Assembly: GCA_964628345.1 (NCBI GenBank)
Contig: CAZVLZ010000001.1
Location: forward strand, 8,318-59,987
Reading direction: 5' to 3'
Length of the DNA: 51,670 nucleotides
Source: an uncultured Candidatus Peribacteria bacterium
Lineage (GTDB): Bacteria; Patescibacteriota; Gracilibacteria; Peribacterales; Peribacteraceae
Shown: piece by piece, positions 1-51,670 of the stretch
How positions within the stretch are numbered: the first letter of the stretch is position 1
Layout of the letters: each line of letters starts with the position of its first letter
Position numbers and translations under genes: made by a program
Notes under the pieces: generated by a model
Database searches by the model: none
Told to the model about the DNA's origin: nothing
What the model saw: the letters and a program-made list of their open reading frames with translations, nothing else

Positions 1-411
1 GCTACCCTCCAGTCGCTCTTCATCTACCTCTTCTGGCCGAATCCGGGCAACGCCCACTATGACAGCAGAAGCATGCTGACGCTCCTGATTCTCTGTGCGT
101 TGCTCGTGCTCTTCTCGTTGATGTTTCGCTTCATACGGCTCCGGATGGGGAATCCCGTGATGAAGAAGCTCAGCCGTTCGTGGGCGTCGGCCGCCTTCTG
201 GTTCGGCGCGACGGGCCTGGTGCTGATCGTATCGCGCGTGGAGGGCATCGGTTTTCTCGCTATGCGGTTTTTGTGGGTGCTCTGGGGCATCGTTTTTGCG
301 TTCTATGTGGGTGTGCAGATCAGGTTTTTCCGCCTGCGATATTACGAAAAGCTCCCCACCAAAATTTCGGAAGATCCGCGGGACCGGTACTTGCCGAAGA
401 GGAAGAAGTAA
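1..411 (+). CDS. Hypothetical integral membrane protein, 5'-truncated by the window edge
   Basis: Frame 1 is open from nt 1 to TAA at 409-411; the first ATG is at 73. The product has three hydrophobic helices and a basic tail (LPKRKK). No family recognised. Confidence 0.5.
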   Translation, partial: ATLQSLFIYLFWPNPGNAHYDSRSMLTLLILCALLVLFSLMFRFIRLRMGNPVMKKLSRSWASAAFWFGATGLVLIVSRVEGIGFLAMRFLWVLWGIVFAFYVGVQIRFFRLRYYEKLPTKISEDPRDRYLPKRKK

Positions 412-437
412 GCGTCTTGCCTCCATCCCCCTGATCG

Positions 438-518
438 CTTCCTCCACGAGAGGAAGGGGAGTTTGGTTTTCGAAAACGTTCCCCCTCTCCTATGGAGAGG
501 GGGACAAAGGGGGAGAGG
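438..518 (+). repeat. Copy A of an ~81-nt polypyrimidine/polypurine double-hairpin element with a mirror purine arm
   Basis: CTTCCTC(438-444)/GAGGAAG(450-456) hairpin, ACGTT(476-480), CCCCCTCTCC(481-490)-tat-GGAGAGGGGG(494-503)-acaaa-GGGGGAGAGG(509-518). A second copy in the same order and strand lies at 46652-46732. Confidence 0.8.
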
Positions 519-609
519 AAATGACGTGGGCGCCATTCCCCATTCGTTCTCCTTTGGTGTTCAATGAACTTGACAGCACGGCCTCCCTTCGAGAGGATCA
601 ACCCCTTTT

Positions 610-1467
610 ATGCCTCTCAAGCACGCTACGGAAACCTTCTTAGTCTTCCTCCTCGGCGTCGTCATTCTCCTCACGGGGATTTTGCTCCCCACGCTGCCGG
701 ATCTTCCGGCCGGAGCGATTCCTTGGGCGGTTCTTTTTGTGCTTTCGGTTCTTTACCCGCTTTCGCTTTTCGCGCTTTTCCGCCGCCGCCGTGCTGACCA
801 TGCGTTCCGGCTGCTGCACTGGTTCCCGGCGCTCATGCTCCTGCTGTGGCTCGGCATTGAAATCGTGGCCCTGGAGCTTCCGCGCGCTCTGCTCGTGATG
901 AATGGGTACACGTGGGGCTGGACCCTGCCCGCAGTCACCGTCGCGTTCATCCTGCTCCTGAGCTATTGCCTGCAGGTGGTGCGCCGCCGCGTGCCGCGGA
1001 TGGCGCTCCTCCTGCTCGCCTTCATTCCCTTCGTGGGCGCCGCGCTCGCGAGCGAGCGCACGACGCACTGGGACCGTGAACTTGCCTCGATGCTCTGGGG
1101 AGGGGAGTGGCTCGCCAATTTGGAGGGCAAGCAAATCCTCGGTGTTCGGCTGGCCGGCAGGCTCCCCACGGAACAGAACCTGAGTGCCTCGAGCGAGAAG
1201 AGCGAAGAGAGCTGGCGCGAGAAGCTGCGTCAGGCCGAGCAACGCCGTAGGGATGCGCGTGAGCAGCGTTTGGCCAATGCCTCATCCGCCGCGCTCATGG
1301 CGCAGGCATCCTCACGGTCCAGCGTGAGTTCGGTTGCCGCGATCAATGGGACGAAGAGCAAGCCCTCCCATCTGCCGTCGTCGGGACCGCAGGCCGGGGC
1401 ATTCGCTCTCCTGATGCTCGCGGGGTACACGGGGGTGCTGCATGACAGAGCACGGAAGAGGGCATAA
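610..1467 (+). CDS. Hypothetical polytopic membrane protein with a charged Ser/Arg-rich C-terminal region
   Basis: 285-aa ATG ORF with about 6 hydrophobic segments in the first 150 aa, then EKSEESWREKLRQAEQRRRDAREQR and a final hydrophobic patch. No family recognised. Confidence 0.6.
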   Translation: MPLKHATETFLVFLLGVVILLTGILLPTLPDLPAGAIPWAVLFVLSVLYPLSLFALFRRRRADHAFRLLHWFPALMLLLWLGIEIVALELPRALLVMNGYTWGWTLPAVTVAFILLLSYCLQVVRRRVPRMALLLLAFIPFVGAALASERTTHWDRELASMLWGGEWLANLEGKQILGVRLAGRLPTEQNLSASSEKSEESWREKLRQAEQRRRDAREQRLANASSAALMAQASSRSSVSSVAAINGTKSKPSHLPSSGPQAGAFALLMLAGYTGVLHDRARKRA

Positions 1468-1487
1468 GGGGTAGGGCATAGGGAGTT

Positions 1488-2786
1488 GTGTTAGGATGCA
1501 GACATCTTTCCCTCTTGCTTGTGCCGACGATTCAGAAACTCCATGCCCGACAGATCCTCGATTCCCGCGGAACGCCCACGGTGGAAGTGGACTGCACGCT
1601 CTCTGATGGTTCCTTCGGGCGCGCGGCTGTGCCCTCCGGTGCATCCACCGGCTCGCATGAGGCGCTGGAGTTGCGCGACGGGGATCAGAAGCTCTATGGG
1701 GGAAAATCCGTCCTCAAAGCTGTTGCCCATGTGAACGGTCCGATTGCGAAAGCGGTCGCAGGGAAGGACAGCGCCGATCAACGTGCCATCGATGCGACGC
1801 TCATCGATCTCGACGGGACCGAGTCCAAATCGAAACTCGGTGCCAATGCCATTCTGGGCATATCCATGGCCGTGGCGCGCGCGCGTGCCGTGAGCGAGAA
1901 ACTGCCGCTCTACCGGTCGCTCGCAAAGCAATTCTCCGTAAAAGAGACGGGGCTTCTGCCCGTCCCGATGATGAATGTCATGAACGGCGGCAAGCATGCC
2001 GACAGCGGATTATCGCTCCAGGAGTGCATGATCGTTCCGTGCGGATTTTCACGCTTTGCCGATGCGCTGCGCGCGGGTGTCGAGGTCTTCATGACGCTGA
2101 AGAAGCTTCTCAAAGATGCCGGACACATCACGGCGGTGGGGGATGAAGGAGGATTCGCGCCCCGCGTGAAGGACAGCGCGGAAGCCTTTTCCTTCCTAAC
2201 GAGGGCCATTGAAGAGGCGGGTTATGCAGGCAAGGTGAAACTGGCCATTGATGCGGCTGCGTCCGAGTTCTGTTCCAAGGGTGTCTATACCGTGGATGGC
2301 AAGAAGTTCTCTTCGCCGGAGCTGACGCAGTTCTATGCCACGCTCTGCGACCGTTATCCGATTGTGAGTATTGAAGACAGTCACAGCGAGGATGATTGGG
2401 ACGGATTCAAAGAGATGCAGATGTCGCTCGGGCAAAAGATTCAGCTCGTCGGGGATGATTTGCTCGTGACGAATGTGGAGCGGCTGAAGAAGGCGATTGA
2501 GGAGAAGGCTGCCAATGCCATCCTCATCAAGCTGAATCAGATCGGCACGGTGACCGAGACGGTGGATGCCATCCAACTGGCTCAGAAGAGCGGCTGGCGG
2601 GTCGTCGTGAGTCATCGCAGCGGAGAGACTGAAGACACGTTCATCGCCGATTTGGCCGTGGCGATCGGAACGGGGCAGATCAAGACAGGATCGGCCTCGC
2701 GGACGGATCGGGTGTGCAAGTACAACCAACTTTTGAGAATTGAAGAAGAACTGGGGAGCAAGGCGAAGTACGTGTCGCCGTTCTGA
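1488..2786 (+). CDS. eno: Enolase (phosphopyruvate hydratase)
   Basis: [48 protein letters not shown] and [16 protein letters not shown] are collinear with canonical enolase. The true start may be the in-frame GTG at 1521, since the first 11 aa are non-homologous. Confidence 0.97.
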
Positions 2787-3024
2787 GACTCTTTTCCACC
2801 TTTGTCGCGACAAGAAGGGATCTGTTTACTCGTTGAACGAGGTATGAATCTGTTTCATTCGTCAGGGGGCTAGGGCACCTTGTTCGGTTCCCTAAGCCCC
2901 CCGACACCCCCTTTACCCTCCTAACAGTAAACCTCCTTCATCTGAAGGTTGACTTACTTATTGTTGCCTACTGCTACTATGCGCAAGTATTTTTTGTTTT
3001 CTGTTCTGTTTTTTGGTTTGTTCC

Positions 3025-3291
3025 TTACTGACAGGATTTCTGATGCTGCCGGATCCACCATCGTTTCACCCATGGGAGCGAGAGGGTGGAGAGCAGGTAG
3101 CCCAAGGCGGGGACGGCGGCATTCAGCCAGAAGCGGTCATTTCCGATGAGCCAGAGAAAGAGCACGGCGATCGCGTACGTGAGGCCGGTGATGAGCAGGC
3201 GCCGTGTCCAGCTCACTTCCCATGCCTTGTCGGCTTCTACGCGCGAGTTACGTTCCCGGATCTCTGTGATTTTCTGATCCAGATTCTCCAT
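3025..3291 (-). CDS. Small two-helix membrane protein, hypothetical
   Basis: I took the internal ATG (MENLDQKITEIRERNSRVEADKAW...) because the longer 149-aa ORF would read through the tRNA. 88 aa with two hydrophobic helices. It starts 4 nt downstream of tRNA-Pro on the same strand. Confidence 0.55.
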   Translation of the reverse strand: MENLDQKITEIRERNSRVEADKAWEVSWTRRLLITGLTYAIAVLFLWLIGNDRFWLNAAVPALGYLLSTLSLPWVKRWWIRQHQKSCQ

Positions 3292-3295
3292 AGTC

Positions 3296-3372
3296 TGGTC
3301 GGGGCGACAGGACTTGAACCTGCGACCTCTTGCACCCCATGCAAGCGTTCTAGCCAACTGAACTACGCCCCG
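3296..3372 (-). tRNA. tRNA-Pro, anticodon GGG
   Basis: The reverse complement folds as a cloverleaf: CGGGGCG-TA-GTTC-AGTTGGCTA-GAAC-G-CTTGC-AT GGG GT-GCAAG-AGGTC-GCAGG-TTCAAGT-CCTGT-CGCCCCG-A-CCA. It has G37 and an encoded CCA, and is close to E. coli tRNA-Pro. Confidence 0.9.
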
Positions 3373-3634
3373 ACGAGCGGAGTGTAGACAAAACTTCCGG
3401 TGAGTGCGAGCAATCAGCATTCCATTGCGCATCTTCAAATCGCAAACCACCCGCCGACGCTCCATTCTTTTCAAATTCGACTCCTCATGCCAGCGGCTGA
3501 GGGCTTATGGCTTCTGTCTTCGTCTGGACAGAAATCGTTTGGAAGATGCCAAAGAGTTGCTCCGCATCACCGAATGTGCTTCCATACGCCCCTTATGCCT
3601 ATGACAGGTCTACAGGGGCGGCGAATCAGGGCAG

Positions 3635-3663
3635 TTGATAAAAACTATAAATTGTGTTACAAT
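3635..3663 (+). promoter_or_regulatory. Putative sigma70-type promoter for the nrnA-like/infB unit
   Basis: TTGATA(3635-3640), 17-nt spacer, TACAAT(3658-3663), with TGT immediately upstream of the -10. The ATG at 3675 is only 11 nt after the -10 and there is no SD. Confidence 0.5.
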
Positions 3664-3674
3664 GTTAAGTTAAC

Positions 3675-5039
3675 ATGAGTTTATCCCCCCAAGAGCTATC
3701 GGCTGCCACCCGGGCCATCGAGGAGCACCAGCGCATCCTCGTGGTATGCCACGCCAACGTGGATCCCGATGCCCTCTCGGGGGCGCTCTCGTGTTACGAG
3801 CTCTTCCGGTCCATTGGCAAGGATGTGACGGTGGTCTGCCCCGATTCCCCGCCCGAATCGCTCCAGTTTCTGCCGGGATTCGAACGCGTCTCGGAGGAAA
3901 TCGCGGATTCCCAGAATTTCATTATCACCGTGAACCTGGCGGAGGGAGTGGAGGTCGACAAGTTGCGCTACACCGTGGAGGACCACCGCGTGAATATCAT
4001 TGTCGTGCCCAAGAACGGCCGCATCCTGCCACAGCAGATTTCACTGGGGGAAGGGGAGCAGCGCTACGACCTCGTCGTGGTCGTGGATACCGCGGACTTG
4101 ACGCTTTTGGGTTCCCTCTACCTGCAGCATGTGGATCTCTTCGCGGGAGTGCCCGTGCTCAATATCGATCATCACATCAGCAACACCCGCTACGGGCAGT
4201 TGCAGCTCATCGACACGACGTCGGCCAGCGTGACGGAGGTGCTCTACCACTGGTTCACGCACGTGCCGAGTTGGCGCGAGAAGATCACGGGCGATCTGGC
4301 GACACTCCTCCTCACCGGACTCATCACCGACACGCGGAGCTTCCAGAATCCCAACACGACGCCCCGCTCGCTCGAGGTGGCTGCGGAACTCCTGGATCTC
4401 GGGGCGCGTCAGCAGGAAATCATCCAGAACATCTACAAAACGAAACCCCTCACGACCCTCAAGATTTGGGGACGTGCCTTGAATCGCATTCAGGTGGATG
4501 ACCGTGCCAAGATCGCCTGGTCCGCCGTGAGCCGCGAGGATCTGGCGGAGATGGGAGCGCAGAGTAAAGAAGTCTCGGGCATCCTGGATGAACTCATCTC
4601 CACCATTCCCGACGCCGACGTGCACGTCATCTTCGTGGAGATGGAGGACGGCGTGATCAAGGCGAGCATGCGCTCCTCCCCGACGATTGATGCCAACCTC
4701 CTCGCGTCGCAGCTCTTCAGGGGCGGCGGACATCCGCGCGCATCGGGTTTCCGCCTGCCCCAGGCGGCCAACTTTCAGCTCGCGGTCCTCGAAGCCGTGC
4801 AGAAGATCCGTGAGGGCATGGCGGGCCAGCGGAGCGCAGCCGATCACCTGCCAACTGACGAACGCGCGCAAGTCAAAGCGTCCGCTCCCTCTCTTCCGTC
4901 TCCCGCTCCTCACCGGGAGGAGGCTACCGCAAAACCGCATAAGACGGCGTCCTCCTTCGACATTGTGGAGGAGTTGAGTGGGAAGAAGAAGGCGTCGAAG
5001 AAGCGTTCCAACGGCAAAGCGGACGAGTCACAATCGTGA
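3675..5039 (+). CDS. nrnA: DHH/DHHA1 family phosphoesterase (NrnA-like oligoribonuclease/pAp phosphatase) with a low-complexity C-terminal extension
   Basis: HANVDPDALSGAL, VVVVDTAD, NIDHHISN and GGGHPRASGF motifs appear in the canonical order. About 100 extra Ser/Lys/Pro-rich residues follow at the C-terminus. Confidence 0.85.
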   Translation: MSLSPQELSAATRAIEEHQRILVVCHANVDPDALSGALSCYELFRSIGKDVTVVCPDSPPESLQFLPGFERVSEEIADSQNFIITVNLAEGVEVDKLRYTVEDHRVNIIVVPKNGRILPQQISLGEGEQRYDLVVVVDTADLTLLGSLYLQHVDLFAGVPVLNIDHHISNTRYGQLQLIDTTSASVTEVLYHWFTHVPSWREKITGDLATLLLTGLITDTRSFQNPNTTPRSLEVAAELLDLGARQQEIIQNIYKTKPLTTLKIWGRALNRIQVDDRAKIAWSAVSREDLAEMGAQSKEVSGILDELISTIPDADVHVIFVEMEDGVIKASMRSSPTIDANLLASQLFRGGGHPRASGFRLPQAANFQLAVLEAVQKIREGMAGQRSAADHLPTDERAQVKASAPSLPSPAPHREEATAKPHKTASSFDIVEELSGKKKASKKRSNGKADESQS

Positions 5040-5116
5040 GGGGGCCGAGAGAGCAGGTTTTTCCCTCGCTTTCTCACGCATGCGCGCTACACTGAGCGAG
5101 GCTTTTCCTCGTCATC

Positions 5117-7354
5117 ATGCGACTTGTTCAGGTTGCAAAGGCATTGGGTATGACCGGTCAACAACTGCGCCATGAACTGGAGCAGGTGAATTTTGGGGTG
5201 AAACCCACGGATCGGGAAGTCTCCGATACGCTTGCTGCGGGCATCATTCGCTTCCTCGCGCGTAAATTGGGCAAAGAGGTCGACATGGATGCGCTGCAGA
5301 AGATGGGTACGGGCGATGAGACCGTTCCGAAGAAAGAGGCTCCCGTTGCCGAATCCGCAGCACCTCCAGAGAGCGCTCCCGCGGAGGCGGACGGTCAGAA
5401 GAGCGTGAACGTGCTGCGCAAGCTGACGCTGGACGATGTCTCGCGCGAGGCGATTGCCCGTGAGGCGCAGGCGCTCGATCGGCATCCGCCTGCACAGAAA
5501 CGGCGCTCCTTTGGTCGTCGCAAGCCTGCGACATCCGAGAGGCGCAACATCGCCTCTTCGCACCAGGAGCAGATCAAGAAGAAGGAGGGCATCGTCTCTC
5601 TTCCGGCGCAGATCACCGTGAAGGAACTGGCCGAAAAGACCGGCATCCAGGTGCCCATGCTGGTGCAGACGCTCATGAAGAACGGCGTCCTCGCCACGAT
5701 CACGCAGTCCATCGACTACGATACGGCTGCCGTCGTCGCGACGGAACTCGGCGTGACGGTCATGAAGCAGCAGGAATCCGCATCCGCGGAAGACCTCTTC
5801 AGCCGTAACCTCTCGGAACTTCTCAAAGATGAGCCGGAGAACCTGGTCAAACGCCCTCCGGTCGTGGTGGTGATGGGGCACGTCGATCACGGCAAGACCT
5901 CCATTCTCGATGCCATCCGCGAGACCAATGTGGCGGGCGGCGAAGCCGGCGGCATCACGCAGCACATCGGCGCGTATCAGGTGGAACATATTCCGGCGGG
6001 GTCCGCGGAGGCGCACAAGATCACCTTTCTCGACACGCCCGGACACGAGGCCTTCACGGCGATGCGCGCGCGCGGCGCGCAGGTGACCGACATCGCGGTG
6101 ATCGTGGTGGCGGCGGACGAAGGGGTGAAGCCGACGACCATCGAGGCCATCGACCATGCCAAGGAGGCGGGCGTGCCCGTGCTCGTGGCGCTCAACAAGA
6201 TGGACAAGGAGGGGGCCGACGTGAACCGCGTGATGGGGGAGATGGCGGCGCAGGGACTCCAGTCCGAAGAGTGGGGCGGGCAGGTGCCGTTCGTCCAGTG
6301 CTCGGCCAAGACGAAGCAGGGTATTACGGACCTGCTCGATTCCATCGTGCTCCTCTCTGAGATGCATTCCTTCACGGCCAATCCCGGGCGTTCCGCAGTG
6401 GCCACCGTGATCGAGAGCAAACTCGATCCGTCCTTTGGCCCGCTCGCGACCGTGATTGTGAACACCGGAACACTGCACCATGGCGAGAGTTTCGTCTGCG
6501 GCCGCACGCTCGGCAAAGTGCGCACCATGTCCGACGCGCACGGTCGGAAGTTCGAAGAAGTGGGGCCTTCGGGAGCGGTCCAGCTATCCGGGTTCCATGA
6601 GGTGCCCGAGGTGGGAGACATACTGCAGGTGGTCTCTTCGGAGAAGCAGGCGCGCGATCTTCTCTCCCAAGTGGAGGAACAGCGCAACCTGAAGCAGACG
6701 CAGCGGTTCGTGGATCTCGTGGGCAGGCTTTCGGAGGGCAAGCTGACCCAGCTCAAGATTGTGCTCAAAGCGGATGCCCAGGGGTCGCTTGAGGCGCTGA
6801 AAGAGTCCCTCGCCAAACTCACGACCGAGACCGTCACCGTGAAGATCATCCATGGTTCCGTCGGCGCCGTGACGGACAGCGATGTCTCTATGGCTGCGGC
6901 CAGCGAGGGCATCGTGGTCGCTTTTCATGTTCCCGTTCCCACGGGAGCGCGTGCCATTGCGGAGCGCGAGGGCGTGAACGTGCGCGAGTACGAGGTGATC
7001 TATGCGCTGCTCGAGGATATCGAGGGGCTGCTGAAGGGCCTCGTGGAGCCGGTGGACACGGAGAAGATCATCGGTCACCTGCAGGTGCTGCAGGTCTTCC
7101 TCACGAAGAAGAGCGAGCAGATCGTGGGCGGCCGCGTGACGGATGGCTTTTTCAAGCGCCTGCCCTTCCGCATCCAGCGCGATGGTGCGCAGGTTGGCAC
7201 TGGTCGTATCCTGTCCTTGCGCAAAGGCGACAGCGACATCAAAGAAGCCAAGGAGGGCACCGAGTGCGGAATGCGTGTTGAGTCGACCGTCCCTATCCTT
7301 GAGGGGGACCAGCTGGAGGTGTTCCTGAAAGAGCTGAAGCGGAAGGAGGCTTGA
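5117..7354 (+). CDS. infB: Translation initiation factor IF-2
   Basis: VVVVMGHVDHGKTSILD, DTPGHEAF and NKMDK G-domain motifs, followed by a conserved IF-2 C-terminal region (745 aa). Confidence 0.97.
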   Translation: MRLVQVAKALGMTGQQLRHELEQVNFGVKPTDREVSDTLAAGIIRFLARKLGKEVDMDALQKMGTGDETVPKKEAPVAESAAPPESAPAEADGQKSVNVLRKLTLDDVSREAIAREAQALDRHPPAQKRRSFGRRKPATSERRNIASSHQEQIKKKEGIVSLPAQITVKELAEKTGIQVPMLVQTLMKNGVLATITQSIDYDTAAVVATELGVTVMKQQESASAEDLFSRNLSELLKDEPENLVKRPPVVVVMGHVDHGKTSILDAIRETNVAGGEAGGITQHIGAYQVEHIPAGSAEAHKITFLDTPGHEAFTAMRARGAQVTDIAVIVVAADEGVKPTTIEAIDHAKEAGVPVLVALNKMDKEGADVNRVMGEMAAQGLQSEEWGGQVPFVQCSAKTKQGITDLLDSIVLLSEMHSFTANPGRSAVATVIESKLDPSFGPLATVIVNTGTLHHGESFVCGRTLGKVRTMSDAHGRKFEEVGPSGAVQLSGFHEVPEVGDILQVVSSEKQARDLLSQVEEQRNLKQTQRFVDLVGRLSEGKLTQLKIVLKADAQGSLEALKESLAKLTTETVTVKIIHGSVGAVTDSDVSMAAASEGIVVAFHVPVPTGARAIAEREGVNVREYEVIYALLEDIEGLLKGLVEPVDTEKIIGHLQVLQVFLTKKSEQIVGGRVTDGFFKRLPFRIQRDGAQVGTGRILSLRKGDSDIKEAKEGTECGMRVESTVPILEGDQLEVFLKELKRKEA

Positions 7355-8564
7355 GCTGCTGCATCTCCGGTGCAGTTGTCTGGCTGTTTACGCCGTTCTT
7401 GATGAAATCGCGGATGAGGGCATTTGCCGATTTATTCGTGACGGACGTGAGATGAGAGCAGAGCATGTACAGCTGCTCCGGCGAGAGCGTTTTTAGTTTC
7501 GCCTCCATCAGCGCTTCCGGTCCCTGCGGCGTTTCGCCCACGAGCAGTTTGATGTACTCCTTCGTATCCACTTTTTTCTGCTGCCGACCCTTTTTGAGGA
7601 GCACCAGGAGCTTCGCACCGTTCTTTCCCCTGTGTTTCTTCTGGATGAAGTCGATGAAATCCACTCCGTCCTGTCCCTTGATCGCGAGCTGTCGGCAGAG
7701 GTTCTCCCATTCTTGGGAGGGCACGAATGCGAGTTGATCCCGCACGATCGCGCTCTGCCCCTTAAAGAATCCCGCGCCCCATCCCGTGAGGCCGAGCCAC
7801 GCCAGGGTGTAGGGGGAGATTTTTTTGTTCTTGATGTCCAGAAGACCTGAGAGGAGGGCCATGCCCGCCATGGCGAGGACCCCGAGCATCTTGAGTGCAT
7901 TCTTGCCCTCCCGCACCGCTGCGGATTCCGGACGCTTCTGGCTCATGGTTCTCTGCGCCTGCGCGTGCACCGGATCACTGGTGAGTATCTGCTGGAAGAA
8001 CCGTTCGACCTCCTGGATCATTGCCTTCTGTCGCGGCGTGAGGTCTGCTCCAGAGCGCATGGCCGTGAGCCGGTTGATCCATTCCGTCGCATACGCGACG
8101 CGGTTGCACACGCGTCCGCCGAAGACCGTGACCAGTCCTTTCCGCTGCGCCTCGTCGAAAATAACACCGATCTTTCCAAGGACGTCCTTGGCGTATGCCT
8201 GCGAACGCGCGCTGAAATTCGTCTCGAGAAAATGGTCTTTGAGATTCCGGCGCATCCCTTCCATGTATGCGCCGATGACGGCCTGTACATTCTTCTGGCG
8301 TTCGACGAGATGGGGGGTTTCGCTCTTCTTCCTGATCTTTTCCAGCTCTTTCTGCAGAATGCGCCCTTCGCGCGGGAGCATCTCCACCGCCATCGTGAGG
8401 AGGTCGAAGTCCCGGCTGTTCTCGGCGTCCCGCCGCTCCGCCTCGCGCGCATCCGAAGGCCTGTTCTCCGCCGCGTTGCGCGCCAGAGCCTGCCTGACAT
8501 CGCCATCTGCGATGCGTTCCCGCTGTTCGGACGGAGCCGGTGATTCGCGTGAAGATTCGCGCAT
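7293..8564 (-). CDS. Hypothetical protein: helical domains flanking a central hydrophobic hairpin
   Basis: 423-aa ATG ORF that starts 5 nt after the stop of the upstream 600-aa gene. Two adjacent TM segments (LKMLGVLAMAGMALLSGLL, TLAWLGLTGWGAGFF) sit mid-protein. The 3' end overlaps the infB 3' end by 62 nt, convergently. Confidence 0.6.
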   Translation of the reverse strand: MRESSRESPAPSEQRERIADGDVRQALARNAAENRPSDAREAERRDAENSRDFDLLTMAVEMLPREGRILQKELEKIRKKSETPHLVERQKNVQAVIGAYMEGMRRNLKDHFLETNFSARSQAYAKDVLGKIGVIFDEAQRKGLVTVFGGRVCNRVAYATEWINRLTAMRSGADLTPRQKAMIQEVERFFQQILTSDPVHAQAQRTMSQKRPESAAVREGKNALKMLGVLAMAGMALLSGLLDIKNKKISPYTLAWLGLTGWGAGFFKGQSAIVRDQLAFVPSQEWENLCRQLAIKGQDGVDFIDFIQKKHRGKNGAKLLVLLKKGRQQKKVDTKEYIKLLVGETPQGPEALMEAKLKTLSPEQLYMLCSHLTSVTNKSANALIRDFIKNGVNSQTTAPEMQQLKPPSASALSGTPPAGPPQG

Positions 8565-8569
8565 GGGGA

Positions 8570-10372
8570 TCAGTCTCTAAATTTCGTGTCATCGACGTGC
8601 ACGATCGTCATACTTTGCGCTTTCAGTTTCGCACTGGTGCGCAACGAGTTCACCACGCTCTTCAGCTCATCCGTGTTTCCCGTAAATTGCTTATTGTCCT
8701 TTGCGAGCACTTCGTTGATGTGCGTGCGGAGTTGCTGTGTCGCAGCCTGCTGTCCTGCCTGGTCCGTGGTTCGCTGCAGGCGTTCCAGCGATTGGTTGAT
8801 GCGGTTGAGCTGTTCCTTTTCCACTGCACTGTTCTTTGCGAGACGCTCTTCGAGGCTCCTGGTCGCTTCGGTGCCGCTCACGGCAGCCGCTCTGCCCGCT
8901 CCGGCCCCCGCCCCGCCGCCCAGCGGCGGGAGGTAGAACTTGGGTGCGAGCAGCTGGTCGGGCGCCTTGGCGATGTTGAGCGCCTGTCCGATGTTCAGGT
9001 CTTTCCAGGCTCCGGATGCCCCGGGCAGCGGCAGCGGCAGGAGGAGCGGCAGCTTCATCATCAGTTTTCCGACGGAGCCTCCGGCGCTCATGATAGGAGA
9101 GGCGAACTTCTCGAAGAGCGTATCCATCTTGAATGCTGCCTTCGCCCCCATCCACACGACGGCGATCGACATGCCGACCCAGATGAGCTGCCACAGGGTC
9201 ACCACGCCGGGGAGCATCGGTATGCCCATTTCTCTCGCGAGGATTGCGTTGTCGAGAGGCGGAGTGGCCATAGCCACGTTGATCATGATGAAGCCGATGG
9301 AGAAGGGGATCGCCGTGACCACAGGGATGAACGCCGCGTGCAGGAATTTGTTCCAGATTTCCATGGGGTTGAACGTTTTGAGCGCGCCTGTATCCCCCGC
9401 AACGAACCCGATGAACATGAACGGCATGAAGGCCACGGTGATCCAGATGACGGGAATGCGGATGAGCAGCACAAGCGTCAGTGCCAGGAGCGGGAAGAGC
9501 AGCGCCAGACTGAAGAAGAGCATGATCGACATCAACAGCGTGAAGAGCAGGAGCTGCGGCAGACGCGAGAGTGCGGCTGGTCCGGCAACAGGACTATCGG
9601 GATCGGTGGGCTTCACCACCTGTTCGTAGAACTTAAACCGTGCATGGTTGTAGACCACGGCTCCCATGATGGCGTTGGGCGTATTGGCTCCGGCATCGAG
9701 CGGTTCTTCCCGGATGCAGATGATCTTCTGCTCGCCGAAGAACATGGGGCAGGAGGTCATGCCCGGAGGCATTTTTTTGTCGAAGAAGGCGTAGCCCGTC
9801 ACGACTTTGCATCCTGACCGATCAATGGTTTTTCCGTCTTTCAGATACGCGACGCAGGGGACATTGATGGCACTGGGAAGCGAGTAGACCGTTGCCGTGA
9901 GAATGTTGGCCAGGTCCAGCACCACCCGTGGAAAGAACCAAGAGAAATTGACCAGAATGACAGCAATGACGAACTTGACGGCGTACTTCTGCACGTAGCC
10001 TCCCTCCGCGAACACAACGGTCATGAGCGCGCCGATAATGAGCAGGAACGCCAGAATGATATTGGTGATGTTGCGCGAGATCTGCCAAATTCTGATCAGC
10101 ACTGATCCCATGGACTGCGCATCGGTGTGCAGATTCATGAAACCGGGATCGAGCAGCATCCCGCAGATGGCCGTAAGCATGTAGATGAGAAAGTGCGCAA
10201 ATACGGCAAGCCAGCTGAAGAACTGGTTGATGGCATTGAAGAAGGGGTCCACTGCATCAGCGGCCTTCGCCGTTTCGATCAGGGCGAGTGCACCCGTCCC
10301 ACCTGTCTCTATGATCCAGGCGAGGAAGAGGAGCGAGAGTGCACCGAAGAGGATTTTTCTTTTTGTGGGCAT
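8570..10372 (-). CDS. Polytopic membrane protein, possibly TrbL/VirB6-like, with a coiled-coil C-terminal tail
   Basis: 600 aa. N-terminal signal/TM, about 8 further TM helices, a ~110-aa Cys-containing loop, and a Gly/Ala linker followed by a Gln-rich helical tail. The family assignment is by architecture only. Confidence 0.7.
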   Translation of the reverse strand: MPTKRKILFGALSLLFLAWIIETGGTGALALIETAKAADAVDPFFNAINQFFSWLAVFAHFLIYMLTAICGMLLDPGFMNLHTDAQSMGSVLIRIWQISRNITNIILAFLLIIGALMTVVFAEGGYVQKYAVKFVIAVILVNFSWFFPRVVLDLANILTATVYSLPSAINVPCVAYLKDGKTIDRSGCKVVTGYAFFDKKMPPGMTSCPMFFGEQKIICIREEPLDAGANTPNAIMGAVVYNHARFKFYEQVVKPTDPDSPVAGPAALSRLPQLLLFTLLMSIMLFFSLALLFPLLALTLVLLIRIPVIWITVAFMPFMFIGFVAGDTGALKTFNPMEIWNKFLHAAFIPVVTAIPFSIGFIMINVAMATPPLDNAILAREMGIPMLPGVVTLWQLIWVGMSIAVVWMGAKAAFKMDTLFEKFASPIMSAGGSVGKLMMKLPLLLPLPLPGASGAWKDLNIGQALNIAKAPDQLLAPKFYLPPLGGGAGAGAGRAAAVSGTEATRSLEERLAKNSAVEKEQLNRINQSLERLQRTTDQAGQQAATQQLRTHINEVLAKDNKQFTGNTDELKSVVNSLRTSAKLKAQSMTIVHVDDTKFRD

Positions 10373-10450
10373 TCAGAACATTCTATCACTTTTTGCCATT
10401 CTACTCAATAATCCTCGGTATTTGCGGCGTGAGACGGAAACGTGATGAAA

Positions 10451-10479
10451 AGTATACTTAGAACACAATATGTCCTCAA
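10451..10479 (-). promoter_or_regulatory. Putative promoter for the 8570-10372 membrane-protein operon
   Basis: The minus strand reads TTGAGG (complement of 10474-10479), 17 nt, TATACT (complement of 10451-10456), within an AT-rich 256-bp divergent region. Confidence 0.3.
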
Positions 10480-10609
10480 TGTTGAGTATAATTAGTGTTC
10501 ACATATTGATGTCATTTTAGGACATATATAATTACTTTGGCTTACAATAGCCATTTTCTTGAACAAAATCATAGATCAATTGTCTGATCACTTTTCTTGC
10601 ACTATCCAT

Positions 10610-10623
10610 GTACTCATGAGTAC
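10610..10623. promoter_or_regulatory. Perfect 14-bp palindrome GTACTCATGAGTAC, candidate operator
   Basis: Read directly at 10610-10623, 5 nt upstream of the GTG start of the winged-helix regulator. It overlaps a possible TTGCAC(10597-10602)-18-TACTGT(10621-10626) promoter. Confidence 0.4.
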
Positions 10624-10628
10624 TGTTT

Positions 10629-11222
10629 GTGCTCGTGTCCTCTGTCATCCTCAAAGCACTGTTCAGTTCGCAGACGCGCGTGAAGCTCCTCTCGACATTT
10701 CTCCTCCATCCCGAGGAGGAGTATTTCATTCGCGAACTGACACGGTTGCTGCATGAGCAGATCAACTCGATCCGTCGTGAGCTCGAAAATCTGCGTCGCG
10801 TCGGTCTCGTGCGCGCGCGACACCGCAACCGCAAAAAGTACTACCACGTCGATCCAGATTTTCCGCTCTTCCATGAACTGCGCGGCATCTTCACCAAAGA
10901 GATTCAGGCCGAGAGTCCCATCGTGGCGAGCCTGAAGAAGCTCTCCGGCATCAAGCTCATTCTGCTCGCCGGCACGTTCGTCGGTTCCGAGAGCAAGGTG
11001 GATCTGTTCATCGTCGGGGACTTGAAGAAGGAGATGCTCGAGGCGCTCCTGCTCCAGGATCCCAGCCTCAAGAACGTGAAGTACTCCATCTTCTCCGAGG
11101 GGGATTTTCTCTACCGTTTGAGCCTGAAAGACCGCTTTGTAACAGAGATTCTCAGCGATCCCCGGCATCTTCTCATCACGAACTCGTTGCAGAAGCAGAT
11201 TGAGGAGGCGTTAAAGAAGTAG
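10629..11222 (+). CDS. Winged-helix (ArsR/MarR-like) transcriptional regulator with a C-terminal domain of unknown function
   Basis: LFSSQTRVKLLSTFLLHPEEEYFIRELTRLLHEQINSIRRELENLRRVGLV is a typical wHTH pattern. The start is GTG; an alternative GTG lies at 10635. Confidence 0.65.
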   Translation: MLVSSVILKALFSSQTRVKLLSTFLLHPEEEYFIRELTRLLHEQINSIRRELENLRRVGLVRARHRNRKKYYHVDPDFPLFHELRGIFTKEIQAESPIVASLKKLSGIKLILLAGTFVGSESKVDLFIVGDLKKEMLEALLLQDPSLKNVKYSIFSEGDFLYRLSLKDRFVTEILSDPRHLLITNSLQKQIEEALKK

Positions 11223-11224
11223 CC

Positions 11225-11315
11225 GTAAGACATAAGCTATAAGACGTAAGCATAGATGCTATTCCCATGATCAGTTTGGCGCTTATCGCTTATGTCTTAT
11301 GACTTATAGCTCATA
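11225..11315. repeat. Inverted arrays of tandem heptamers, RTAAGNN x4 and NCTTATN x5
   Basis: GTAAGAC ATAAGCT ATAAGAC GTAAGCA (11225-11252), a 28-nt spacer, then GCTTATC GCTTATG TCTTATG ACTTATA GCTCATA (11281-11315). AT-rich and intergenic, between the regulator and rplS. Confidence 0.75.
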
Positions 11316-11387
11316 AACATCAGGATCAAAGAGGCTTTTCTTCTTTACAGGCTCTCATTCCATCTGTAGCCTTTTGCCACTTTCGAC

Positions 11388-11831
11388 ATGGTTCACCACA
11401 TTCTCCACGAACAGGCAGAACGTTTCATCCCCAAGCATCCCGAGATCAAACCCGGGTACACCGTGCGCGTGCACGAGCAGATTCAGGATGAAGAGGGCGG
11501 CAAGGCGCGCATTCAGATCTTCGAGGGCCTCGTGATCGGCGTGCATAACGGGCACGTTCCGACAGACCGCACGATTACGGTCCGCCGCATTGCTTCGGGG
11601 GTTGGGGTTGAGAAGAATTTTCCACTCGCGTCACCGGTCATCAAGAAGATTGAAGTGAAGAAGGTGGCCGCGGTTCGCCGCGCAAAACTCAATTTCCTCC
11701 GTGGGCGTCTGGGCAAGTCTGCGCGTTTGAGCGAGCGTTTCACGACCGCCGAGGAATTTGCCATTGCTGCCGCGCCGGAGCCGGTCAAAGCTCCCGCTGA
11801 AACCGAAGTCGCAGAGGAGAAGAAAGAGTAG
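11388..11831 (+). CDS. rplS: 50S ribosomal protein L19 with an acidic/Ala-rich C-terminal extension
   Basis: KPGYTVRVH..I.....RIQIFEGLVIG....G....ITVRRI.SGVGVEK.FPL.SP.I..IEV is the canonical L19 core. Confidence 0.95.
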   Translation: MVHHILHEQAERFIPKHPEIKPGYTVRVHEQIQDEEGGKARIQIFEGLVIGVHNGHVPTDRTITVRRIASGVGVEKNFPLASPVIKKIEVKKVAAVRRAKLNFLRGRLGKSARLSERFTTAEEFAIAAAPEPVKAPAETEVAEEKKE

Positions 11832-11869
11832 GGCGTAGGGTAGGGGGGAGGGGGTAAGGAAGGTATAGT

Positions 11870-12847
11870 GTGCCCGTGCGGTACGTGCTTGTCGGAAACT
11901 ACGGCGTTGGCAATTTCGGGGATGAGGCGCTCCGGGAGTATGTTCTTCGTGCATACCCGGAAGGGATGTGGACCGTACTCTCCGCGCATCCCCGGGCAGG
12001 GGAGCTGCCGCGCCTCCCTGCCGGTGTTCGTTCACTCTTCCTCACGCCCTGGTGGAAGACTGTTGCGGCTCTGCGGGCAAGCGACGGACTCGTCTTCGGC
12101 GGCGGATCGCTCTTCACGGATGTGGAATCCATGCGTGCATGTCTGCTGTGGTGGTGGCATGCGTTCGTCTGTTGGACTTTCCGCAAGCCTTTCTTCCTTG
12201 CCTTTCAGGGGATCGGTCCTTTTCGATCGGGGGCAGGGGAGTGGTGCGCGCGGTGGGCGGTCGCGCATGCCGCCTTCGTGAGTGTGCGGGATCAAGCATC
12301 GGCGCGACGTGTAGCGGCATGGGGATTGAATAAAAATATTGTTCTAACATTCGATCCAGTTTTTTCCCTATTCAAAGCGAAGGAGATCAGTACAAGTTCA
12401 CAAAAATTGCTCGTGATTATTCCACGAAAAAATTCCCCGGCTTCGTTCGCTGAGCGAGCGACGGCGCTTCAAAAAAATGAAGCGTGGGAAGGAGTGCGCA
12501 TCCTTTCCCTTGCGCCGGAGGATAGGGAGGAACAGGAGGTCTGTCGCGCCCTCGTCCATGCCCTTTCGGTCCCACCCGAGTCGATTGTGCCGATCTGGTC
12601 GGCCGATGCACTCGCCTCACTCGTGATCGGAGCCGGACTTGTCTTTTCTCAGCGCTACCACGGTGCCCTGGCGGCTCTGGCGCTCGGCATCCCTTTCGAA
12701 GTCATGCCTCAGGGGGAGGGAGACAAGATGGCGTCGCTCTCGCGGTTATTCCCTGCGGACATTGCCGCTCTTCTCACAGACGGGGAACGGCAGCTCAAGA
12801 ACGTTCTATTCCCAGTATTCGGCGAATCTGGTAAAATACAATCATGA
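11870..12847 (+). CDS. csaB: Polysaccharide pyruvyl transferase, CsaB-like
   Basis: VLVGNYGVGNFGDEAL, GGGSLFTDVES and SQRYHGALAALALGIPF match the PS_pyruv_trans/CsaB pattern. The stop overlaps the next start (ATGA at 12844-12847). Confidence 0.8.
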   Translation: MPVRYVLVGNYGVGNFGDEALREYVLRAYPEGMWTVLSAHPRAGELPRLPAGVRSLFLTPWWKTVAALRASDGLVFGGGSLFTDVESMRACLLWWWHAFVCWTFRKPFFLAFQGIGPFRSGAGEWCARWAVAHAAFVSVRDQASARRVAAWGLNKNIVLTFDPVFSLFKAKEISTSSQKLLVIIPRKNSPASFAERATALQKNEAWEGVRILSLAPEDREEQEVCRALVHALSVPPESIVPIWSADALASLVIGAGLVFSQRYHGALAALALGIPFEVMPQGEGDKMASLSRLFPADIAALLTDGERQLKNVLFPVFGESGKIQS

Positions 12848-13254
12848 ATACACTGTACCTGACTGCAGGGGAACGCGGCATCTTTGCGAAATTATCCGAT
12901 GCGCTTCGAGAGGGGTGGAACGCTGAAGATGAAAAAGGGGATTTTTCAGATTCCGAGGAGAAACTCTCCATGCGGATGGCTCTTTTGCGGTTACATGATC
13001 CCAAACTTCTGGACGTGCAGAAGCAGGCAGCCGGACTCTCTTCAGAGAAGCTCGCGGCACTTCTGGCACAGACGAATCTGAAGGGCGTTTCGGATGATGA
13101 TCTGGCGGAGCTTACCTTTGCGATCGGTCCTTCCATTCTGTCGAAGCTCATCGCAGGACTCCTTCTGCAGGTCAAAACAGATGAAGAGCTTGAGGATATT
13201 TCCGCGCTGACGCTCATCCGTCATTCTCTGCTGCAATCATATGTCTCTGCGTGA
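12844..13254 (+). CDS. Hypothetical acidic soluble protein
   Basis: 136-aa ORF translationally coupled on both sides (ATGA upstream, GTGA downstream). No family recognised. Confidence 0.6.
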   Translation: MNTLYLTAGERGIFAKLSDALREGWNAEDEKGDFSDSEEKLSMRMALLRLHDPKLLDVQKQAAGLSSEKLAALLAQTNLKGVSDDDLAELTFAIGPSILSKLIAGLLLQVKTDEELEDISALTLIRHSLLQSYVSA

Positions 13255-13868
13255 ATCACAGACTCCTCCGCAATTTCCCACCAGCCATGATGTCCACCGT
13301 TCAACCCCAGCTCCCCGAAGGCGGAAAGAATGACATCGAAACACCCCAGCCCTTCAAGGCGACGCCTGAAGTGATCTCGCAGTTTCTGGAACTGAAAGTG
13401 GATGAGGTGCTTGCGCAGATGCAGAGCGTCGGGGGACGCGAGCAACTCTTCACAAAACTCATGGAGCATGAGGAGTACCTGCGCACGATTCACGATTTCA
13501 ACCCTGAGGAACTCCGTCGGCAGCTCGAGGTGGCGGGTGAGGCAGTGGCTGCCAAGGAAAAATTCATGAAAGACGTCACTGCGCCGGAAAAGAAAACCAT
13601 GATGCGCAGAGCCTGGGACCGGATGAAGGGATTTGCGCTGCATCACCCGATTATCACCGTTCTGCTGATTGCGTGCATTGTCGCGGGAGGATATGCAACC
13701 TGGCACTATGCCGGCAATACGCTCATGGCGTGGTTGCACGGCCTTGCGGAGGCCGCTCCTGCCAATGTGCTGCGGCAGGCGATCGAGGCGCCTGCCACCC
13801 TTCCCGCCCCGCCCCCGGCACCCTCCGGTCCGTGGAATGTCAGCCCTCTGCCGCCCGGACTGGGCTAG
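13251..13868 (+). CDS. Hypothetical single-pass membrane protein
   Basis: 205 aa with a GTG start overlapping the previous stop. Helical N-domain, one TM (HHPIITVLLIACIVAGGYATW) and a Pro-rich tail. Confidence 0.6.
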   Translation: MNHRLLRNFPPAMMSTVQPQLPEGGKNDIETPQPFKATPEVISQFLELKVDEVLAQMQSVGGREQLFTKLMEHEEYLRTIHDFNPEELRRQLEVAGEAVAAKEKFMKDVTAPEKKTMMRRAWDRMKGFALHHPIITVLLIACIVAGGYATWHYAGNTLMAWLHGLAEAAPANVLRQAIEAPATLPAPPPAPSGPWNVSPLPPGLG

Positions 13869-13892
13869 GTTTCGATTCAAATACATAGAAAA

Positions 13893-16800
13893 ATGACAGA
13901 ACCAGAAAAAAATCTTCGTTCTTCCGCCGATGATCTCTCTCGGGCAAATGTGGGGCGTCCTCTTCAGGACGGTGATTACCCCGCAACGGAACTGGATCGA
14001 TGGGAGCATATGTATTCCAGTCAGGGGAAGTACAGCGAGCAGGAACTGCAGATGCAGATTGATTATCTGCAGAATGTTCTGACCGGAAAAAAGTCCGTTC
14101 CCGAGGCGGTGGACACGGATGATGCGGTGCCGCTCTCATTTGCGCTGGCACGCGATTTGGTGTTGCGGATCCAGCTTCAGGAACGACTGCGACTGCAGCA
14201 GAGCGTGCAGCGCCGGCAGAAGACCGGCACACCGATCACGATGCTGCGACCGGACCCGCGCCATCCCGAGCAGGTGATCCCTGTGGACACGGCACCGGAT
14301 GCAGCACTGGAAAAAATCGAAGACCTGGATTGGCGGATCCGGGGTGCGCTGTACCAGCAATTCTGGATCCATTTTCTCCTGGAAGAGGTGCAGCGGTATG
14401 AAGCCGCGATGACTCGTTTCCCTTCATTGAAGAACGTGACACGTGATGCGGCACTGGAACAGATCGTACGCACGCAGTTGACGCAATTGAAACCGCTTCT
14501 GGAGCAATCGCTGCTCTGTGCACGCGTGCGGCGTCTTCGTACTGCCAAAGCGCCCGATGCGGAGATTCGTGAGGTTCTGAAAAATCTTCCTGCAGAAGCA
14601 GGGAAAGATCTCAATACCTACATGAGCAGGATCGATACCCAGATTCAGCAGGTTCTCGCGGTCACGGTCGGATTCCCTCTGCATCGCAAGGAGTGGCTGG
14701 GACTGAAGAAGACAGAGCGGGCGATTGCGGTTCCCCCCGTGTTCCGTTTGCGCAGTGAACTGATGCAGCGCCATATGGACGCCATCCTCAGGCGTGAGGA
14801 TGAACTGAGCGGGAAAATGGACAGCGTTTCCTCTGCAGAGAAGAAGGCACTCGCGCATGAACACCAGGAACTTATCGGTGACTATCTGGAATACAATGCC
14901 CTGCATCTGCGGAAATTCCGGCAGCTTCTGCATCTCTTCATCGAGCCGGGTCCGGTGTTTGCCACGGAAGAGGGATCAGGCAAGCCCGCTCATGAATTTC
15001 AGCCGGCTGGAGCCATGCGGACGGATTTGCTCCAGCAGCGTGGACGCGAACTCATGGCGCTCAATACGTATCTGGAACATATCGACAAGAGCGTGCTTGG
15101 CAATCAGGTGCTGGAGATCGACAAGCTGTTCGAGGATATTCTGATGACGGTTGCCGTTCCCGGAGGTATTGATGCCATTTTCAACGAAGCAGAAAAGGCT
15201 ACGTTTGTCTGGGAATTTCACGATGCGCCGTGGCGGTGGGGGCCGGGGCAGGTTCTTGGGGAATGGACTCCCCAGATGCGCCCGTGGCGGCGCAAGCAGA
15301 TTCTGGCACCTCTCTACAAGCATTTTCGTCTGCCGCCCACCACGCAGTGGGATACGCCCAGCAATGAGGAACCGCGTTCCTATCATGAGCTTTCGCCTGC
15401 GGAACAGGCGCAGTGGCTCAAGCGGTCCGATGTGCAGGAGCGCGTGGAGAGCGTGCGATCCATCGTGCGCAAATTTCGTGCGAGACTTGAGCCCGAAATG
15501 GCCGTCATGCGCGGATCCAATGCCATCCTCAACGATCTGCTCACGACGCAGACGCCGGCATCCATGGACGCAACGGAGAAACGTCCCATGAAGGAACTTC
15601 TGCGGGCAAAGAAGAAGCTCCCCGAGCAACTCTTTGCGGGGGAGAGCGGCGAGATTGCCGAACCCCCATCGGACTGGCCGGGCAATCAGACTTCCGAACA
15701 GGTTCTGCAGGATATTCTTGCCGCCGATACCGCGAAGGCCCGTGGGATGTACTTCCGGCTCATCGAGCGCGCCACGAGCGGCTCGGGGGCTTTTGAGCGG
15801 GAATATGCAGAGTACATCCGCGGGATCAATGCCAACCTCCAGTTCCACATTGATGCCAAAGATCTTCATACCTATGCGGCGGCGAGCGTCTGGCGGGAAC
15901 TCGGATTGCTGGCGGCAACCCTCGGAGCGGAAGTGGTTGGGGCGTACGTGTCTTGGAGACTCACAAAGTATGGTGTGCGCAAAGCGGCAGGGGCAGCCTG
16001 GCAGTCCACGAAGTGGGGTGTGCGTCAGGTGAAGAAAGGCGCGGATGCCCTGGGAGAGGAGAGCAGGTTGCGTGTCCGATCCAAACCCGCAGCAAAACCT
16101 TCAGTTCCACCTGCGACCCCGGCAGAATCAGCGGCTTCTCCAAAGCCGACTCCCGATCCCGCTGGATTTGAACAGCGTCTGTCAGAGGCGATGAGACAGG
16201 CGGAGAAGCCGATTGCACCTGCAGCGGCCAAAGAGGCTGCTGCTCCCGCTCTGGCACAACCGGTATCCGGACCCGAAGTGAAACCGAAAGAAAAAGGCCG
16301 TTTCCTCGGCCATGCAGGTTTTCTGCTGATGGAGGTGGCGACAGTTTCCGAAATTCTCCAGTCTCTGGAACGGACGGCGAATGCCGATCTTCTGAACGAG
16401 CGTGACACGCTCGATGCCGTTCGGGAAATCTGGAGCGATGCGGATCATGGTATCGATCTGGAACGAAGTGGCGACCAATTCTGGATGGCGGGGTACAACC
16501 GGAAGTACTACGAGGCGCTCAATGTGATTGGTGCCACGGGCAGGCGCGAATGGGTCGCGCAGGAGAGGGAAATCATCCGGCAGATCCAACGAACGCTCGA
16601 CATGCGCCTCATTCTGCAGAGCGGGGCAGTGCCAAGGGCTATTCCTCCACTTCCTGCCCTTGCCGATCGTACGTGGGATCCGGCATTCAGGATGCAAATG
16701 GAAGCTGCACATACGGCTCTGGTGCGAGAGGGGCAGCAGCTGGAACAACGGCGCACAGCACTCCTTGCGAGCGTGCAGCAGCTCCATGACAAACGTATGG

Positions 16801-17111
16801 GGGAGTTTCCCGTGTACCGGACGGATGCGCAGCTCAACCAGCAGCCGTTCACGCGTGACCGCGCAACGAAGAAGATCAACATCAATACCAGCGGCACCAC
16901 GCTCGGTTTCATTCCTGTGAAGTACAAGAACGGCCCCATCGAGCAGTTCCGCAAGGCGGGTCTCGTGCAACGCGAAGCCGACGCGTTCACGTTTGACGAG
17001 GCGCAGAAGGAACTGAAGACCCTCGATCAGTCACTGGAAGCATTTCAGAGAGACCTGCGGGCATATTTGTACGAGGGGGAACGCTTTGAGCGGATGCTGC
17101 GAACTCCGTAA
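13893..17111 (+). CDS. Large (1072 aa) hypothetical, mostly alpha-helical protein with central hydrophobic segments and a Pro/Ala-rich linker
   Basis: Uninterrupted ORF 24 nt after the previous gene. Hydrophobic segments are WRELGLLAATLGAEVVGAYVSW and FLGHAGFLLMEVATV. No enzymatic motif recognised. Confidence 0.75.
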   Translation: MTEPEKNLRSSADDLSRANVGRPLQDGDYPATELDRWEHMYSSQGKYSEQELQMQIDYLQNVLTGKKSVPEAVDTDDAVPLSFALARDLVLRIQLQERLRLQQSVQRRQKTGTPITMLRPDPRHPEQVIPVDTAPDAALEKIEDLDWRIRGALYQQFWIHFLLEEVQRYEAAMTRFPSLKNVTRDAALEQIVRTQLTQLKPLLEQSLLCARVRRLRTAKAPDAEIREVLKNLPAEAGKDLNTYMSRIDTQIQQVLAVTVGFPLHRKEWLGLKKTERAIAVPPVFRLRSELMQRHMDAILRREDELSGKMDSVSSAEKKALAHEHQELIGDYLEYNALHLRKFRQLLHLFIEPGPVFATEEGSGKPAHEFQPAGAMRTDLLQQRGRELMALNTYLEHIDKSVLGNQVLEIDKLFEDILMTVAVPGGIDAIFNEAEKATFVWEFHDAPWRWGPGQVLGEWTPQMRPWRRKQILAPLYKHFRLPPTTQWDTPSNEEPRSYHELSPAEQAQWLKRSDVQERVESVRSIVRKFRARLEPEMAVMRGSNAILNDLLTTQTPASMDATEKRPMKELLRAKKKLPEQLFAGESGEIAEPPSDWPGNQTSEQVLQDILAADTAKARGMYFRLIERATSGSGAFEREYAEYIRGINANLQFHIDAKDLHTYAAASVWRELGLLAATLGAEVVGAYVSWRLTKYGVRKAAGAAWQSTKWGVRQVKKGADALGEESRLRVRSKPAAKPSVPPATPAESAASPKPTPDPAGFEQRLSEAMRQAEKPIAPAAAKEAAAPALAQPVSGPEVKPKEKGRFLGHAGFLLMEVATVSEILQSLERTANADLLNERDTLDAVREIWSDADHGIDLERSGDQFWMAGYNRKYYEALNVIGATGRREWVAQEREIIRQIQRTLDMRLILQSGAVPRAIPPLPALADRTWDPAFRMQMEAAHTALVREGQQLEQRRTALLASVQQLHDKRMGEFPVYRTDAQLNQQPFTRDRATKKININTSGTTLGFIPVKYKNGPIEQFRKAGLVQREADAFTFDEAQKELKTLDQSLEAFQRDLRAYLYEGERFERMLRTP

Positions 17112-17164
17112 GTCCGCGTCCGATTCGTTGGAAAGAAGTGCAGGCGCTGATATCCTTCGTGTGC

Positions 17165-19000
17165 ATGGAAATCCGTAACTTTTGCATCATCGCGCACATT
17201 GATCATGGCAAGTCCACGCTGGCCGATCGCATGATCGAAGTTACGGGGACCAAGCAGAAGCGCGAGATGAAGGAGCAGCTCCTCGACATGATGGATCTGG
17301 AGCGCGAGCGCGGCATCACCATCAAGCTGACGCCGGTGCGCATGGGGTGGAAGGGAATTCAACTGAACCTCATCGACACGCCTGGGCATACCGATTTCCG
17401 CTACGAGGTGAGCCGCAGTCTCGCGGCGTGCGAAGGGGCGATTCTGCTCGTCGATTGCTCGCAGGGCATCCAGGCGCAGACGCTGGCTGTGCTCACGATG
17501 GCCATGGAGCATGACCTCACGATCATCCCGGTCCTCAACAAGATTGATCTGCCGGCGGCAGATCCGGAGCGCGTGAGCGAAGAGGTGATGAAGTTACTGG
17601 GCTGTTCCAAAGATGAAATTCTGCGAATTTCGGCGAAAGAGGGCAGGGGAGTGCCTGAAGTATTAGATGCGGTGGTGGAGAGGATCGCTCCTCCCCGGAT
17701 AGGAAGCAGCACGCAGCACGCAGCACGCAGCACGGGTGTGACGCGTGCATTGATATTTGACGCGATCATGGATCCGTACCGCGGGGCCGTCGCCTACGTG
17801 CGCGCGGTGGAGGGGACATTCCGGAAGGGCGACAAGGTCACGCTCCTCGGGACGCAGACGCCTGTCGACATTCTGGATCTCGGTCACTTCTCACCCAAGT
17901 ACGCGTCCGATCCGGCGCTCCACGAAGGGGAGATCGGCTACATCGTCACGGGTTCGAAGGATGTGCGTTCGGTGCGTACGGGAGATACGGTGTCGTCTCT
18001 GCCGGACGCGCAGCCCCTGCCCGGGTACAAAGAGGTTCAGCCGATGGTCTTCGCCGGACTGTATCCGTCGGAAGCCGATGACTATCCTCAGCTGCGGGAG
18101 GCACTGGAGAAGCTGGCGCTCAACGATGCGGCGCTCAAGTTCGAACCCGAACACAACGCGGCGCTGGGCAACGGGTTTCGGTGCGGCTTCCTCGGTCTTC
18201 TGCACATGGACATCGTGCAGGAACGATTGGAGCGCGAGCACGACTGCGACTTGATCATTACCGCGCCGAGCGTTCTCTACGAAGTGAAACTTTCGGTCCG
18301 GCGTCCGGCGGAAGTCGTGCGCGCCAGTCTGCTCAAACCGGATGAGCCGGATACCGCGCGCATCAGCAATCCTGCGGATTTTCCTGATCCCTCCTGCATC
18401 GCTGAGGTGCGCGAACCGTGGGTGAAGCTGGAGATTGTGTGCCGGGCGCAGGATATCGGCGCGGCCATGACGCTGGTGGGGGAACGCCGCGGCATTCAAC
18501 TGGATTTGAGTTATCTCGATGCCGATCGCGCCCTCCTCACCTTCGATGTGCCGCTGCAGGGGATCGTCTTGGACTTCTTCGATCTCCTCAAATCCGCAAC
18601 GTCCGGTTATGGATCCATGAGTTACGATCCCATCGGCTACCGTGCGGGCGATCTGGTGAAACTCCAAATTCTTCTACTGGGCGAACCCGCCGATGCCCTC
18701 TCCACCATCGTCCACCGGAGCGAGGCGCATCATGTGGGCGGGATGATCGCCAAGAAGCTCAAAGAGGTCATGCCCAAGCAGCAATTCCAGATTCCCATTC
18801 AGGCGGCCATCGGCGGCAAGATCGTTGCGCGTGAGACACTGTCCGCTTATCGCAAGGATGTGACGGGATACCTGTACGGCGGCGACGTGACGCGCAAGAA
18901 CAAGCTTCTCGAAAAGCAGAAGAAGGGCAAGAAGCGCATGAAGAAGATGGGCAAGGTGACGCTGACGCAAGAGGCGTTCCTGAGTGTGCTCAAGCGCTAA
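17165..19000 (+). CDS. lepA: Elongation factor 4 (LepA)
   Basis: IRNFCIIAHIDHGKSTLADR, DTPGH.DF and NKIDLP motifs, with the LepA-specific C-terminal region. I took the ATG at 17165 because it aligns with canonical N-termini; the ORF is open from 17138. Confidence 0.97.
   Translation: MEIRNFCIIAHIDHGKSTLADRMIEVTGTKQKREMKEQLLDMMDLERERGITIKLTPVRMGWKGIQLNLIDTPGHTDFRYEVSRSLAACEGAILLVDCSQGIQAQTLAVLTMAMEHDLTIIPVLNKIDLPAADPERVSEEVMKLLGCSKDEILRISAKEGRGVPEVLDAVVERIAPPRIGSSTQHAARSTGVTRALIFDAIMDPYRGAVAYVRAVEGTFRKGDKVTLLGTQTPVDILDLGHFSPKYASDPALHEGEIGYIVTGSKDVRSVRTGDTVSSLPDAQPLPGYKEVQPMVFAGLYPSEADDYPQLREALEKLALNDAALKFEPEHNAALGNGFRCGFLGLLHMDIVQERLEREHDCDLIITAPSVLYEVKLSVRRPAEVVRASLLKPDEPDTARISNPADFPDPSCIAEVREPWVKLEIVCRAQDIGAAMTLVGERRGIQLDLSYLDADRALLTFDVPLQGIVLDFFDLLKSATSGYGSMSYDPIGYRAGDLVKLQILLLGEPADALSTIVHRSEAHHVGGMIAKKLKEVMPKQQFQIPIQAAIGGKIVARETLSAYRKDVTGYLYGGDVTRKNKLLEKQKKGKKRMKKMGKVTLTQEAFLSVLKR
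17706..17733 (+). repeat. Perfect tandem heptanucleotide (GCAGCAC) x4 inside lepA
   Basis: Read directly. It encodes SSTQHAARST in the linker after the G domain. Confidence 0.9.
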
Positions 19001-19305
19001 AGCTGAGCCATGGCCGCTGCAAATTCCGCATCGCTCGCTTCCTCTCCCTTCAGACACGTGCAAGGATTTTTTTGCCAGTAGGATAACCCATTCATCGTTT
19101 TGCGAACGAGTTTCTCAGCAAGAATCCGATTCGTTGATCCTGTTGCCGTTAAGAAAAAATCCACACCGCCTTCAAAGATTTCTTCGCAACTTTTCACTCC
19201 ACCGTCGGGATTCACGCAGTGTACGCAGACCGGACCGTCTTTCGTATCACCCCCTTTCTCTTCCGCTTGCGTGAGAGGCATGCTGCAGGCGATACATGTT
19301 TCCAT
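18997..19305 (-). CDS. Zinc-ribbon domain protein, hypothetical
   Basis: METCIACSMP...GPVCVHCVNPDG provides CxxC...CxxC. 102 aa from the internal ATG; the ORF is open to 19458. The stop overlaps the lepA stop by 4 nt, convergently. Confidence 0.55.
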   Translation of the reverse strand: METCIACSMPLTQAEEKGGDTKDGPVCVHCVNPDGGVKSCEEIFEGGVDFFLTATGSTNRILAEKLVRKTMNGLSYWQKNPCTCLKGEEASDAEFAAAMAQL

Positions 19306-19379
19306 CGGAGTTGGGTGGAAAGCACAGTGAGGGTATCTCCACTGGTGCGACCATCCGATCATTTCAGTAGAATGGGCCT

Positions 19380-19925
19380 GTGGCAATGCATTTCCCTCTT
19401 CGTTCCGTCTTCCTCGCCCTCCCGCTGGAGGGTCAGTCCAAGTGGCTGTTCCAGGCATTGCAGGAGGAATTGAAGCCCTACGCGGATATCCTGCGAATTC
19501 AGAATCCGCAGTCGCCGCATTTGACGCTCATGTTCTGGCAGAGCGTGGGACCGCTCGAATACCAAGGCATTGCGGCGCAGGCGGCGAAAATCGCCCCGCT
19601 CCATCGGCCATTCACGATGCATGTGACGGGGGCGGATACCTTCGGTAGCAGGGGGGAAGATTCCGTGCTCTTCCTCACGATTGCGTTCAGTGAGGAACTT
19701 GCGCGCGTGAAAAAATCCTGTCCGTGGTCGGATGGCCGGCCCTTCACCCCGCACATCACGCTGGCGCGTATCGCACACCCGCAGCGATTCAATGTCGTGA
19801 AGAAGAAGGTGATGAAGCTCCTCGATGGGACGGCGTTCGACATTCCGGTGGACCGGCTGCGGCTCTACGCCGAAGTGAATGGGGTGAAGCAGACGGTGCT
19901 TGAGGAGTTTGTATTCAGGGAATAG
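19380..19925 (+). CDS. thpR: 2H phosphoesterase, RNA 2',3'-cyclic phosphodiesterase / 2'-5' RNA ligase family
   Basis: Two H-x-T-x motifs (HLTLMF and HITLARI) at the expected spacing. GTG start at 19380, alternative ATG at 19386. Confidence 0.85.
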   Translation: MAMHFPLRSVFLALPLEGQSKWLFQALQEELKPYADILRIQNPQSPHLTLMFWQSVGPLEYQGIAAQAAKIAPLHRPFTMHVTGADTFGSRGEDSVLFLTIAFSEELARVKKSCPWSDGRPFTPHITLARIAHPQRFNVVKKKVMKLLDGTAFDIPVDRLRLYAEVNGVKQTVLEEFVFRE

Positions 19926-19928
19926 CCG

Positions 19929-20021
19929 TAGAGACGCGATGCCATCGCGTCATTCAAAGGATCACCGGGAGGACACGGGCTGCCGATGTCGACGGAAGAC
20001 GCGGTATCGTCGCGTCTCTAC
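19929..20021. terminator. Pair of GACGCG...CGCGTC hairpins between convergent genes
   Basis: GACGCGATG-c-CATCGCGTC (19933-19951) and AGACGCG-7 nt-CGCGTCT (19997-20017), bracketed by GTAGA/TCTAC. There is no clear U-tract, so terminator function is uncertain. Confidence 0.3.
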
Positions 20022-20701
20022 TGTTTGTTTGGTGTCTTTTCCTGCAACAATTTTCGCACGCCCGGGATGAACGGCTCGAAGACCGTCTGCAGGATGCTGG
20101 CGGTGAGCGGCTGGAGCTTCTCGAATGGGATTTCCTTCTTCTGCGCACGGAAGAATTCCTGCAGAACGAAAGTGGTGAGCTGCAGGATCGTCCCGTCGAT
20201 GTGTTTCTCGTCGACCATGAGTTTTAAGAGGATGCCTGCGACGTCGAGCGACAACACCGTCTGCAGACGCGTGATCCAGCGGATGAGGATCTGGCCTTCT
20301 TCCACGGCAATAGCGCCGCTCTTCGTGAGCGCTGTGGCGTTCGAGAGGTCCGGTTCTGGGATTTCTTTGAGCATCTCTCCCAGGTATTCCTTCACCGTAT
20401 CGCGGCAGCCCTGGTGGATGAGCGAGAGGATGGCGAGGATGAAGATCGAAGGACAGTCACGGGCGACGAGGCGGGAGATCAGCACGAACAGGTGCGTGTG
20501 CTCTTCTTCATCCAGAAATTGCACGATGGCCTTGGCGACCTGATCGTCGCGGCGCTTACTCTTCTTCTCTTCCCGGCGGATCTGTTGCATGCCTGCCGCG
20601 GCCGCAGCGAAGCGCTGTTTGGCCTCTTCACTCAGTTCCTCGAATCCACTTGCCGCGCCCTCTCCGGGTGCCCCAATTTCTGGACCTCCAAATTCTGACA
20701 T
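20018..20701 (-). CDS. Hypothetical protein
   Basis: 227-aa ATG ORF with coding-like composition: a charged N-terminus, then a helical domain. No family recognised. Confidence 0.65.
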   Translation of the reverse strand: MSEFGGPEIGAPGEGAASGFEELSEEAKQRFAAAAAGMQQIRREEKKSKRRDDQVAKAIVQFLDEEEHTHLFVLISRLVARDCPSIFILAILSLIHQGCRDTVKEYLGEMLKEIPEPDLSNATALTKSGAIAVEEGQILIRWITRLQTVLSLDVAGILLKLMVDEKHIDGTILQLTTFVLQEFFRAQKKEIPFEKLQPLTASILQTVFEPFIPGVRKLLQEKTPNKQ

Positions 20702-20891
20702 GGGGGCATGGTATCATGAAAGACAAACCTGCGGTTTTTCTTTCATGAGCTTTCTTTTCCCTTCAGCGGTGTCGCTCCCCGCCTGTACCCGCCGGAACGA
20801 CATTGTCGGGCTGGCCGAACGGTACGCTCGGGCGGGCAGCGCTGGGTCCCGTCAGGGCCACCCAGCACTTCGCGACGATTGTTTACTATCG

Positions 20892-21605
20892 TCATTTTCT
20901 CATTCTGATGAAGTATCCTGATGTCTGCACTTCAGAAATCTTGCGCATCTTCTCCGTGCCCCAGTCGGCGCACCGCAACATCCAGCGAAGCAGCCCGATA
21001 CGATGGAGCGGTGTGAAGCGGGCGAGTGACTCGAAGAGTCCGCGTACGGGGCAGATTTCGACTTCTGTGCAGTTGCGGAAAAGGTAAGCGATGCCGTCCT
21101 TCGAATAACGGAAGTAATCGCGGTAATCCTGCGTCGTCTGCGCGTGATAGCGGTACAGGAAGGGAACGTACACAAGGCCTCTGCCGCCCGGCTTCAGCAC
21201 GCGCGTGATCTCTTCACAGGCGCGTTTGGGGTCGTAGACGTGTTCCAGTACAGCGAGGCAGAAGAGGCCGTCCACCGATGCGTCCGCGAAAGAAAGTCGG
21301 TGGATATCCTCGACGAAATCAGGATGATACTGGTTGGTGTAGTCCGTCACCCGGTACTGCACATTGGGGTCAGAGAGGAAACGGCCGAACGTTCGCTGGT
21401 GATCGGCATTCAATCGATCTCCCCGCGTGGGATCGAGCCGCAGCCCCCCGCCGATATCCACGATCAATCCGCCGACCGAGAACATGCGCAGTACGGTCTC
21501 ATGGAAGAAGCGGTGCCAGAACGGTCCCTTCAGGGTATCCGCAAGAGAAGAAGGACGTCGCATGGCTGCCGGGTGAATTTTGAAATCAGGGACGTCGAGA
21601 GGCAT
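20892..21605 (-). CDS. Class I SAM-dependent methyltransferase
   Basis: VDIGGGLR (motif I), LEHVYDP and VLKPGGRGLVYVPF. The ORF is open to a GTG at 21734, but that start abuts a terminator hairpin. The ATG at 21605 puts motif I at a typical position and has TATAGT 7 nt upstream. Confidence 0.8.
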   Translation of the reverse strand: MPLDVPDFKIHPAAMRRPSSLADTLKGPFWHRFFHETVLRMFSVGGLIVDIGGGLRLDPTRGDRLNADHQRTFGRFLSDPNVQYRVTDYTNQYHPDFVEDIHRLSFADASVDGLFCLAVLEHVYDPKRACEEITRVLKPGGRGLVYVPFLYRYHAQTTQDYRDYFRYSKDGIAYLFRNCTEVEICPVRGLFESLARFTPLHRIGLLRWMLRCADWGTEKMRKISEVQTSGYFIRMRK

Positions 21606-21734
21606 GTCCCTCACTATAGCATCAGGAAGAACTATCCAGCACCAGAACCAGCTTCGCATCATTCGATGCGGGGCATGTACCAGAATGTCCTCGGCACGCG
21701 GTTGGCGGTGCCATGTACCGAACGCCGCGTTCAC

Positions 21735-21759
21735 AAAAACAGGCGCTGAAGGCGCCTGT
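21735..21759 (-). terminator. Intrinsic terminator downstream of tRNA-fMet
   Basis: The minus strand reads ACAGGCGC-cttca-GCGCCTGT followed by TTTT: an 8-bp GC-rich stem, a 5-nt loop and a T-run. Confidence 0.6.
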
Positions 21760-21773
21760 GGCGTTCTGGTACA

Positions 21774-21851
<78 letters not shown>

Positions 21852-21883
21852 CGAAACCGCAGCTATTCTGCCCCAGTATTTCC

Positions 21884-21911
21884 TTGCGCGGAAGAGGAAA
21901 ATGCGTAGAAT
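21884..21911 (+). promoter_or_regulatory. Putative promoter for rpmA
   Basis: TTGCGC(21884-21889), 16 nt, TAGAAT(21906-21911). The ATG at 21921 is 9 nt after the -10 and there is no SD. Confidence 0.4.
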
Positions 21912-21920
21912 TCCTCCGCT

Positions 21921-22205
21921 ATGGCACATAAGAAAGCAGGAGGCTCCACCAGTAACGGCAGAGACAGCATCGCGAAGCGACGTGGACTGAAGCGCTCCGG
22001 CGGGCAACTGGTATCCGCGGGAGAGGTGCTGATCCGGCAGAAGGGATACTGGTATCGACCGGGGATCAATACTCACATGGGGAAGGACTGGACCATTCAT
22101 GCTTCCGTCGATGGCCAAGTCCGTTTTACGGAGAAGCGTGTTACGAAGTTCAGTGGCAAGCGCGAGCAGTGCACGCTGATCCACGTGGACGCGGTGAAGT
22201 CGTGA
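21921..22205 (+). CDS. rpmA: 50S ribosomal protein L27
   Basis: [29 protein letters not shown] is the canonical L27 N-terminus. Confidence 0.95.
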
Positions 22206-22239
22206 TGCCATCCGCGTTGGGGTGAACGTGCCGGTTTTT

Positions 22240-22686
22240 TCACAGTGCGCGTTTCAGTTCATCGATTCTCTCCCGGTGGAAGAAGTAGAGCTTCCAGTGT
22301 TCGAGGACGGGCATCTGCCTGAGGAGCTCCAGGTACGCGGCTTCACGCTCCTGCGCGTACGTGCCCTCTTCGTTCTCCAGGGCATCGAGCGGACGCTGAA
22401 GCTCCGTGATAATGAGGACTTTTTCGCCGGGCTTGATCATGCTCAGGTTCTCCTTGGCGTACTTGTCTTTGAACTGCACCGAGCGGTAGTAATCCAATTC
22501 CTTGTACCCCCCGGCGATGCTCCGTCGCAGGGCAGTATTCTGGTTGCGGATGTCTTCGAGCGTCTGTTCGAAAAGCACGTTGCGGTAGAAGGAGAGCGCA
22601 AGTCCGAATGCCATGAATCCCACGACCGTCAGACCCACGATGATCGTGAGTTGTTTTGAGATCGGTTCGATGTGCTGATACGCCAC
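22240..22686 (-). CDS. Septum formation initiator family protein, FtsB/DivIC-like
   Basis: Single N-terminal TM, a coiled-coil (EDIRNQNTALRRSI), then the family-typical KDKYAKENLSMIKPGEKVLII. GTG start. Confidence 0.7.
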   Translation of the reverse strand: MAYQHIEPISKQLTIIVGLTVVGFMAFGLALSFYRNVLFEQTLEDIRNQNTALRRSIAGGYKELDYYRSVQFKDKYAKENLSMIKPGEKVLIITELQRPLDALENEEGTYAQEREAAYLELLRQMPVLEHWKLYFFHRERIDELKRAL

Positions 22687-22707
22687 AGATGCGTAGCTTA
22701 CCGGTTT

Positions 22708-22801
22708 GAGGAAATAGAGGAAATAATGGAGACAGAGGAAATAGGAGAACCATGGACTTCTCCTCTATTTCTTTTCTTTCTTTTCTTTCCTCTATTTCCT
22801 G
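22708..22801. promoter_or_regulatory. Symmetric GAGGAAATA repeat cluster in the ftsB-like/murC divergent region
   Basis: GAGGAAATA at 22708-16, 22717-25 and 22735-43. The inverted CCTCTATTTC is at 22762-71 and 22789-98. The arrangement is centred on CCATGG (22750-55). Confidence 0.5.
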
Positions 22802-22826
22802 AACGAGGCATCTATACTGTGTCCGG

Positions 22827-24107
22827 ATGAAAATCTACTGCTCCGGCATCGGCGGTATCGGTCTCTCGGCCTATGCCGCATACCGTGCGAGTCAGGGGCA
22901 CCAGGTATCCGGCAGTGACCGGACGGATTCGGCTATCATCCACGATCTTCGGGAGCAGGGGATTACAGTCTTTCTCTCGCAGGACGGGTCGCATGTGCCC
23001 GAGGATTGTGACCTTTTCATCTTTTCCGAGGCGATTCCGGAAGGAAGCCCCGAACGCCAGCGTGCAAAAGCGCTCTCCATTCCGCAGCAGTCGTACTTTC
23101 AGGCGCTCGGGGAGCTCACGGCCGATTTTCGCGTGGTTGCCGTTGCCGGCACGCACGGCAAATCATCGACGACCGCGATGGCGGCGCGCGTGCTGATGGA
23201 TGCGGGACTCGATCCCAGCGTGATCGTGGGTACGAAAATGCGCGAACTTCAGGGCCGCAACTGGCGGAGGGGAGCGAGTCCGCTCTTCGTCGTGGAGGCG
23301 TGCGAGTACCGCCGGTCTTTTCACGCTCTCTCTCCCGAAATCATTCTCCTCACCAATGCGGATGGCGATCATTTCGATTACTACCGGTCGCAGGAGGACT
23401 ACGAGCAGGCGTTCGTGGACTTCGTGAAGCGCCTGCCGCCGGATGGCCTGGTCATCACGCACGGCACCGATCTCGTCTGCGCGGCGATCGCGGAGCGGGG
23501 AGGACGCAGGATGGTCGATGTCGATACTGTCCCGTTGCCGACGCTCGCCACTCCCGGCCTGCACATGCAGCGAAACGGTCAGCTCGTTCTCGCTCTCGCG
23601 GAGGAGCTGAAGATTGACCGGGAGCAGGCGCTCGCATCGCTCGCGGGCTACGCCGGTTCCTGGCGGCGCATGGAGGTGAAGGGCGAGACGAAGTCAGGCG
23701 TGACGGTGATTGATGATTACGGTCACCATCCCACTGAAATCCGCGCGACCGTGCAGGCTCTCCTGGGCGCATATCCCGGCAGGCGGCTCGTCGTCGTGTT
23801 CCAGCCGCACACGCACGATCGCACACGCAAGTTGTATGAGGCGTTCGCTCAGGCGTTCAAAGGGGCTGCGGTTGTGATCATTCCCAATATCTACGATGCT
23901 CGGCCGGACCGCGAGAGCGGATTGGTGGATCTGTCTGCGTTCGTTCGGGATATCGGAAAGGGGAGCGGCGTTCAGGCGATCAATGGCACATCTCTCGATG
24001 AAACCGAGCGCTTACTCCGCGAGCAGATCCTTCAATCCCGGGATGTGTTGCTCGTCCTCGGGGCGGGCAATGTGACGGAGCTGGCGGGGAGGATGGTTGA
24101 GGGTTAG
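22827..24107 (+). CDS. murC: UDP-N-acetylmuramate--L-alanine ligase
   Basis: GIGGIGLSAYA...GH.VSGSD (N-terminal Rossmann) and AVAGTHGKSSTTAM (P-loop), with the Mur ligase middle and C-terminal domains (DDYGHHPTEI). Confidence 0.95.
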   Translation: MKIYCSGIGGIGLSAYAAYRASQGHQVSGSDRTDSAIIHDLREQGITVFLSQDGSHVPEDCDLFIFSEAIPEGSPERQRAKALSIPQQSYFQALGELTADFRVVAVAGTHGKSSTTAMAARVLMDAGLDPSVIVGTKMRELQGRNWRRGASPLFVVEACEYRRSFHALSPEIILLTNADGDHFDYYRSQEDYEQAFVDFVKRLPPDGLVITHGTDLVCAAIAERGGRRMVDVDTVPLPTLATPGLHMQRNGQLVLALAEELKIDREQALASLAGYAGSWRRMEVKGETKSGVTVIDDYGHHPTEIRATVQALLGAYPGRRLVVVFQPHTHDRTRKLYEAFAQAFKGAAVVIIPNIYDARPDRESGLVDLSAFVRDIGKGSGVQAINGTSLDETERLLREQILQSRDVLLVLGAGNVTELAGRMVEG

Positions 24108-24200
24108 GGGGATAGGGGGCAGGAAGATCGGGGAAAAATGCTTGATTGAGGAATAATTCAACTCCATCATTCCATCCTTCAATTCTTTCCCTACATCATC

Positions 24201-24611
24201 ATGTCTCATGCCGATCATGGTGGAACCACAAGTCACACTTTTCCCTGGGACAAAGAACAATATCCCGATGAAGTTGTCATTGGATCGGCAGTTGCAGGAT
24301 GCGTGAACGACTCTTTTGTTTTTGCCGAAGATATGGGGCTCGATCCACTCGCAGCAGTTGAAACGCTGCTTGCCAAGGGAAACATGGGACACGTCAGGCC
24401 GGACTTCATCCGCGTCCTCCAAAAGGAAGGTTTGCCCTTGCTCCGGGAGTACTCATTTAACCCCGATAGGATTAGAGCAAATGGCACTCCGATTTCCAAA
24501 GTCGATGATGATCCTCATGCTGGGGAAAGAGCTGCCCACGCAAAGGCAAGAATGGAAGGGTATGCTCAAAAAATGTTGCACTTACTAGAAAGTGTTCTTC
24601 CGGGGGAATAA
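24201..24611 (+). CDS. Hypothetical protein, compositional outlier
   Basis: 136-aa ATG ORF in a visibly lower-GC stretch between murC and the SLH gene. No family recognised. Confidence 0.45.
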   Translation: MSHADHGGTTSHTFPWDKEQYPDEVVIGSAVAGCVNDSFVFAEDMGLDPLAAVETLLAKGNMGHVRPDFIRVLQKEGLPLLREYSFNPDRIRANGTPISKVDDDPHAGERAAHAKARMEGYAQKMLHLLESVLPGE

Positions 24612-24737
24612 GGGTCCATGAGAGAATAACCGTCTCGTCGCGAAGCGATATCAATAATCCGCGGCGAACCCGTACTTTTGTCCCGCAAGAGTGCGGGGTG
24701 GAGCGATCCCATTGAAGAGAAAGGGTGGTTCGTGGAG

Positions 24738-24756
24738 GGGAAACCGTAGGTTTCCC
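24738..24756. terminator. Perfect 8-bp hairpin between convergent genes
   Basis: GGGAAACC-gta-GGTTTCCC lies 10 nt from the stop of the minus-strand SLH gene. There is no U-tract. Confidence 0.3.
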
Positions 24757-24765
24757 ATCTGCGCA

Positions 24766-26043
24766 TCATTCCGGCTGAAACGATGCCGTTTTTTCGAGAT
24801 ATAGTTCCATGGCCGTCGCGATCATCTTGGCCATGGAGGCACGGTTGACGGGATCCGCCGGACCGAAGAGGCCGGTCAGATTACCTTTATCGTCGCTGTA
24901 GCCGCTCACGAGGCTGTGGGTCGCGGCGGTCTCGATGCAGTCGGCATAGGGAATCGAGCGGGAGACATCGTCGAACATGGTTCCGGTGGGCCAGTCCCGC
25001 TTCACATTCAGAACCTGCAGGAAGGTAGCCACGACTTCGGCTCGGGTGGCGGGGCGCAGGGGATCCACCGATCTGTTCAGGTAGACCAGCCAGCCCAGGT
25101 CTTCGGCGGATGCGAAGAAGGGGGCAAACCAGGTTCCTTTTGCCCTATCATTCTCGGGAGCAGTGGAAACTTTTGTTTCATCGATGCTGGCGAGGCGATG
25201 CGCGATCTTGGCGAGTTCGGCCACCGTGACGGGATCATTGGGGCCGAATGTTCCCGTGGGGTTTCCGTCCGCATCCCGGTAGCCGGACATCACTTTGGCA
25301 TCCAGCACGCGACGGACGGATGCAGTGAACCACTGGCCGACAGGGACGTCGGTGAAAATCACCGGTTTGCCGTCGATGGTGGCCTTGACGAATTGGCTCT
25401 CCATCTCCTTTATCTGCTGCTGATCCAACTGCGGCAGGTTGTCGCACTTGAGCTGAACCGACAGGACGACGCGTCCGTCTTTGATAAGCCGTCCGGATTG
25501 CGGGTTCGGGGTGGTACATCCTTCGATGGTGTCGAATGCGACGGAGTAGAGGCCAACGGGCATGGGATCGTAGAACCCGGGCGTGACGCCGGAGTAGGAG
25601 GCGCCATCCGGACCCGTGAGGGTATAGGGGAATCCTGCAGGATCGGAGTCGACACTCACCTTGCCGAAGAGTGTCAGCGTGTAGCGGATGTTCAGGGCAA
25701 CGGTGTCGCCATCCTTCAACTGGAAGGCGGCTTGCGGCTTTTCGAAGAAGGCCGTTTCCCCGTTGAGCGTGAGGGTGATCGCTGCCGACATGCCCGAGGG
25801 GGGCAGGACGTTGAGTAGATAGTTGCCGGCCGGCATGTTTTCGTATGAGTGCGTGGCGACGTTCGTCTCAGTGCTGGTGCCATCGGGTTTGAGCAGCACC
25901 CAGTTGCCGAAGAGAGAGGGGAATGCCTCGAGGGGAGTCTGGATCACCGTGATGCTGCTGCCGCTCTGGCCTGCAGCCATCAGAGGGAAGATGCCGCATC
26001 CGAGCAGCACGACGAGCAAGAACGAGAGGCGCCTGGTTGTCAT
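24766..26043 (-). CDS. Secreted surface protein: beta-rich PEGA-like head plus three C-terminal SLH domains
   Basis: Signal peptide MTTRRLSFLLVVLLGCGIFPLMAAG. SLH repeats include FTDVPVGQWF...SGYRDADGNPTGTFGPNDPVTVAELAKI, ...RPATRAEVVATFL and FDDVSRSIPYADCIE...SGYSDDKGNLTGLFGP. The ORF is open to a GTG at 26142. Confidence 0.85.
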   Translation of the reverse strand: MTTRRLSFLLVVLLGCGIFPLMAAGQSGSSITVIQTPLEAFPSLFGNWVLLKPDGTSTETNVATHSYENMPAGNYLLNVLPPSGMSAAITLTLNGETAFFEKPQAAFQLKDGDTVALNIRYTLTLFGKVSVDSDPAGFPYTLTGPDGASYSGVTPGFYDPMPVGLYSVAFDTIEGCTTPNPQSGRLIKDGRVVLSVQLKCDNLPQLDQQQIKEMESQFVKATIDGKPVIFTDVPVGQWFTASVRRVLDAKVMSGYRDADGNPTGTFGPNDPVTVAELAKIAHRLASIDETKVSTAPENDRAKGTWFAPFFASAEDLGWLVYLNRSVDPLRPATRAEVVATFLQVLNVKRDWPTGTMFDDVSRSIPYADCIETAATHSLVSGYSDDKGNLTGLFGPADPVNRASMAKMIATAMELYLEKTASFQPE

Positions 26044-26187
26044 AGATGGGAGGGAGGGAATGCCATAGTGTTGCGCAGGGGGGAGCCCGTATGCAATGGA
26101 CCGCCGATCCTCTTCATGTGCTGCCCATACGAAACAGGGCACCCGATTGTGTGGGCGCCCTGGTCATCAGCGATGAATGTCTCCTGT

Positions 26188-27366
26188 TCAGGCTCTCTCG
26201 TCTGCCAGACGCCGCACGGTCTTCTTGGCGAGGAAAGCGGTAACGATGAGGCTCGCGGTCAGGAAGATGACGTCAAAGCGCAGCCCCGTGACCGGCAGAC
26301 CCGTCACGCCAATGGTCGTGGTGGCGACGAGGGCGGAACCTGCATCGTTCTCTTCGAGATCGCTCGCCGAAACGCGTGCGGTGACGGTGGACGTCGTTCC
26401 CTGCTTCAGGGATTTGCTCAGTGTGAGGGGGACCGTGACGGTCCAGGTTTTGCCCGAGTAGATTTGGGGGATTTCCCAGGAGGCGACGGCGTCGTTCACC
26501 GTTCCGAAGCGCGGGAGCGGGGTGACGAATTGAGCGGTTTCCGGATCAATCTGCGCAGAGACCACCACGTTGTGGATCGTGCGTGCTCCCGTGTTCTTGA
26601 CGGTGATCGTTCCGCGTACGGAGCCGCCGGGCAGAGCCTCGGCCTGGTGCGCGGCCACCCACACGCGGACGGTGCGTCCTTCGTTGATGTCGGCCACCGG
26701 CTCCTCCGGTACGACGGAAGAGGAGGAGGACGAAGAGGAAGACGCTGTTCCACAGGTGAATTTGCCCGTGAACAGAAGTGCACTGTTGGCGTCGAGTGAT
26801 CGCTGGATCGGCGAGATCAGGTTACATCCCGCGCGTCTGTGGAAGGTGACGCGGTACTCGCCCGGAGCCATGCTGCTGTACGTGGCGGGGGTGAAACCGG
26901 TATCGCGGGAGTCATTGGGTCCCAGGAGTTCGAATGATGCCCCTTCGGGCTCACTCTGAATGACGATAGTTCCGTCGTAGCGGTACTTGATCGTGACGGT
27001 GATGGCATCGCCATCGGCAACCGTGAAACTGACATCACGGTCCACGGTGGACACGACGTCCACGCCGTTCTTCGTGACGGTGGTCGTCATCTTGGCGGAG
27101 GAGGGTGGGGAGAGGTGCAGCAGGTACGTGCCGTTTTCGGCGGCAGGCAGCTCTCTGAGCTCTTCTTCATTGATGGTGATCTGGGAACCGTTCGGGTACG
27201 TGATCGTGTACTGCCCGTACGCTCCCACGGGACTTTGCTGGAGGATCGTGACAGAACCGCTTGCGTGCGCGCGAGAGGCGACGAGCAGAAGGAGCGTCAT
27301 AGCGGCGCTGGAACAGACGGTACGCAGGGAGAACGTCATAGCGTATGAGGGAAAGAAGACCTTCAT
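26188..27366 (-). CDS. Sortase-anchored (LPVTG) surface protein with a PEGA-like head paralogous to the neighbouring SLH protein
   Basis: N-terminal signal peptide. The C-terminal tripartite sorting signal is LPVTG, then the hydrophobic LRFDVIFLTASLIVTAFL, then KKTVRR. A poly-Ser linker and a beta-sandwich region precede it. The ORF is open to a TTG at 27384. Confidence 0.8.
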   Translation of the reverse strand: MKVFFPSYAMTFSLRTVCSSAAMTLLLLVASRAHASGSVTILQQSPVGAYGQYTITYPNGSQITINEEELRELPAAENGTYLLHLSPPSSAKMTTTVTKNGVDVVSTVDRDVSFTVADGDAITVTIKYRYDGTIVIQSEPEGASFELLGPNDSRDTGFTPATYSSMAPGEYRVTFHRRAGCNLISPIQRSLDANSALLFTGKFTCGTASSSSSSSSSVVPEEPVADINEGRTVRVWVAAHQAEALPGGSVRGTITVKNTGARTIHNVVVSAQIDPETAQFVTPLPRFGTVNDAVASWEIPQIYSGKTWTVTVPLTLSKSLKQGTTSTVTARVSASDLEENDAGSALVATTTIGVTGLPVTGLRFDVIFLTASLIVTAFLAKKTVRRLADERA

Positions 27367-27418
27367 CCCGCTCAGGCGGGACAAAAGGGCAGTATTAAAC
27401 CAGTAATTTTGTGATATG

Positions 27419-29938
27419 TCAATTATCTTTCACATTCTCTGACCAGGCGGCAGAAAGTGCCATTTGCCATATTTCCTGCAATGGAGGCAGTTTCTGTGAG
27501 AGAAGCACCTCCTTGCCCTGCTTCACCGTGAGCAGGGGAGACACCGTCGTGCATCCGAGCAGGGAGACCGGAACTCCTACATTCGCGCATTCGGCCATGA
27601 TGCCGTCAACGTGGTCCTTTGCGACCTCAAGCAGAAAACCGCCGGTTTGGCTGAAGAGGAGCGTATCCGCACGCAGGGAAGAACCGAAGGAGGCGAGATC
27701 GACCGTGATGCCGAGGCCGCCTCCGCACTTTCTCTGCGGGAGAGTCATTTCGAAGAGGGCGAGGAGCAGGCCCCCGTCACTCACGTCGTGGCACGAGAGA
27801 GCTCTCCCTGATTGAATAACTTTTGTGATCAGTTGTATTTGCTTTGCTAATGCGGAGAAGTTCGGCTTTGGCACCTCCGATCCGAGCAGGGCGTCCCGTG
27901 GAGCAACAGCCATCTGCTCCAGCACATCGTAGTAGAGGGAGCCGCCGCACTCATCCTTTCGTTCCCCGATGAAGAGGAGTGCGGAATCCGGCTTCTTCAC
28001 CTGCATGGTGACTGCCCGCGCACTGTCGGGCAGAACGCCGATGCAGCAGACGATGGCCGTGGGGTCGATGGCGCTTTTGTCCGGTTTGCCGTTGTACAGG
28101 CTCACGTTGCCCGAGATGATCGGCACCGGCTCGCCATCCATTTGGACGCCGCGCGCCGCGTCCGCGATGCCCCTGACCCCTTCTTCCAGGGCAGAGAGCT
28201 GCTGTGGAATCTCGGGATTGCCGTAGTTGAGACAGTCGGTGAGCGCGCGCGGAACGGCGCCGACGGCCGCCACGTTGCATATGGATTCCACGGCGGCGTT
28301 GGCTCCCTGCCAGTAGGCGGAGATCCGTCCGTACCGGCCGTTTCCGTCCGCGGCCAGGGCGACGCCCACGCTTCTGTCTTTCGCCGGCAGTTCCTCCCAG
28401 CCGGGATGCGTACCTTCATGAATGTAACTCGCCAAGTCCTGCAGAGGCGCAATCACGCCTGCATCGGCTTCGCCCGCTTCGGTGACGGTGATGCCGATGA
28501 CGTCTTTATCGTAGTGACGGATGAGCGGCGCAACGCTCGCGGCGTTGGGATGGCGCAGCATCGCCTTGAAAATTTCATCCAATGTGAAGGTCTTGCCTGC
28601 TACAGTTACACGATTGCCGGAGCAGGAAATGACAGGTTCCGGCCTCACCGTCTGGTCTGGCTTCGTCGGGCGCGTGTACAGCAGACCGCAGGTCACGTCG
28701 AGCGCTCTGGCGAGGCAGACGACCTGCCCGTGATGGGTGAGCCGGAGCATGGGATCTTCCGTGACGCGGCCGATGCGGCTGGCGCGGGCGTTCTCGGCGA
28801 CCTCCGGCAAGTTCCAGATTTCGTTGTAGTGGCGCAGGATGTGCGCTGTCAGCGATGGATGGCAGATCCAGCAGAAGCGTTCCTGCGTTTCGGCGCAGGC
28901 GATGATTTCGGGGGGGAGATCAGCGACGGCGGTATGGACGGCGTCCAGATCGACGTCGGCGCCCAATCCCCGTTCCGAGACCTGTTCCACGCTCGCACAG
29001 ACGACACCGCCGGCCCCGAGATCCTTGAAGCTCACTTTGTCCAAGTGCCTGTGCGCCGCGAGCCAGTCGAAGAGCGCGTAGGTCGAGGCGAGCAGGTGGC
29101 GCTCGAGGAAGGGGTTGGGCTCCTGCACGGCACCCGAGTTCTGCTCCTTCTTCTCTTCTTCCATCGAGGCGCTGGCGAAGGAGGCGCCGCCGAATCCGCT
29201 GCGGTCCGTGGGCTTGCCGATCAGAATGATATCGTAGCCGGTCTTTCCCGCTTCGGGCGGCACTTCACTGTGAATGACTTCGTCTTCGCGCACGATGCCG
29301 ACGGCGATGGCGTTGACGAGGCAGTTACTGTTATACGATGCATCGAAGACCGTATCACCGCCGAGGTTCGGGATGCCCAAGGGGTTTCCATATCCCGCGA
29401 TGCCGCGGGCGACCTCACGCGCAATGGTGCGGGATTCTTCGGTCTTCAGGTCTCCCAGACGCAGGGCATCCAACGCTCCGATCACCCGCGCGCCCATGCA
29501 CACCACGTCGCGGACCACGCCGCCGATGCCCGTGGCCGCACCTTCGAAGGGCACGATCTGCGAGGGGTGATTGTGCGATTCGTGGGAAATGACGAGTCCC
29601 CAGCGCCTGCCGGCGGGTGCGTCGGTGATGGCCACGATGCCGCTATCCTCCTTCGGACCCAGGATCACGTGGCTGCTCTCGGTGGGGAAGGTCTTCAAGA
29701 AACGGCGGCTCGATTTGTAGCTGCAGTGCTCGCTGCCCTGAATGCCCCAGATGGTTGCTTCCACGATGGTCGGGTCGCGTCCGAGCATGGTCGTGATCTT
29801 GCGGGCTTCTGCCACCGTCAGGCCGATCTTGTGCTGTTTCAGCAATTCTTGCACTTCCGCATCACCCAGGGAGGAGAGAGGGAGCAGAGGAATCGTAGGA
29901 AGTTGATCGGAGAGAGGAGTCATTTGTGGCTCCATCAT
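27419..29938 (-). CDS. purL: Phosphoribosylformylglycinamidine synthase subunit PurL (FGAM synthase II)
   Basis: GSEHCSYKSS, ESHNHPS...PFEGAATG.GG..RD...MGAR and duplicated AIR-synthase-like domains. At 839 aa it is longer than my recollection of about 740 aa for PurL. Confidence 0.9.
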   Translation of the reverse strand: MMEPQMTPLSDQLPTIPLLPLSSLGDAEVQELLKQHKIGLTVAEARKITTMLGRDPTIVEATIWGIQGSEHCSYKSSRRFLKTFPTESSHVILGPKEDSGIVAITDAPAGRRWGLVISHESHNHPSQIVPFEGAATGIGGVVRDVVCMGARVIGALDALRLGDLKTEESRTIAREVARGIAGYGNPLGIPNLGGDTVFDASYNSNCLVNAIAVGIVREDEVIHSEVPPEAGKTGYDIILIGKPTDRSGFGGASFASASMEEEKKEQNSGAVQEPNPFLERHLLASTYALFDWLAAHRHLDKVSFKDLGAGGVVCASVEQVSERGLGADVDLDAVHTAVADLPPEIIACAETQERFCWICHPSLTAHILRHYNEIWNLPEVAENARASRIGRVTEDPMLRLTHHGQVVCLARALDVTCGLLYTRPTKPDQTVRPEPVISCSGNRVTVAGKTFTLDEIFKAMLRHPNAASVAPLIRHYDKDVIGITVTEAGEADAGVIAPLQDLASYIHEGTHPGWEELPAKDRSVGVALAADGNGRYGRISAYWQGANAAVESICNVAAVGAVPRALTDCLNYGNPEIPQQLSALEEGVRGIADAARGVQMDGEPVPIISGNVSLYNGKPDKSAIDPTAIVCCIGVLPDSARAVTMQVKKPDSALLFIGERKDECGGSLYYDVLEQMAVAPRDALLGSEVPKPNFSALAKQIQLITKVIQSGRALSCHDVSDGGLLLALFEMTLPQRKCGGGLGITVDLASFGSSLRADTLLFSQTGGFLLEVAKDHVDGIMAECANVGVPVSLLGCTTVSPLLTVKQGKEVLLSQKLPPLQEIWQMALSAAWSENVKDN

Positions 29939-30067
29939 AGGGGAAAGGTTGAAGAAGTGACAGACGTGAGGAAGACCGATGAAGGTTGCAGAAGCTGTAG
30001 AGGCAAGGAAAGCCTGAAAAGTGAAAACCTGTCTGGCTTCACTCGCCTTTCACGCCTCTGCAGCCTC

Positions 30068-33000
30068 TCACTGCAGAATGAACGTCAGAACGCCCATGAT
30101 GATGTACTGCGTATTCTCATTCACGGGGGGGGCGTCGGACACGGGCGTTCCGTTGATCGCGTACAGCCGCAGGTTTTCCAGCCACTTGCCGAACGTGAAG
30201 AACGTGTTTCGATCCTTGCAGGTTGTCTTGCAGGTTGCGGTGCCCGTATTGCTGTTGCACACGCCGTCCGAGCAGTCGTCTCCGTCGTCGCACTTCTCGG
30301 CCTCGCGACCCGAGGGAACGTTGTCCACGATCCCGTCTCCGCAGCGGGCGGCTTTGCAGTTCGTTCTGCAAGTCGCGTTGGGGCTATTGCTGTTGGCGGC
30401 ACCCTCGTCGCATTCCTCGCCTTCGTCCCGTGTGCCGTCGCCGCAGTTGGGCGGGATGCTGCTGTCGGAAGACGATTGGTTGTCCGCCGAACTGCTGCCA
30501 CCGTCGTCCATTCCGCAGTTGTAGCCCGATGCGGGATACTCGATGCACTGCGATGCACCGAAGAAGGAACCTCCAATGATGCTGTATTCGCACGTGGACG
30601 GATCGATGTCCTTAAAGCAGAGGCCGTAGCCCTTGCCTTCGATGCAGCAGTTGCCTTTTTCGGGGGCGGAACTCGAAGACTCTTCGGCGGCGGAGGACGC
30701 TTCGCCTCCCGCGCTCGATGGCTGACCGCCGCCGGCTACCCCTTTGAACATGCCGCAGAAGTCGTTGCACGACCCCGCATCATCCCAAGCGTACTCGCCG
30801 TTGCCGACCATCACTTTGGTCTCGCAGATCTCGGGAGTGTTCGTGTCGGCGACCGAGAGCAGGAACGCCGAGCAACTGGCGGTGGCGGGGTTGCAGCAGA
30901 AGCGCTTGTAGGTGCCAGCCGGGCAGCTGCCGACGCAGCTCGGCATGTCGGGGAATTCCATGCCGATCGCGTCGAGCGGATCGACGGGAGAAGAGGTTCC
31001 CGAGGTATCGGCGAGGAGGGTTGAGGCGAGCAGGGGACTCACCAGCGACTGGGCGAGACCTTCCTCTTCAGAAATCTGCCGGCAGCCGACGCAATTGGAG
31101 AGATTCAAGGGTCCCGGGAGGCTGGTGCAGACCACTTTTTCTTCTTTATCTGGAGCGACAACCTCGGAACAAGCGGAGGGACATGTTCCTTCCGCCCACC
31201 ATGTCTTCATGGTGCCTTTCACCTTGCCGACGGTGACGGACTTTCCATTGTAGCTTTCGCATACTTTTTTCCTGCCATCGAGCTTTGTTTGGTCCTGCAT
31301 GTCACCGAGTTCCTTCGAGATGAGAGTTTTGTACGAATCATTCCAGCCGCTCTTCAGATCAGCGATATCCATGCAGATCGAATAGAGTGGGGCCTGCGTA
31401 TCGTTTCGGGTTGCTACCCCGCAGCAGGCAGTGGGCTTCTGGCCGCAGCGGGTCAGGAAGTCCCGTGGGCATTTGGTGAGCGGCTTCTTGTCCGCGCCGA
31501 CTAGTCGTCTGTCCTCAGGACAATCCTCGGCCGTTTCGCAAGTGGGGTTATCTCTGTCCTCCCCGCAGCAGGCGACTGGTTGCGGGCAGTCCACGGCACA
31601 CGTCTTTTGTTTTGCAGCTTCTGTGTCGAGGGTGACGATCTTGCCAGTAGAGTCCTTGGCAGGTTTTTCACACTTCTCTTGGAATTGTGGCGTGCATTTT
31701 CCTCCATCGCAGCAGGCGATTTTTTCTTTTTCCGGTGCGCACGGTGAACCTGTCGCACTCGTGCAGGCGGCCTCAGTCGCAAACGGCGCGCCTACGAGGC
31801 CCGTGTGACCCGGAATGGCCGCGCAATCCTCCGTATCCTTGTTCTCCTGTGCGATTTCGACGGGCAGGCACGTTTTGCTTTCCTCCTTGCAGCAGTAACG
31901 GTACTCCTTCTTCTCGCAATCCGATTCTTTGCAGGCGGACAGGGATTTGAACGGCGCCTTCCCGCTCCATGAGCATGTCTCGGTGCTTACATCAACCGGG
32001 ATGCATTGTGCCTTACTTTGATCATAGGTGAGAGAGCAGCAGGATTTCTTGGGTTCCTTACACTTCGCGGTGAGTTCTTCCGTGCACTGCTTGTTGTCGC
32101 CATCCAGTTTGATCTTGCACTTGCTGGGATTGTCGGGGACTTCACACTTGAGGCCGCCCGTGGTCGTATCCTCGGTGCAGCAGGCGACTTTATCCGGTTT
32201 ACAGGTTTTGTCGCAGGTCGCTTTCTTCATGGGTGAGCCCACCGGACATTTGTCACCGAGGAACAGCGAACATCTTTCATTTTCATTTTCTTTGGTCGGA
32301 TCGCAGCAGGTAGTGGCAACATCCCCGCAGAGCGATTGAATCCCTTCATCATCCGTTGGGCATACGGGGACCTGGTTTTGACTGGGGCATTTGCTCTTGT
32401 CCACATCGCCGCATGTCCATGTTTTGTTGTCGGAAGTCTGGCAGCAGGGCACTTGTTCCGCTGGTTTGCAGGGATCGTTGGGCGAACAGGGATCATTTGC
32501 CGTCATGTCGCCTTTGGTGGTGCCCTGGCAAGCGTCTTTGCTTGTAACCGCCGAGCAGACGTTATCCGTACAGCAGGCGATCCTCTTTTCGGTTTTGCAC
32601 TGGCTCTGAATGGATGTGGAATCCGTCGGACAGGCAGTACCTTTCGAGCCCAATGCTTTCTCGCTGCCACAGGATTCCTTGAGCGCACAATCGTAACTTC
32701 CGTCCGATTTTTGCAGACAGCAGGGCAATTCGCTGCCACAGGTGATGGCGCTGCAGGAATTGGAAGTGCTGATGGTTTTCGTTGTGTCACAGGCGGAACG
32801 GAGCTGATCTGTCTTACAGGAACCATCGACACAGCAGGCAACTTTCTGCGCCGGTGCCTTGCAGATCAGTTTGAGTTCTTCCGAGCAGACATCACCCCCG
32901 ATCGGTTTATTCGGATCACAATTGGATTTCGAAACGTTCGTTGCGCACGCACTACCATCTTTGGGGCAGCACGTGACCAGCTGACAAGGATTGGGCTCGC

Positions 33001-36000
33001 AAGACGTAATACTGAGATTCTTTGAAATGCCTCCCTTTGCTTCGCATTCCGATCGGACAAGTTTTGTGCAGGTGCCGTTACCCAGACAGCAGACCATGGG
33101 TTGCGCGGTGCCACTGCAGGCCTGCTTGAGGCTATCGGAACACGATGATCCGATGGGCTTATCCGGATTGCAATCTGCCCGTAGGGCGCCGGTCACACAC
33201 TTGTCTTCGAGAACATCCGATTCTTTTGCGACACAGCATGCGACGCGCTCGCAGGGATTGGGAGAGCAGGAGGTCGTGCTAGTCAGGAGTTTTCCCTTGC
33301 ATTCCTGAGCGGAGGTTAATGAACAAGAGGAGTCGGCATTGCAGCAGGCAAATTTTCCTTTTGCGTGACGGTTGACGCACGCCGCGGTACAGGCGTGTGC
33401 ATCTGCTGCTGTGTAGGCAGTGCCAACGTAGGCAGTGCCATAACCGGACGCGGCTGAACAGTCGCCCGTTGCAGGCAGGTAGACTGCGGAACAGTAGGGT
33501 GATCCCCCTTGTGGAACGGTAGCGGGGCAGCAGTATCGCAATCGTTTGTCTTCGGGGGGAGGACACTGTTTTCCGCATTCCGTCTCCGATGGGAACTGCG
33601 TCGCGTACACGATGTTGTGTGATGCGAGGTCGCTGAGAGGGCAGCCCCCGTTCTGTTTCAGTGTTGTGGAGGAGATTTTGGTGCACTGTGCTTTCTCCGT
33701 CAGTCCTGTCCCGCAACACCATTTATCCGCATCCTCGCATTTGTAGTTCGCAGGACATTGATTATTGGTGTGGACGGTATCTCCCTTGCAGAAGGTCGCG
33801 CTCTTGACTGCCAGAACATCTGTTTGGCAGCGAGCAGTGCCGCTTGTTGCGGACTTGGGACAGCAAGCGACCAGTTCGCACGGATTCGGTGAACAGGTGG
33901 AGTAACCGGTGCGGTAGGTGCCCGAACACTTATCTTTTGCGGTGAGCGAGCAGATCCCTTTTCCTGCATTGCTGGTACAGCAGACGCCTTCAGGTTTACA
34001 GGAAAGCTCGGAGCAGGAATTGGAGGTTTTTATTGGGTAATTGCTATCGCAGAGACTCAAATTACTGACATCAGTTTTGCACGTTTTTTCACCCGATCCG
34101 CTGCCGACACAGCAGGCCACTTTCTCACCACAGGCGAGTTGGACCTGTGTTGGATCGGAGGGGCAGGAGGATGTGGATGCCGGCGTTTTACAGGCGCTTT
34201 TCAGCTCCGGAGCGCAGGACCACTGATCATTCTTCTTCGTGCAGCAGGGGATCTTCTCATTCTCGCCGCACTTGGACGCGTCGCCGCTAGGCAGACAGAC
34301 GTTTGCGCAGGTACTCCTGGCGGCAGAGATGCATTCCCATCCGTTCCCTTTTTTGTTGCAGCAGGACACCTTTTCATCCGCTTTGCAGCTGGGGTCAGGT
34401 CCCAGTGTGGTGCACGTTCCGCTCTCGTAGACCTTGGAGAAGAATTCGAGATTGCCTCCGTTCTTGCTGTCGCAGGTTTTGCCCTCTTCCAGGTAGAGTC
34501 CCATGCAGGAGCCGCTTGTCGTGCAGCAGTCGACGTACTTCTTGGGTGGCTGGTTACACTGGGTTTTGTCGGTGCAGCCGTTTTCGAACGTCGTACCCTT
34601 CTGGCACTTCGCGCCTTCTTCGGATTTCTTCACCGTGATGCAGGACCAGACGGGGTTACCACTTTCATCCTTCTTAGCGGCGCTCTCCACCGGGCAGCAG
34701 CCGATCGTGTCTTTCTTATTGCACTGCGCCAGTTCATCCGAGGAGCACTTGTCCGCAGTGGCTTTGCCAAGAGAGATTTTGTTCGTGGAACTCTGGCAGT
34801 CACCCGGTTTGGTCACCGAACAGGACCACGCAGCGCTCTCCGATGCCCGCTCGCAGCAGGAGACTTTTTCTTTGTCAATATTATCGCACCTCTTCACCAG
34901 TTCTGCCCTGGAAATATTATCACAGGTATCTCCCACGAGTTGTTCCTTGCACTCCGTGGAATTTTTCAATGCGCAGTTCACGATCTGAGTTCCCGGAGTC
35001 GCTATCGAATCTTCGTACACGCAGCAGGGGACGACATTCGGACATTTCGCTTTCGAACAGAGTCCTGCGGTATTCACGAACGTACCACCCACTGCGTTGC
35101 AGGCAGCTTTCGTCATGATGTCGCAGCCCGTATCTTTGATTTCGGTGCTGCAGCACGGCTTTTCGCAAAACCCGGGAAGCGGCGATTCTCTTGCGCTGAA
35201 ATCATTTTTCGAACTGCCGTCCGGATTGCACTTCGATTTCGTCGTCTTTTGGGGACCCTGTGCCGTGCAGCACCAGCCTGGCGGATCACAGAAGTCGTTA
35301 TCGCATGATTTCGTTCCCATTGCTGAAGCCTTCGTGAAGGTTCCCGCATAGGAGGTGCACAGGTCGGCGGGGGATTTGCCCGTTGAATCGAAACCACTGT
35401 TGTAACTGAGCCAGAGCGAGGTGGTTCCGGCGAGGGAACCGCTTTTTAAATTACAGCAGCAGCCGGATTCCATGGACTTGTCGGGCCCGCCATTGCATTT
35501 TTCTTTGCACTGTTCCGCGGTGCCGGGGATCACGGTACCGGCGTGGTAGATCACGTCACCGACGGTTTCGGTCGTCGAGCAGGCAGTGGTGGACTCACCG
35601 TTCGCATTCCCTTCGTAAGTGCAGGACCAGGACACGGTGTACGGCTGGTTCGTGGCGTCGGTCGGTTTCGTATTCTTATAGTTCTTGTTCGGCGTGGAGA
35701 TCATGCGGCAGCAGTTCTTCTTCTCCTTGGGCGGGCAGCAGCAGTAGCCGCCGGTGACGGAATGGATCTGGTAGCTTCTCGCTTCGCAATCGCTTTTTGC
35801 GTCGTCTTCTCCTGCCCACCAGCATCCCATGTAGGTGCCCTCGCTGCCGGCACTGATCTTTGCGCAATCCTTCTCGACGCATGCGCTCGCCGATTGGACT
35901 ATCTTACTGCTGGGGCAGGTTCCCATTCGCACTTTGGATACGCGTTTTGACGCGTCGGCGTTGCCGGGGTCAGTGCAGCACAGTTCCGTCAGTTCGACCG

Positions 36001-37570
36001 GGCAGGCGGGGTTGATTGCCGCCCCGAACAGAGAAGCCCACAGGCGGGAGAAGAAGAGGGAGAACGGTCCTTGCGGGTAGCCGCTCTCCGCGCAGACATT
36101 ATCCCGGCCGTAGGCGTGGGCGTCTTCCCCTTTCTTTTTGCAGTCCTCTTCGCACATGTTGTCGACGCACATCTGCATGCTGCCGCTCGTGAAGCAGCAG
36201 GAGACCTTCTTCGTGCATGTCGGAGCGGAAGACGCAGGTTCCGATGACGATGTCGCAGGGGCGGATGATTCTGCCGAGGATGCCGGTTCAACGGAGGAAG
36301 ATTCGGATGATTCCGCGTCGGAGGAGGCAGCACCACTGCCGCAGGGATTCAAATCGCAGAGCCCGTTTCCGCCTCCGAACCAAGGATCTTCGGCGGGCAC
36401 ACCGTATTCATTGCACACGCTCAGGCGCACGTCATCGAAACAAGAGGTATAGACACAGCAGGACACGAGTTCCTCGGACGAGGATGAGGAGGCCGCAGGC
36501 TCACTGCTTGAAGAAGGCTCCGCACTGCTGGATTGCTCCGCGAGCGTGCACGTATCCGTGGATGACGCGCAGGGAGCCGTGCCGCAACAGCCGAACTGGG
36601 GACTGACGTACTGGCCGCCCGTGTTGCAGCAGGGAATAGCTTGCGTGCAGGGATGACTGCCGGAAGGCAGGCAGGCTCCCCCCGGCGGGCAGGCGGGAAC
36701 GTGGTGCTGATCCATGCACTGCTGCTGGTTCATCGCGCTGCTCTCGCTCGAAGAGGATTCTGGTTCGGAAGAAGCGCTACTGCCGCAGCCGGCGATTGGA
36801 TCGTGGCGGCACTCCATTCCGTCGTAGAAATCGGACGTGCAGGGGTCCCCGTCGTCGTCGCAGTCGGGAGCGCAGCCTTCGATCGGGTAGTGTTCGCACG
36901 TCTCCGCGCTCGTTCCTGCATCGTAGGTGCAGGGGTCCCCGTCGTCGCAGCAGACGTACATGCCGAAGCACCGGTGATCTCCCTCCATACACATCGTCGC
37001 CCAGCAGGGATCGCCGCTCGCACATTCCTCATCATTCCTGCAGCAATCCGCGATGGGATCGTGGGTGCACCCGCCGCTGGTGCAGGTATCCGTCGTGCAC
37101 ACATCGCCATCGTCGCATCCGTTCGGACAGTCGGGAGCCGCTTCTCCACACGCGAGACAGTCGATATCTCCAGCATGGAAGAAATGGGGACACTCATTCA
37201 GGGACATCCAGCCGAGGCACTCTCCGGGTACGGGTCCGCAGCAGATGCCCCACTCGGTTGCCGGGGAGGAAGGACTGGTCGTGATTCCGCCCGAGCACAC
37301 GCAGAGCGCCGTGCACTCTTCGGGATTGGACGGGTTGCAGGAGAACGAGGATGTACAGGCTCCGCCATCCGGGCAGGAACCGCCGCAGGAGGGCCAGAGG
37401 GAATTCGTGCACGTATCGGTGACCTGGGCACGCAGCACGTTGGCCGTGGCCGATGTGTAATAGGGAGCAGGGGGGAGCTGCCCTTCTCTATTCTGTTCGA
37501 CCAAGATGCCGGTGAGCACCATCGTGAGGAAGGTACCCAGTGCGAGTTCGGTGAATGTGCTTCGCCACAT
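30068..37570 (-). CDS. Giant membrane-anchored cysteine-rich repeat protein, about 2500 aa, unassigned family
   Basis: Single open frame. N-terminal TM (TELALGTFLTMVLTGILV), DGDPCT.D.C...H.PI..C repeats and Ser-rich linkers. By hand count there are about 40 vicinal CC modules. C-terminal CGDG....EECD repeats resemble the Myxococcus cysteine-rich repeat, followed by a terminal hydrophobic tail. I preferred the ATG at 37570 (TATAGT lies 10 nt upstream); the ORF is open to a GTG at 37624. Confidence 0.9.
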   Translation of the reverse strand: MWRSTFTELALGTFLTMVLTGILVEQNREGQLPPAPYYTSATANVLRAQVTDTCTNSLWPSCGGSCPDGGACTSSFSCNPSNPEECTALCVCSGGITTSPSSPATEWGICCGPVPGECLGWMSLNECPHFFHAGDIDCLACGEAAPDCPNGCDDGDVCTTDTCTSGGCTHDPIADCCRNDEECASGDPCWATMCMEGDHRCFGMYVCCDDGDPCTYDAGTSAETCEHYPIEGCAPDCDDDGDPCTSDFYDGMECRHDPIAGCGSSASSEPESSSSESSAMNQQQCMDQHHVPACPPGGACLPSGSHPCTQAIPCCNTGGQYVSPQFGCCGTAPCASSTDTCTLAEQSSSAEPSSSSEPAASSSSSEELVSCCVYTSCFDDVRLSVCNEYGVPAEDPWFGGGNGLCDLNPCGSGAASSDAESSESSSVEPASSAESSAPATSSSEPASSAPTCTKKVSCCFTSGSMQMCVDNMCEEDCKKKGEDAHAYGRDNVCAESGYPQGPFSLFFSRLWASLFGAAINPACPVELTELCCTDPGNADASKRVSKVRMGTCPSSKIVQSASACVEKDCAKISAGSEGTYMGCWWAGEDDAKSDCEARSYQIHSVTGGYCCCPPKEKKNCCRMISTPNKNYKNTKPTDATNQPYTVSWSCTYEGNANGESTTACSTTETVGDVIYHAGTVIPGTAEQCKEKCNGGPDKSMESGCCCNLKSGSLAGTTSLWLSYNSGFDSTGKSPADLCTSYAGTFTKASAMGTKSCDNDFCDPPGWCCTAQGPQKTTKSKCNPDGSSKNDFSARESPLPGFCEKPCCSTEIKDTGCDIMTKAACNAVGGTFVNTAGLCSKAKCPNVVPCCVYEDSIATPGTQIVNCALKNSTECKEQLVGDTCDNISRAELVKRCDNIDKEKVSCCERASESAAWSCSVTKPGDCQSSTNKISLGKATADKCSSDELAQCNKKDTIGCCPVESAAKKDESGNPVWSCITVKKSEEGAKCQKGTTFENGCTDKTQCNQPPKKYVDCCTTSGSCMGLYLEEGKTCDSKNGGNLEFFSKVYESGTCTTLGPDPSCKADEKVSCCNKKGNGWECISAARSTCANVCLPSGDASKCGENEKIPCCTKKNDQWSCAPELKSACKTPASTSSCPSDPTQVQLACGEKVACCVGSGSGEKTCKTDVSNLSLCDSNYPIKTSNSCSELSCKPEGVCCTSNAGKGICSLTAKDKCSGTYRTGYSTCSPNPCELVACCPKSATSGTARCQTDVLAVKSATFCKGDTVHTNNQCPANYKCEDADKWCCGTGLTEKAQCTKISSTTLKQNGGCPLSDLASHNIVYATQFPSETECGKQCPPPEDKRLRYCCPATVPQGGSPYCSAVYLPATGDCSAASGYGTAYVGTAYTAADAHACTAACVNRHAKGKFACCNADSSCSLTSAQECKGKLLTSTTSCSPNPCERVACCVAKESDVLEDKCVTGALRADCNPDKPIGSSCSDSLKQACSGTAQPMVCCLGNGTCTKLVRSECEAKGGISKNLSITSCEPNPCQLVTCCPKDGSACATNVSKSNCDPNKPIGGDVCSEELKLICKAPAQKVACCVDGSCKTDQLRSACDTTKTISTSNSCSAITCGSELPCCLQKSDGSYDCALKESCGSEKALGSKGTACPTDSTSIQSQCKTEKRIACCTDNVCSAVTSKDACQGTTKGDMTANDPCSPNDPCKPAEQVPCCQTSDNKTWTCGDVDKSKCPSQNQVPVCPTDDEGIQSLCGDVATTCCDPTKENENERCSLFLGDKCPVGSPMKKATCDKTCKPDKVACCTEDTTTGGLKCEVPDNPSKCKIKLDGDNKQCTEELTAKCKEPKKSCCSLTYDQSKAQCIPVDVSTETCSWSGKAPFKSLSACKESDCEKKEYRYCCKEESKTCLPVEIAQENKDTEDCAAIPGHTGLVGAPFATEAACTSATGSPCAPEKEKIACCDGGKCTPQFQEKCEKPAKDSTGKIVTLDTEAAKQKTCAVDCPQPVACCGEDRDNPTCETAEDCPEDRRLVGADKKPLTKCPRDFLTRCGQKPTACCGVATRNDTQAPLYSICMDIADLKSGWNDSYKTLISKELGDMQDQTKLDGRKKVCESYNGKSVTVGKVKGTMKTWWAEGTCPSACSEVVAPDKEEKVVCTSLPGPLNLSNCVGCRQISEEEGLAQSLVSPLLASTLLADTSGTSSPVDPLDAIGMEFPDMPSCVGSCPAGTYKRFCCNPATASCSAFLLSVADTNTPEICETKVMVGNGEYAWDDAGSCNDFCGMFKGVAGGGQPSSAGGEASSAAEESSSSAPEKGNCCIEGKGYGLCFKDIDPSTCEYSIIGGSFFGASQCIEYPASGYNCGMDDGGSSSADNQSSSDSSIPPNCGDGTRDEGEECDEGAANSNSPNATCRTNCKAARCGDGIVDNVPSGREAEKCDDGDDCSDGVCNSNTGTATCKTTCKDRNTFFTFGKWLENLRLYAINGTPVSDAPPVNENTQYIIMGVLTFILQ
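30125..30132 (-). repeat. C8 homopolymer (G8 on the plus strand) near the 3' end of the giant gene
   Basis: Read directly; it encodes A-P-P. It is followed on the coding strand by GTGAATGA, which supplies TGA stops in both alternative frames. Confidence 0.9.
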
Positions 37571-37679
37571 CTTGCCGTTGACTATAGCAGGAGCTGATCC
37601 GCAGAAAACGTCGTGGGGTTGCACGATTCAATGATCATGCTCTGACAATCCGCCAGCGATCTGCGCTCTGTTTTCCGGT

Positions 37680-38564
37680 ATGATGCGGGACATGGCTGGA
37701 TCTCTGTTGTTGTCGGCGATGCTCCTTCCGCTCTCGCTCTCGGTTTCCCTCGCGGAGCACCCGTCCGCATCCGTGCCGCCCGGCGCACAGAGGGTCGTGA
37801 TGCTTGAACTCACGTTCAGGGCGTCGTGCAGCGGAGATGTTGCCGTTCATGCCGTCACGCTCACGCATGCCGGTATGGGCGCTCTGCGCGATGTCGCGTC
37901 CGTGTACGCCGTGCACGACGGACAGCGGATCTCACGCGGGCGGGCGCTCTCTTCCGGTGACGGCACGGTGACGCTCACGTTCCGGCCGTCACTCGTCGTA
38001 CCCGCATGCGGCACGCAGGAGGGCGTGATCATGGCCAACTTCTCTTCCGATGCCGCCGCAACCGGGGAACACCGTCTGGCGCTCCTCACGGCTGGGGATA
38101 TCGACGCCGGTGATGCACGTGTGACGCTTGAGGGCAGTGCCGCGGCGCCGGTGCGCAGAACCGTGGGGGCGACGCAGGGGAGCATTGCGGCGGAATTGCT
38201 GCCGCTCCTGCAGCGTGTCACGTACGGAGACCGCCGCACCGTGGCGCGCCTCCGGCTCACCGCGGATGGAACGTACGATCAGGAACTCCAAGCCATCATG
38301 CTCACCAATGACGGGAGCGCGCGGAACAGCGATCTACAGAATCTCACGCTGGAGTCGAGCCGCGGGCAGGTACTTGCCCGTCTTCCGACACTGCGCGATC
38401 GCACCGCCCCCTTCGTCCTTCCTTCGCCACTTTTTCTCCAGCGCGGGGCGGTCGTCCTGCTCACCGTTCGGGCGGACGTGCGTGCTTCGCGACGACGCAC
38501 GATTGCCTTTACTCTCGAGGAACCCGGCGACCTCGTCGCGAGGCGCGCGCGGTCACGGCGATGA
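37680..38564 (+). CDS. Secreted hypothetical protein with two similar beta-sandwich-like halves
   Basis: Signal peptide (GSLLLSAMLLPLSLSVSLA). Internally repeated patterns are VVMLELTF...HAVTLTHAG and ARLRLTADG...AIMLTNDGSARNSDLQNLTLES. An alternative ATG at 37692 has TATGAT 7 nt upstream. Confidence 0.65.
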   Translation: MMRDMAGSLLLSAMLLPLSLSVSLAEHPSASVPPGAQRVVMLELTFRASCSGDVAVHAVTLTHAGMGALRDVASVYAVHDGQRISRGRALSSGDGTVTLTFRPSLVVPACGTQEGVIMANFSSDAAATGEHRLALLTAGDIDAGDARVTLEGSAAAPVRRTVGATQGSIAAELLPLLQRVTYGDRRTVARLRLTADGTYDQELQAIMLTNDGSARNSDLQNLTLESSRGQVLARLPTLRDRTAPFVLPSPLFLQRGAVVLLTVRADVRASRRRTIAFTLEEPGDLVARRARSRR

Positions 38565-38652
38565 CACGATGCATACTTCCACACGCATCGTCCATTCAGG
38601 GAATTGTCTTCTCGCAGCGCTCCGCGCATAATGCCGCAAATTCTCCACGCCC

Positions 38653-39633
38653 ATGAAACGATTTGTTCTCCTCCTCGTGCTTGCCTCCCTCGTCGGGATT
38701 TCGGTTTACCTCTTTTTGCGCGGACCCTCCACCACCGGTCCGTCCGCACGTACGGAGGAGGTGATGGCTCTCGCCGCGCAGAAGAGTCGCGATCTGCAGT
38801 CGCTTCGCCTGAATGCCTCCGGTCACTTCCGCCTCGAGGACGGGACGATCCCGATGTCGGGGACCGTGACGTTGGACGGTGTTCTGCAGGATGCGGGGAA
38901 CAGCGTGCAGATGGGCGTTTCGGTGGACGCGCTCATTGCTCCGGGGGGGGGCGGCAGTCAGACATTCCGCCTGCAGGGTGCGGGGGAGATGATCGTCGTC
39001 GGCAAAAAAGAACTCTCCTTCAAGGTGGAGTCGCTCTCGACGGAGCCGGATGGCGCACTCTTTCAGCCGGAACTGCTCGCACTGCTGACCGGACAATGGT
39101 GGACGGTGCCTGCTCCCGCGTCCGATCAGGCGGCCACGGTGCCGGGTGGGACGATGACCCCTTCGCCGAGCGTGCTCCGTGCGCAGGCGCAGGTGGTGCG
39201 CGTCACCGCCGATCGCGGCACCGACATGATCGATGGCTCTGAGGCTTACCACTACGATGTCGCGCTGGATAGCGAGAAGTTGCTTGCCTATCTCGAAGAG
39301 GTGGCTGCCGCCCGCCAGGAGACCATGGACCGCGAGAGTCTTCGGGCGGTCATTGCGGCACTGGATGCGTCGGGGGAGATGTGGATTGATACAGAGACGT
39401 ACGTGCTGAAGAAAGTGACGTGGGATATCAGCAGGCTCCAGACGGGGCAGGGGACTCTGAGCGGATCCTTCGCGGTCTTGCTCAGCGACTTCGACGCAGC
39501 GCCCGTCATCCTGCCTCCCGCTGACGCAAAGCCATTCTCTCCGTCGTCGTTCTTCCAACTCGATCCAACGCAGAATGTTCCCGGCGGAACACTCACTCCC
39601 GAGCAACTTGAGCAGTATCAGTCTCTCTTTTAA
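38653..39633 (+). CDS. Secreted or membrane-anchored hypothetical protein, possibly a LolA/LppX-like fold
   Basis: N-terminal anchor MKRFVLLLVLASLVGISVYLFL, then beta-rich sequence. The fold suggestion is by pattern only. Confidence 0.6.
   Translation: MKRFVLLLVLASLVGISVYLFLRGPSTTGPSARTEEVMALAAQKSRDLQSLRLNASGHFRLEDGTIPMSGTVTLDGVLQDAGNSVQMGVSVDALIAPGGGGSQTFRLQGAGEMIVVGKKELSFKVESLSTEPDGALFQPELLALLTGQWWTVPAPASDQAATVPGGTMTPSPSVLRAQAQVVRVTADRGTDMIDGSEAYHYDVALDSEKLLAYLEEVAAARQETMDRESLRAVIAALDASGEMWIDTETYVLKKVTWDISRLQTGQGTLSGSFAVLLSDFDAAPVILPPADAKPFSPSSFFQLDPTQNVPGGTLTPEQLEQYQSLF
38943..38951 (+). repeat. G9 homopolymer inside the 38653-39633 CDS
   Basis: Read directly: ccg ggg ggg ggc ggc encodes PGGGG at codons 97-101. 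Confidence 0.9.
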
Positions 39634-39661
39634 ATGAGCTCCGTTCTCTCCGCGTGAGCGA

Positions 39662-41704
39662 ATGACCCCAACCCCTTCCACTCCCATTGACGGCATTGCG
39701 GCGCCTCAGCCTGCCGTGCCTGCGCAAACGGCCACCCCTCCGTCTCCACTGCAACGGAAGGAGCAGACGGTATCGCCGCGGCGGTTCATGAAGCGCCTCC
39801 TCCTTGTACTCATTGTGGTCCCGTACGTCACCTATGCGCTCTGGTCCGCGTACCTCGTTGCCGTGCTGCCGGACGGGACGGGCACCTATGACCGGTTGAT
39901 TCCCATCGGGACCGTGCTGGCGATCGCGTGCGCGGTCATCCTGGTGTCCGTCGGTCTCTTCGCGTTCCTCCGGATCGGTGCGGCGGAAGTCATCCCGCTG
40001 CCGCGCCGGAGGCTGGCCGCCATCAAGGTTGCGGGTGTGATTCTGCCCGGTTTGCTCATCAGCGCGTTCACGCCGTTCGCCATCCGACGCGAGCCTTCTC
40101 TCGCGTTCACCGTCGTTTCGCCCGATGCCACTCAGGTGATGGTGGCGCCGCTCTCGGTGACCTTCAGTATCCAGCCTGCATTGGATGTCCTGGCGCGCAG
40201 AGAGCTTCTGCCGGAGAAATTCGTTTGGGATTTCGAAGGGGACGGCAAGATGAACGCCGAGACATCCGATCCCGAGGTGTCGGCGTATTTCGACCGTCAG
40301 GGCCAGTATACGGTTGTCGTGGTGATCTTTCTCAAGAACGGGGACACGCGCCGCATTTCCCAGGTGCTGACCATTGCGCGCGCGGTGTTCTCCGTGGATC
40401 CGGTGCAGCCGATCATCGACGAGCCGGCACGCCTTTCGATCGCCCATCTCGTGACGAAGAAGGAGGATGTCGAGCAGGCGGAGTGGGATTTTGACGGAAA
40501 TGGCGAGGTCGACCTGACCAGCAAGTCCCTCGATGTCGTGCATACGTTCTTTGCGGAGGGACCGACGAAGGTTTCGGTCAAAGTGACGCTCATGACCAAG
40601 GCACAGCAGACGTACGAGCGGGAAATCGAGGTGCTGCGCACTCTTCCACTGCCGTTCCCCGTGACATTCATTGCCGAGCCCGAGCATCTCATCGGTCCTT
40701 CCCCGTTCGGCGCCGTGTTCCGCGTGGAGACGGAGGAACCCGTGCGCGTCATTCTCTGGAACTTCGGCGACGGTGCGGATGCCCGCGGCGACCGCGTCGG
40801 TCACACGTTCTCGCAGAACGGCGTGTTCCCCGTGACGGCCGAGGTGCGATCGGAGGCGGGGCCCGTCGCCAAGATCACCAAGATCGTCCGTGTCACGGAG
40901 GACTTGCCGCTGCCGGACCTGACGTTCACCGGATCGCCCGAAGTGAAGAGCGGCAACAAAATTTCGGGGGAGGTTCCTGTGATCGTTGATCTGAAACCGC
41001 GCACGACCGTGCCGCTCATCGAGTTCTTCTGGGAGGCGCCCGAGGCGACCTCGGTGGGTTCCACGGAGACAGCGGTGCAAGCCGTTTACCGGCGCGAAGG
41101 AACCTACACACTCTGGCTCATCGCGCAGGACCCCGATGGGCGCGTGATGCGCAAACCCATGACCGTTGAAGTACTACCGCCGGTATCCGCAGTCGTCATT
41201 CAGATGGACCCGGAGGGAGGCACGGCGCCGCTCACCGTGCGCCTCGATGCATCCGAGACATCGATTCAGGATGAGCAGATCAGCGGCTTTGAGTGGACGT
41301 TCAGCGACGAGCCTCAGGGAGCGGCGCACCAGCAGGGGGCGCAGGTCTCGCACACGTTCCAGAAGTCCGGCACGTACGAGATTTCGGCGAAAGTGTTCAC
41401 CACGAGCGGCAAGGAGTACGCGGCGAGCAAAACCATCGTCGTGCGTGCGCCCGTCCTCGATGCATGCATCAGGGCGAGCCGCACGGAGGGCAAAGCGCCT
41501 CTCGGCGTCCAGTTCTTCAGTGACTGTTCCACGGAGGGGCAGCAGACGACCTATGCGTGGGATTTCGGGGACGGATTCGCGAGCGATCAGAAGAATCCCA
41601 TTCATGACTTCCAGCTTGCCGGCAGCTACACTGTCTTCCTCACGCTCCGTGACGGCGACAGCGTTGCGCAGTCCGATCCCCTCATCATTACCATCCAGCC
41701 ATGA
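39662..41704 (+). CDS. Membrane-anchored PKD-repeat protein
   Basis: Pro-rich N-terminus and 3-4 TM helices, then at least 5 PKD-like repeats: WDFEGDG, WDFDGNGEVD, WNFGDGADA, FEWTFSDE and YAWDFGDGFAS, each followed by H.F...G.Y.V. Confidence 0.85.
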   Translation: MTPTPSTPIDGIAAPQPAVPAQTATPPSPLQRKEQTVSPRRFMKRLLLVLIVVPYVTYALWSAYLVAVLPDGTGTYDRLIPIGTVLAIACAVILVSVGLFAFLRIGAAEVIPLPRRRLAAIKVAGVILPGLLISAFTPFAIRREPSLAFTVVSPDATQVMVAPLSVTFSIQPALDVLARRELLPEKFVWDFEGDGKMNAETSDPEVSAYFDRQGQYTVVVVIFLKNGDTRRISQVLTIARAVFSVDPVQPIIDEPARLSIAHLVTKKEDVEQAEWDFDGNGEVDLTSKSLDVVHTFFAEGPTKVSVKVTLMTKAQQTYEREIEVLRTLPLPFPVTFIAEPEHLIGPSPFGAVFRVETEEPVRVILWNFGDGADARGDRVGHTFSQNGVFPVTAEVRSEAGPVAKITKIVRVTEDLPLPDLTFTGSPEVKSGNKISGEVPVIVDLKPRTTVPLIEFFWEAPEATSVGSTETAVQAVYRREGTYTLWLIAQDPDGRVMRKPMTVEVLPPVSAVVIQMDPEGGTAPLTVRLDASETSIQDEQISGFEWTFSDEPQGAAHQQGAQVSHTFQKSGTYEISAKVFTTSGKEYAASKTIVVRAPVLDACIRASRTEGKAPLGVQFFSDCSTEGQQTTYAWDFGDGFASDQKNPIHDFQLAGSYTVFLTLRDGDSVAQSDPLIITIQP

Positions 41705-41784
41705 GAAAAAAGTCCCTCATCCGTCTGCTCGCCGTCATCGGCGTTGCCGTGATCGCGCTCACGGCGCTCGCGCCCGCATTTTGA
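41701..41784 (+). CDS. Candidate 27-aa hydrophobic micro-protein
   Basis: ATG overlaps the PKD gene stop (ATGA at 41701-41704). The product MRKKSLIRLLAVIGVAVIALTALAPAF is a basic N-terminus plus one TM. It is below the ORF-track length cutoff. Confidence 0.3.
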   Translation: MRKKSLIRLLAVIGVAVIALTALAPAF

Positions 41785-41793
41785 TGGCCGAGT

Positions 41794-42843
41794 TCAGCAA
41801 CTGAATACTGTTTCCTGCGGCAGAGAAGCTGCGGTTTCAAAGACATGCACGGCTTTTCCCTGCTGTTCCTGCAGGAGGAACGTGCCGGCGGCAGCGATCA
41901 TGGCCGCGTTGTCCGTGCAGTAGAGGAGGCGGGAAGGGAAACGGATTGTCCGGTTGCCGCAGGCTTGCGGCAGCATCGCCCGCAGACGCCGGTTCGCGGA
42001 GACCCCGCCCGCGACGTGCACCTCCTTCACTTCTGCGTGGCGCTCCAGCGCGCGGGTGACGCGACTGCAGAGGTGCGCGCAGATCGCCTGTTCGAAGGAT
42101 GCGGCGAGATCGGAGACGAGCTTGGAGCTCGTCGCTGATAGCATTGAGAAATCAATACGGGGTGACAGGTCGCGGAGGGTGTATTTGAGTGCGGTCTTGA
42201 GGCCGGAGTAGCTGAAGTCGAGCGTATCCTCGCCGGCGAGCGGGTGTGGAAACGGGAAGGCGAACGGATCACCTGTCTCTCCCGTCTGTGAAATAGACGG
42301 TCCGCCGGGGTAGGGGAGGCAGAGCATGGTCGCCCCTTTGTCGAAGGCTTCGCCGGCAGCATCATCGCGCGTCTGGCCGAGCAGTTTCCCGTCACCGTGG
42401 GACCGGCGCAGCCACAGTTCCGTATGTCCTCCCGATGCGCTGAGCGTCAGCAGCGGAAATTGCGGTTGATCCGGTTGGTCGAGCCAGGTGGAAGAGAGGT
42501 GTCCGAGCGTGTGGTGCACGCCGATCAGCGGTTTCTTCCAGAGTGCGGCGAGCGTTCTGGCCGTGACGGAACCGACGAGCAGGGAACCGAGCAGCCCCGG
42601 CCCGCGCGTGACGGCGATGAGGTCCACATCGTGCCCCGTCATGCCTCCCTGTTCCAGCGCCTGGTCAATGACGGGCTGCATGGAACGGATCTGCTCCCGC
42701 GCAGCCTGTTCCGGGATGACTCCGCCGGAACGCGAAAAAGTCTCGCGTGAGGATGCGATGACACAGCTGCGGACGCGCGTGCCGCCGGTCACGATGGCCG
42801 CGGAGGTTTCGTCGCACGATGTTTCGATGCCAAGGACGTTCAT
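41794..42843 (-). CDS. tsaD: tRNA N6-adenosine threonylcarbamoyltransferase TsaD
   Basis: MNVLGIETSCDETSAAIV, GVHHTLGHL and the C-terminal VAGGVSAN..LR. I took the start at the canonical MNVLGIETSCDE; the ORF is open to 42939. Confidence 0.93.
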   Translation of the reverse strand: MNVLGIETSCDETSAAIVTGGTRVRSCVIASSRETFSRSGGVIPEQAAREQIRSMQPVIDQALEQGGMTGHDVDLIAVTRGPGLLGSLLVGSVTARTLAALWKKPLIGVHHTLGHLSSTWLDQPDQPQFPLLTLSASGGHTELWLRRSHGDGKLLGQTRDDAAGEAFDKGATMLCLPYPGGPSISQTGETGDPFAFPFPHPLAGEDTLDFSYSGLKTALKYTLRDLSPRIDFSMLSATSSKLVSDLAASFEQAICAHLCSRVTRALERHAEVKEVHVAGGVSANRRLRAMLPQACGNRTIRFPSRLLYCTDNAAMIAAAGTFLLQEQQGKAVHVFETAASLPQETVFSC

Positions 42844-42885
42844 ATGACCTGCAGAGTAGGGGATTATCGCCTCTCTGAGGAGGTT

Positions 42886-42913
42886 TTGATTTATATAAAA
42901 AATATTGTATAAT
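42886..42913 (+). promoter_or_regulatory. Putative promoter for the sortase gene
   Basis: TTGATT(42886-42891), 16 nt, TATAAT(42908-42913) in an AT-rich divergent region. The ATG at 42925 is 11 nt after the -10 and there is no SD. Confidence 0.45.
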
Positions 42914-42924
42914 ATCCATAACAC

Positions 42925-43692
42925 ATGCACCCACACCAAAAGCGGTCTATTGCCTACGTTCTGGCCCTCCTGAGTATTGTGCTATCGCTCTTTCTCTGGG
43001 CGGGTATCGTGCGCAGTTTGGTGGCTTCCGTCGCGCAGGTTCCGGCAGAGAACCCCATGCCGGTTGCTTCTTCCGGCAGCATGGCTTCGTCATCCGGTAC
43101 CGCCGTGCCCGTCGCGGTTCCCGTCCGGACCGTGCAGATGCTGCCGCAGATCCACTTTGCGGGGAGCAAAGCATCGCAGGCGGATGATCGGGAAAAGCGC
43201 GATGAGCTCTCGCAGTGGGAGATTCGGGAGATGGCGGCGCTGTCCATCCCGTCGCTCGGTATCCGTTCAACCGTGTTCCTCCCGTCGCGGCGGTACTGGG
43301 ATGCGCGGGACTGGGATACGCTCGAACGCCAGATGCAGGTGGGGCTGCTCTACGGAGTCGTTTCGTACCCGCATGCGGTTCTCCCCGGCGCAGACGGTAG
43401 CATTGTGATTGCCGGGCATTCGAGTCCGCCCAGTGACCGCGCCCAGGAGAGCCGCTTCGGTTCGATCTTCGCCGCGCTGCCGTCCATTGCGGACCATGCC
43501 GAGATCCTGCTGCGTACGGGGAGCGCGACCGTGACCTATGTGGTGGAGGACACGATGATCGTGCCTGCCGGCAACACGGAGATTCTGACGGGATCCGAGG
43601 TGGCGGGGAGCGTCCTGAAGCTCATCACCTGCTATCCGGTGGGGTCCACGAAGGAGCGGTTTGTGGTGATCGCAAAGAAGCTCGGGCAATAA
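42925..43692 (+). CDS. Sortase family transpeptidase
   Basis: N-terminal TM anchor, catalytic His context IVIAGHSS, Cys context LKLITCYP and a downstream Arg (KERFVVIAK). Confidence 0.85.
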   Translation: MHPHQKRSIAYVLALLSIVLSLFLWAGIVRSLVASVAQVPAENPMPVASSGSMASSSGTAVPVAVPVRTVQMLPQIHFAGSKASQADDREKRDELSQWEIREMAALSIPSLGIRSTVFLPSRRYWDARDWDTLERQMQVGLLYGVVSYPHAVLPGADGSIVIAGHSSPPSDRAQESRFGSIFAALPSIADHAEILLRTGSATVTYVVEDTMIVPAGNTEILTGSEVAGSVLKLITCYPVGSTKERFVVIAKKLGQ

Positions 43693-43796
43693 TCGTCGCA
43701 GGTACAGGTTGCACGTGAAACGACGGGCGTTTGCTCGCGATACTCTAGAAACCCGCAACCGGTAACGTGTAACCTGTCTCCTGTTCCATCCATCTC

Positions 43797-44630
43797 GTGT
43801 TTGCACTCTTCCCCTCCCGCGCGGTTGCCGTTTCCCTCTTCGGTTTTGGTATTCACTGGTACGGGATCCTGTACGTCGTCGCTTTTCTGGTCGCCTTTCT
43901 CCTCCTGCCGCGCCTGCAGGCGGAACGCCGCCTTGCTCTCTCCCGGGAGGAGTGGTCGAACATCCTGACGCTCGGCATTCTCGGCGTGCTGGTCGGCGGC
44001 AGGCTCGGCTTCGTTCTCCTCTACCATCCCCTGTACTACGCCGCTCATCCGCTGGAGGTGTTTGCGGTCTGGAAGGGCGGCATGTCGTCGCATGGAGGAT
44101 TCCTCGGTGTCGGCATCGCGTTTCTCTGGGCGTCCCGCCGGTACCATATCCCGCTGCTCAGTCTGCTGGATCTCGCCGTCATCCCCGCAGCCCTCGGCCT
44201 CGCGTTCGGGCGGGTGGGCAACTACATCAATCTGGAGCTCTACGGAACGGTGACCAGTCTTCCATGGGGGATTGCGATTCCCGGCGTGGAGGGATTGCGG
44301 CATCCCGTGCAACTCTACGCCGTTGTGAAGGACCTCCTGATTGCGCTCCTCTGTCTCTGGCACCTCCGGCGCACACGTGCCCTGCGTTCCGGCGGAACAT
44401 TCGCCATCTTTCTGATGCTCTACGGCCTGCTGCGTTTTCTCGTCGAATGGGTGCGCGAGCCGGATAGCCCGCTCGTTTCATTCGGTCCCTTCGCGCTCAC
44501 GCGGGGGCAGCTCTACTCGTTGCCGCTCCTCCTCGTGGCTCTCTGTCTCTGGATCTGGTGGAAGCGGTCGACGCTCAGGCGGGCGCGGGTGCAGCAGATC
44601 GCAGGAACGAATGCCGGTGGAGCGGACTGA
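43797..44630 (+). CDS. lgt: Prolipoprotein diacylglyceryl transferase
   Basis: HWYGILYVVAF, GGRLGFVL, WKGGMSSHGGFLG and GRVGNYINLELYG. GTG start. Confidence 0.92.
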   Translation: MFALFPSRAVAVSLFGFGIHWYGILYVVAFLVAFLLLPRLQAERRLALSREEWSNILTLGILGVLVGGRLGFVLLYHPLYYAAHPLEVFAVWKGGMSSHGGFLGVGIAFLWASRRYHIPLLSLLDLAVIPAALGLAFGRVGNYINLELYGTVTSLPWGIAIPGVEGLRHPVQLYAVVKDLLIALLCLWHLRRTRALRSGGTFAIFLMLYGLLRFLVEWVREPDSPLVSFGPFALTRGQLYSLPLLLVALCLWIWWKRSTLRRARVQQIAGTNAGGAD

Positions 44631-45168
44631 CGCCATGGACCTTCAGCGCCTCGAAGTGTTCCGGTGTTCCGTACCCTTTGTGCATCTTCCAGCCGTACTG
44701 AGGAAATTGCCGGTCGAGTTCCACCATGAACCTGTCGCGTGTCACCTTGGCGACGATCGAGGCTGCGGAGATGCAGGGTTCGAGGTTGTCGCCGTCGATG
44801 ATCGCGGTGTGCGGATAATCGAACCAGAACTTGTCGCGACCATCCACGAGCAGGTAGGTGGGACGGCAGATCTTCGCCAGGGCTGCGACGGCTTGCTGCA
44901 TCGCCCTCTCGGTCGCGGGCAGAATGCCATGGGCATCCACGAACGCGGCTTCCGCCATGCCCACGCCATAGGCGCAGTGCGCGGCAATCCACGCAAATGC
45001 TTCTTCGCGCAACTCCGGTGTGAGTTGTTTCGAGTCACGGATGAACCGGGGTAAAGCAATACCCGTCGGCAGGATACACGCCCCCGCGACGACCGGGCCG
45101 GCCAGCGCCCCGCGCCCCGCTTCGTCGATGCCGGCGATGACGGCTTCTGCAATGTGTTGACGCGACAT
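44575..45168 (-). CDS. rnhB: Ribonuclease HII
   Basis: IAGIDEAGRGALAGPVVAGA, DSK.L and ASI.AKV.RD motifs. The 3' end overlaps the lgt 3' end by 56 nt, convergently. Confidence 0.92.
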   Translation of the reverse strand: MSRQHIAEAVIAGIDEAGRGALAGPVVAGACILPTGIALPRFIRDSKQLTPELREEAFAWIAAHCAYGVGMAEAAFVDAHGILPATERAMQQAVAALAKICRPTYLLVDGRDKFWFDYPHTAIIDGDNLEPCISAASIVAKVTRDRFMVELDRQFPQYGWKMHKGYGTPEHFEALKVHGVSPLHRHSFLRSAAPAPA

Positions 45169-45236
45169 TCGGTTGAACAGGAACTGTCCTGCAGCGTACG
45201 TGAAGGAGGGTCGAGGAACACGACGGTGGGCTTGCT

Positions 45237-46538
45237 TCAGGCACCTGTCTGTTTGCTGGTGTACGCGCGCAGGAGGGAGCGGGCGATCTCCCGCTCATTC
45301 CACGGGATCTGTCCCGTTGCCGTCATCATGGTGGTGTCGCTGCCCTTGGCGCAGAGGATCACCGCGTCACCCGGCTCCGCTTTCCTCAAGAGGAACTCCA
45401 TGGCTTCTTTCCGGTCGAAGATCTTGTACGCCTCCGTTTTGGACTGATCGATGCCCGTCCATACTTCTTCGATGATCTGGTGTGGATCTTCGGTGTAGGG
45501 ATCTTCGTTGCTCACGACGACGACATCGGCGAGTTCCGAGCAGAGCTGTCCGACGATCGGTCGCTTCTCGCGCATGCGATCCCCGCAGCTGCCCGTGAGC
45601 ACGAGGATGCGCCTGCCCGCAGGGAGCATCGCGCGGAGGGTTTTGAGCGTCTTCTCGTAGGCGGCGGGGGTCACGGTGAAATCCACGAACACGGCGAAGG
45701 GCTGGCCTTCGTCGATGCGCTCCATCCGGCCGGCTACTCCGGTGAAGGAGCGCAGAGCTTCGACCGATTGCTCCGTGGCAATGCCGATGGCACGGCAGCA
45801 GGAGATTGCGCAGAGTGCGTTCTCCAGATTGAAACTTCCCGGGATCGAGAGGGCGATGGGGAGTGTGGTTCCCTGCGCGTGGAGCGTGGCAGACATACCT
45901 TCTTGAGTGACCCGCATGTCGGAGTACCAGAAGTCCGCAGCCTTTGCAGAGCCGAACGTGATCGTGTGCGTCGTCGCGATTGCGTTGAATGTGGCGAAGC
46001 TCTCGTCGGTCCGGTTGAGGATCTTCGTGCCTCCGGTACGGATCATCCGCAGCAGCCGCCCCTTGTCCGCACGGTACTGCTCCATCGTTCCGTGGTAATC
46101 CAGGTGCTCGGGCGTCACATTCGTCACGGCACCGACGAGCGGCCAGGTGTAGTGGAGTCGTCCCTGCACGAGGCCGTGGGAAGAGACTTCGAGGACCGCG
46201 TGCGTGCATCCGGCGGAAACGAGGCGTCTCAGGAATTTCTGGATGAGGAAAGGGGAAGGCGAGGTCTTCTGGGTGGCGTTCCAGGTGCGTTCATCTCCGA
46301 TTTGCAGGAATGCGGTGGAGAGCGCGCCGGCCTTCATGCCCGCAGCCGATAGGATGTGCGCGACCATCCCGACCGTCGTCGTCTTGCCGTCCGTGCCCGT
46401 GATGCCGATGACGGTGAGGGAACGGGCGGGGAACCCGTAGAGTGCCGCTGCGCACAATGCCTTGACGTGATGCCAGATCAGACGCAGGGGACTGCGCTGC
46501 GGAATGGCCTTTTTGAGGGAACGAAGGAGATGCTGCAC
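45237..46538 (-). CDS. murE: Mur ligase, MurE-type (UDP-N-acetylmuramoyl-tripeptide synthetase), short N-terminus form
   Basis: VIGITGTDGKTTT P-loop, HLDYHG and Mur ligase C-domain motifs. There is no in-frame ATG before the P-loop. I preferred the GTG at 46538 (MQHLLRSLKKAIP...). The ORF is open to a TTG at 46691, but that part runs through repeat copy B. Confidence 0.85.
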   Translation of the reverse strand: MQHLLRSLKKAIPQRSPLRLIWHHVKALCAAALYGFPARSLTVIGITGTDGKTTTVGMVAHILSAAGMKAGALSTAFLQIGDERTWNATQKTSPSPFLIQKFLRRLVSAGCTHAVLEVSSHGLVQGRLHYTWPLVGAVTNVTPEHLDYHGTMEQYRADKGRLLRMIRTGGTKILNRTDESFATFNAIATTHTITFGSAKAADFWYSDMRVTQEGMSATLHAQGTTLPIALSIPGSFNLENALCAISCCRAIGIATEQSVEALRSFTGVAGRMERIDEGQPFAVFVDFTVTPAAYEKTLKTLRAMLPAGRRILVLTGSCGDRMREKRPIVGQLCSELADVVVVSNEDPYTEDPHQIIEEVWTGIDQSKTEAYKIFDRKEAMEFLLRKAEPGDAVILCAKGSDTTMMTATGQIPWNEREIARSLLRAYTSKQTGA

Positions 46539-46651
46539 GACGGGGAAAGGGTACCATCCACGAACGTTTCTTTCATCGGATCTCTCTTCTTTCTCCAAAC
46601 CTCCATCCCACACAGCCCGTACCGATCCTCGGTACGGATCGGACGGGCCGG

Positions 46652-46732
46652 CCCCTTCCTCCCGAGGAGGAAGGGGAGGACATTGACGCAACGTTCCCCC
46701 CTCTCCCCGGGAGAGGGGGCGAGGGGGAGAGG
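46652..46732 (+). repeat. Copy B of the ~81-nt polypyrimidine/polypurine double-hairpin element
   Basis: CCCCTTCCTCC(46652-62)-cga-GGAGGAAGGGG(46666-76), ACGTT(46691-95), CCCCCTCTCCC(46697-707)-c-GGGAGAGGGGG(46709-19)-cga-GGGGGAGAGG(46723-32). Confidence 0.8.
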
Positions 46733-46766
46733 TTTCAGTAATGGAAGAGGCCGGTGAGGGGCACGG

Positions 46767-47159
46767 TCACGCGCGTCTCAGAATCTCTTTTGTCTTCTCA
46801 ATATCCCGTTGAATCTGCTTCTGGAGGAGCGCCACGGTTTTGAAGTTCCGGATGCCCCGAAGCCGTTTCAGCACTTCCACACGGATGCGGAGTGGAGAGC
46901 GGCGCAGCGGGTGATCAATGACGTGCACTTCGCAGGTGACGGAATCGTTGAAGACAGGCCGCGGACCAAAATGCATTGCGGCGGGGAAGATGTGCCCGTT
47001 CCAGCGCACGCGGCAGGCGAAGATGCCGTTTTTGAGTGTATGGGGAAGATCATCCAATGCCAGATTGAGCGTCGGCGAACCGATGGTGCGGCCGCGCCCG
47101 GCGCCCTTCACGATGCGGGCCGTGAAGGGAGGGAGGATGGTCGTGTGGGAACGGATCAT
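46767..47159 (-). CDS. Riboflavin kinase, stand-alone RFK domain
   Basis: G.V..G.GRGRTIG.PT.NL and the C-terminal RNF.....L..QI..D match the C-terminal half of bifunctional RibF. At 130 aa it has no FAD-synthetase domain. The start overlaps the upstream SLH gene stop (ATGA). Confidence 0.85.
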   Translation of the reverse strand: MIRSHTTILPPFTARIVKGAGRGRTIGSPTLNLALDDLPHTLKNGIFACRVRWNGHIFPAAMHFGPRPVFNDSVTCEVHVIDHPLRRSPLRIRVEVLKRLRGIRNFKTVALLQKQIQRDIEKTKEILRRA

Positions 47160-48196
47160 TGCGCTGGAGTGCCGGCCTTCGCCGCTCGCGCACTCTCGGC
47201 GAGGTTCTTCGCAAGTGCCTGTACCTGGTCGCTCAGGTTCGCGAGGCCCGGACTCAGTTCCTTGCCCCGCGCTGCAAGGTTCCAGGCGTCGCCGCTCAGG
47301 CGGATGCTCTCGTCGAACTGCTGGTTTAAGCCGGCGCGGTACGCACGGACGATGGCACGGAAGGCTTCGGTGATCTTGAGTGCGCCCTGCACGAGGGGCT
47401 GGTTCGGCGCCCCGGCATTGGCGCCGCGCGCTGCGAGCAGTGCACGTGCGGAGGCGTATTCCGCCTGTTCGGGATTGTTCTCCTTCAGGCTTCCCAGGAC
47501 GACGAGAATTTCACTTTCGGCTTCCGAGAGGAGAGCCTGTGTGCGCTTGCCGTTGCGGTACATGAGGAAGCGGTAGAGGATGAGCGCCGTGTCGCCGCGC
47601 GTGAGTTCGCGCCCGGGGTCGAACGTCCCTTCGCTCGTGATCATGGTCATGGATGCCGTGACCGCGAAGCGCAGGTACGGGTAGTACCAGGCGGTGGGAT
47701 CGTTGACATCCGAAGAGAGCGGCAGACTGATTTCGCTGTAGGCATTGGGATCGATGCGGTAGGCGAGCAGGATCATTTTGATGAATTCCATCTTGGTGAC
47801 GGGCTTCGTGCCGTTGAAGGCCGTCTTTGCCGGCGGTCCGTCCACGATGGAATTCTGGCGGGCTGCCTCCACGTACGGCAGGTACCAGTCTCCGGTTTTG
47901 ATATCCGAGAATGGAGTGGCCGTGAGTTGATTGAGTGCTTCTGCTTTCAGGAGAGGTGCGATGATGATCTTGATCGCTTCCGCGCGGTTCACCTTCTGGT
48001 CAGGACGGAAGGTGCCGTCGGGATACCCATTCAGGACGCCGACACCGCGCAGGTACTCCGCAGCTTCCGCCACGGGCGAACCCGATGGGATATCTTGGAA
48101 TGGAGCGGCTTCTGCCGCCCGTGCGAAGGCAGGCAGCAGCAGGGACAAGGAAATGATCCCTGCCAGAAAGCTCGAAATGTGTTTCATCGGGTGCAT
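47156..48196 (-). CDS. Secreted protein with three N-terminal SLH domains and a helical C-terminal domain
   Basis: Signal peptide MKHISSFLAGIISLSLLLPAFARA. SLH repeats are FQDIPSGSPVAEAAEYL...NGYPDGTFRPDQKVNRAEAIKII, FSDIKTGDWYLPYVE... and a third degenerate copy. ATG candidates are at 48196 and 48187; the ORF is open to 48262. Confidence 0.8.
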   Translation of the reverse strand: MHPMKHISSFLAGIISLSLLLPAFARAAEAAPFQDIPSGSPVAEAAEYLRGVGVLNGYPDGTFRPDQKVNRAEAIKIIIAPLLKAEALNQLTATPFSDIKTGDWYLPYVEAARQNSIVDGPPAKTAFNGTKPVTKMEFIKMILLAYRIDPNAYSEISLPLSSDVNDPTAWYYPYLRFAVTASMTMITSEGTFDPGRELTRGDTALILYRFLMYRNGKRTQALLSEAESEILVVLGSLKENNPEQAEYASARALLAARGANAGAPNQPLVQGALKITEAFRAIVRAYRAGLNQQFDESIRLSGDAWNLAARGKELSPGLANLSDQVQALAKNLAESARAAKAGTPAQ

Positions 48197-48328
48197 GAGA
48201 ACATGGGGGACGGATGCATCGTAACAGTCGCTTAGAATGTGTGCAAATCGTGATTTTAACATAGTTAATCGATGGTGAGGGTGTATGGACTAAGTTTAGT
48301 AAAAGTGTTAAAATATAATGAAAATAAC

Positions 48329-49084
48329 ATGAATGAAATAAAAGTCATCCAACGGCCATCCATCACTGCGTTCTCCCGTTCGCATCGACGTATCGGTGTC
48401 GCGGTCGTGATACTGGGCATGGTGTTCTCCGTGCCTTGTGCGTCCGCCGCGGAGAGCGCTTCTTTCCGGCTGTACGATTCCTTCCCGAATGTGAGCGATC
48501 CTGCGCCGGATGCTTCGGATTCCTTTCAGATGAATGAGAACGGGGTGACGTGGTTTGTCCAGCCGCTGTCCGGATCGAACTTCCAGATTGTGCTCGCACC
48601 GCCCGCGGTCTCCTCTTCGACTTCCTCCGTGAGCAGTGTTTCCACATCTTCCGTTCCGACAGCGTCTCCCTCCACCGGCGGACATCGTGGCAAGCGTATG
48701 CCTCCCGTGCTCCATCCTGCTGCGGAAGGAAGTTCCTCTGCACAATCATCGGTTTCCTCGGTTTCTCGCGCGTCGTCCTCCGTTTCCTCAATGGCTGGGT
48801 TCTCGTCTGCGTCCGCAGGCATGCTGCCACCCCCGCCACCGTTCACGGTCGATCTGGCACAACCTCTTGCCGGTCAAGAGATTGTTCAAGAGGCCGCTGC
48901 GCATCCTTTGGCGCCGTGCGGGAAATGCCAGTGTCCGGGGGTACGGTTGCGGTTCAGAAGGTTGCGCGTTGGTGAGGTGGGTGCTCCATCGGCGTTGTTC
49001 GGTCTTGTCTGTGCAGTCGTCGAAGTACTGTTCATCCTCCTCGCTTTTTGTCTTTTCCTCATCTGCCGCAAGCGTTCCCGATGA
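48329..49084 (+). CDS. Ser-rich secreted protein with a C-terminal TM and basic tail
   Basis: Signal-anchor IGVAVVILGMVFSVPCASA, long poly-Ser/Val linkers, and the C-terminal ALFGLVCAVVEVLFILLAFCLFLICRKRSR. The ORF is open from 48272. The stop overlaps the next start (ATGA at 49081-49084). Confidence 0.6.
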   Translation: MNEIKVIQRPSITAFSRSHRRIGVAVVILGMVFSVPCASAAESASFRLYDSFPNVSDPAPDASDSFQMNENGVTWFVQPLSGSNFQIVLAPPAVSSSTSSVSSVSTSSVPTASPSTGGHRGKRMPPVLHPAAEGSSSAQSSVSSVSRASSSVSSMAGFSSASAGMLPPPPPFTVDLAQPLAGQEIVQEAAAHPLAPCGKCQCPGVRLRFRRLRVGEVGAPSALFGLVCAVVEVLFILLAFCLFLICRKRSR

Positions 49085-50667
49085 AGCATTCTTCTGCATT
49101 CTTCTGGCTTCTCTGCACCTGCCTGATTGCAGGAGCAACCTTCGTCATCCTCAGGAGTCCGGTGCTCGCCGCATCGGGTCCGCAGACCTTCGTCTACAAC
49201 GGTCACCTGCTCGACAGCAGCGGGAACGCCATCATGACGCCCCATACCATCCGGTTCAGTCTCTGGACGAGCGCCGACTACATCGCGGGAGACGTGACTG
49301 CGACGGGCGCCATTCTGACGTCGTCCGCCGCGTATGCCGGATGGAAAGACGCATTCACCGTCACGCCCGATGCGCGCGGTTACTTCTCCGTGCAGCTGGG
49401 CAGCAGCGTGGCTCTGCCGGACTTCTCTGTGTTCTCGTCAGCGGATCTCGCCTCGCTGTACCTGCAGGTGGAGGTGAAAGCGGCGGACGCCGCCGCCACC
49501 GCGTACGAAGTGCTCGATCAGAATGCCAGCAGCGACAGCGTGGACCGTGGTCCGCTCCTCTCCGTTCCCTTCGCGCTCAATGCCGATTTCCTCGATCAGC
49601 GGCACGTCGGTACAGGGAGCGGTTCGATTCCGGTGCTCTCGACTGATGGATTGCTGGATGTGTCGCATATGCCGGGGGGAACGCAGCTCGACGGTTTCAC
49701 GCTCGATCGGGACAATTCCGTCTCCGCCGGAAACATCAGCCTGGAATTCGGCGATGTCCTCGGCAAAACGCTGTCGTACGACGTCACGAGCGGACGATTC
49801 GATTTCAATGACGACCTCAACGTGCAGGGGAACCTGACGGTGACGGGTCTCATCAACGGGGTGGACATTACGGCGATCACAAGCTCCACGGATAACTCGC
49901 ACCTGAAGGTCTCTTCGGGTGCCGGACTCACGGTCACCGTAGCACGGGGCGATTACCGTCTGGGCGGCGTGATCACCCAGTACGCGGGTGCGGACGGGAT
50001 TGCCGTCACGGATGACGCCACGAATTACGTCTTCTTCTCTTCCGGCGGTCTGACCGTCAATACCACTGGTTTTCCGACGGGGAGCGCAATTATTCCTGTC
50101 GCATCGGTTCTTGCGTCCGGTGGAGCGGTGACGTCGGTGACCGATCGTCGAGTCTTCAACAGTAATGACACGCAGCGTACGATTGTGAAGGTGTTCGAAC
50201 CGCTCTACGAGGGAGCGGCGTATCAGGGCGATGGTTCGAACAACGTGGGGCAGCTCACCGTCAGCCATTCCGGGAGTGTGCTCCGCAATTATTACCAGTG
50301 GACGAGTACTCGCAGCACCTTGCAGGATTACGACATGCTGCTGCGCGTTCCTGTTTCTTCCGATTTTACGCGATGGGGCAGTACTCCTCTCACGCTCCTG
50401 TATCGCACGACGTCCGCCGATGTGGCGAAGAATGCTCTGGCTCTGCAGGTGTACGACACGGCAGGCGCTGCCGTCACTCTGACGGGATCCGGTGCCTCGG
50501 GGTTGAGCTCAACGGATTGGGTGACGGCGACGTGGGGGTTTGCGGGATCACCCACGTGGACTGCCGGAGGAGAGATGCTCATCAAATTATCATTTGCATC
50601 CAAAGACAGTGCTTCTGTGCAGGTGGGGCCACTCTCCATCCGTTTTGCGGAAATGTTGTCAGAGTAG
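49081..50667 (+). CDS. Secreted tail-fibre-like / beta-helical repeat protein
   Basis: Signal peptide MKHSSAFFWLLCTCLIAGATFVILRSPVLAA. The motif FDFNDDLNVQGNLTVTGLINGVDI resembles fibre-like surface proteins. The start is translationally coupled to the previous gene. Confidence 0.7.
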   Translation: MKHSSAFFWLLCTCLIAGATFVILRSPVLAASGPQTFVYNGHLLDSSGNAIMTPHTIRFSLWTSADYIAGDVTATGAILTSSAAYAGWKDAFTVTPDARGYFSVQLGSSVALPDFSVFSSADLASLYLQVEVKAADAAATAYEVLDQNASSDSVDRGPLLSVPFALNADFLDQRHVGTGSGSIPVLSTDGLLDVSHMPGGTQLDGFTLDRDNSVSAGNISLEFGDVLGKTLSYDVTSGRFDFNDDLNVQGNLTVTGLINGVDITAITSSTDNSHLKVSSGAGLTVTVARGDYRLGGVITQYAGADGIAVTDDATNYVFFSSGGLTVNTTGFPTGSAIIPVASVLASGGAVTSVTDRRVFNSNDTQRTIVKVFEPLYEGAAYQGDGSNNVGQLTVSHSGSVLRNYYQWTSTRSTLQDYDMLLRVPVSSDFTRWGSTPLTLLYRTTSADVAKNALALQVYDTAGAAVTLTGSGASGLSSTDWVTATWGFAGSPTWTAGGEMLIKLSFASKDSASVQVGPLSIRFAEMLSE

Positions 50668-50786
50668 CTGAGACCATCGAATTACATGCGAGTCAACTTG
50701 TTTGCTATGACAGGAAATACTGAAAATGGTACAATGAACGGAAATAAAAACCATTCATGCGGCATTGCTCCTCCTATTTACGGCAG

Positions 50787-51670
50787 ATGATCGTGCGGCG
50801 GTTTTTGACCGCCTTTTTGGTTGCCCTGGGATGCGGTATGCCTGCCTGGGTGGTCGCCGCTTCGAGCTGGAATCCTACATTGCTCGTGAATACGGAGTCC
50901 TTCAATACCATTGATGACGGCGACGGCACCACGAACATCGAAATGCGGTTCGGCGACACGCTCAAAGAGAAGATCACCTTCAACCGCTCGGCGTGGAGGT
51001 TTGAATTCAGCCAGTCGATCCATGTGGGAGGCAACGTCACTGCAACCGGTTCTCTCTCCATCAAGCAAGTGATGTCCGGTGCCGCGTTGCGTGTCGATTC
51101 CAATGCGGATATCTGGGGTACATTATCTGTTTCGGGTGCCACGATACTGGACGGAAACGTTTCGGCATCCGGCGCGTTGGCAGTGGAAGGCGCCGCGGCC
51201 TTCGGCTCCACGATCAAGATCGGCGGGGTGACGTACACCTTTCCCGCATCGGACGGCACGGCCTCGGGCAAAGTGCTGAAGACCGATGGCGCAGGGCACT
51301 TAAGCTGGAGTACGGATAACGATACGGGTGCAAGTGCGGTCAATGCCGTCACCGCCGAAGGCATGTTCATCAATCAAGGAGGCGATACGATGACGGGAGC
51401 ACTCCGGATCAGCAATGGCGCCGGTCTCAATGCCTCCGGTTCGCTCATCACGAATACGAACCTCACCATCAATTCCGACAACGGAGCGGCGGATGCCGTG
51501 CTCACCTTCGGCAACGACGCGGGTGTCGAGACACTGAAGTTCAATGACACCACGAATCAGTTCGAACTTTCGGATGACCTCGCGGTGACCGGCAAACTGA
51601 GTGCGAGCGACACCATTTCCGGCAGCGGCACGCTGGCCATCGAAGGCGCCGCGGCCTTCGGTTCCACGAT
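50787..51670 (+). CDS. Secreted tail-fibre-like repeat protein, 3'-truncated by the window edge
   Basis: Absent from the ORF track because no stop falls in the window; I translated it by hand from the ATG at 50787. Signal peptide MIVRRFLTAFLVALGCGMPAWVVAA. Motif GGVTYTFPASDGTASGKVLKTDGAGHLSW. The string EGAAAFGST recurs exactly 456 nt (152 codons) later, at 51186 and 51642. Confidence 0.7.
   Translation, partial: MIVRRFLTAFLVALGCGMPAWVVAASSWNPTLLVNTESFNTIDDGDGTTNIEMRFGDTLKEKITFNRSAWRFEFSQSIHVGGNVTATGSLSIKQVMSGAALRVDSNADIWGTLSVSGATILDGNVSASGALAVEGAAAFGSTIKIGGVTYTFPASDGTASGKVLKTDGAGHLSWSTDNDTGASAVNAVTAEGMFINQGGDTMTGALRISNGAGLNASGSLITNTNLTINSDNGAADAVLTFGNDAGVETLKFNDTTNQFELSDDLAVTGKLSASDTISGSGTLAIEGAAAFGST

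Follow-up and report, generated by a model that had tools for sequence, protein, structure and literature searches.

A giant cysteine-rich surface protein from a CPR bacterium (Peregrinibacteria) carrying a diverged branch of a widespread bacterial six-Cys repeat

A class of large cysteine-rich extracellular proteins was described from Peribacteria in 2016. One of its members is the product of RIFOXYC2_FULL_PER-ii_58_32_522 of Ca. Peribacter riflensis (ORF 522), annotated as a 'lipoprotein' of 2227 aa with 219 Cys; a weak similarity to the Myxococcus repeat was published for these proteins and a role in attachment was proposed (Anantharaman et al. 2016, PMC4736985). The giant protein encoded in the 51,670-nt stretch of DNA analyzed here (the window) is the positional orthologue of ORF 522. 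Both genes lie in the order PKD-338aa-292aa / giant-purL, and both products have the N-terminal helix and the C-terminal head in common, the head showing 60% identity over 198 aa. Like the giant, ORF 522 contains six-Cys modules, about 25 in number. The two proteins come from different species, their arrays are only about 20-30% identical, and the giant is about 270 aa longer and contains more modules. The sequence-only reading of this DNA had regarded the protein as a candidate new surface/adhesin repeat family; for Peribacteria, the protein class, its weak similarity to the Myxococcus repeat and the idea of attachment have been in print since 2016.

The gene was correctly read as one uninterrupted minus-strand frame. 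The ORF 30068..37624 encodes 2518 aa and is open up to a GTG at 37624. The true start is probably Met19 (nt 37570), because a 100%-identical NCBI protein (P0001, 2500 aa) and the orthologues P0002 and P0004 start there. Since the protein is repetitive and derives from a metagenome-assembled genome, repeat collapse or chimerism had been a concern, but the gene model withstood it. Neither tandem nor long direct DNA repeats were found in the ORF, the column identity among the modules is only about 15%, and the identical protein has already been deposited at NCBI. Collinear positional orthologues of 1502-2398 aa are present in five other assemblies. Four of the loci were fetched and share the gene order (L001, L003/L004, L005); the fifth orthologue is located on a 1.25-Mb contig (L086) that matches the published complete genome, and corresponds to ORF 522. 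An assembly artefact is thus hardly conceivable, and the membrane-anchored surface protein of about 2,500 residues is genuine. The identity among the orthologues, in a profile of only 6-7 sequences, is 0.4-0.68 at the termini and 0.06-0.2 in the array.

The features of the protein and its divergently transcribed neighbours are listed in Table 1. The 2518 aa comprise 10.9% Cys (274 residues) and 11.0% Ser. The segment FTELALGTFLTMVLTGILV (about aa 23-43) is the only 19-residue TM-like segment, that is the only 19-mer with a Kyte-Doolittle score above 1.4, in agreement with the N-terminal hydrophobic anchor seen earlier. No lipobox, LPXTG or pilin-type site was found in the giant, and cleavage of the signal-anchor could also occur.

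Table 1. Positions of the giant gene, its parts and its conserved neighbours in the window
Feature	Position (nt)	Strand	Remarks
Giant Cys-rich surface protein gene	30068..37570	-	from probable start Met19, 2500 aa
N-terminal transmembrane signal-anchor FTELALGTFLTMVLTGILV, aa 24-42	37499..37555	-	hydropathy; orthologue alignment, identity 0.6, highly conserved
Cys-rich N-terminal stretch, aa 70-124, 8 Cys	37253..37417	-	no Pfam match at E<=10; no family
CC module, aa 125-159, then three Dicty_CTDC-like DGDxCT repeats and short CC unit, aa 160-290	36755..37252	-	PF00526, 25.5 bits
Ser-rich linkers with isolated CC modules, aa 291-475; one six-Cys module at aa 386-428	36200..36754	-	
Non-repeat Cys-dense region, aa 476-784, two CCC triplets	35273..36199	-	moderate orthologue conservation; no database match
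Six-Cys module array, aa 785-2066	31427..35272	-	one 4-Cys unit at aa 785, then 29 consecutive 6-Cys segments
Alternating sub-array, aa 1424-2060	31445..33355	-	14 modules, types A and B in strict alternation
Non-repeat region, aa 2067-2239	30908..31426	-	no database match
Two conserved six-Cys modules, aa 2240-2290 and 2323-2370	30515..30907	-	Gly/Ser linker between
Two Myxococcus-type CGDG...EECD Cys-rich repeats, aa 2393-2471	30212..30448	-	TIGR02232, 15.9 bits
Conserved tail, aa 2472-2518	30071..30211	-	RNTFFTxGxWLxNLxLYAINGTP...ENTQxIxxGxLTFILx; 11-residue hydrophobic end
Divergent conserved neighbours	37680..41704	+	context only; 294-aa signal-peptide protein (37680-38564), 326-aa protein (38653-39633), 680-aa 3xPKD protein (39662-41704)

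The terminal blocks recognized in the sequence-only reading are all present. The N-terminal DGDPCT block consists of three DGDxCTxDxC...H-x-PI-x-C repeats (aa 172-285), which resemble the Dictyostelium CTDC repeat (PF00526) and provide the only Pfam signal of the protein. This signal is below the 27-bit gathering threshold and the repeats are confined to the N-terminal block; PF00526 also matches P0002 and P0004, weakly where the matches were graded. Seven windows with at least 40% Ser, some of them overlapping, form the Ser-rich linker regions that had been noted, about five in number. Near the C-terminus, two CGDG-x-EECD-x-N-x-C-x-C units (aa 2394-2465) resemble the Myxococcus repeat (TIGR02232 / PF13948 DUF4215). 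The giant remains under the curated TIGR02232 cutoff of 20.8 bits and has no match to PF13948, whereas four of the six orthologues match TIGR02232 and three PF13948; P0007, which carries PF13948, matches with E 9e-13. Only two copies of this repeat are present, and they are unrelated to the central module. The conserved tail, which was found exclusively in orthologues among the loci checked, ends in the hydrophobic residues YIIMGVLTFIL, as anticipated.

The central region had been characterized by about 40 CC doublets. The count (43 overlapping, 41 non-overlapping) and the spacing (36-62 aa in the region from aa 785 to 2067) hold, but the raw number exceeds the expectation from composition only modestly, with 43 against about 30 overall and 28 against 20+/-4 in the core. 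The two sequence contexts assigned to the doublets are less frequent than stated: [V/I/P]-x-CC applies to only 19 of the 41, and C-x-PNP-C occurs in just three modules, plus one CSPNDPC. It is the periodicity of the six-Cys unit, not the number of doublets, that greatly exceeds chance: a regular expression finds 25 modules in the core, whereas 2000 shuffled sequences gave 1 on average and never more than 5. Exactly six Cys are contained in 28-29 of the CC-to-CC segments. The module follows the pattern CC-x-C-x-C-x-C-x-C and is present in about 30-33 tandem copies, with loop lengths of 3-19, 4-15, 6-23 and 2-12. The six Cys never vary among the modules, and one Gly almost never does; outside of these positions the array is hypervariable. 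In the alternating sub-array, the last loop comprises 3-5 residues and is CSPNPC-like in type A, and 7-10 residues in type B. An extra C-terminal helix is predicted in the single type-B module that was modelled.

No Pfam or NCBIfam model was found for the central module. The proposal that it lies outside known families is correct to this extent, but the module is private neither to this protein nor to its lineage. It is homologous to a canonical GACC...PNPC six-Cys repeat, with an hhalign probability of 96.4% and E 1.3e-9 (96.7% for type A, 87.7% for type B). With an E-value limit of 1e-3, the profile of the repeat retrieves no fewer than 729 protein clusters, and genome matches of the canonical repeat lie in Planctomycetota (Phycisphaerae, Planctomycetia) and Ca. 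Eisenbacteria. The two share the CC-x5-C-x7-C-x13-C-x4-C pattern, the conserved Gly and the tandem arrangement, 5-35 copies of the canonical repeat following one another in large proteins that look secreted. In the giant, the loop lengths are far more variable, the GACC, DGSC and PNPCPQP motifs have mostly disappeared, and the derived type B alternates with type A. Differences also exist in the genomic context and in the terminal domains, SWGxIKxRYR being the end of many canonical proteins.

In AlphaFold models, the module is predicted to fold as a hairpin-plus-helix mini-domain (AF2 pLDDT 83.8 for one module; 89.4 with pTM 0.61 for two). Whether the PDB is searched with the sequence profile or with the fold, the only matches are to the iRhom homology domain (IRHD) of the metazoan proteins iRhom1 and iRhom2 (8snl, 9xy4, 9q7y, 9o58). 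The canonical profile reaches E 1.1e-3 for iRhom1 and 0.02 for iRhom2, and the window-family profile 0.04. No other PDB chain falls below E 1, the next match of the canonical profile being codakine (E 1.4), and a control profile with shuffled loops gives no iRhom match. A single module superimposes with TMq 0.70 and rmsd 1.2 A over 34 columns at 32% identity, and the alignment covers all six Cys plus the Gly. The IRHD, in contrast, is a single globular domain with 16 Cys between TM1 and TM2 of a eukaryotic rhomboid pseudoprotease, stapled by 8 disulfides (PMC11248996). It comprises no more than two such units, along with insertions, and functions in ADAM17 regulation. With borderline E-values and a pairwise hhalign probability of 76%, the sequence likeness does not establish common ancestry.

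We consider it probable that the array serves as the disulfide-stapled stalk of a surface fibril that presents the conserved C-terminal head for attachment. The earlier interpretation as an extracellular, disulfide-held fibre is kept here as the most economical one. The single conserved N-terminal helix would serve as a Sec signal-anchor that is not cleaved, oriented N-in, C-out, and the remainder of the protein would be exported and then oxidized by a DsbA/DsbB-type system. No Dsb or VKOR gene was found within the window; the Ca. P. riflensis gene table contains DsbB and two DsbA-like proteins. About 33 modules would each form a small beta-hairpin-plus-helix unit, presumably with three disulfides apiece. 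Joined by linkers of only 3-8 residues, they would make up a stiff stalk in which Ser-rich spacers, possibly bearing glycans, are interposed. Assuming 2.5-3 nm per module, a rough estimate of the stalk length is on the order of 100 nm. The freedom of the array to vary outside the Cys scaffold is in line with an exposed extender. The most conserved part, composed of two modules, the two Myxococcus-type repeats and the hydrophobic tail, would form the distal end and may bind to, or insert into, a partner cell or surface, although no recognized ligand-binding domain was found in the giant. RTX/BIg 'extender' adhesins such as LapA, SiiE and MpIBP are of similar size and consist of a cell-proximal anchor, a repeat extender of variable copy number and a conserved distal head. 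The giant would be their functional analogue in this anchor-extender-head logic; it lacks BIg and RTX domains, a T1SS signal and Ca-binding repeats, its extender is likely stabilized by disulfides, and its anchor is an N-terminal TM helix. A different CPR bacterium has giant surface proteins that are implicated in contact with its host (PMC8080830).

The conserved hydrophobic tail could instead tie the far end of the protein back to the cell. Held in the membrane by the N-helix and in the membrane, wall or S-layer by the C-tail, the giant would be a scaffold of the envelope, forming a protective or structural coat. The strong conservation of the tail and the proximity of SLH-domain proteins, a sortase-anchored DUF11/PEGA protein, the sortase, Lgt and Mur ligases would suit such a role. 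The giant itself, though, has neither an SLH domain nor an LPXTG or a lipobox, and a terminal hydrophobic run of just 11 residues is insufficient for a helical membrane span. The array is hypervariable and the orthologues differ in length, which is also more readily reconciled with an exposed extender than with a lattice component. The gene order is kept in six assemblies, namely those of the window, of the four fetched loci and of Ca. P. riflensis, the last according to its published gene table. Housekeeping genes (purL, tsaD, mur ligases) are scattered through the conserved locus, and the flanking genes are largely of this kind; therefore, the synteny may simply reflect stable small genomes. 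For the sortase encoded nearby, the substrate is the DUF11 protein with its LPVTG motif. No functional link was found that would unite the giant and the flanking surface genes into the system proposed previously, and we regard the scaffold role as unlikely.

The same long stalk with a hydrophobic tail at its presumed distal end might also deliver an effector or toxin upon contact, the head being the payload inserted into the partner membrane; CPR bacteria are epibionts or predators (PMC8080830). The C-terminus, however, is not polymorphic but conserved, genes for toxins, immunity or secretion systems are absent from the adjacent region, and no Pfam or NCBIfam toxin domain is present, which makes such delivery improbable. 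Even less credence can be given to metal or redox buffering, in which the many vicinal CC pairs and other thiols of a protein with 11% Cys would serve as metal ligands or as a sink for redox equivalents. The six-Cys unit is fixed, its spacing is conserved and its fold is predicted with confidence, all of which speaks against such buffering, as do the disulfide-bonded Cys of the matching iRhom module, the extracytoplasmic topology predicted for the giant and the oxidation genes of the related genome. The attachment fibril is accordingly the reading that we prefer.

The 2016 study neither dissected the modules nor tied them to other phyla (PMC4736985). On the basis of the profile comparisons, the central module of this Peribacteria protein is a diverged branch of a widespread, as yet uncatalogued bacterial six-Cys repeat.

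The minus-strand frame that the sequence-only reading had described as a giant membrane-anchored protein is uninterrupted over 2518 codons. The parts claimed for its product were all found: three DGDxCT repeats, two CGDG repeats, Ser-rich linkers, a single TM-like segment at aa 23-43 and a hydrophobic run formed by the final 11 residues. Translation is likely to start at Met19 (nt 37570), where the identical NCBI protein P0001 (2500 aa) and two orthologues begin. The 18 codons upstream of Met19 (37571-37624, minus strand) are partly conserved at the protein level, reading APAIVNGKM in the relative P0003 and TPAIVLCKM at the Candidatus Peribacter riflensis locus. The worry that the ORF might represent collapsed repeats was not borne out. 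Tandem Repeats Finder and a direct-repeat search detected short and imperfect repeats only, and a collapse is implausible because the mean column identity of the modules is only ~15%. The gene model is sound, and an assembly artefact as the origin of the ORF is extremely improbable.

Cys accounts for 10.9% and Ser for 11.0% of the giant protein. The roughly 40 CC doublets reported earlier are present (43, counted with overlaps), but their number exceeds the ~30 expected from composition only modestly, and it is their regularity that stands out. When the protein is cut at each CC, 29 consecutive CC-to-CC segments between aa 824 and 2067 contain exactly six Cys apiece, and further six-Cys modules are found at aa 386, 2240 and 2323. 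A regular expression for the unit recovers 25 modules in the core (aa 781-2080), whereas 2000 shuffled sequences gave 1 on average and 5 at most. The sequence contexts ascribed to the doublets had been overstated: [V/I/P]-x-CC applies to only 19 of 41, and a C-x-PNP-C lead-in to only three modules. When 125 modules taken from the giant and from five relatives are aligned, the Cys at positions C4, C5, C11, C19, C34 and C39 are invariant, giving the pattern CC-x-C-x-C-x-C-x-C. A Gly in loop 3 is near-invariant (111 of 112 occupied cells), K-V/I-A is favoured ahead of CC, and loop lengths vary widely. Two subtypes can be distinguished in the giant, type A with a short, CSPNPC-like last loop and type B in which that loop has 7-10 residues. 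They alternate strictly along a run of 14 modules (aa 1424-2060), which implies either that the array grew by duplication of a two-module unit or that the A-B pair is a structural unit.

Searches of Pfam with the whole giant and ten overlapping pieces gave no family at E<=10 except a sub-threshold match of Dicty_CTDC to the N-terminal block. Six pieces spanning aa 785-2518 matched no Pfam family HMM at E<=10, including EGF, GCC2_GCC3 and furin-like, which had been named as candidates, and NCBIfam gave no match for the giant. Word-indexed protein searches with the alignments of the di-module and of the C-terminal tail also returned no matches. A profile of the window-family modules, run against 1.84 billion representative proteins, matched 729 proteins at E<=1e-3 and 214 at E<=1e-10. 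The best matches, with E-values down to 4e-50, are arrays of a far more regular repeat, GACCFxDGSCxxxTExxCxxxGGxYQGDGTxCxPNPCPQP. This canonical repeat was counted 1734 times in 149 proteins, with a median of 10 modules per protein and loops of 5/7/13/4 residues. It shares the six-Cys pattern and the conserved loop-3 Gly with the modules of the giant, and hhalign relates the two with 96.4% probability (E 1.3e-9; type A 96.7%, type B 87.7%). The claim that the central module lies outside any known family therefore holds as far as Pfam and NCBIfam models are concerned, but the module is homologous to a widespread repeat. The canonical arrays themselves have no Pfam or NCBIfam model, and a literature search on their motifs and on Cys-rich Eisenbacteria proteins returned no description of the repeat. 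A genome scan with a single canonical protein as the query located it in Planctomycetota (Phycisphaerae, Planctomycetia, Isosphaeraceae), Ca. Eisenbacteria and some unclassified MAGs; a single genome often encodes many paralogues.

A short motif, SWGxIKxRYR, closes many proteins with the canonical repeat (32 of the 149 top matches, e.g. P0009, P0012, P0014, P0024 and P0078) and may be an uncharacterised sorting tag. Several carry a ~190-aa N-terminal domain (GPNxGGxLxxH...HPxQGxxFADDxxPxxLDP...GxLGF) that is sometimes repeated. Neither the motif nor the domain has a Pfam or NCBIfam model.

The terminal blocks of the giant resemble known families. The Dicty_CTDC model (PF00526, gathering threshold 27) scores 17.1 bits with the whole giant and 25.5 bits with aa 128-335, and the orthologues P0002 and P0004 have precomputed PF00526 matches that are weak where graded; the N-terminal block is probably Dicty_CTDC-like. 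The CGDG repeats bear a sub-threshold resemblance to the Myxococcus repeat: TIGR02232 reaches 15.9 bits (E 0.0086), below its curated cutoff of 20.8, and matches four of six orthologues (best 2.6e-5), while PF13948 matches three of six (best 1e-3). The C-terminal repeats are probably Myxococcus-type. The non-repeat regions aa 476-784 and 2067-2239 have no Pfam match, and phmmer searches of the PDB with aa 549-784 and 2067-2295 gave nothing at E<=10.

Large, very Cys-rich Peribacteria proteins, probably extracellular and weakly similar to the Myxococcus repeat, were reported by Anantharaman et al. 2016 (PMC4736985), who proposed a role in attachment and list RIFOXYC2_FULL_PER-ii_58_32_522 of P. 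riflensis (ORF 522) in their Table S4. That class comprises proteins of >1000 aa with ~5-11% Cys, an export signal and weak Myxococcus-repeat similarity. The giant shows these features: it has 2500 aa with 10.9% Cys, its N-terminus forms a hydrophobic helix, its C-terminus is TIGR02232-like, and it is an orthologue of ORF 522. Since the 2016 paper contains both ORF 522 and the attachment idea, the protein class and its interpretation are not new; the module anatomy is the new part. The giant is a strongly diverged member of a known but uncharacterised Peregrinibacteria surface-protein class and of a widespread, uncatalogued six-Cys repeat family. The observation made in the sequence-only reading is thus confirmed, and its interpretation is supported in part.

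A homology search among 5.8 billion proteins returned six relatives of the giant, one of them named Candidatus Peregrinibacteria. The window and the fetched contigs L001, L003, L004 and L005 share one gene order. One flank contains genes for an SLH protein, flavokinase, Mur ligase, RNase HII, Lgt, sortase, TsaD, a protein with three PKD domains, a ~335-aa protein and a ~300-aa protein; on the other side, divergently oriented, the giant is followed by PurL, a DUF11 protein, an SLH protein and MurC. A further orthologue, on a contig of 1.25 Mb, was picked up when the C-terminal alignment was used for a metagenome scan. Its reading frame (2229 aa, 219 Cys) corresponds to ORF 522 (annotated 'lipoprotein', 2227 aa, 219 Cys), which the published P. 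riflensis gene table places between ORFs 519-521 and purL, as in the window. Orthologues vary in length and module number. The positional orthologue P0006 is just 1502 aa long and contains 25% Ser and 7% Cys; Ser-rich sequence or spacers replace most modules, and the C-terminal head is retained. Non-Cys identity to four orthologues is ~0.6 at the N-terminal helix, 0.2-0.4 over aa 150-800, 0.06-0.2 in most 50-aa windows of aa 1150-2150, and 0.4-0.68 in the final 300 residues. The family member P0005 lies away from the conserved locus and adjoins a gene for a 2466-aa giant, which has no Pfam match and lacks the termini of the window family.

Positions of the giant gene, its neighbours, selected relatives and the iRhom stretches matched by the module
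Feature	Sequence	Position	Strand	Remarks
Giant Cys-rich ORF	window	30068-37624	-	
Six-Cys modules	window	31427-35272	-	
Strictly alternating A-B modules	window	31445-33355	-	
DUF11/PEGA protein	window	26188-27384	-	~15 kb from sortase gene, common conserved gene order
Sortase	window	42925-43692	+	
No-Pfam protein, 294 aa	window	37680-38564	+	clear signal peptide; between giant and PKD protein
No-Pfam protein, 326 aa	window	38653-39633	+	N-terminal hydrophobic stretch; between giant and PKD protein
No-Pfam ORF, 1072 aa	window	13893-17111	+	almost Cys-free, without evident signal peptide
No-Pfam ORF, 600 aa	window	8570-10372	-	hydrophobic segments at N-terminus
No-Pfam ORF, 423 aa	window	7293-8564	-	
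2466-aa giant gene next to P0005	L002	7156-14556	-	
P0006	L003/L004	10001-14509		
iRhom stretch	8snl_B	residues ~570-606		
iRhom stretches	9xy4_A	residues ~102-154 and 201-236		

The 294-aa and 326-aa proteins keep their placement in the window, in the four fetched loci and in the published P. riflensis gene table, and they are the best partner candidates of the giant. The DUF11/PEGA neighbour ends in LPVTG, a hydrophobic/TM span and a KK/RR basic tail, a classic sortase signal, and forms with the sortase a putative Gram-positive-style anchoring pair in a CPR genome. The flanking surface genes had been read as one system with the giant. Housekeeping genes lie among the surface genes in the conserved cluster, and the sortase encoded three genes away has the DUF11/PEGA protein, not the giant, as its evident substrate; a functional system is therefore not established.

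Several modes of attachment to the cell were considered for the giant and rejected. Its C-terminal tail, ...ENTQYIIMGVLTFILQ, has neither LPXTG nor a basic end, which argues against sortase anchoring; because of the missing basic end, a MYXO-CTERM-type tag fails as well. Both in the six loci checked and in the metagenome scan, the 47-residue tail is confined to orthologues, and it was dismissed as a shared sorting signal. The lipoprotein label of the P. riflensis orthologue does not suit the giant, which has no lipobox [LVI][ASTVI][GAS]C; the h-region is followed by ...TGILVEQNREG, and the first Cys past Met19 lies ~50 residues downstream. A type IV pilin-like nature, which would call for an N_methyl motif and a prepilin site with Gly at -1 and Glu at +5, was rejected, with no Pfam match at E<=10 for aa 1-130 and no Gly ahead of the FTEL motif.

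We propose an anchor-stalk-head mechanism in which the conserved N-terminal signal-anchor would keep the giant in the membrane (no lipobox, LPXTG or pilin site being present). The exported chain would become oxidised. The suggested check for oxidoreductases gave no DsbA, DsbB or VKOR gene within the window, but dsbB and two DsbA-like genes in a related complete genome. Tandem disulfide-stapled mini-domains with 3-8-residue linkers would form a stiff extender, and the conserved C-terminal head would be held distally for binding or insertion. The build logic parallels that of giant repeat adhesins, whose domains are not shared: Pfam and NCBIfam gave no matches to BIg extender domains, RTX repeats or a T1SS signal. 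The mechanism fits published views on CPR giant surface proteins (PMC4736985, PMC8080830). Among the alternatives to the anchor-stalk-head arrangement, an envelope scaffold would be tied at both ends, which we regard as unlikely; a fibre for effector delivery is considerably less probable. That the giant is a metal or redox protein is more improbable still; the likeness of its module to iRhom supports, by analogy, a disulfide role for the module Cys.

This likeness emerged from predicted structures and from profiles. AlphaFold2, run with the module alignment, predicts that a single module folds into a beta-hairpin, formed by residues 2-5 and 11-14, with a short helix after it (pLDDT 83.8), and a two-module model of aa 1509-1588 (pLDDT 89.4, pTM 0.61) gives the type-B module an extra C-terminal helix. 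Foldseek against the PDB matched the single module to iRhom2 and iRhom1 chains only. The best match, 8snl_B (TMq 0.70, rmsd 1.2 A, 34 columns, 32% identity), has an E-value of 1.7, weak as expected because the query has 39 residues. The di-module model gave only a weak iRhom1 match, and a viral fold library gave no E below 1, its hits (mostly rmsd >3 A, 12-20% identity) being noise. In HMM searches of PDB sequences, iRhom chains were the sole matches below E 1, at 0.04 for the window-family profile and at 1.1e-3 (iRhom1) and 0.02 (iRhom2) for the canonical profile, which matches two stretches per chain with all six Cys and the Gly aligned. A control profile with equal Cys spacing and shuffled loop residues lost the match, and pairwise hhalign of module and iRhom gave 76% (P 2e-5). 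The iRhom homology domain (IRHD) carries eight stapling disulfides; a 2024 report described its fold as 'unprecedented', without structural relative (PMC11248996), and an earlier prediction had divided it into two structured halves (PMC8233286). The IRHD is a 16-Cys insertion separating TM1 from TM2 in a rhomboid-like fold, whereas the likeness of the giant is limited to a 34-38-residue sub-module, and the giant has one TM helix and no rhomboid domain. The relationship is a lead, homology not being proven. Our tentative reading is that the CC module may represent a large superfamily of extracellular mini-domains, stapled by disulfides and so far uncatalogued, that abounds in Planctomycetota and Ca. 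Eisenbacteria. In Peregrinibacteria it would have diverged drastically, giving alternating A and B types in a hypervariable host-contact stalk, and it may be where the two structured halves of the metazoan IRHD come from, in evolutionary or structural terms.

If the iRhom link is true, the module would be the first relative of a medically important domain once called structurally unique. The canonical repeat is a very common bacterial extracellular repeat absent from Pfam and NCBIfam, present in at least 729 protein clusters and often in 10-35 copies per protein, and a model for it would annotate thousands of 'hypothetical' giant proteins. CPR bacteria rely on cell-cell contact, and to our knowledge very few of the molecules involved have been described. 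The giant would gain weight if both the iRhom relationship and the attachment role are true. With its clear anchor, variable stalk and conserved head, it is a conserved single-locus candidate for CPR contact that can be expressed and tested.
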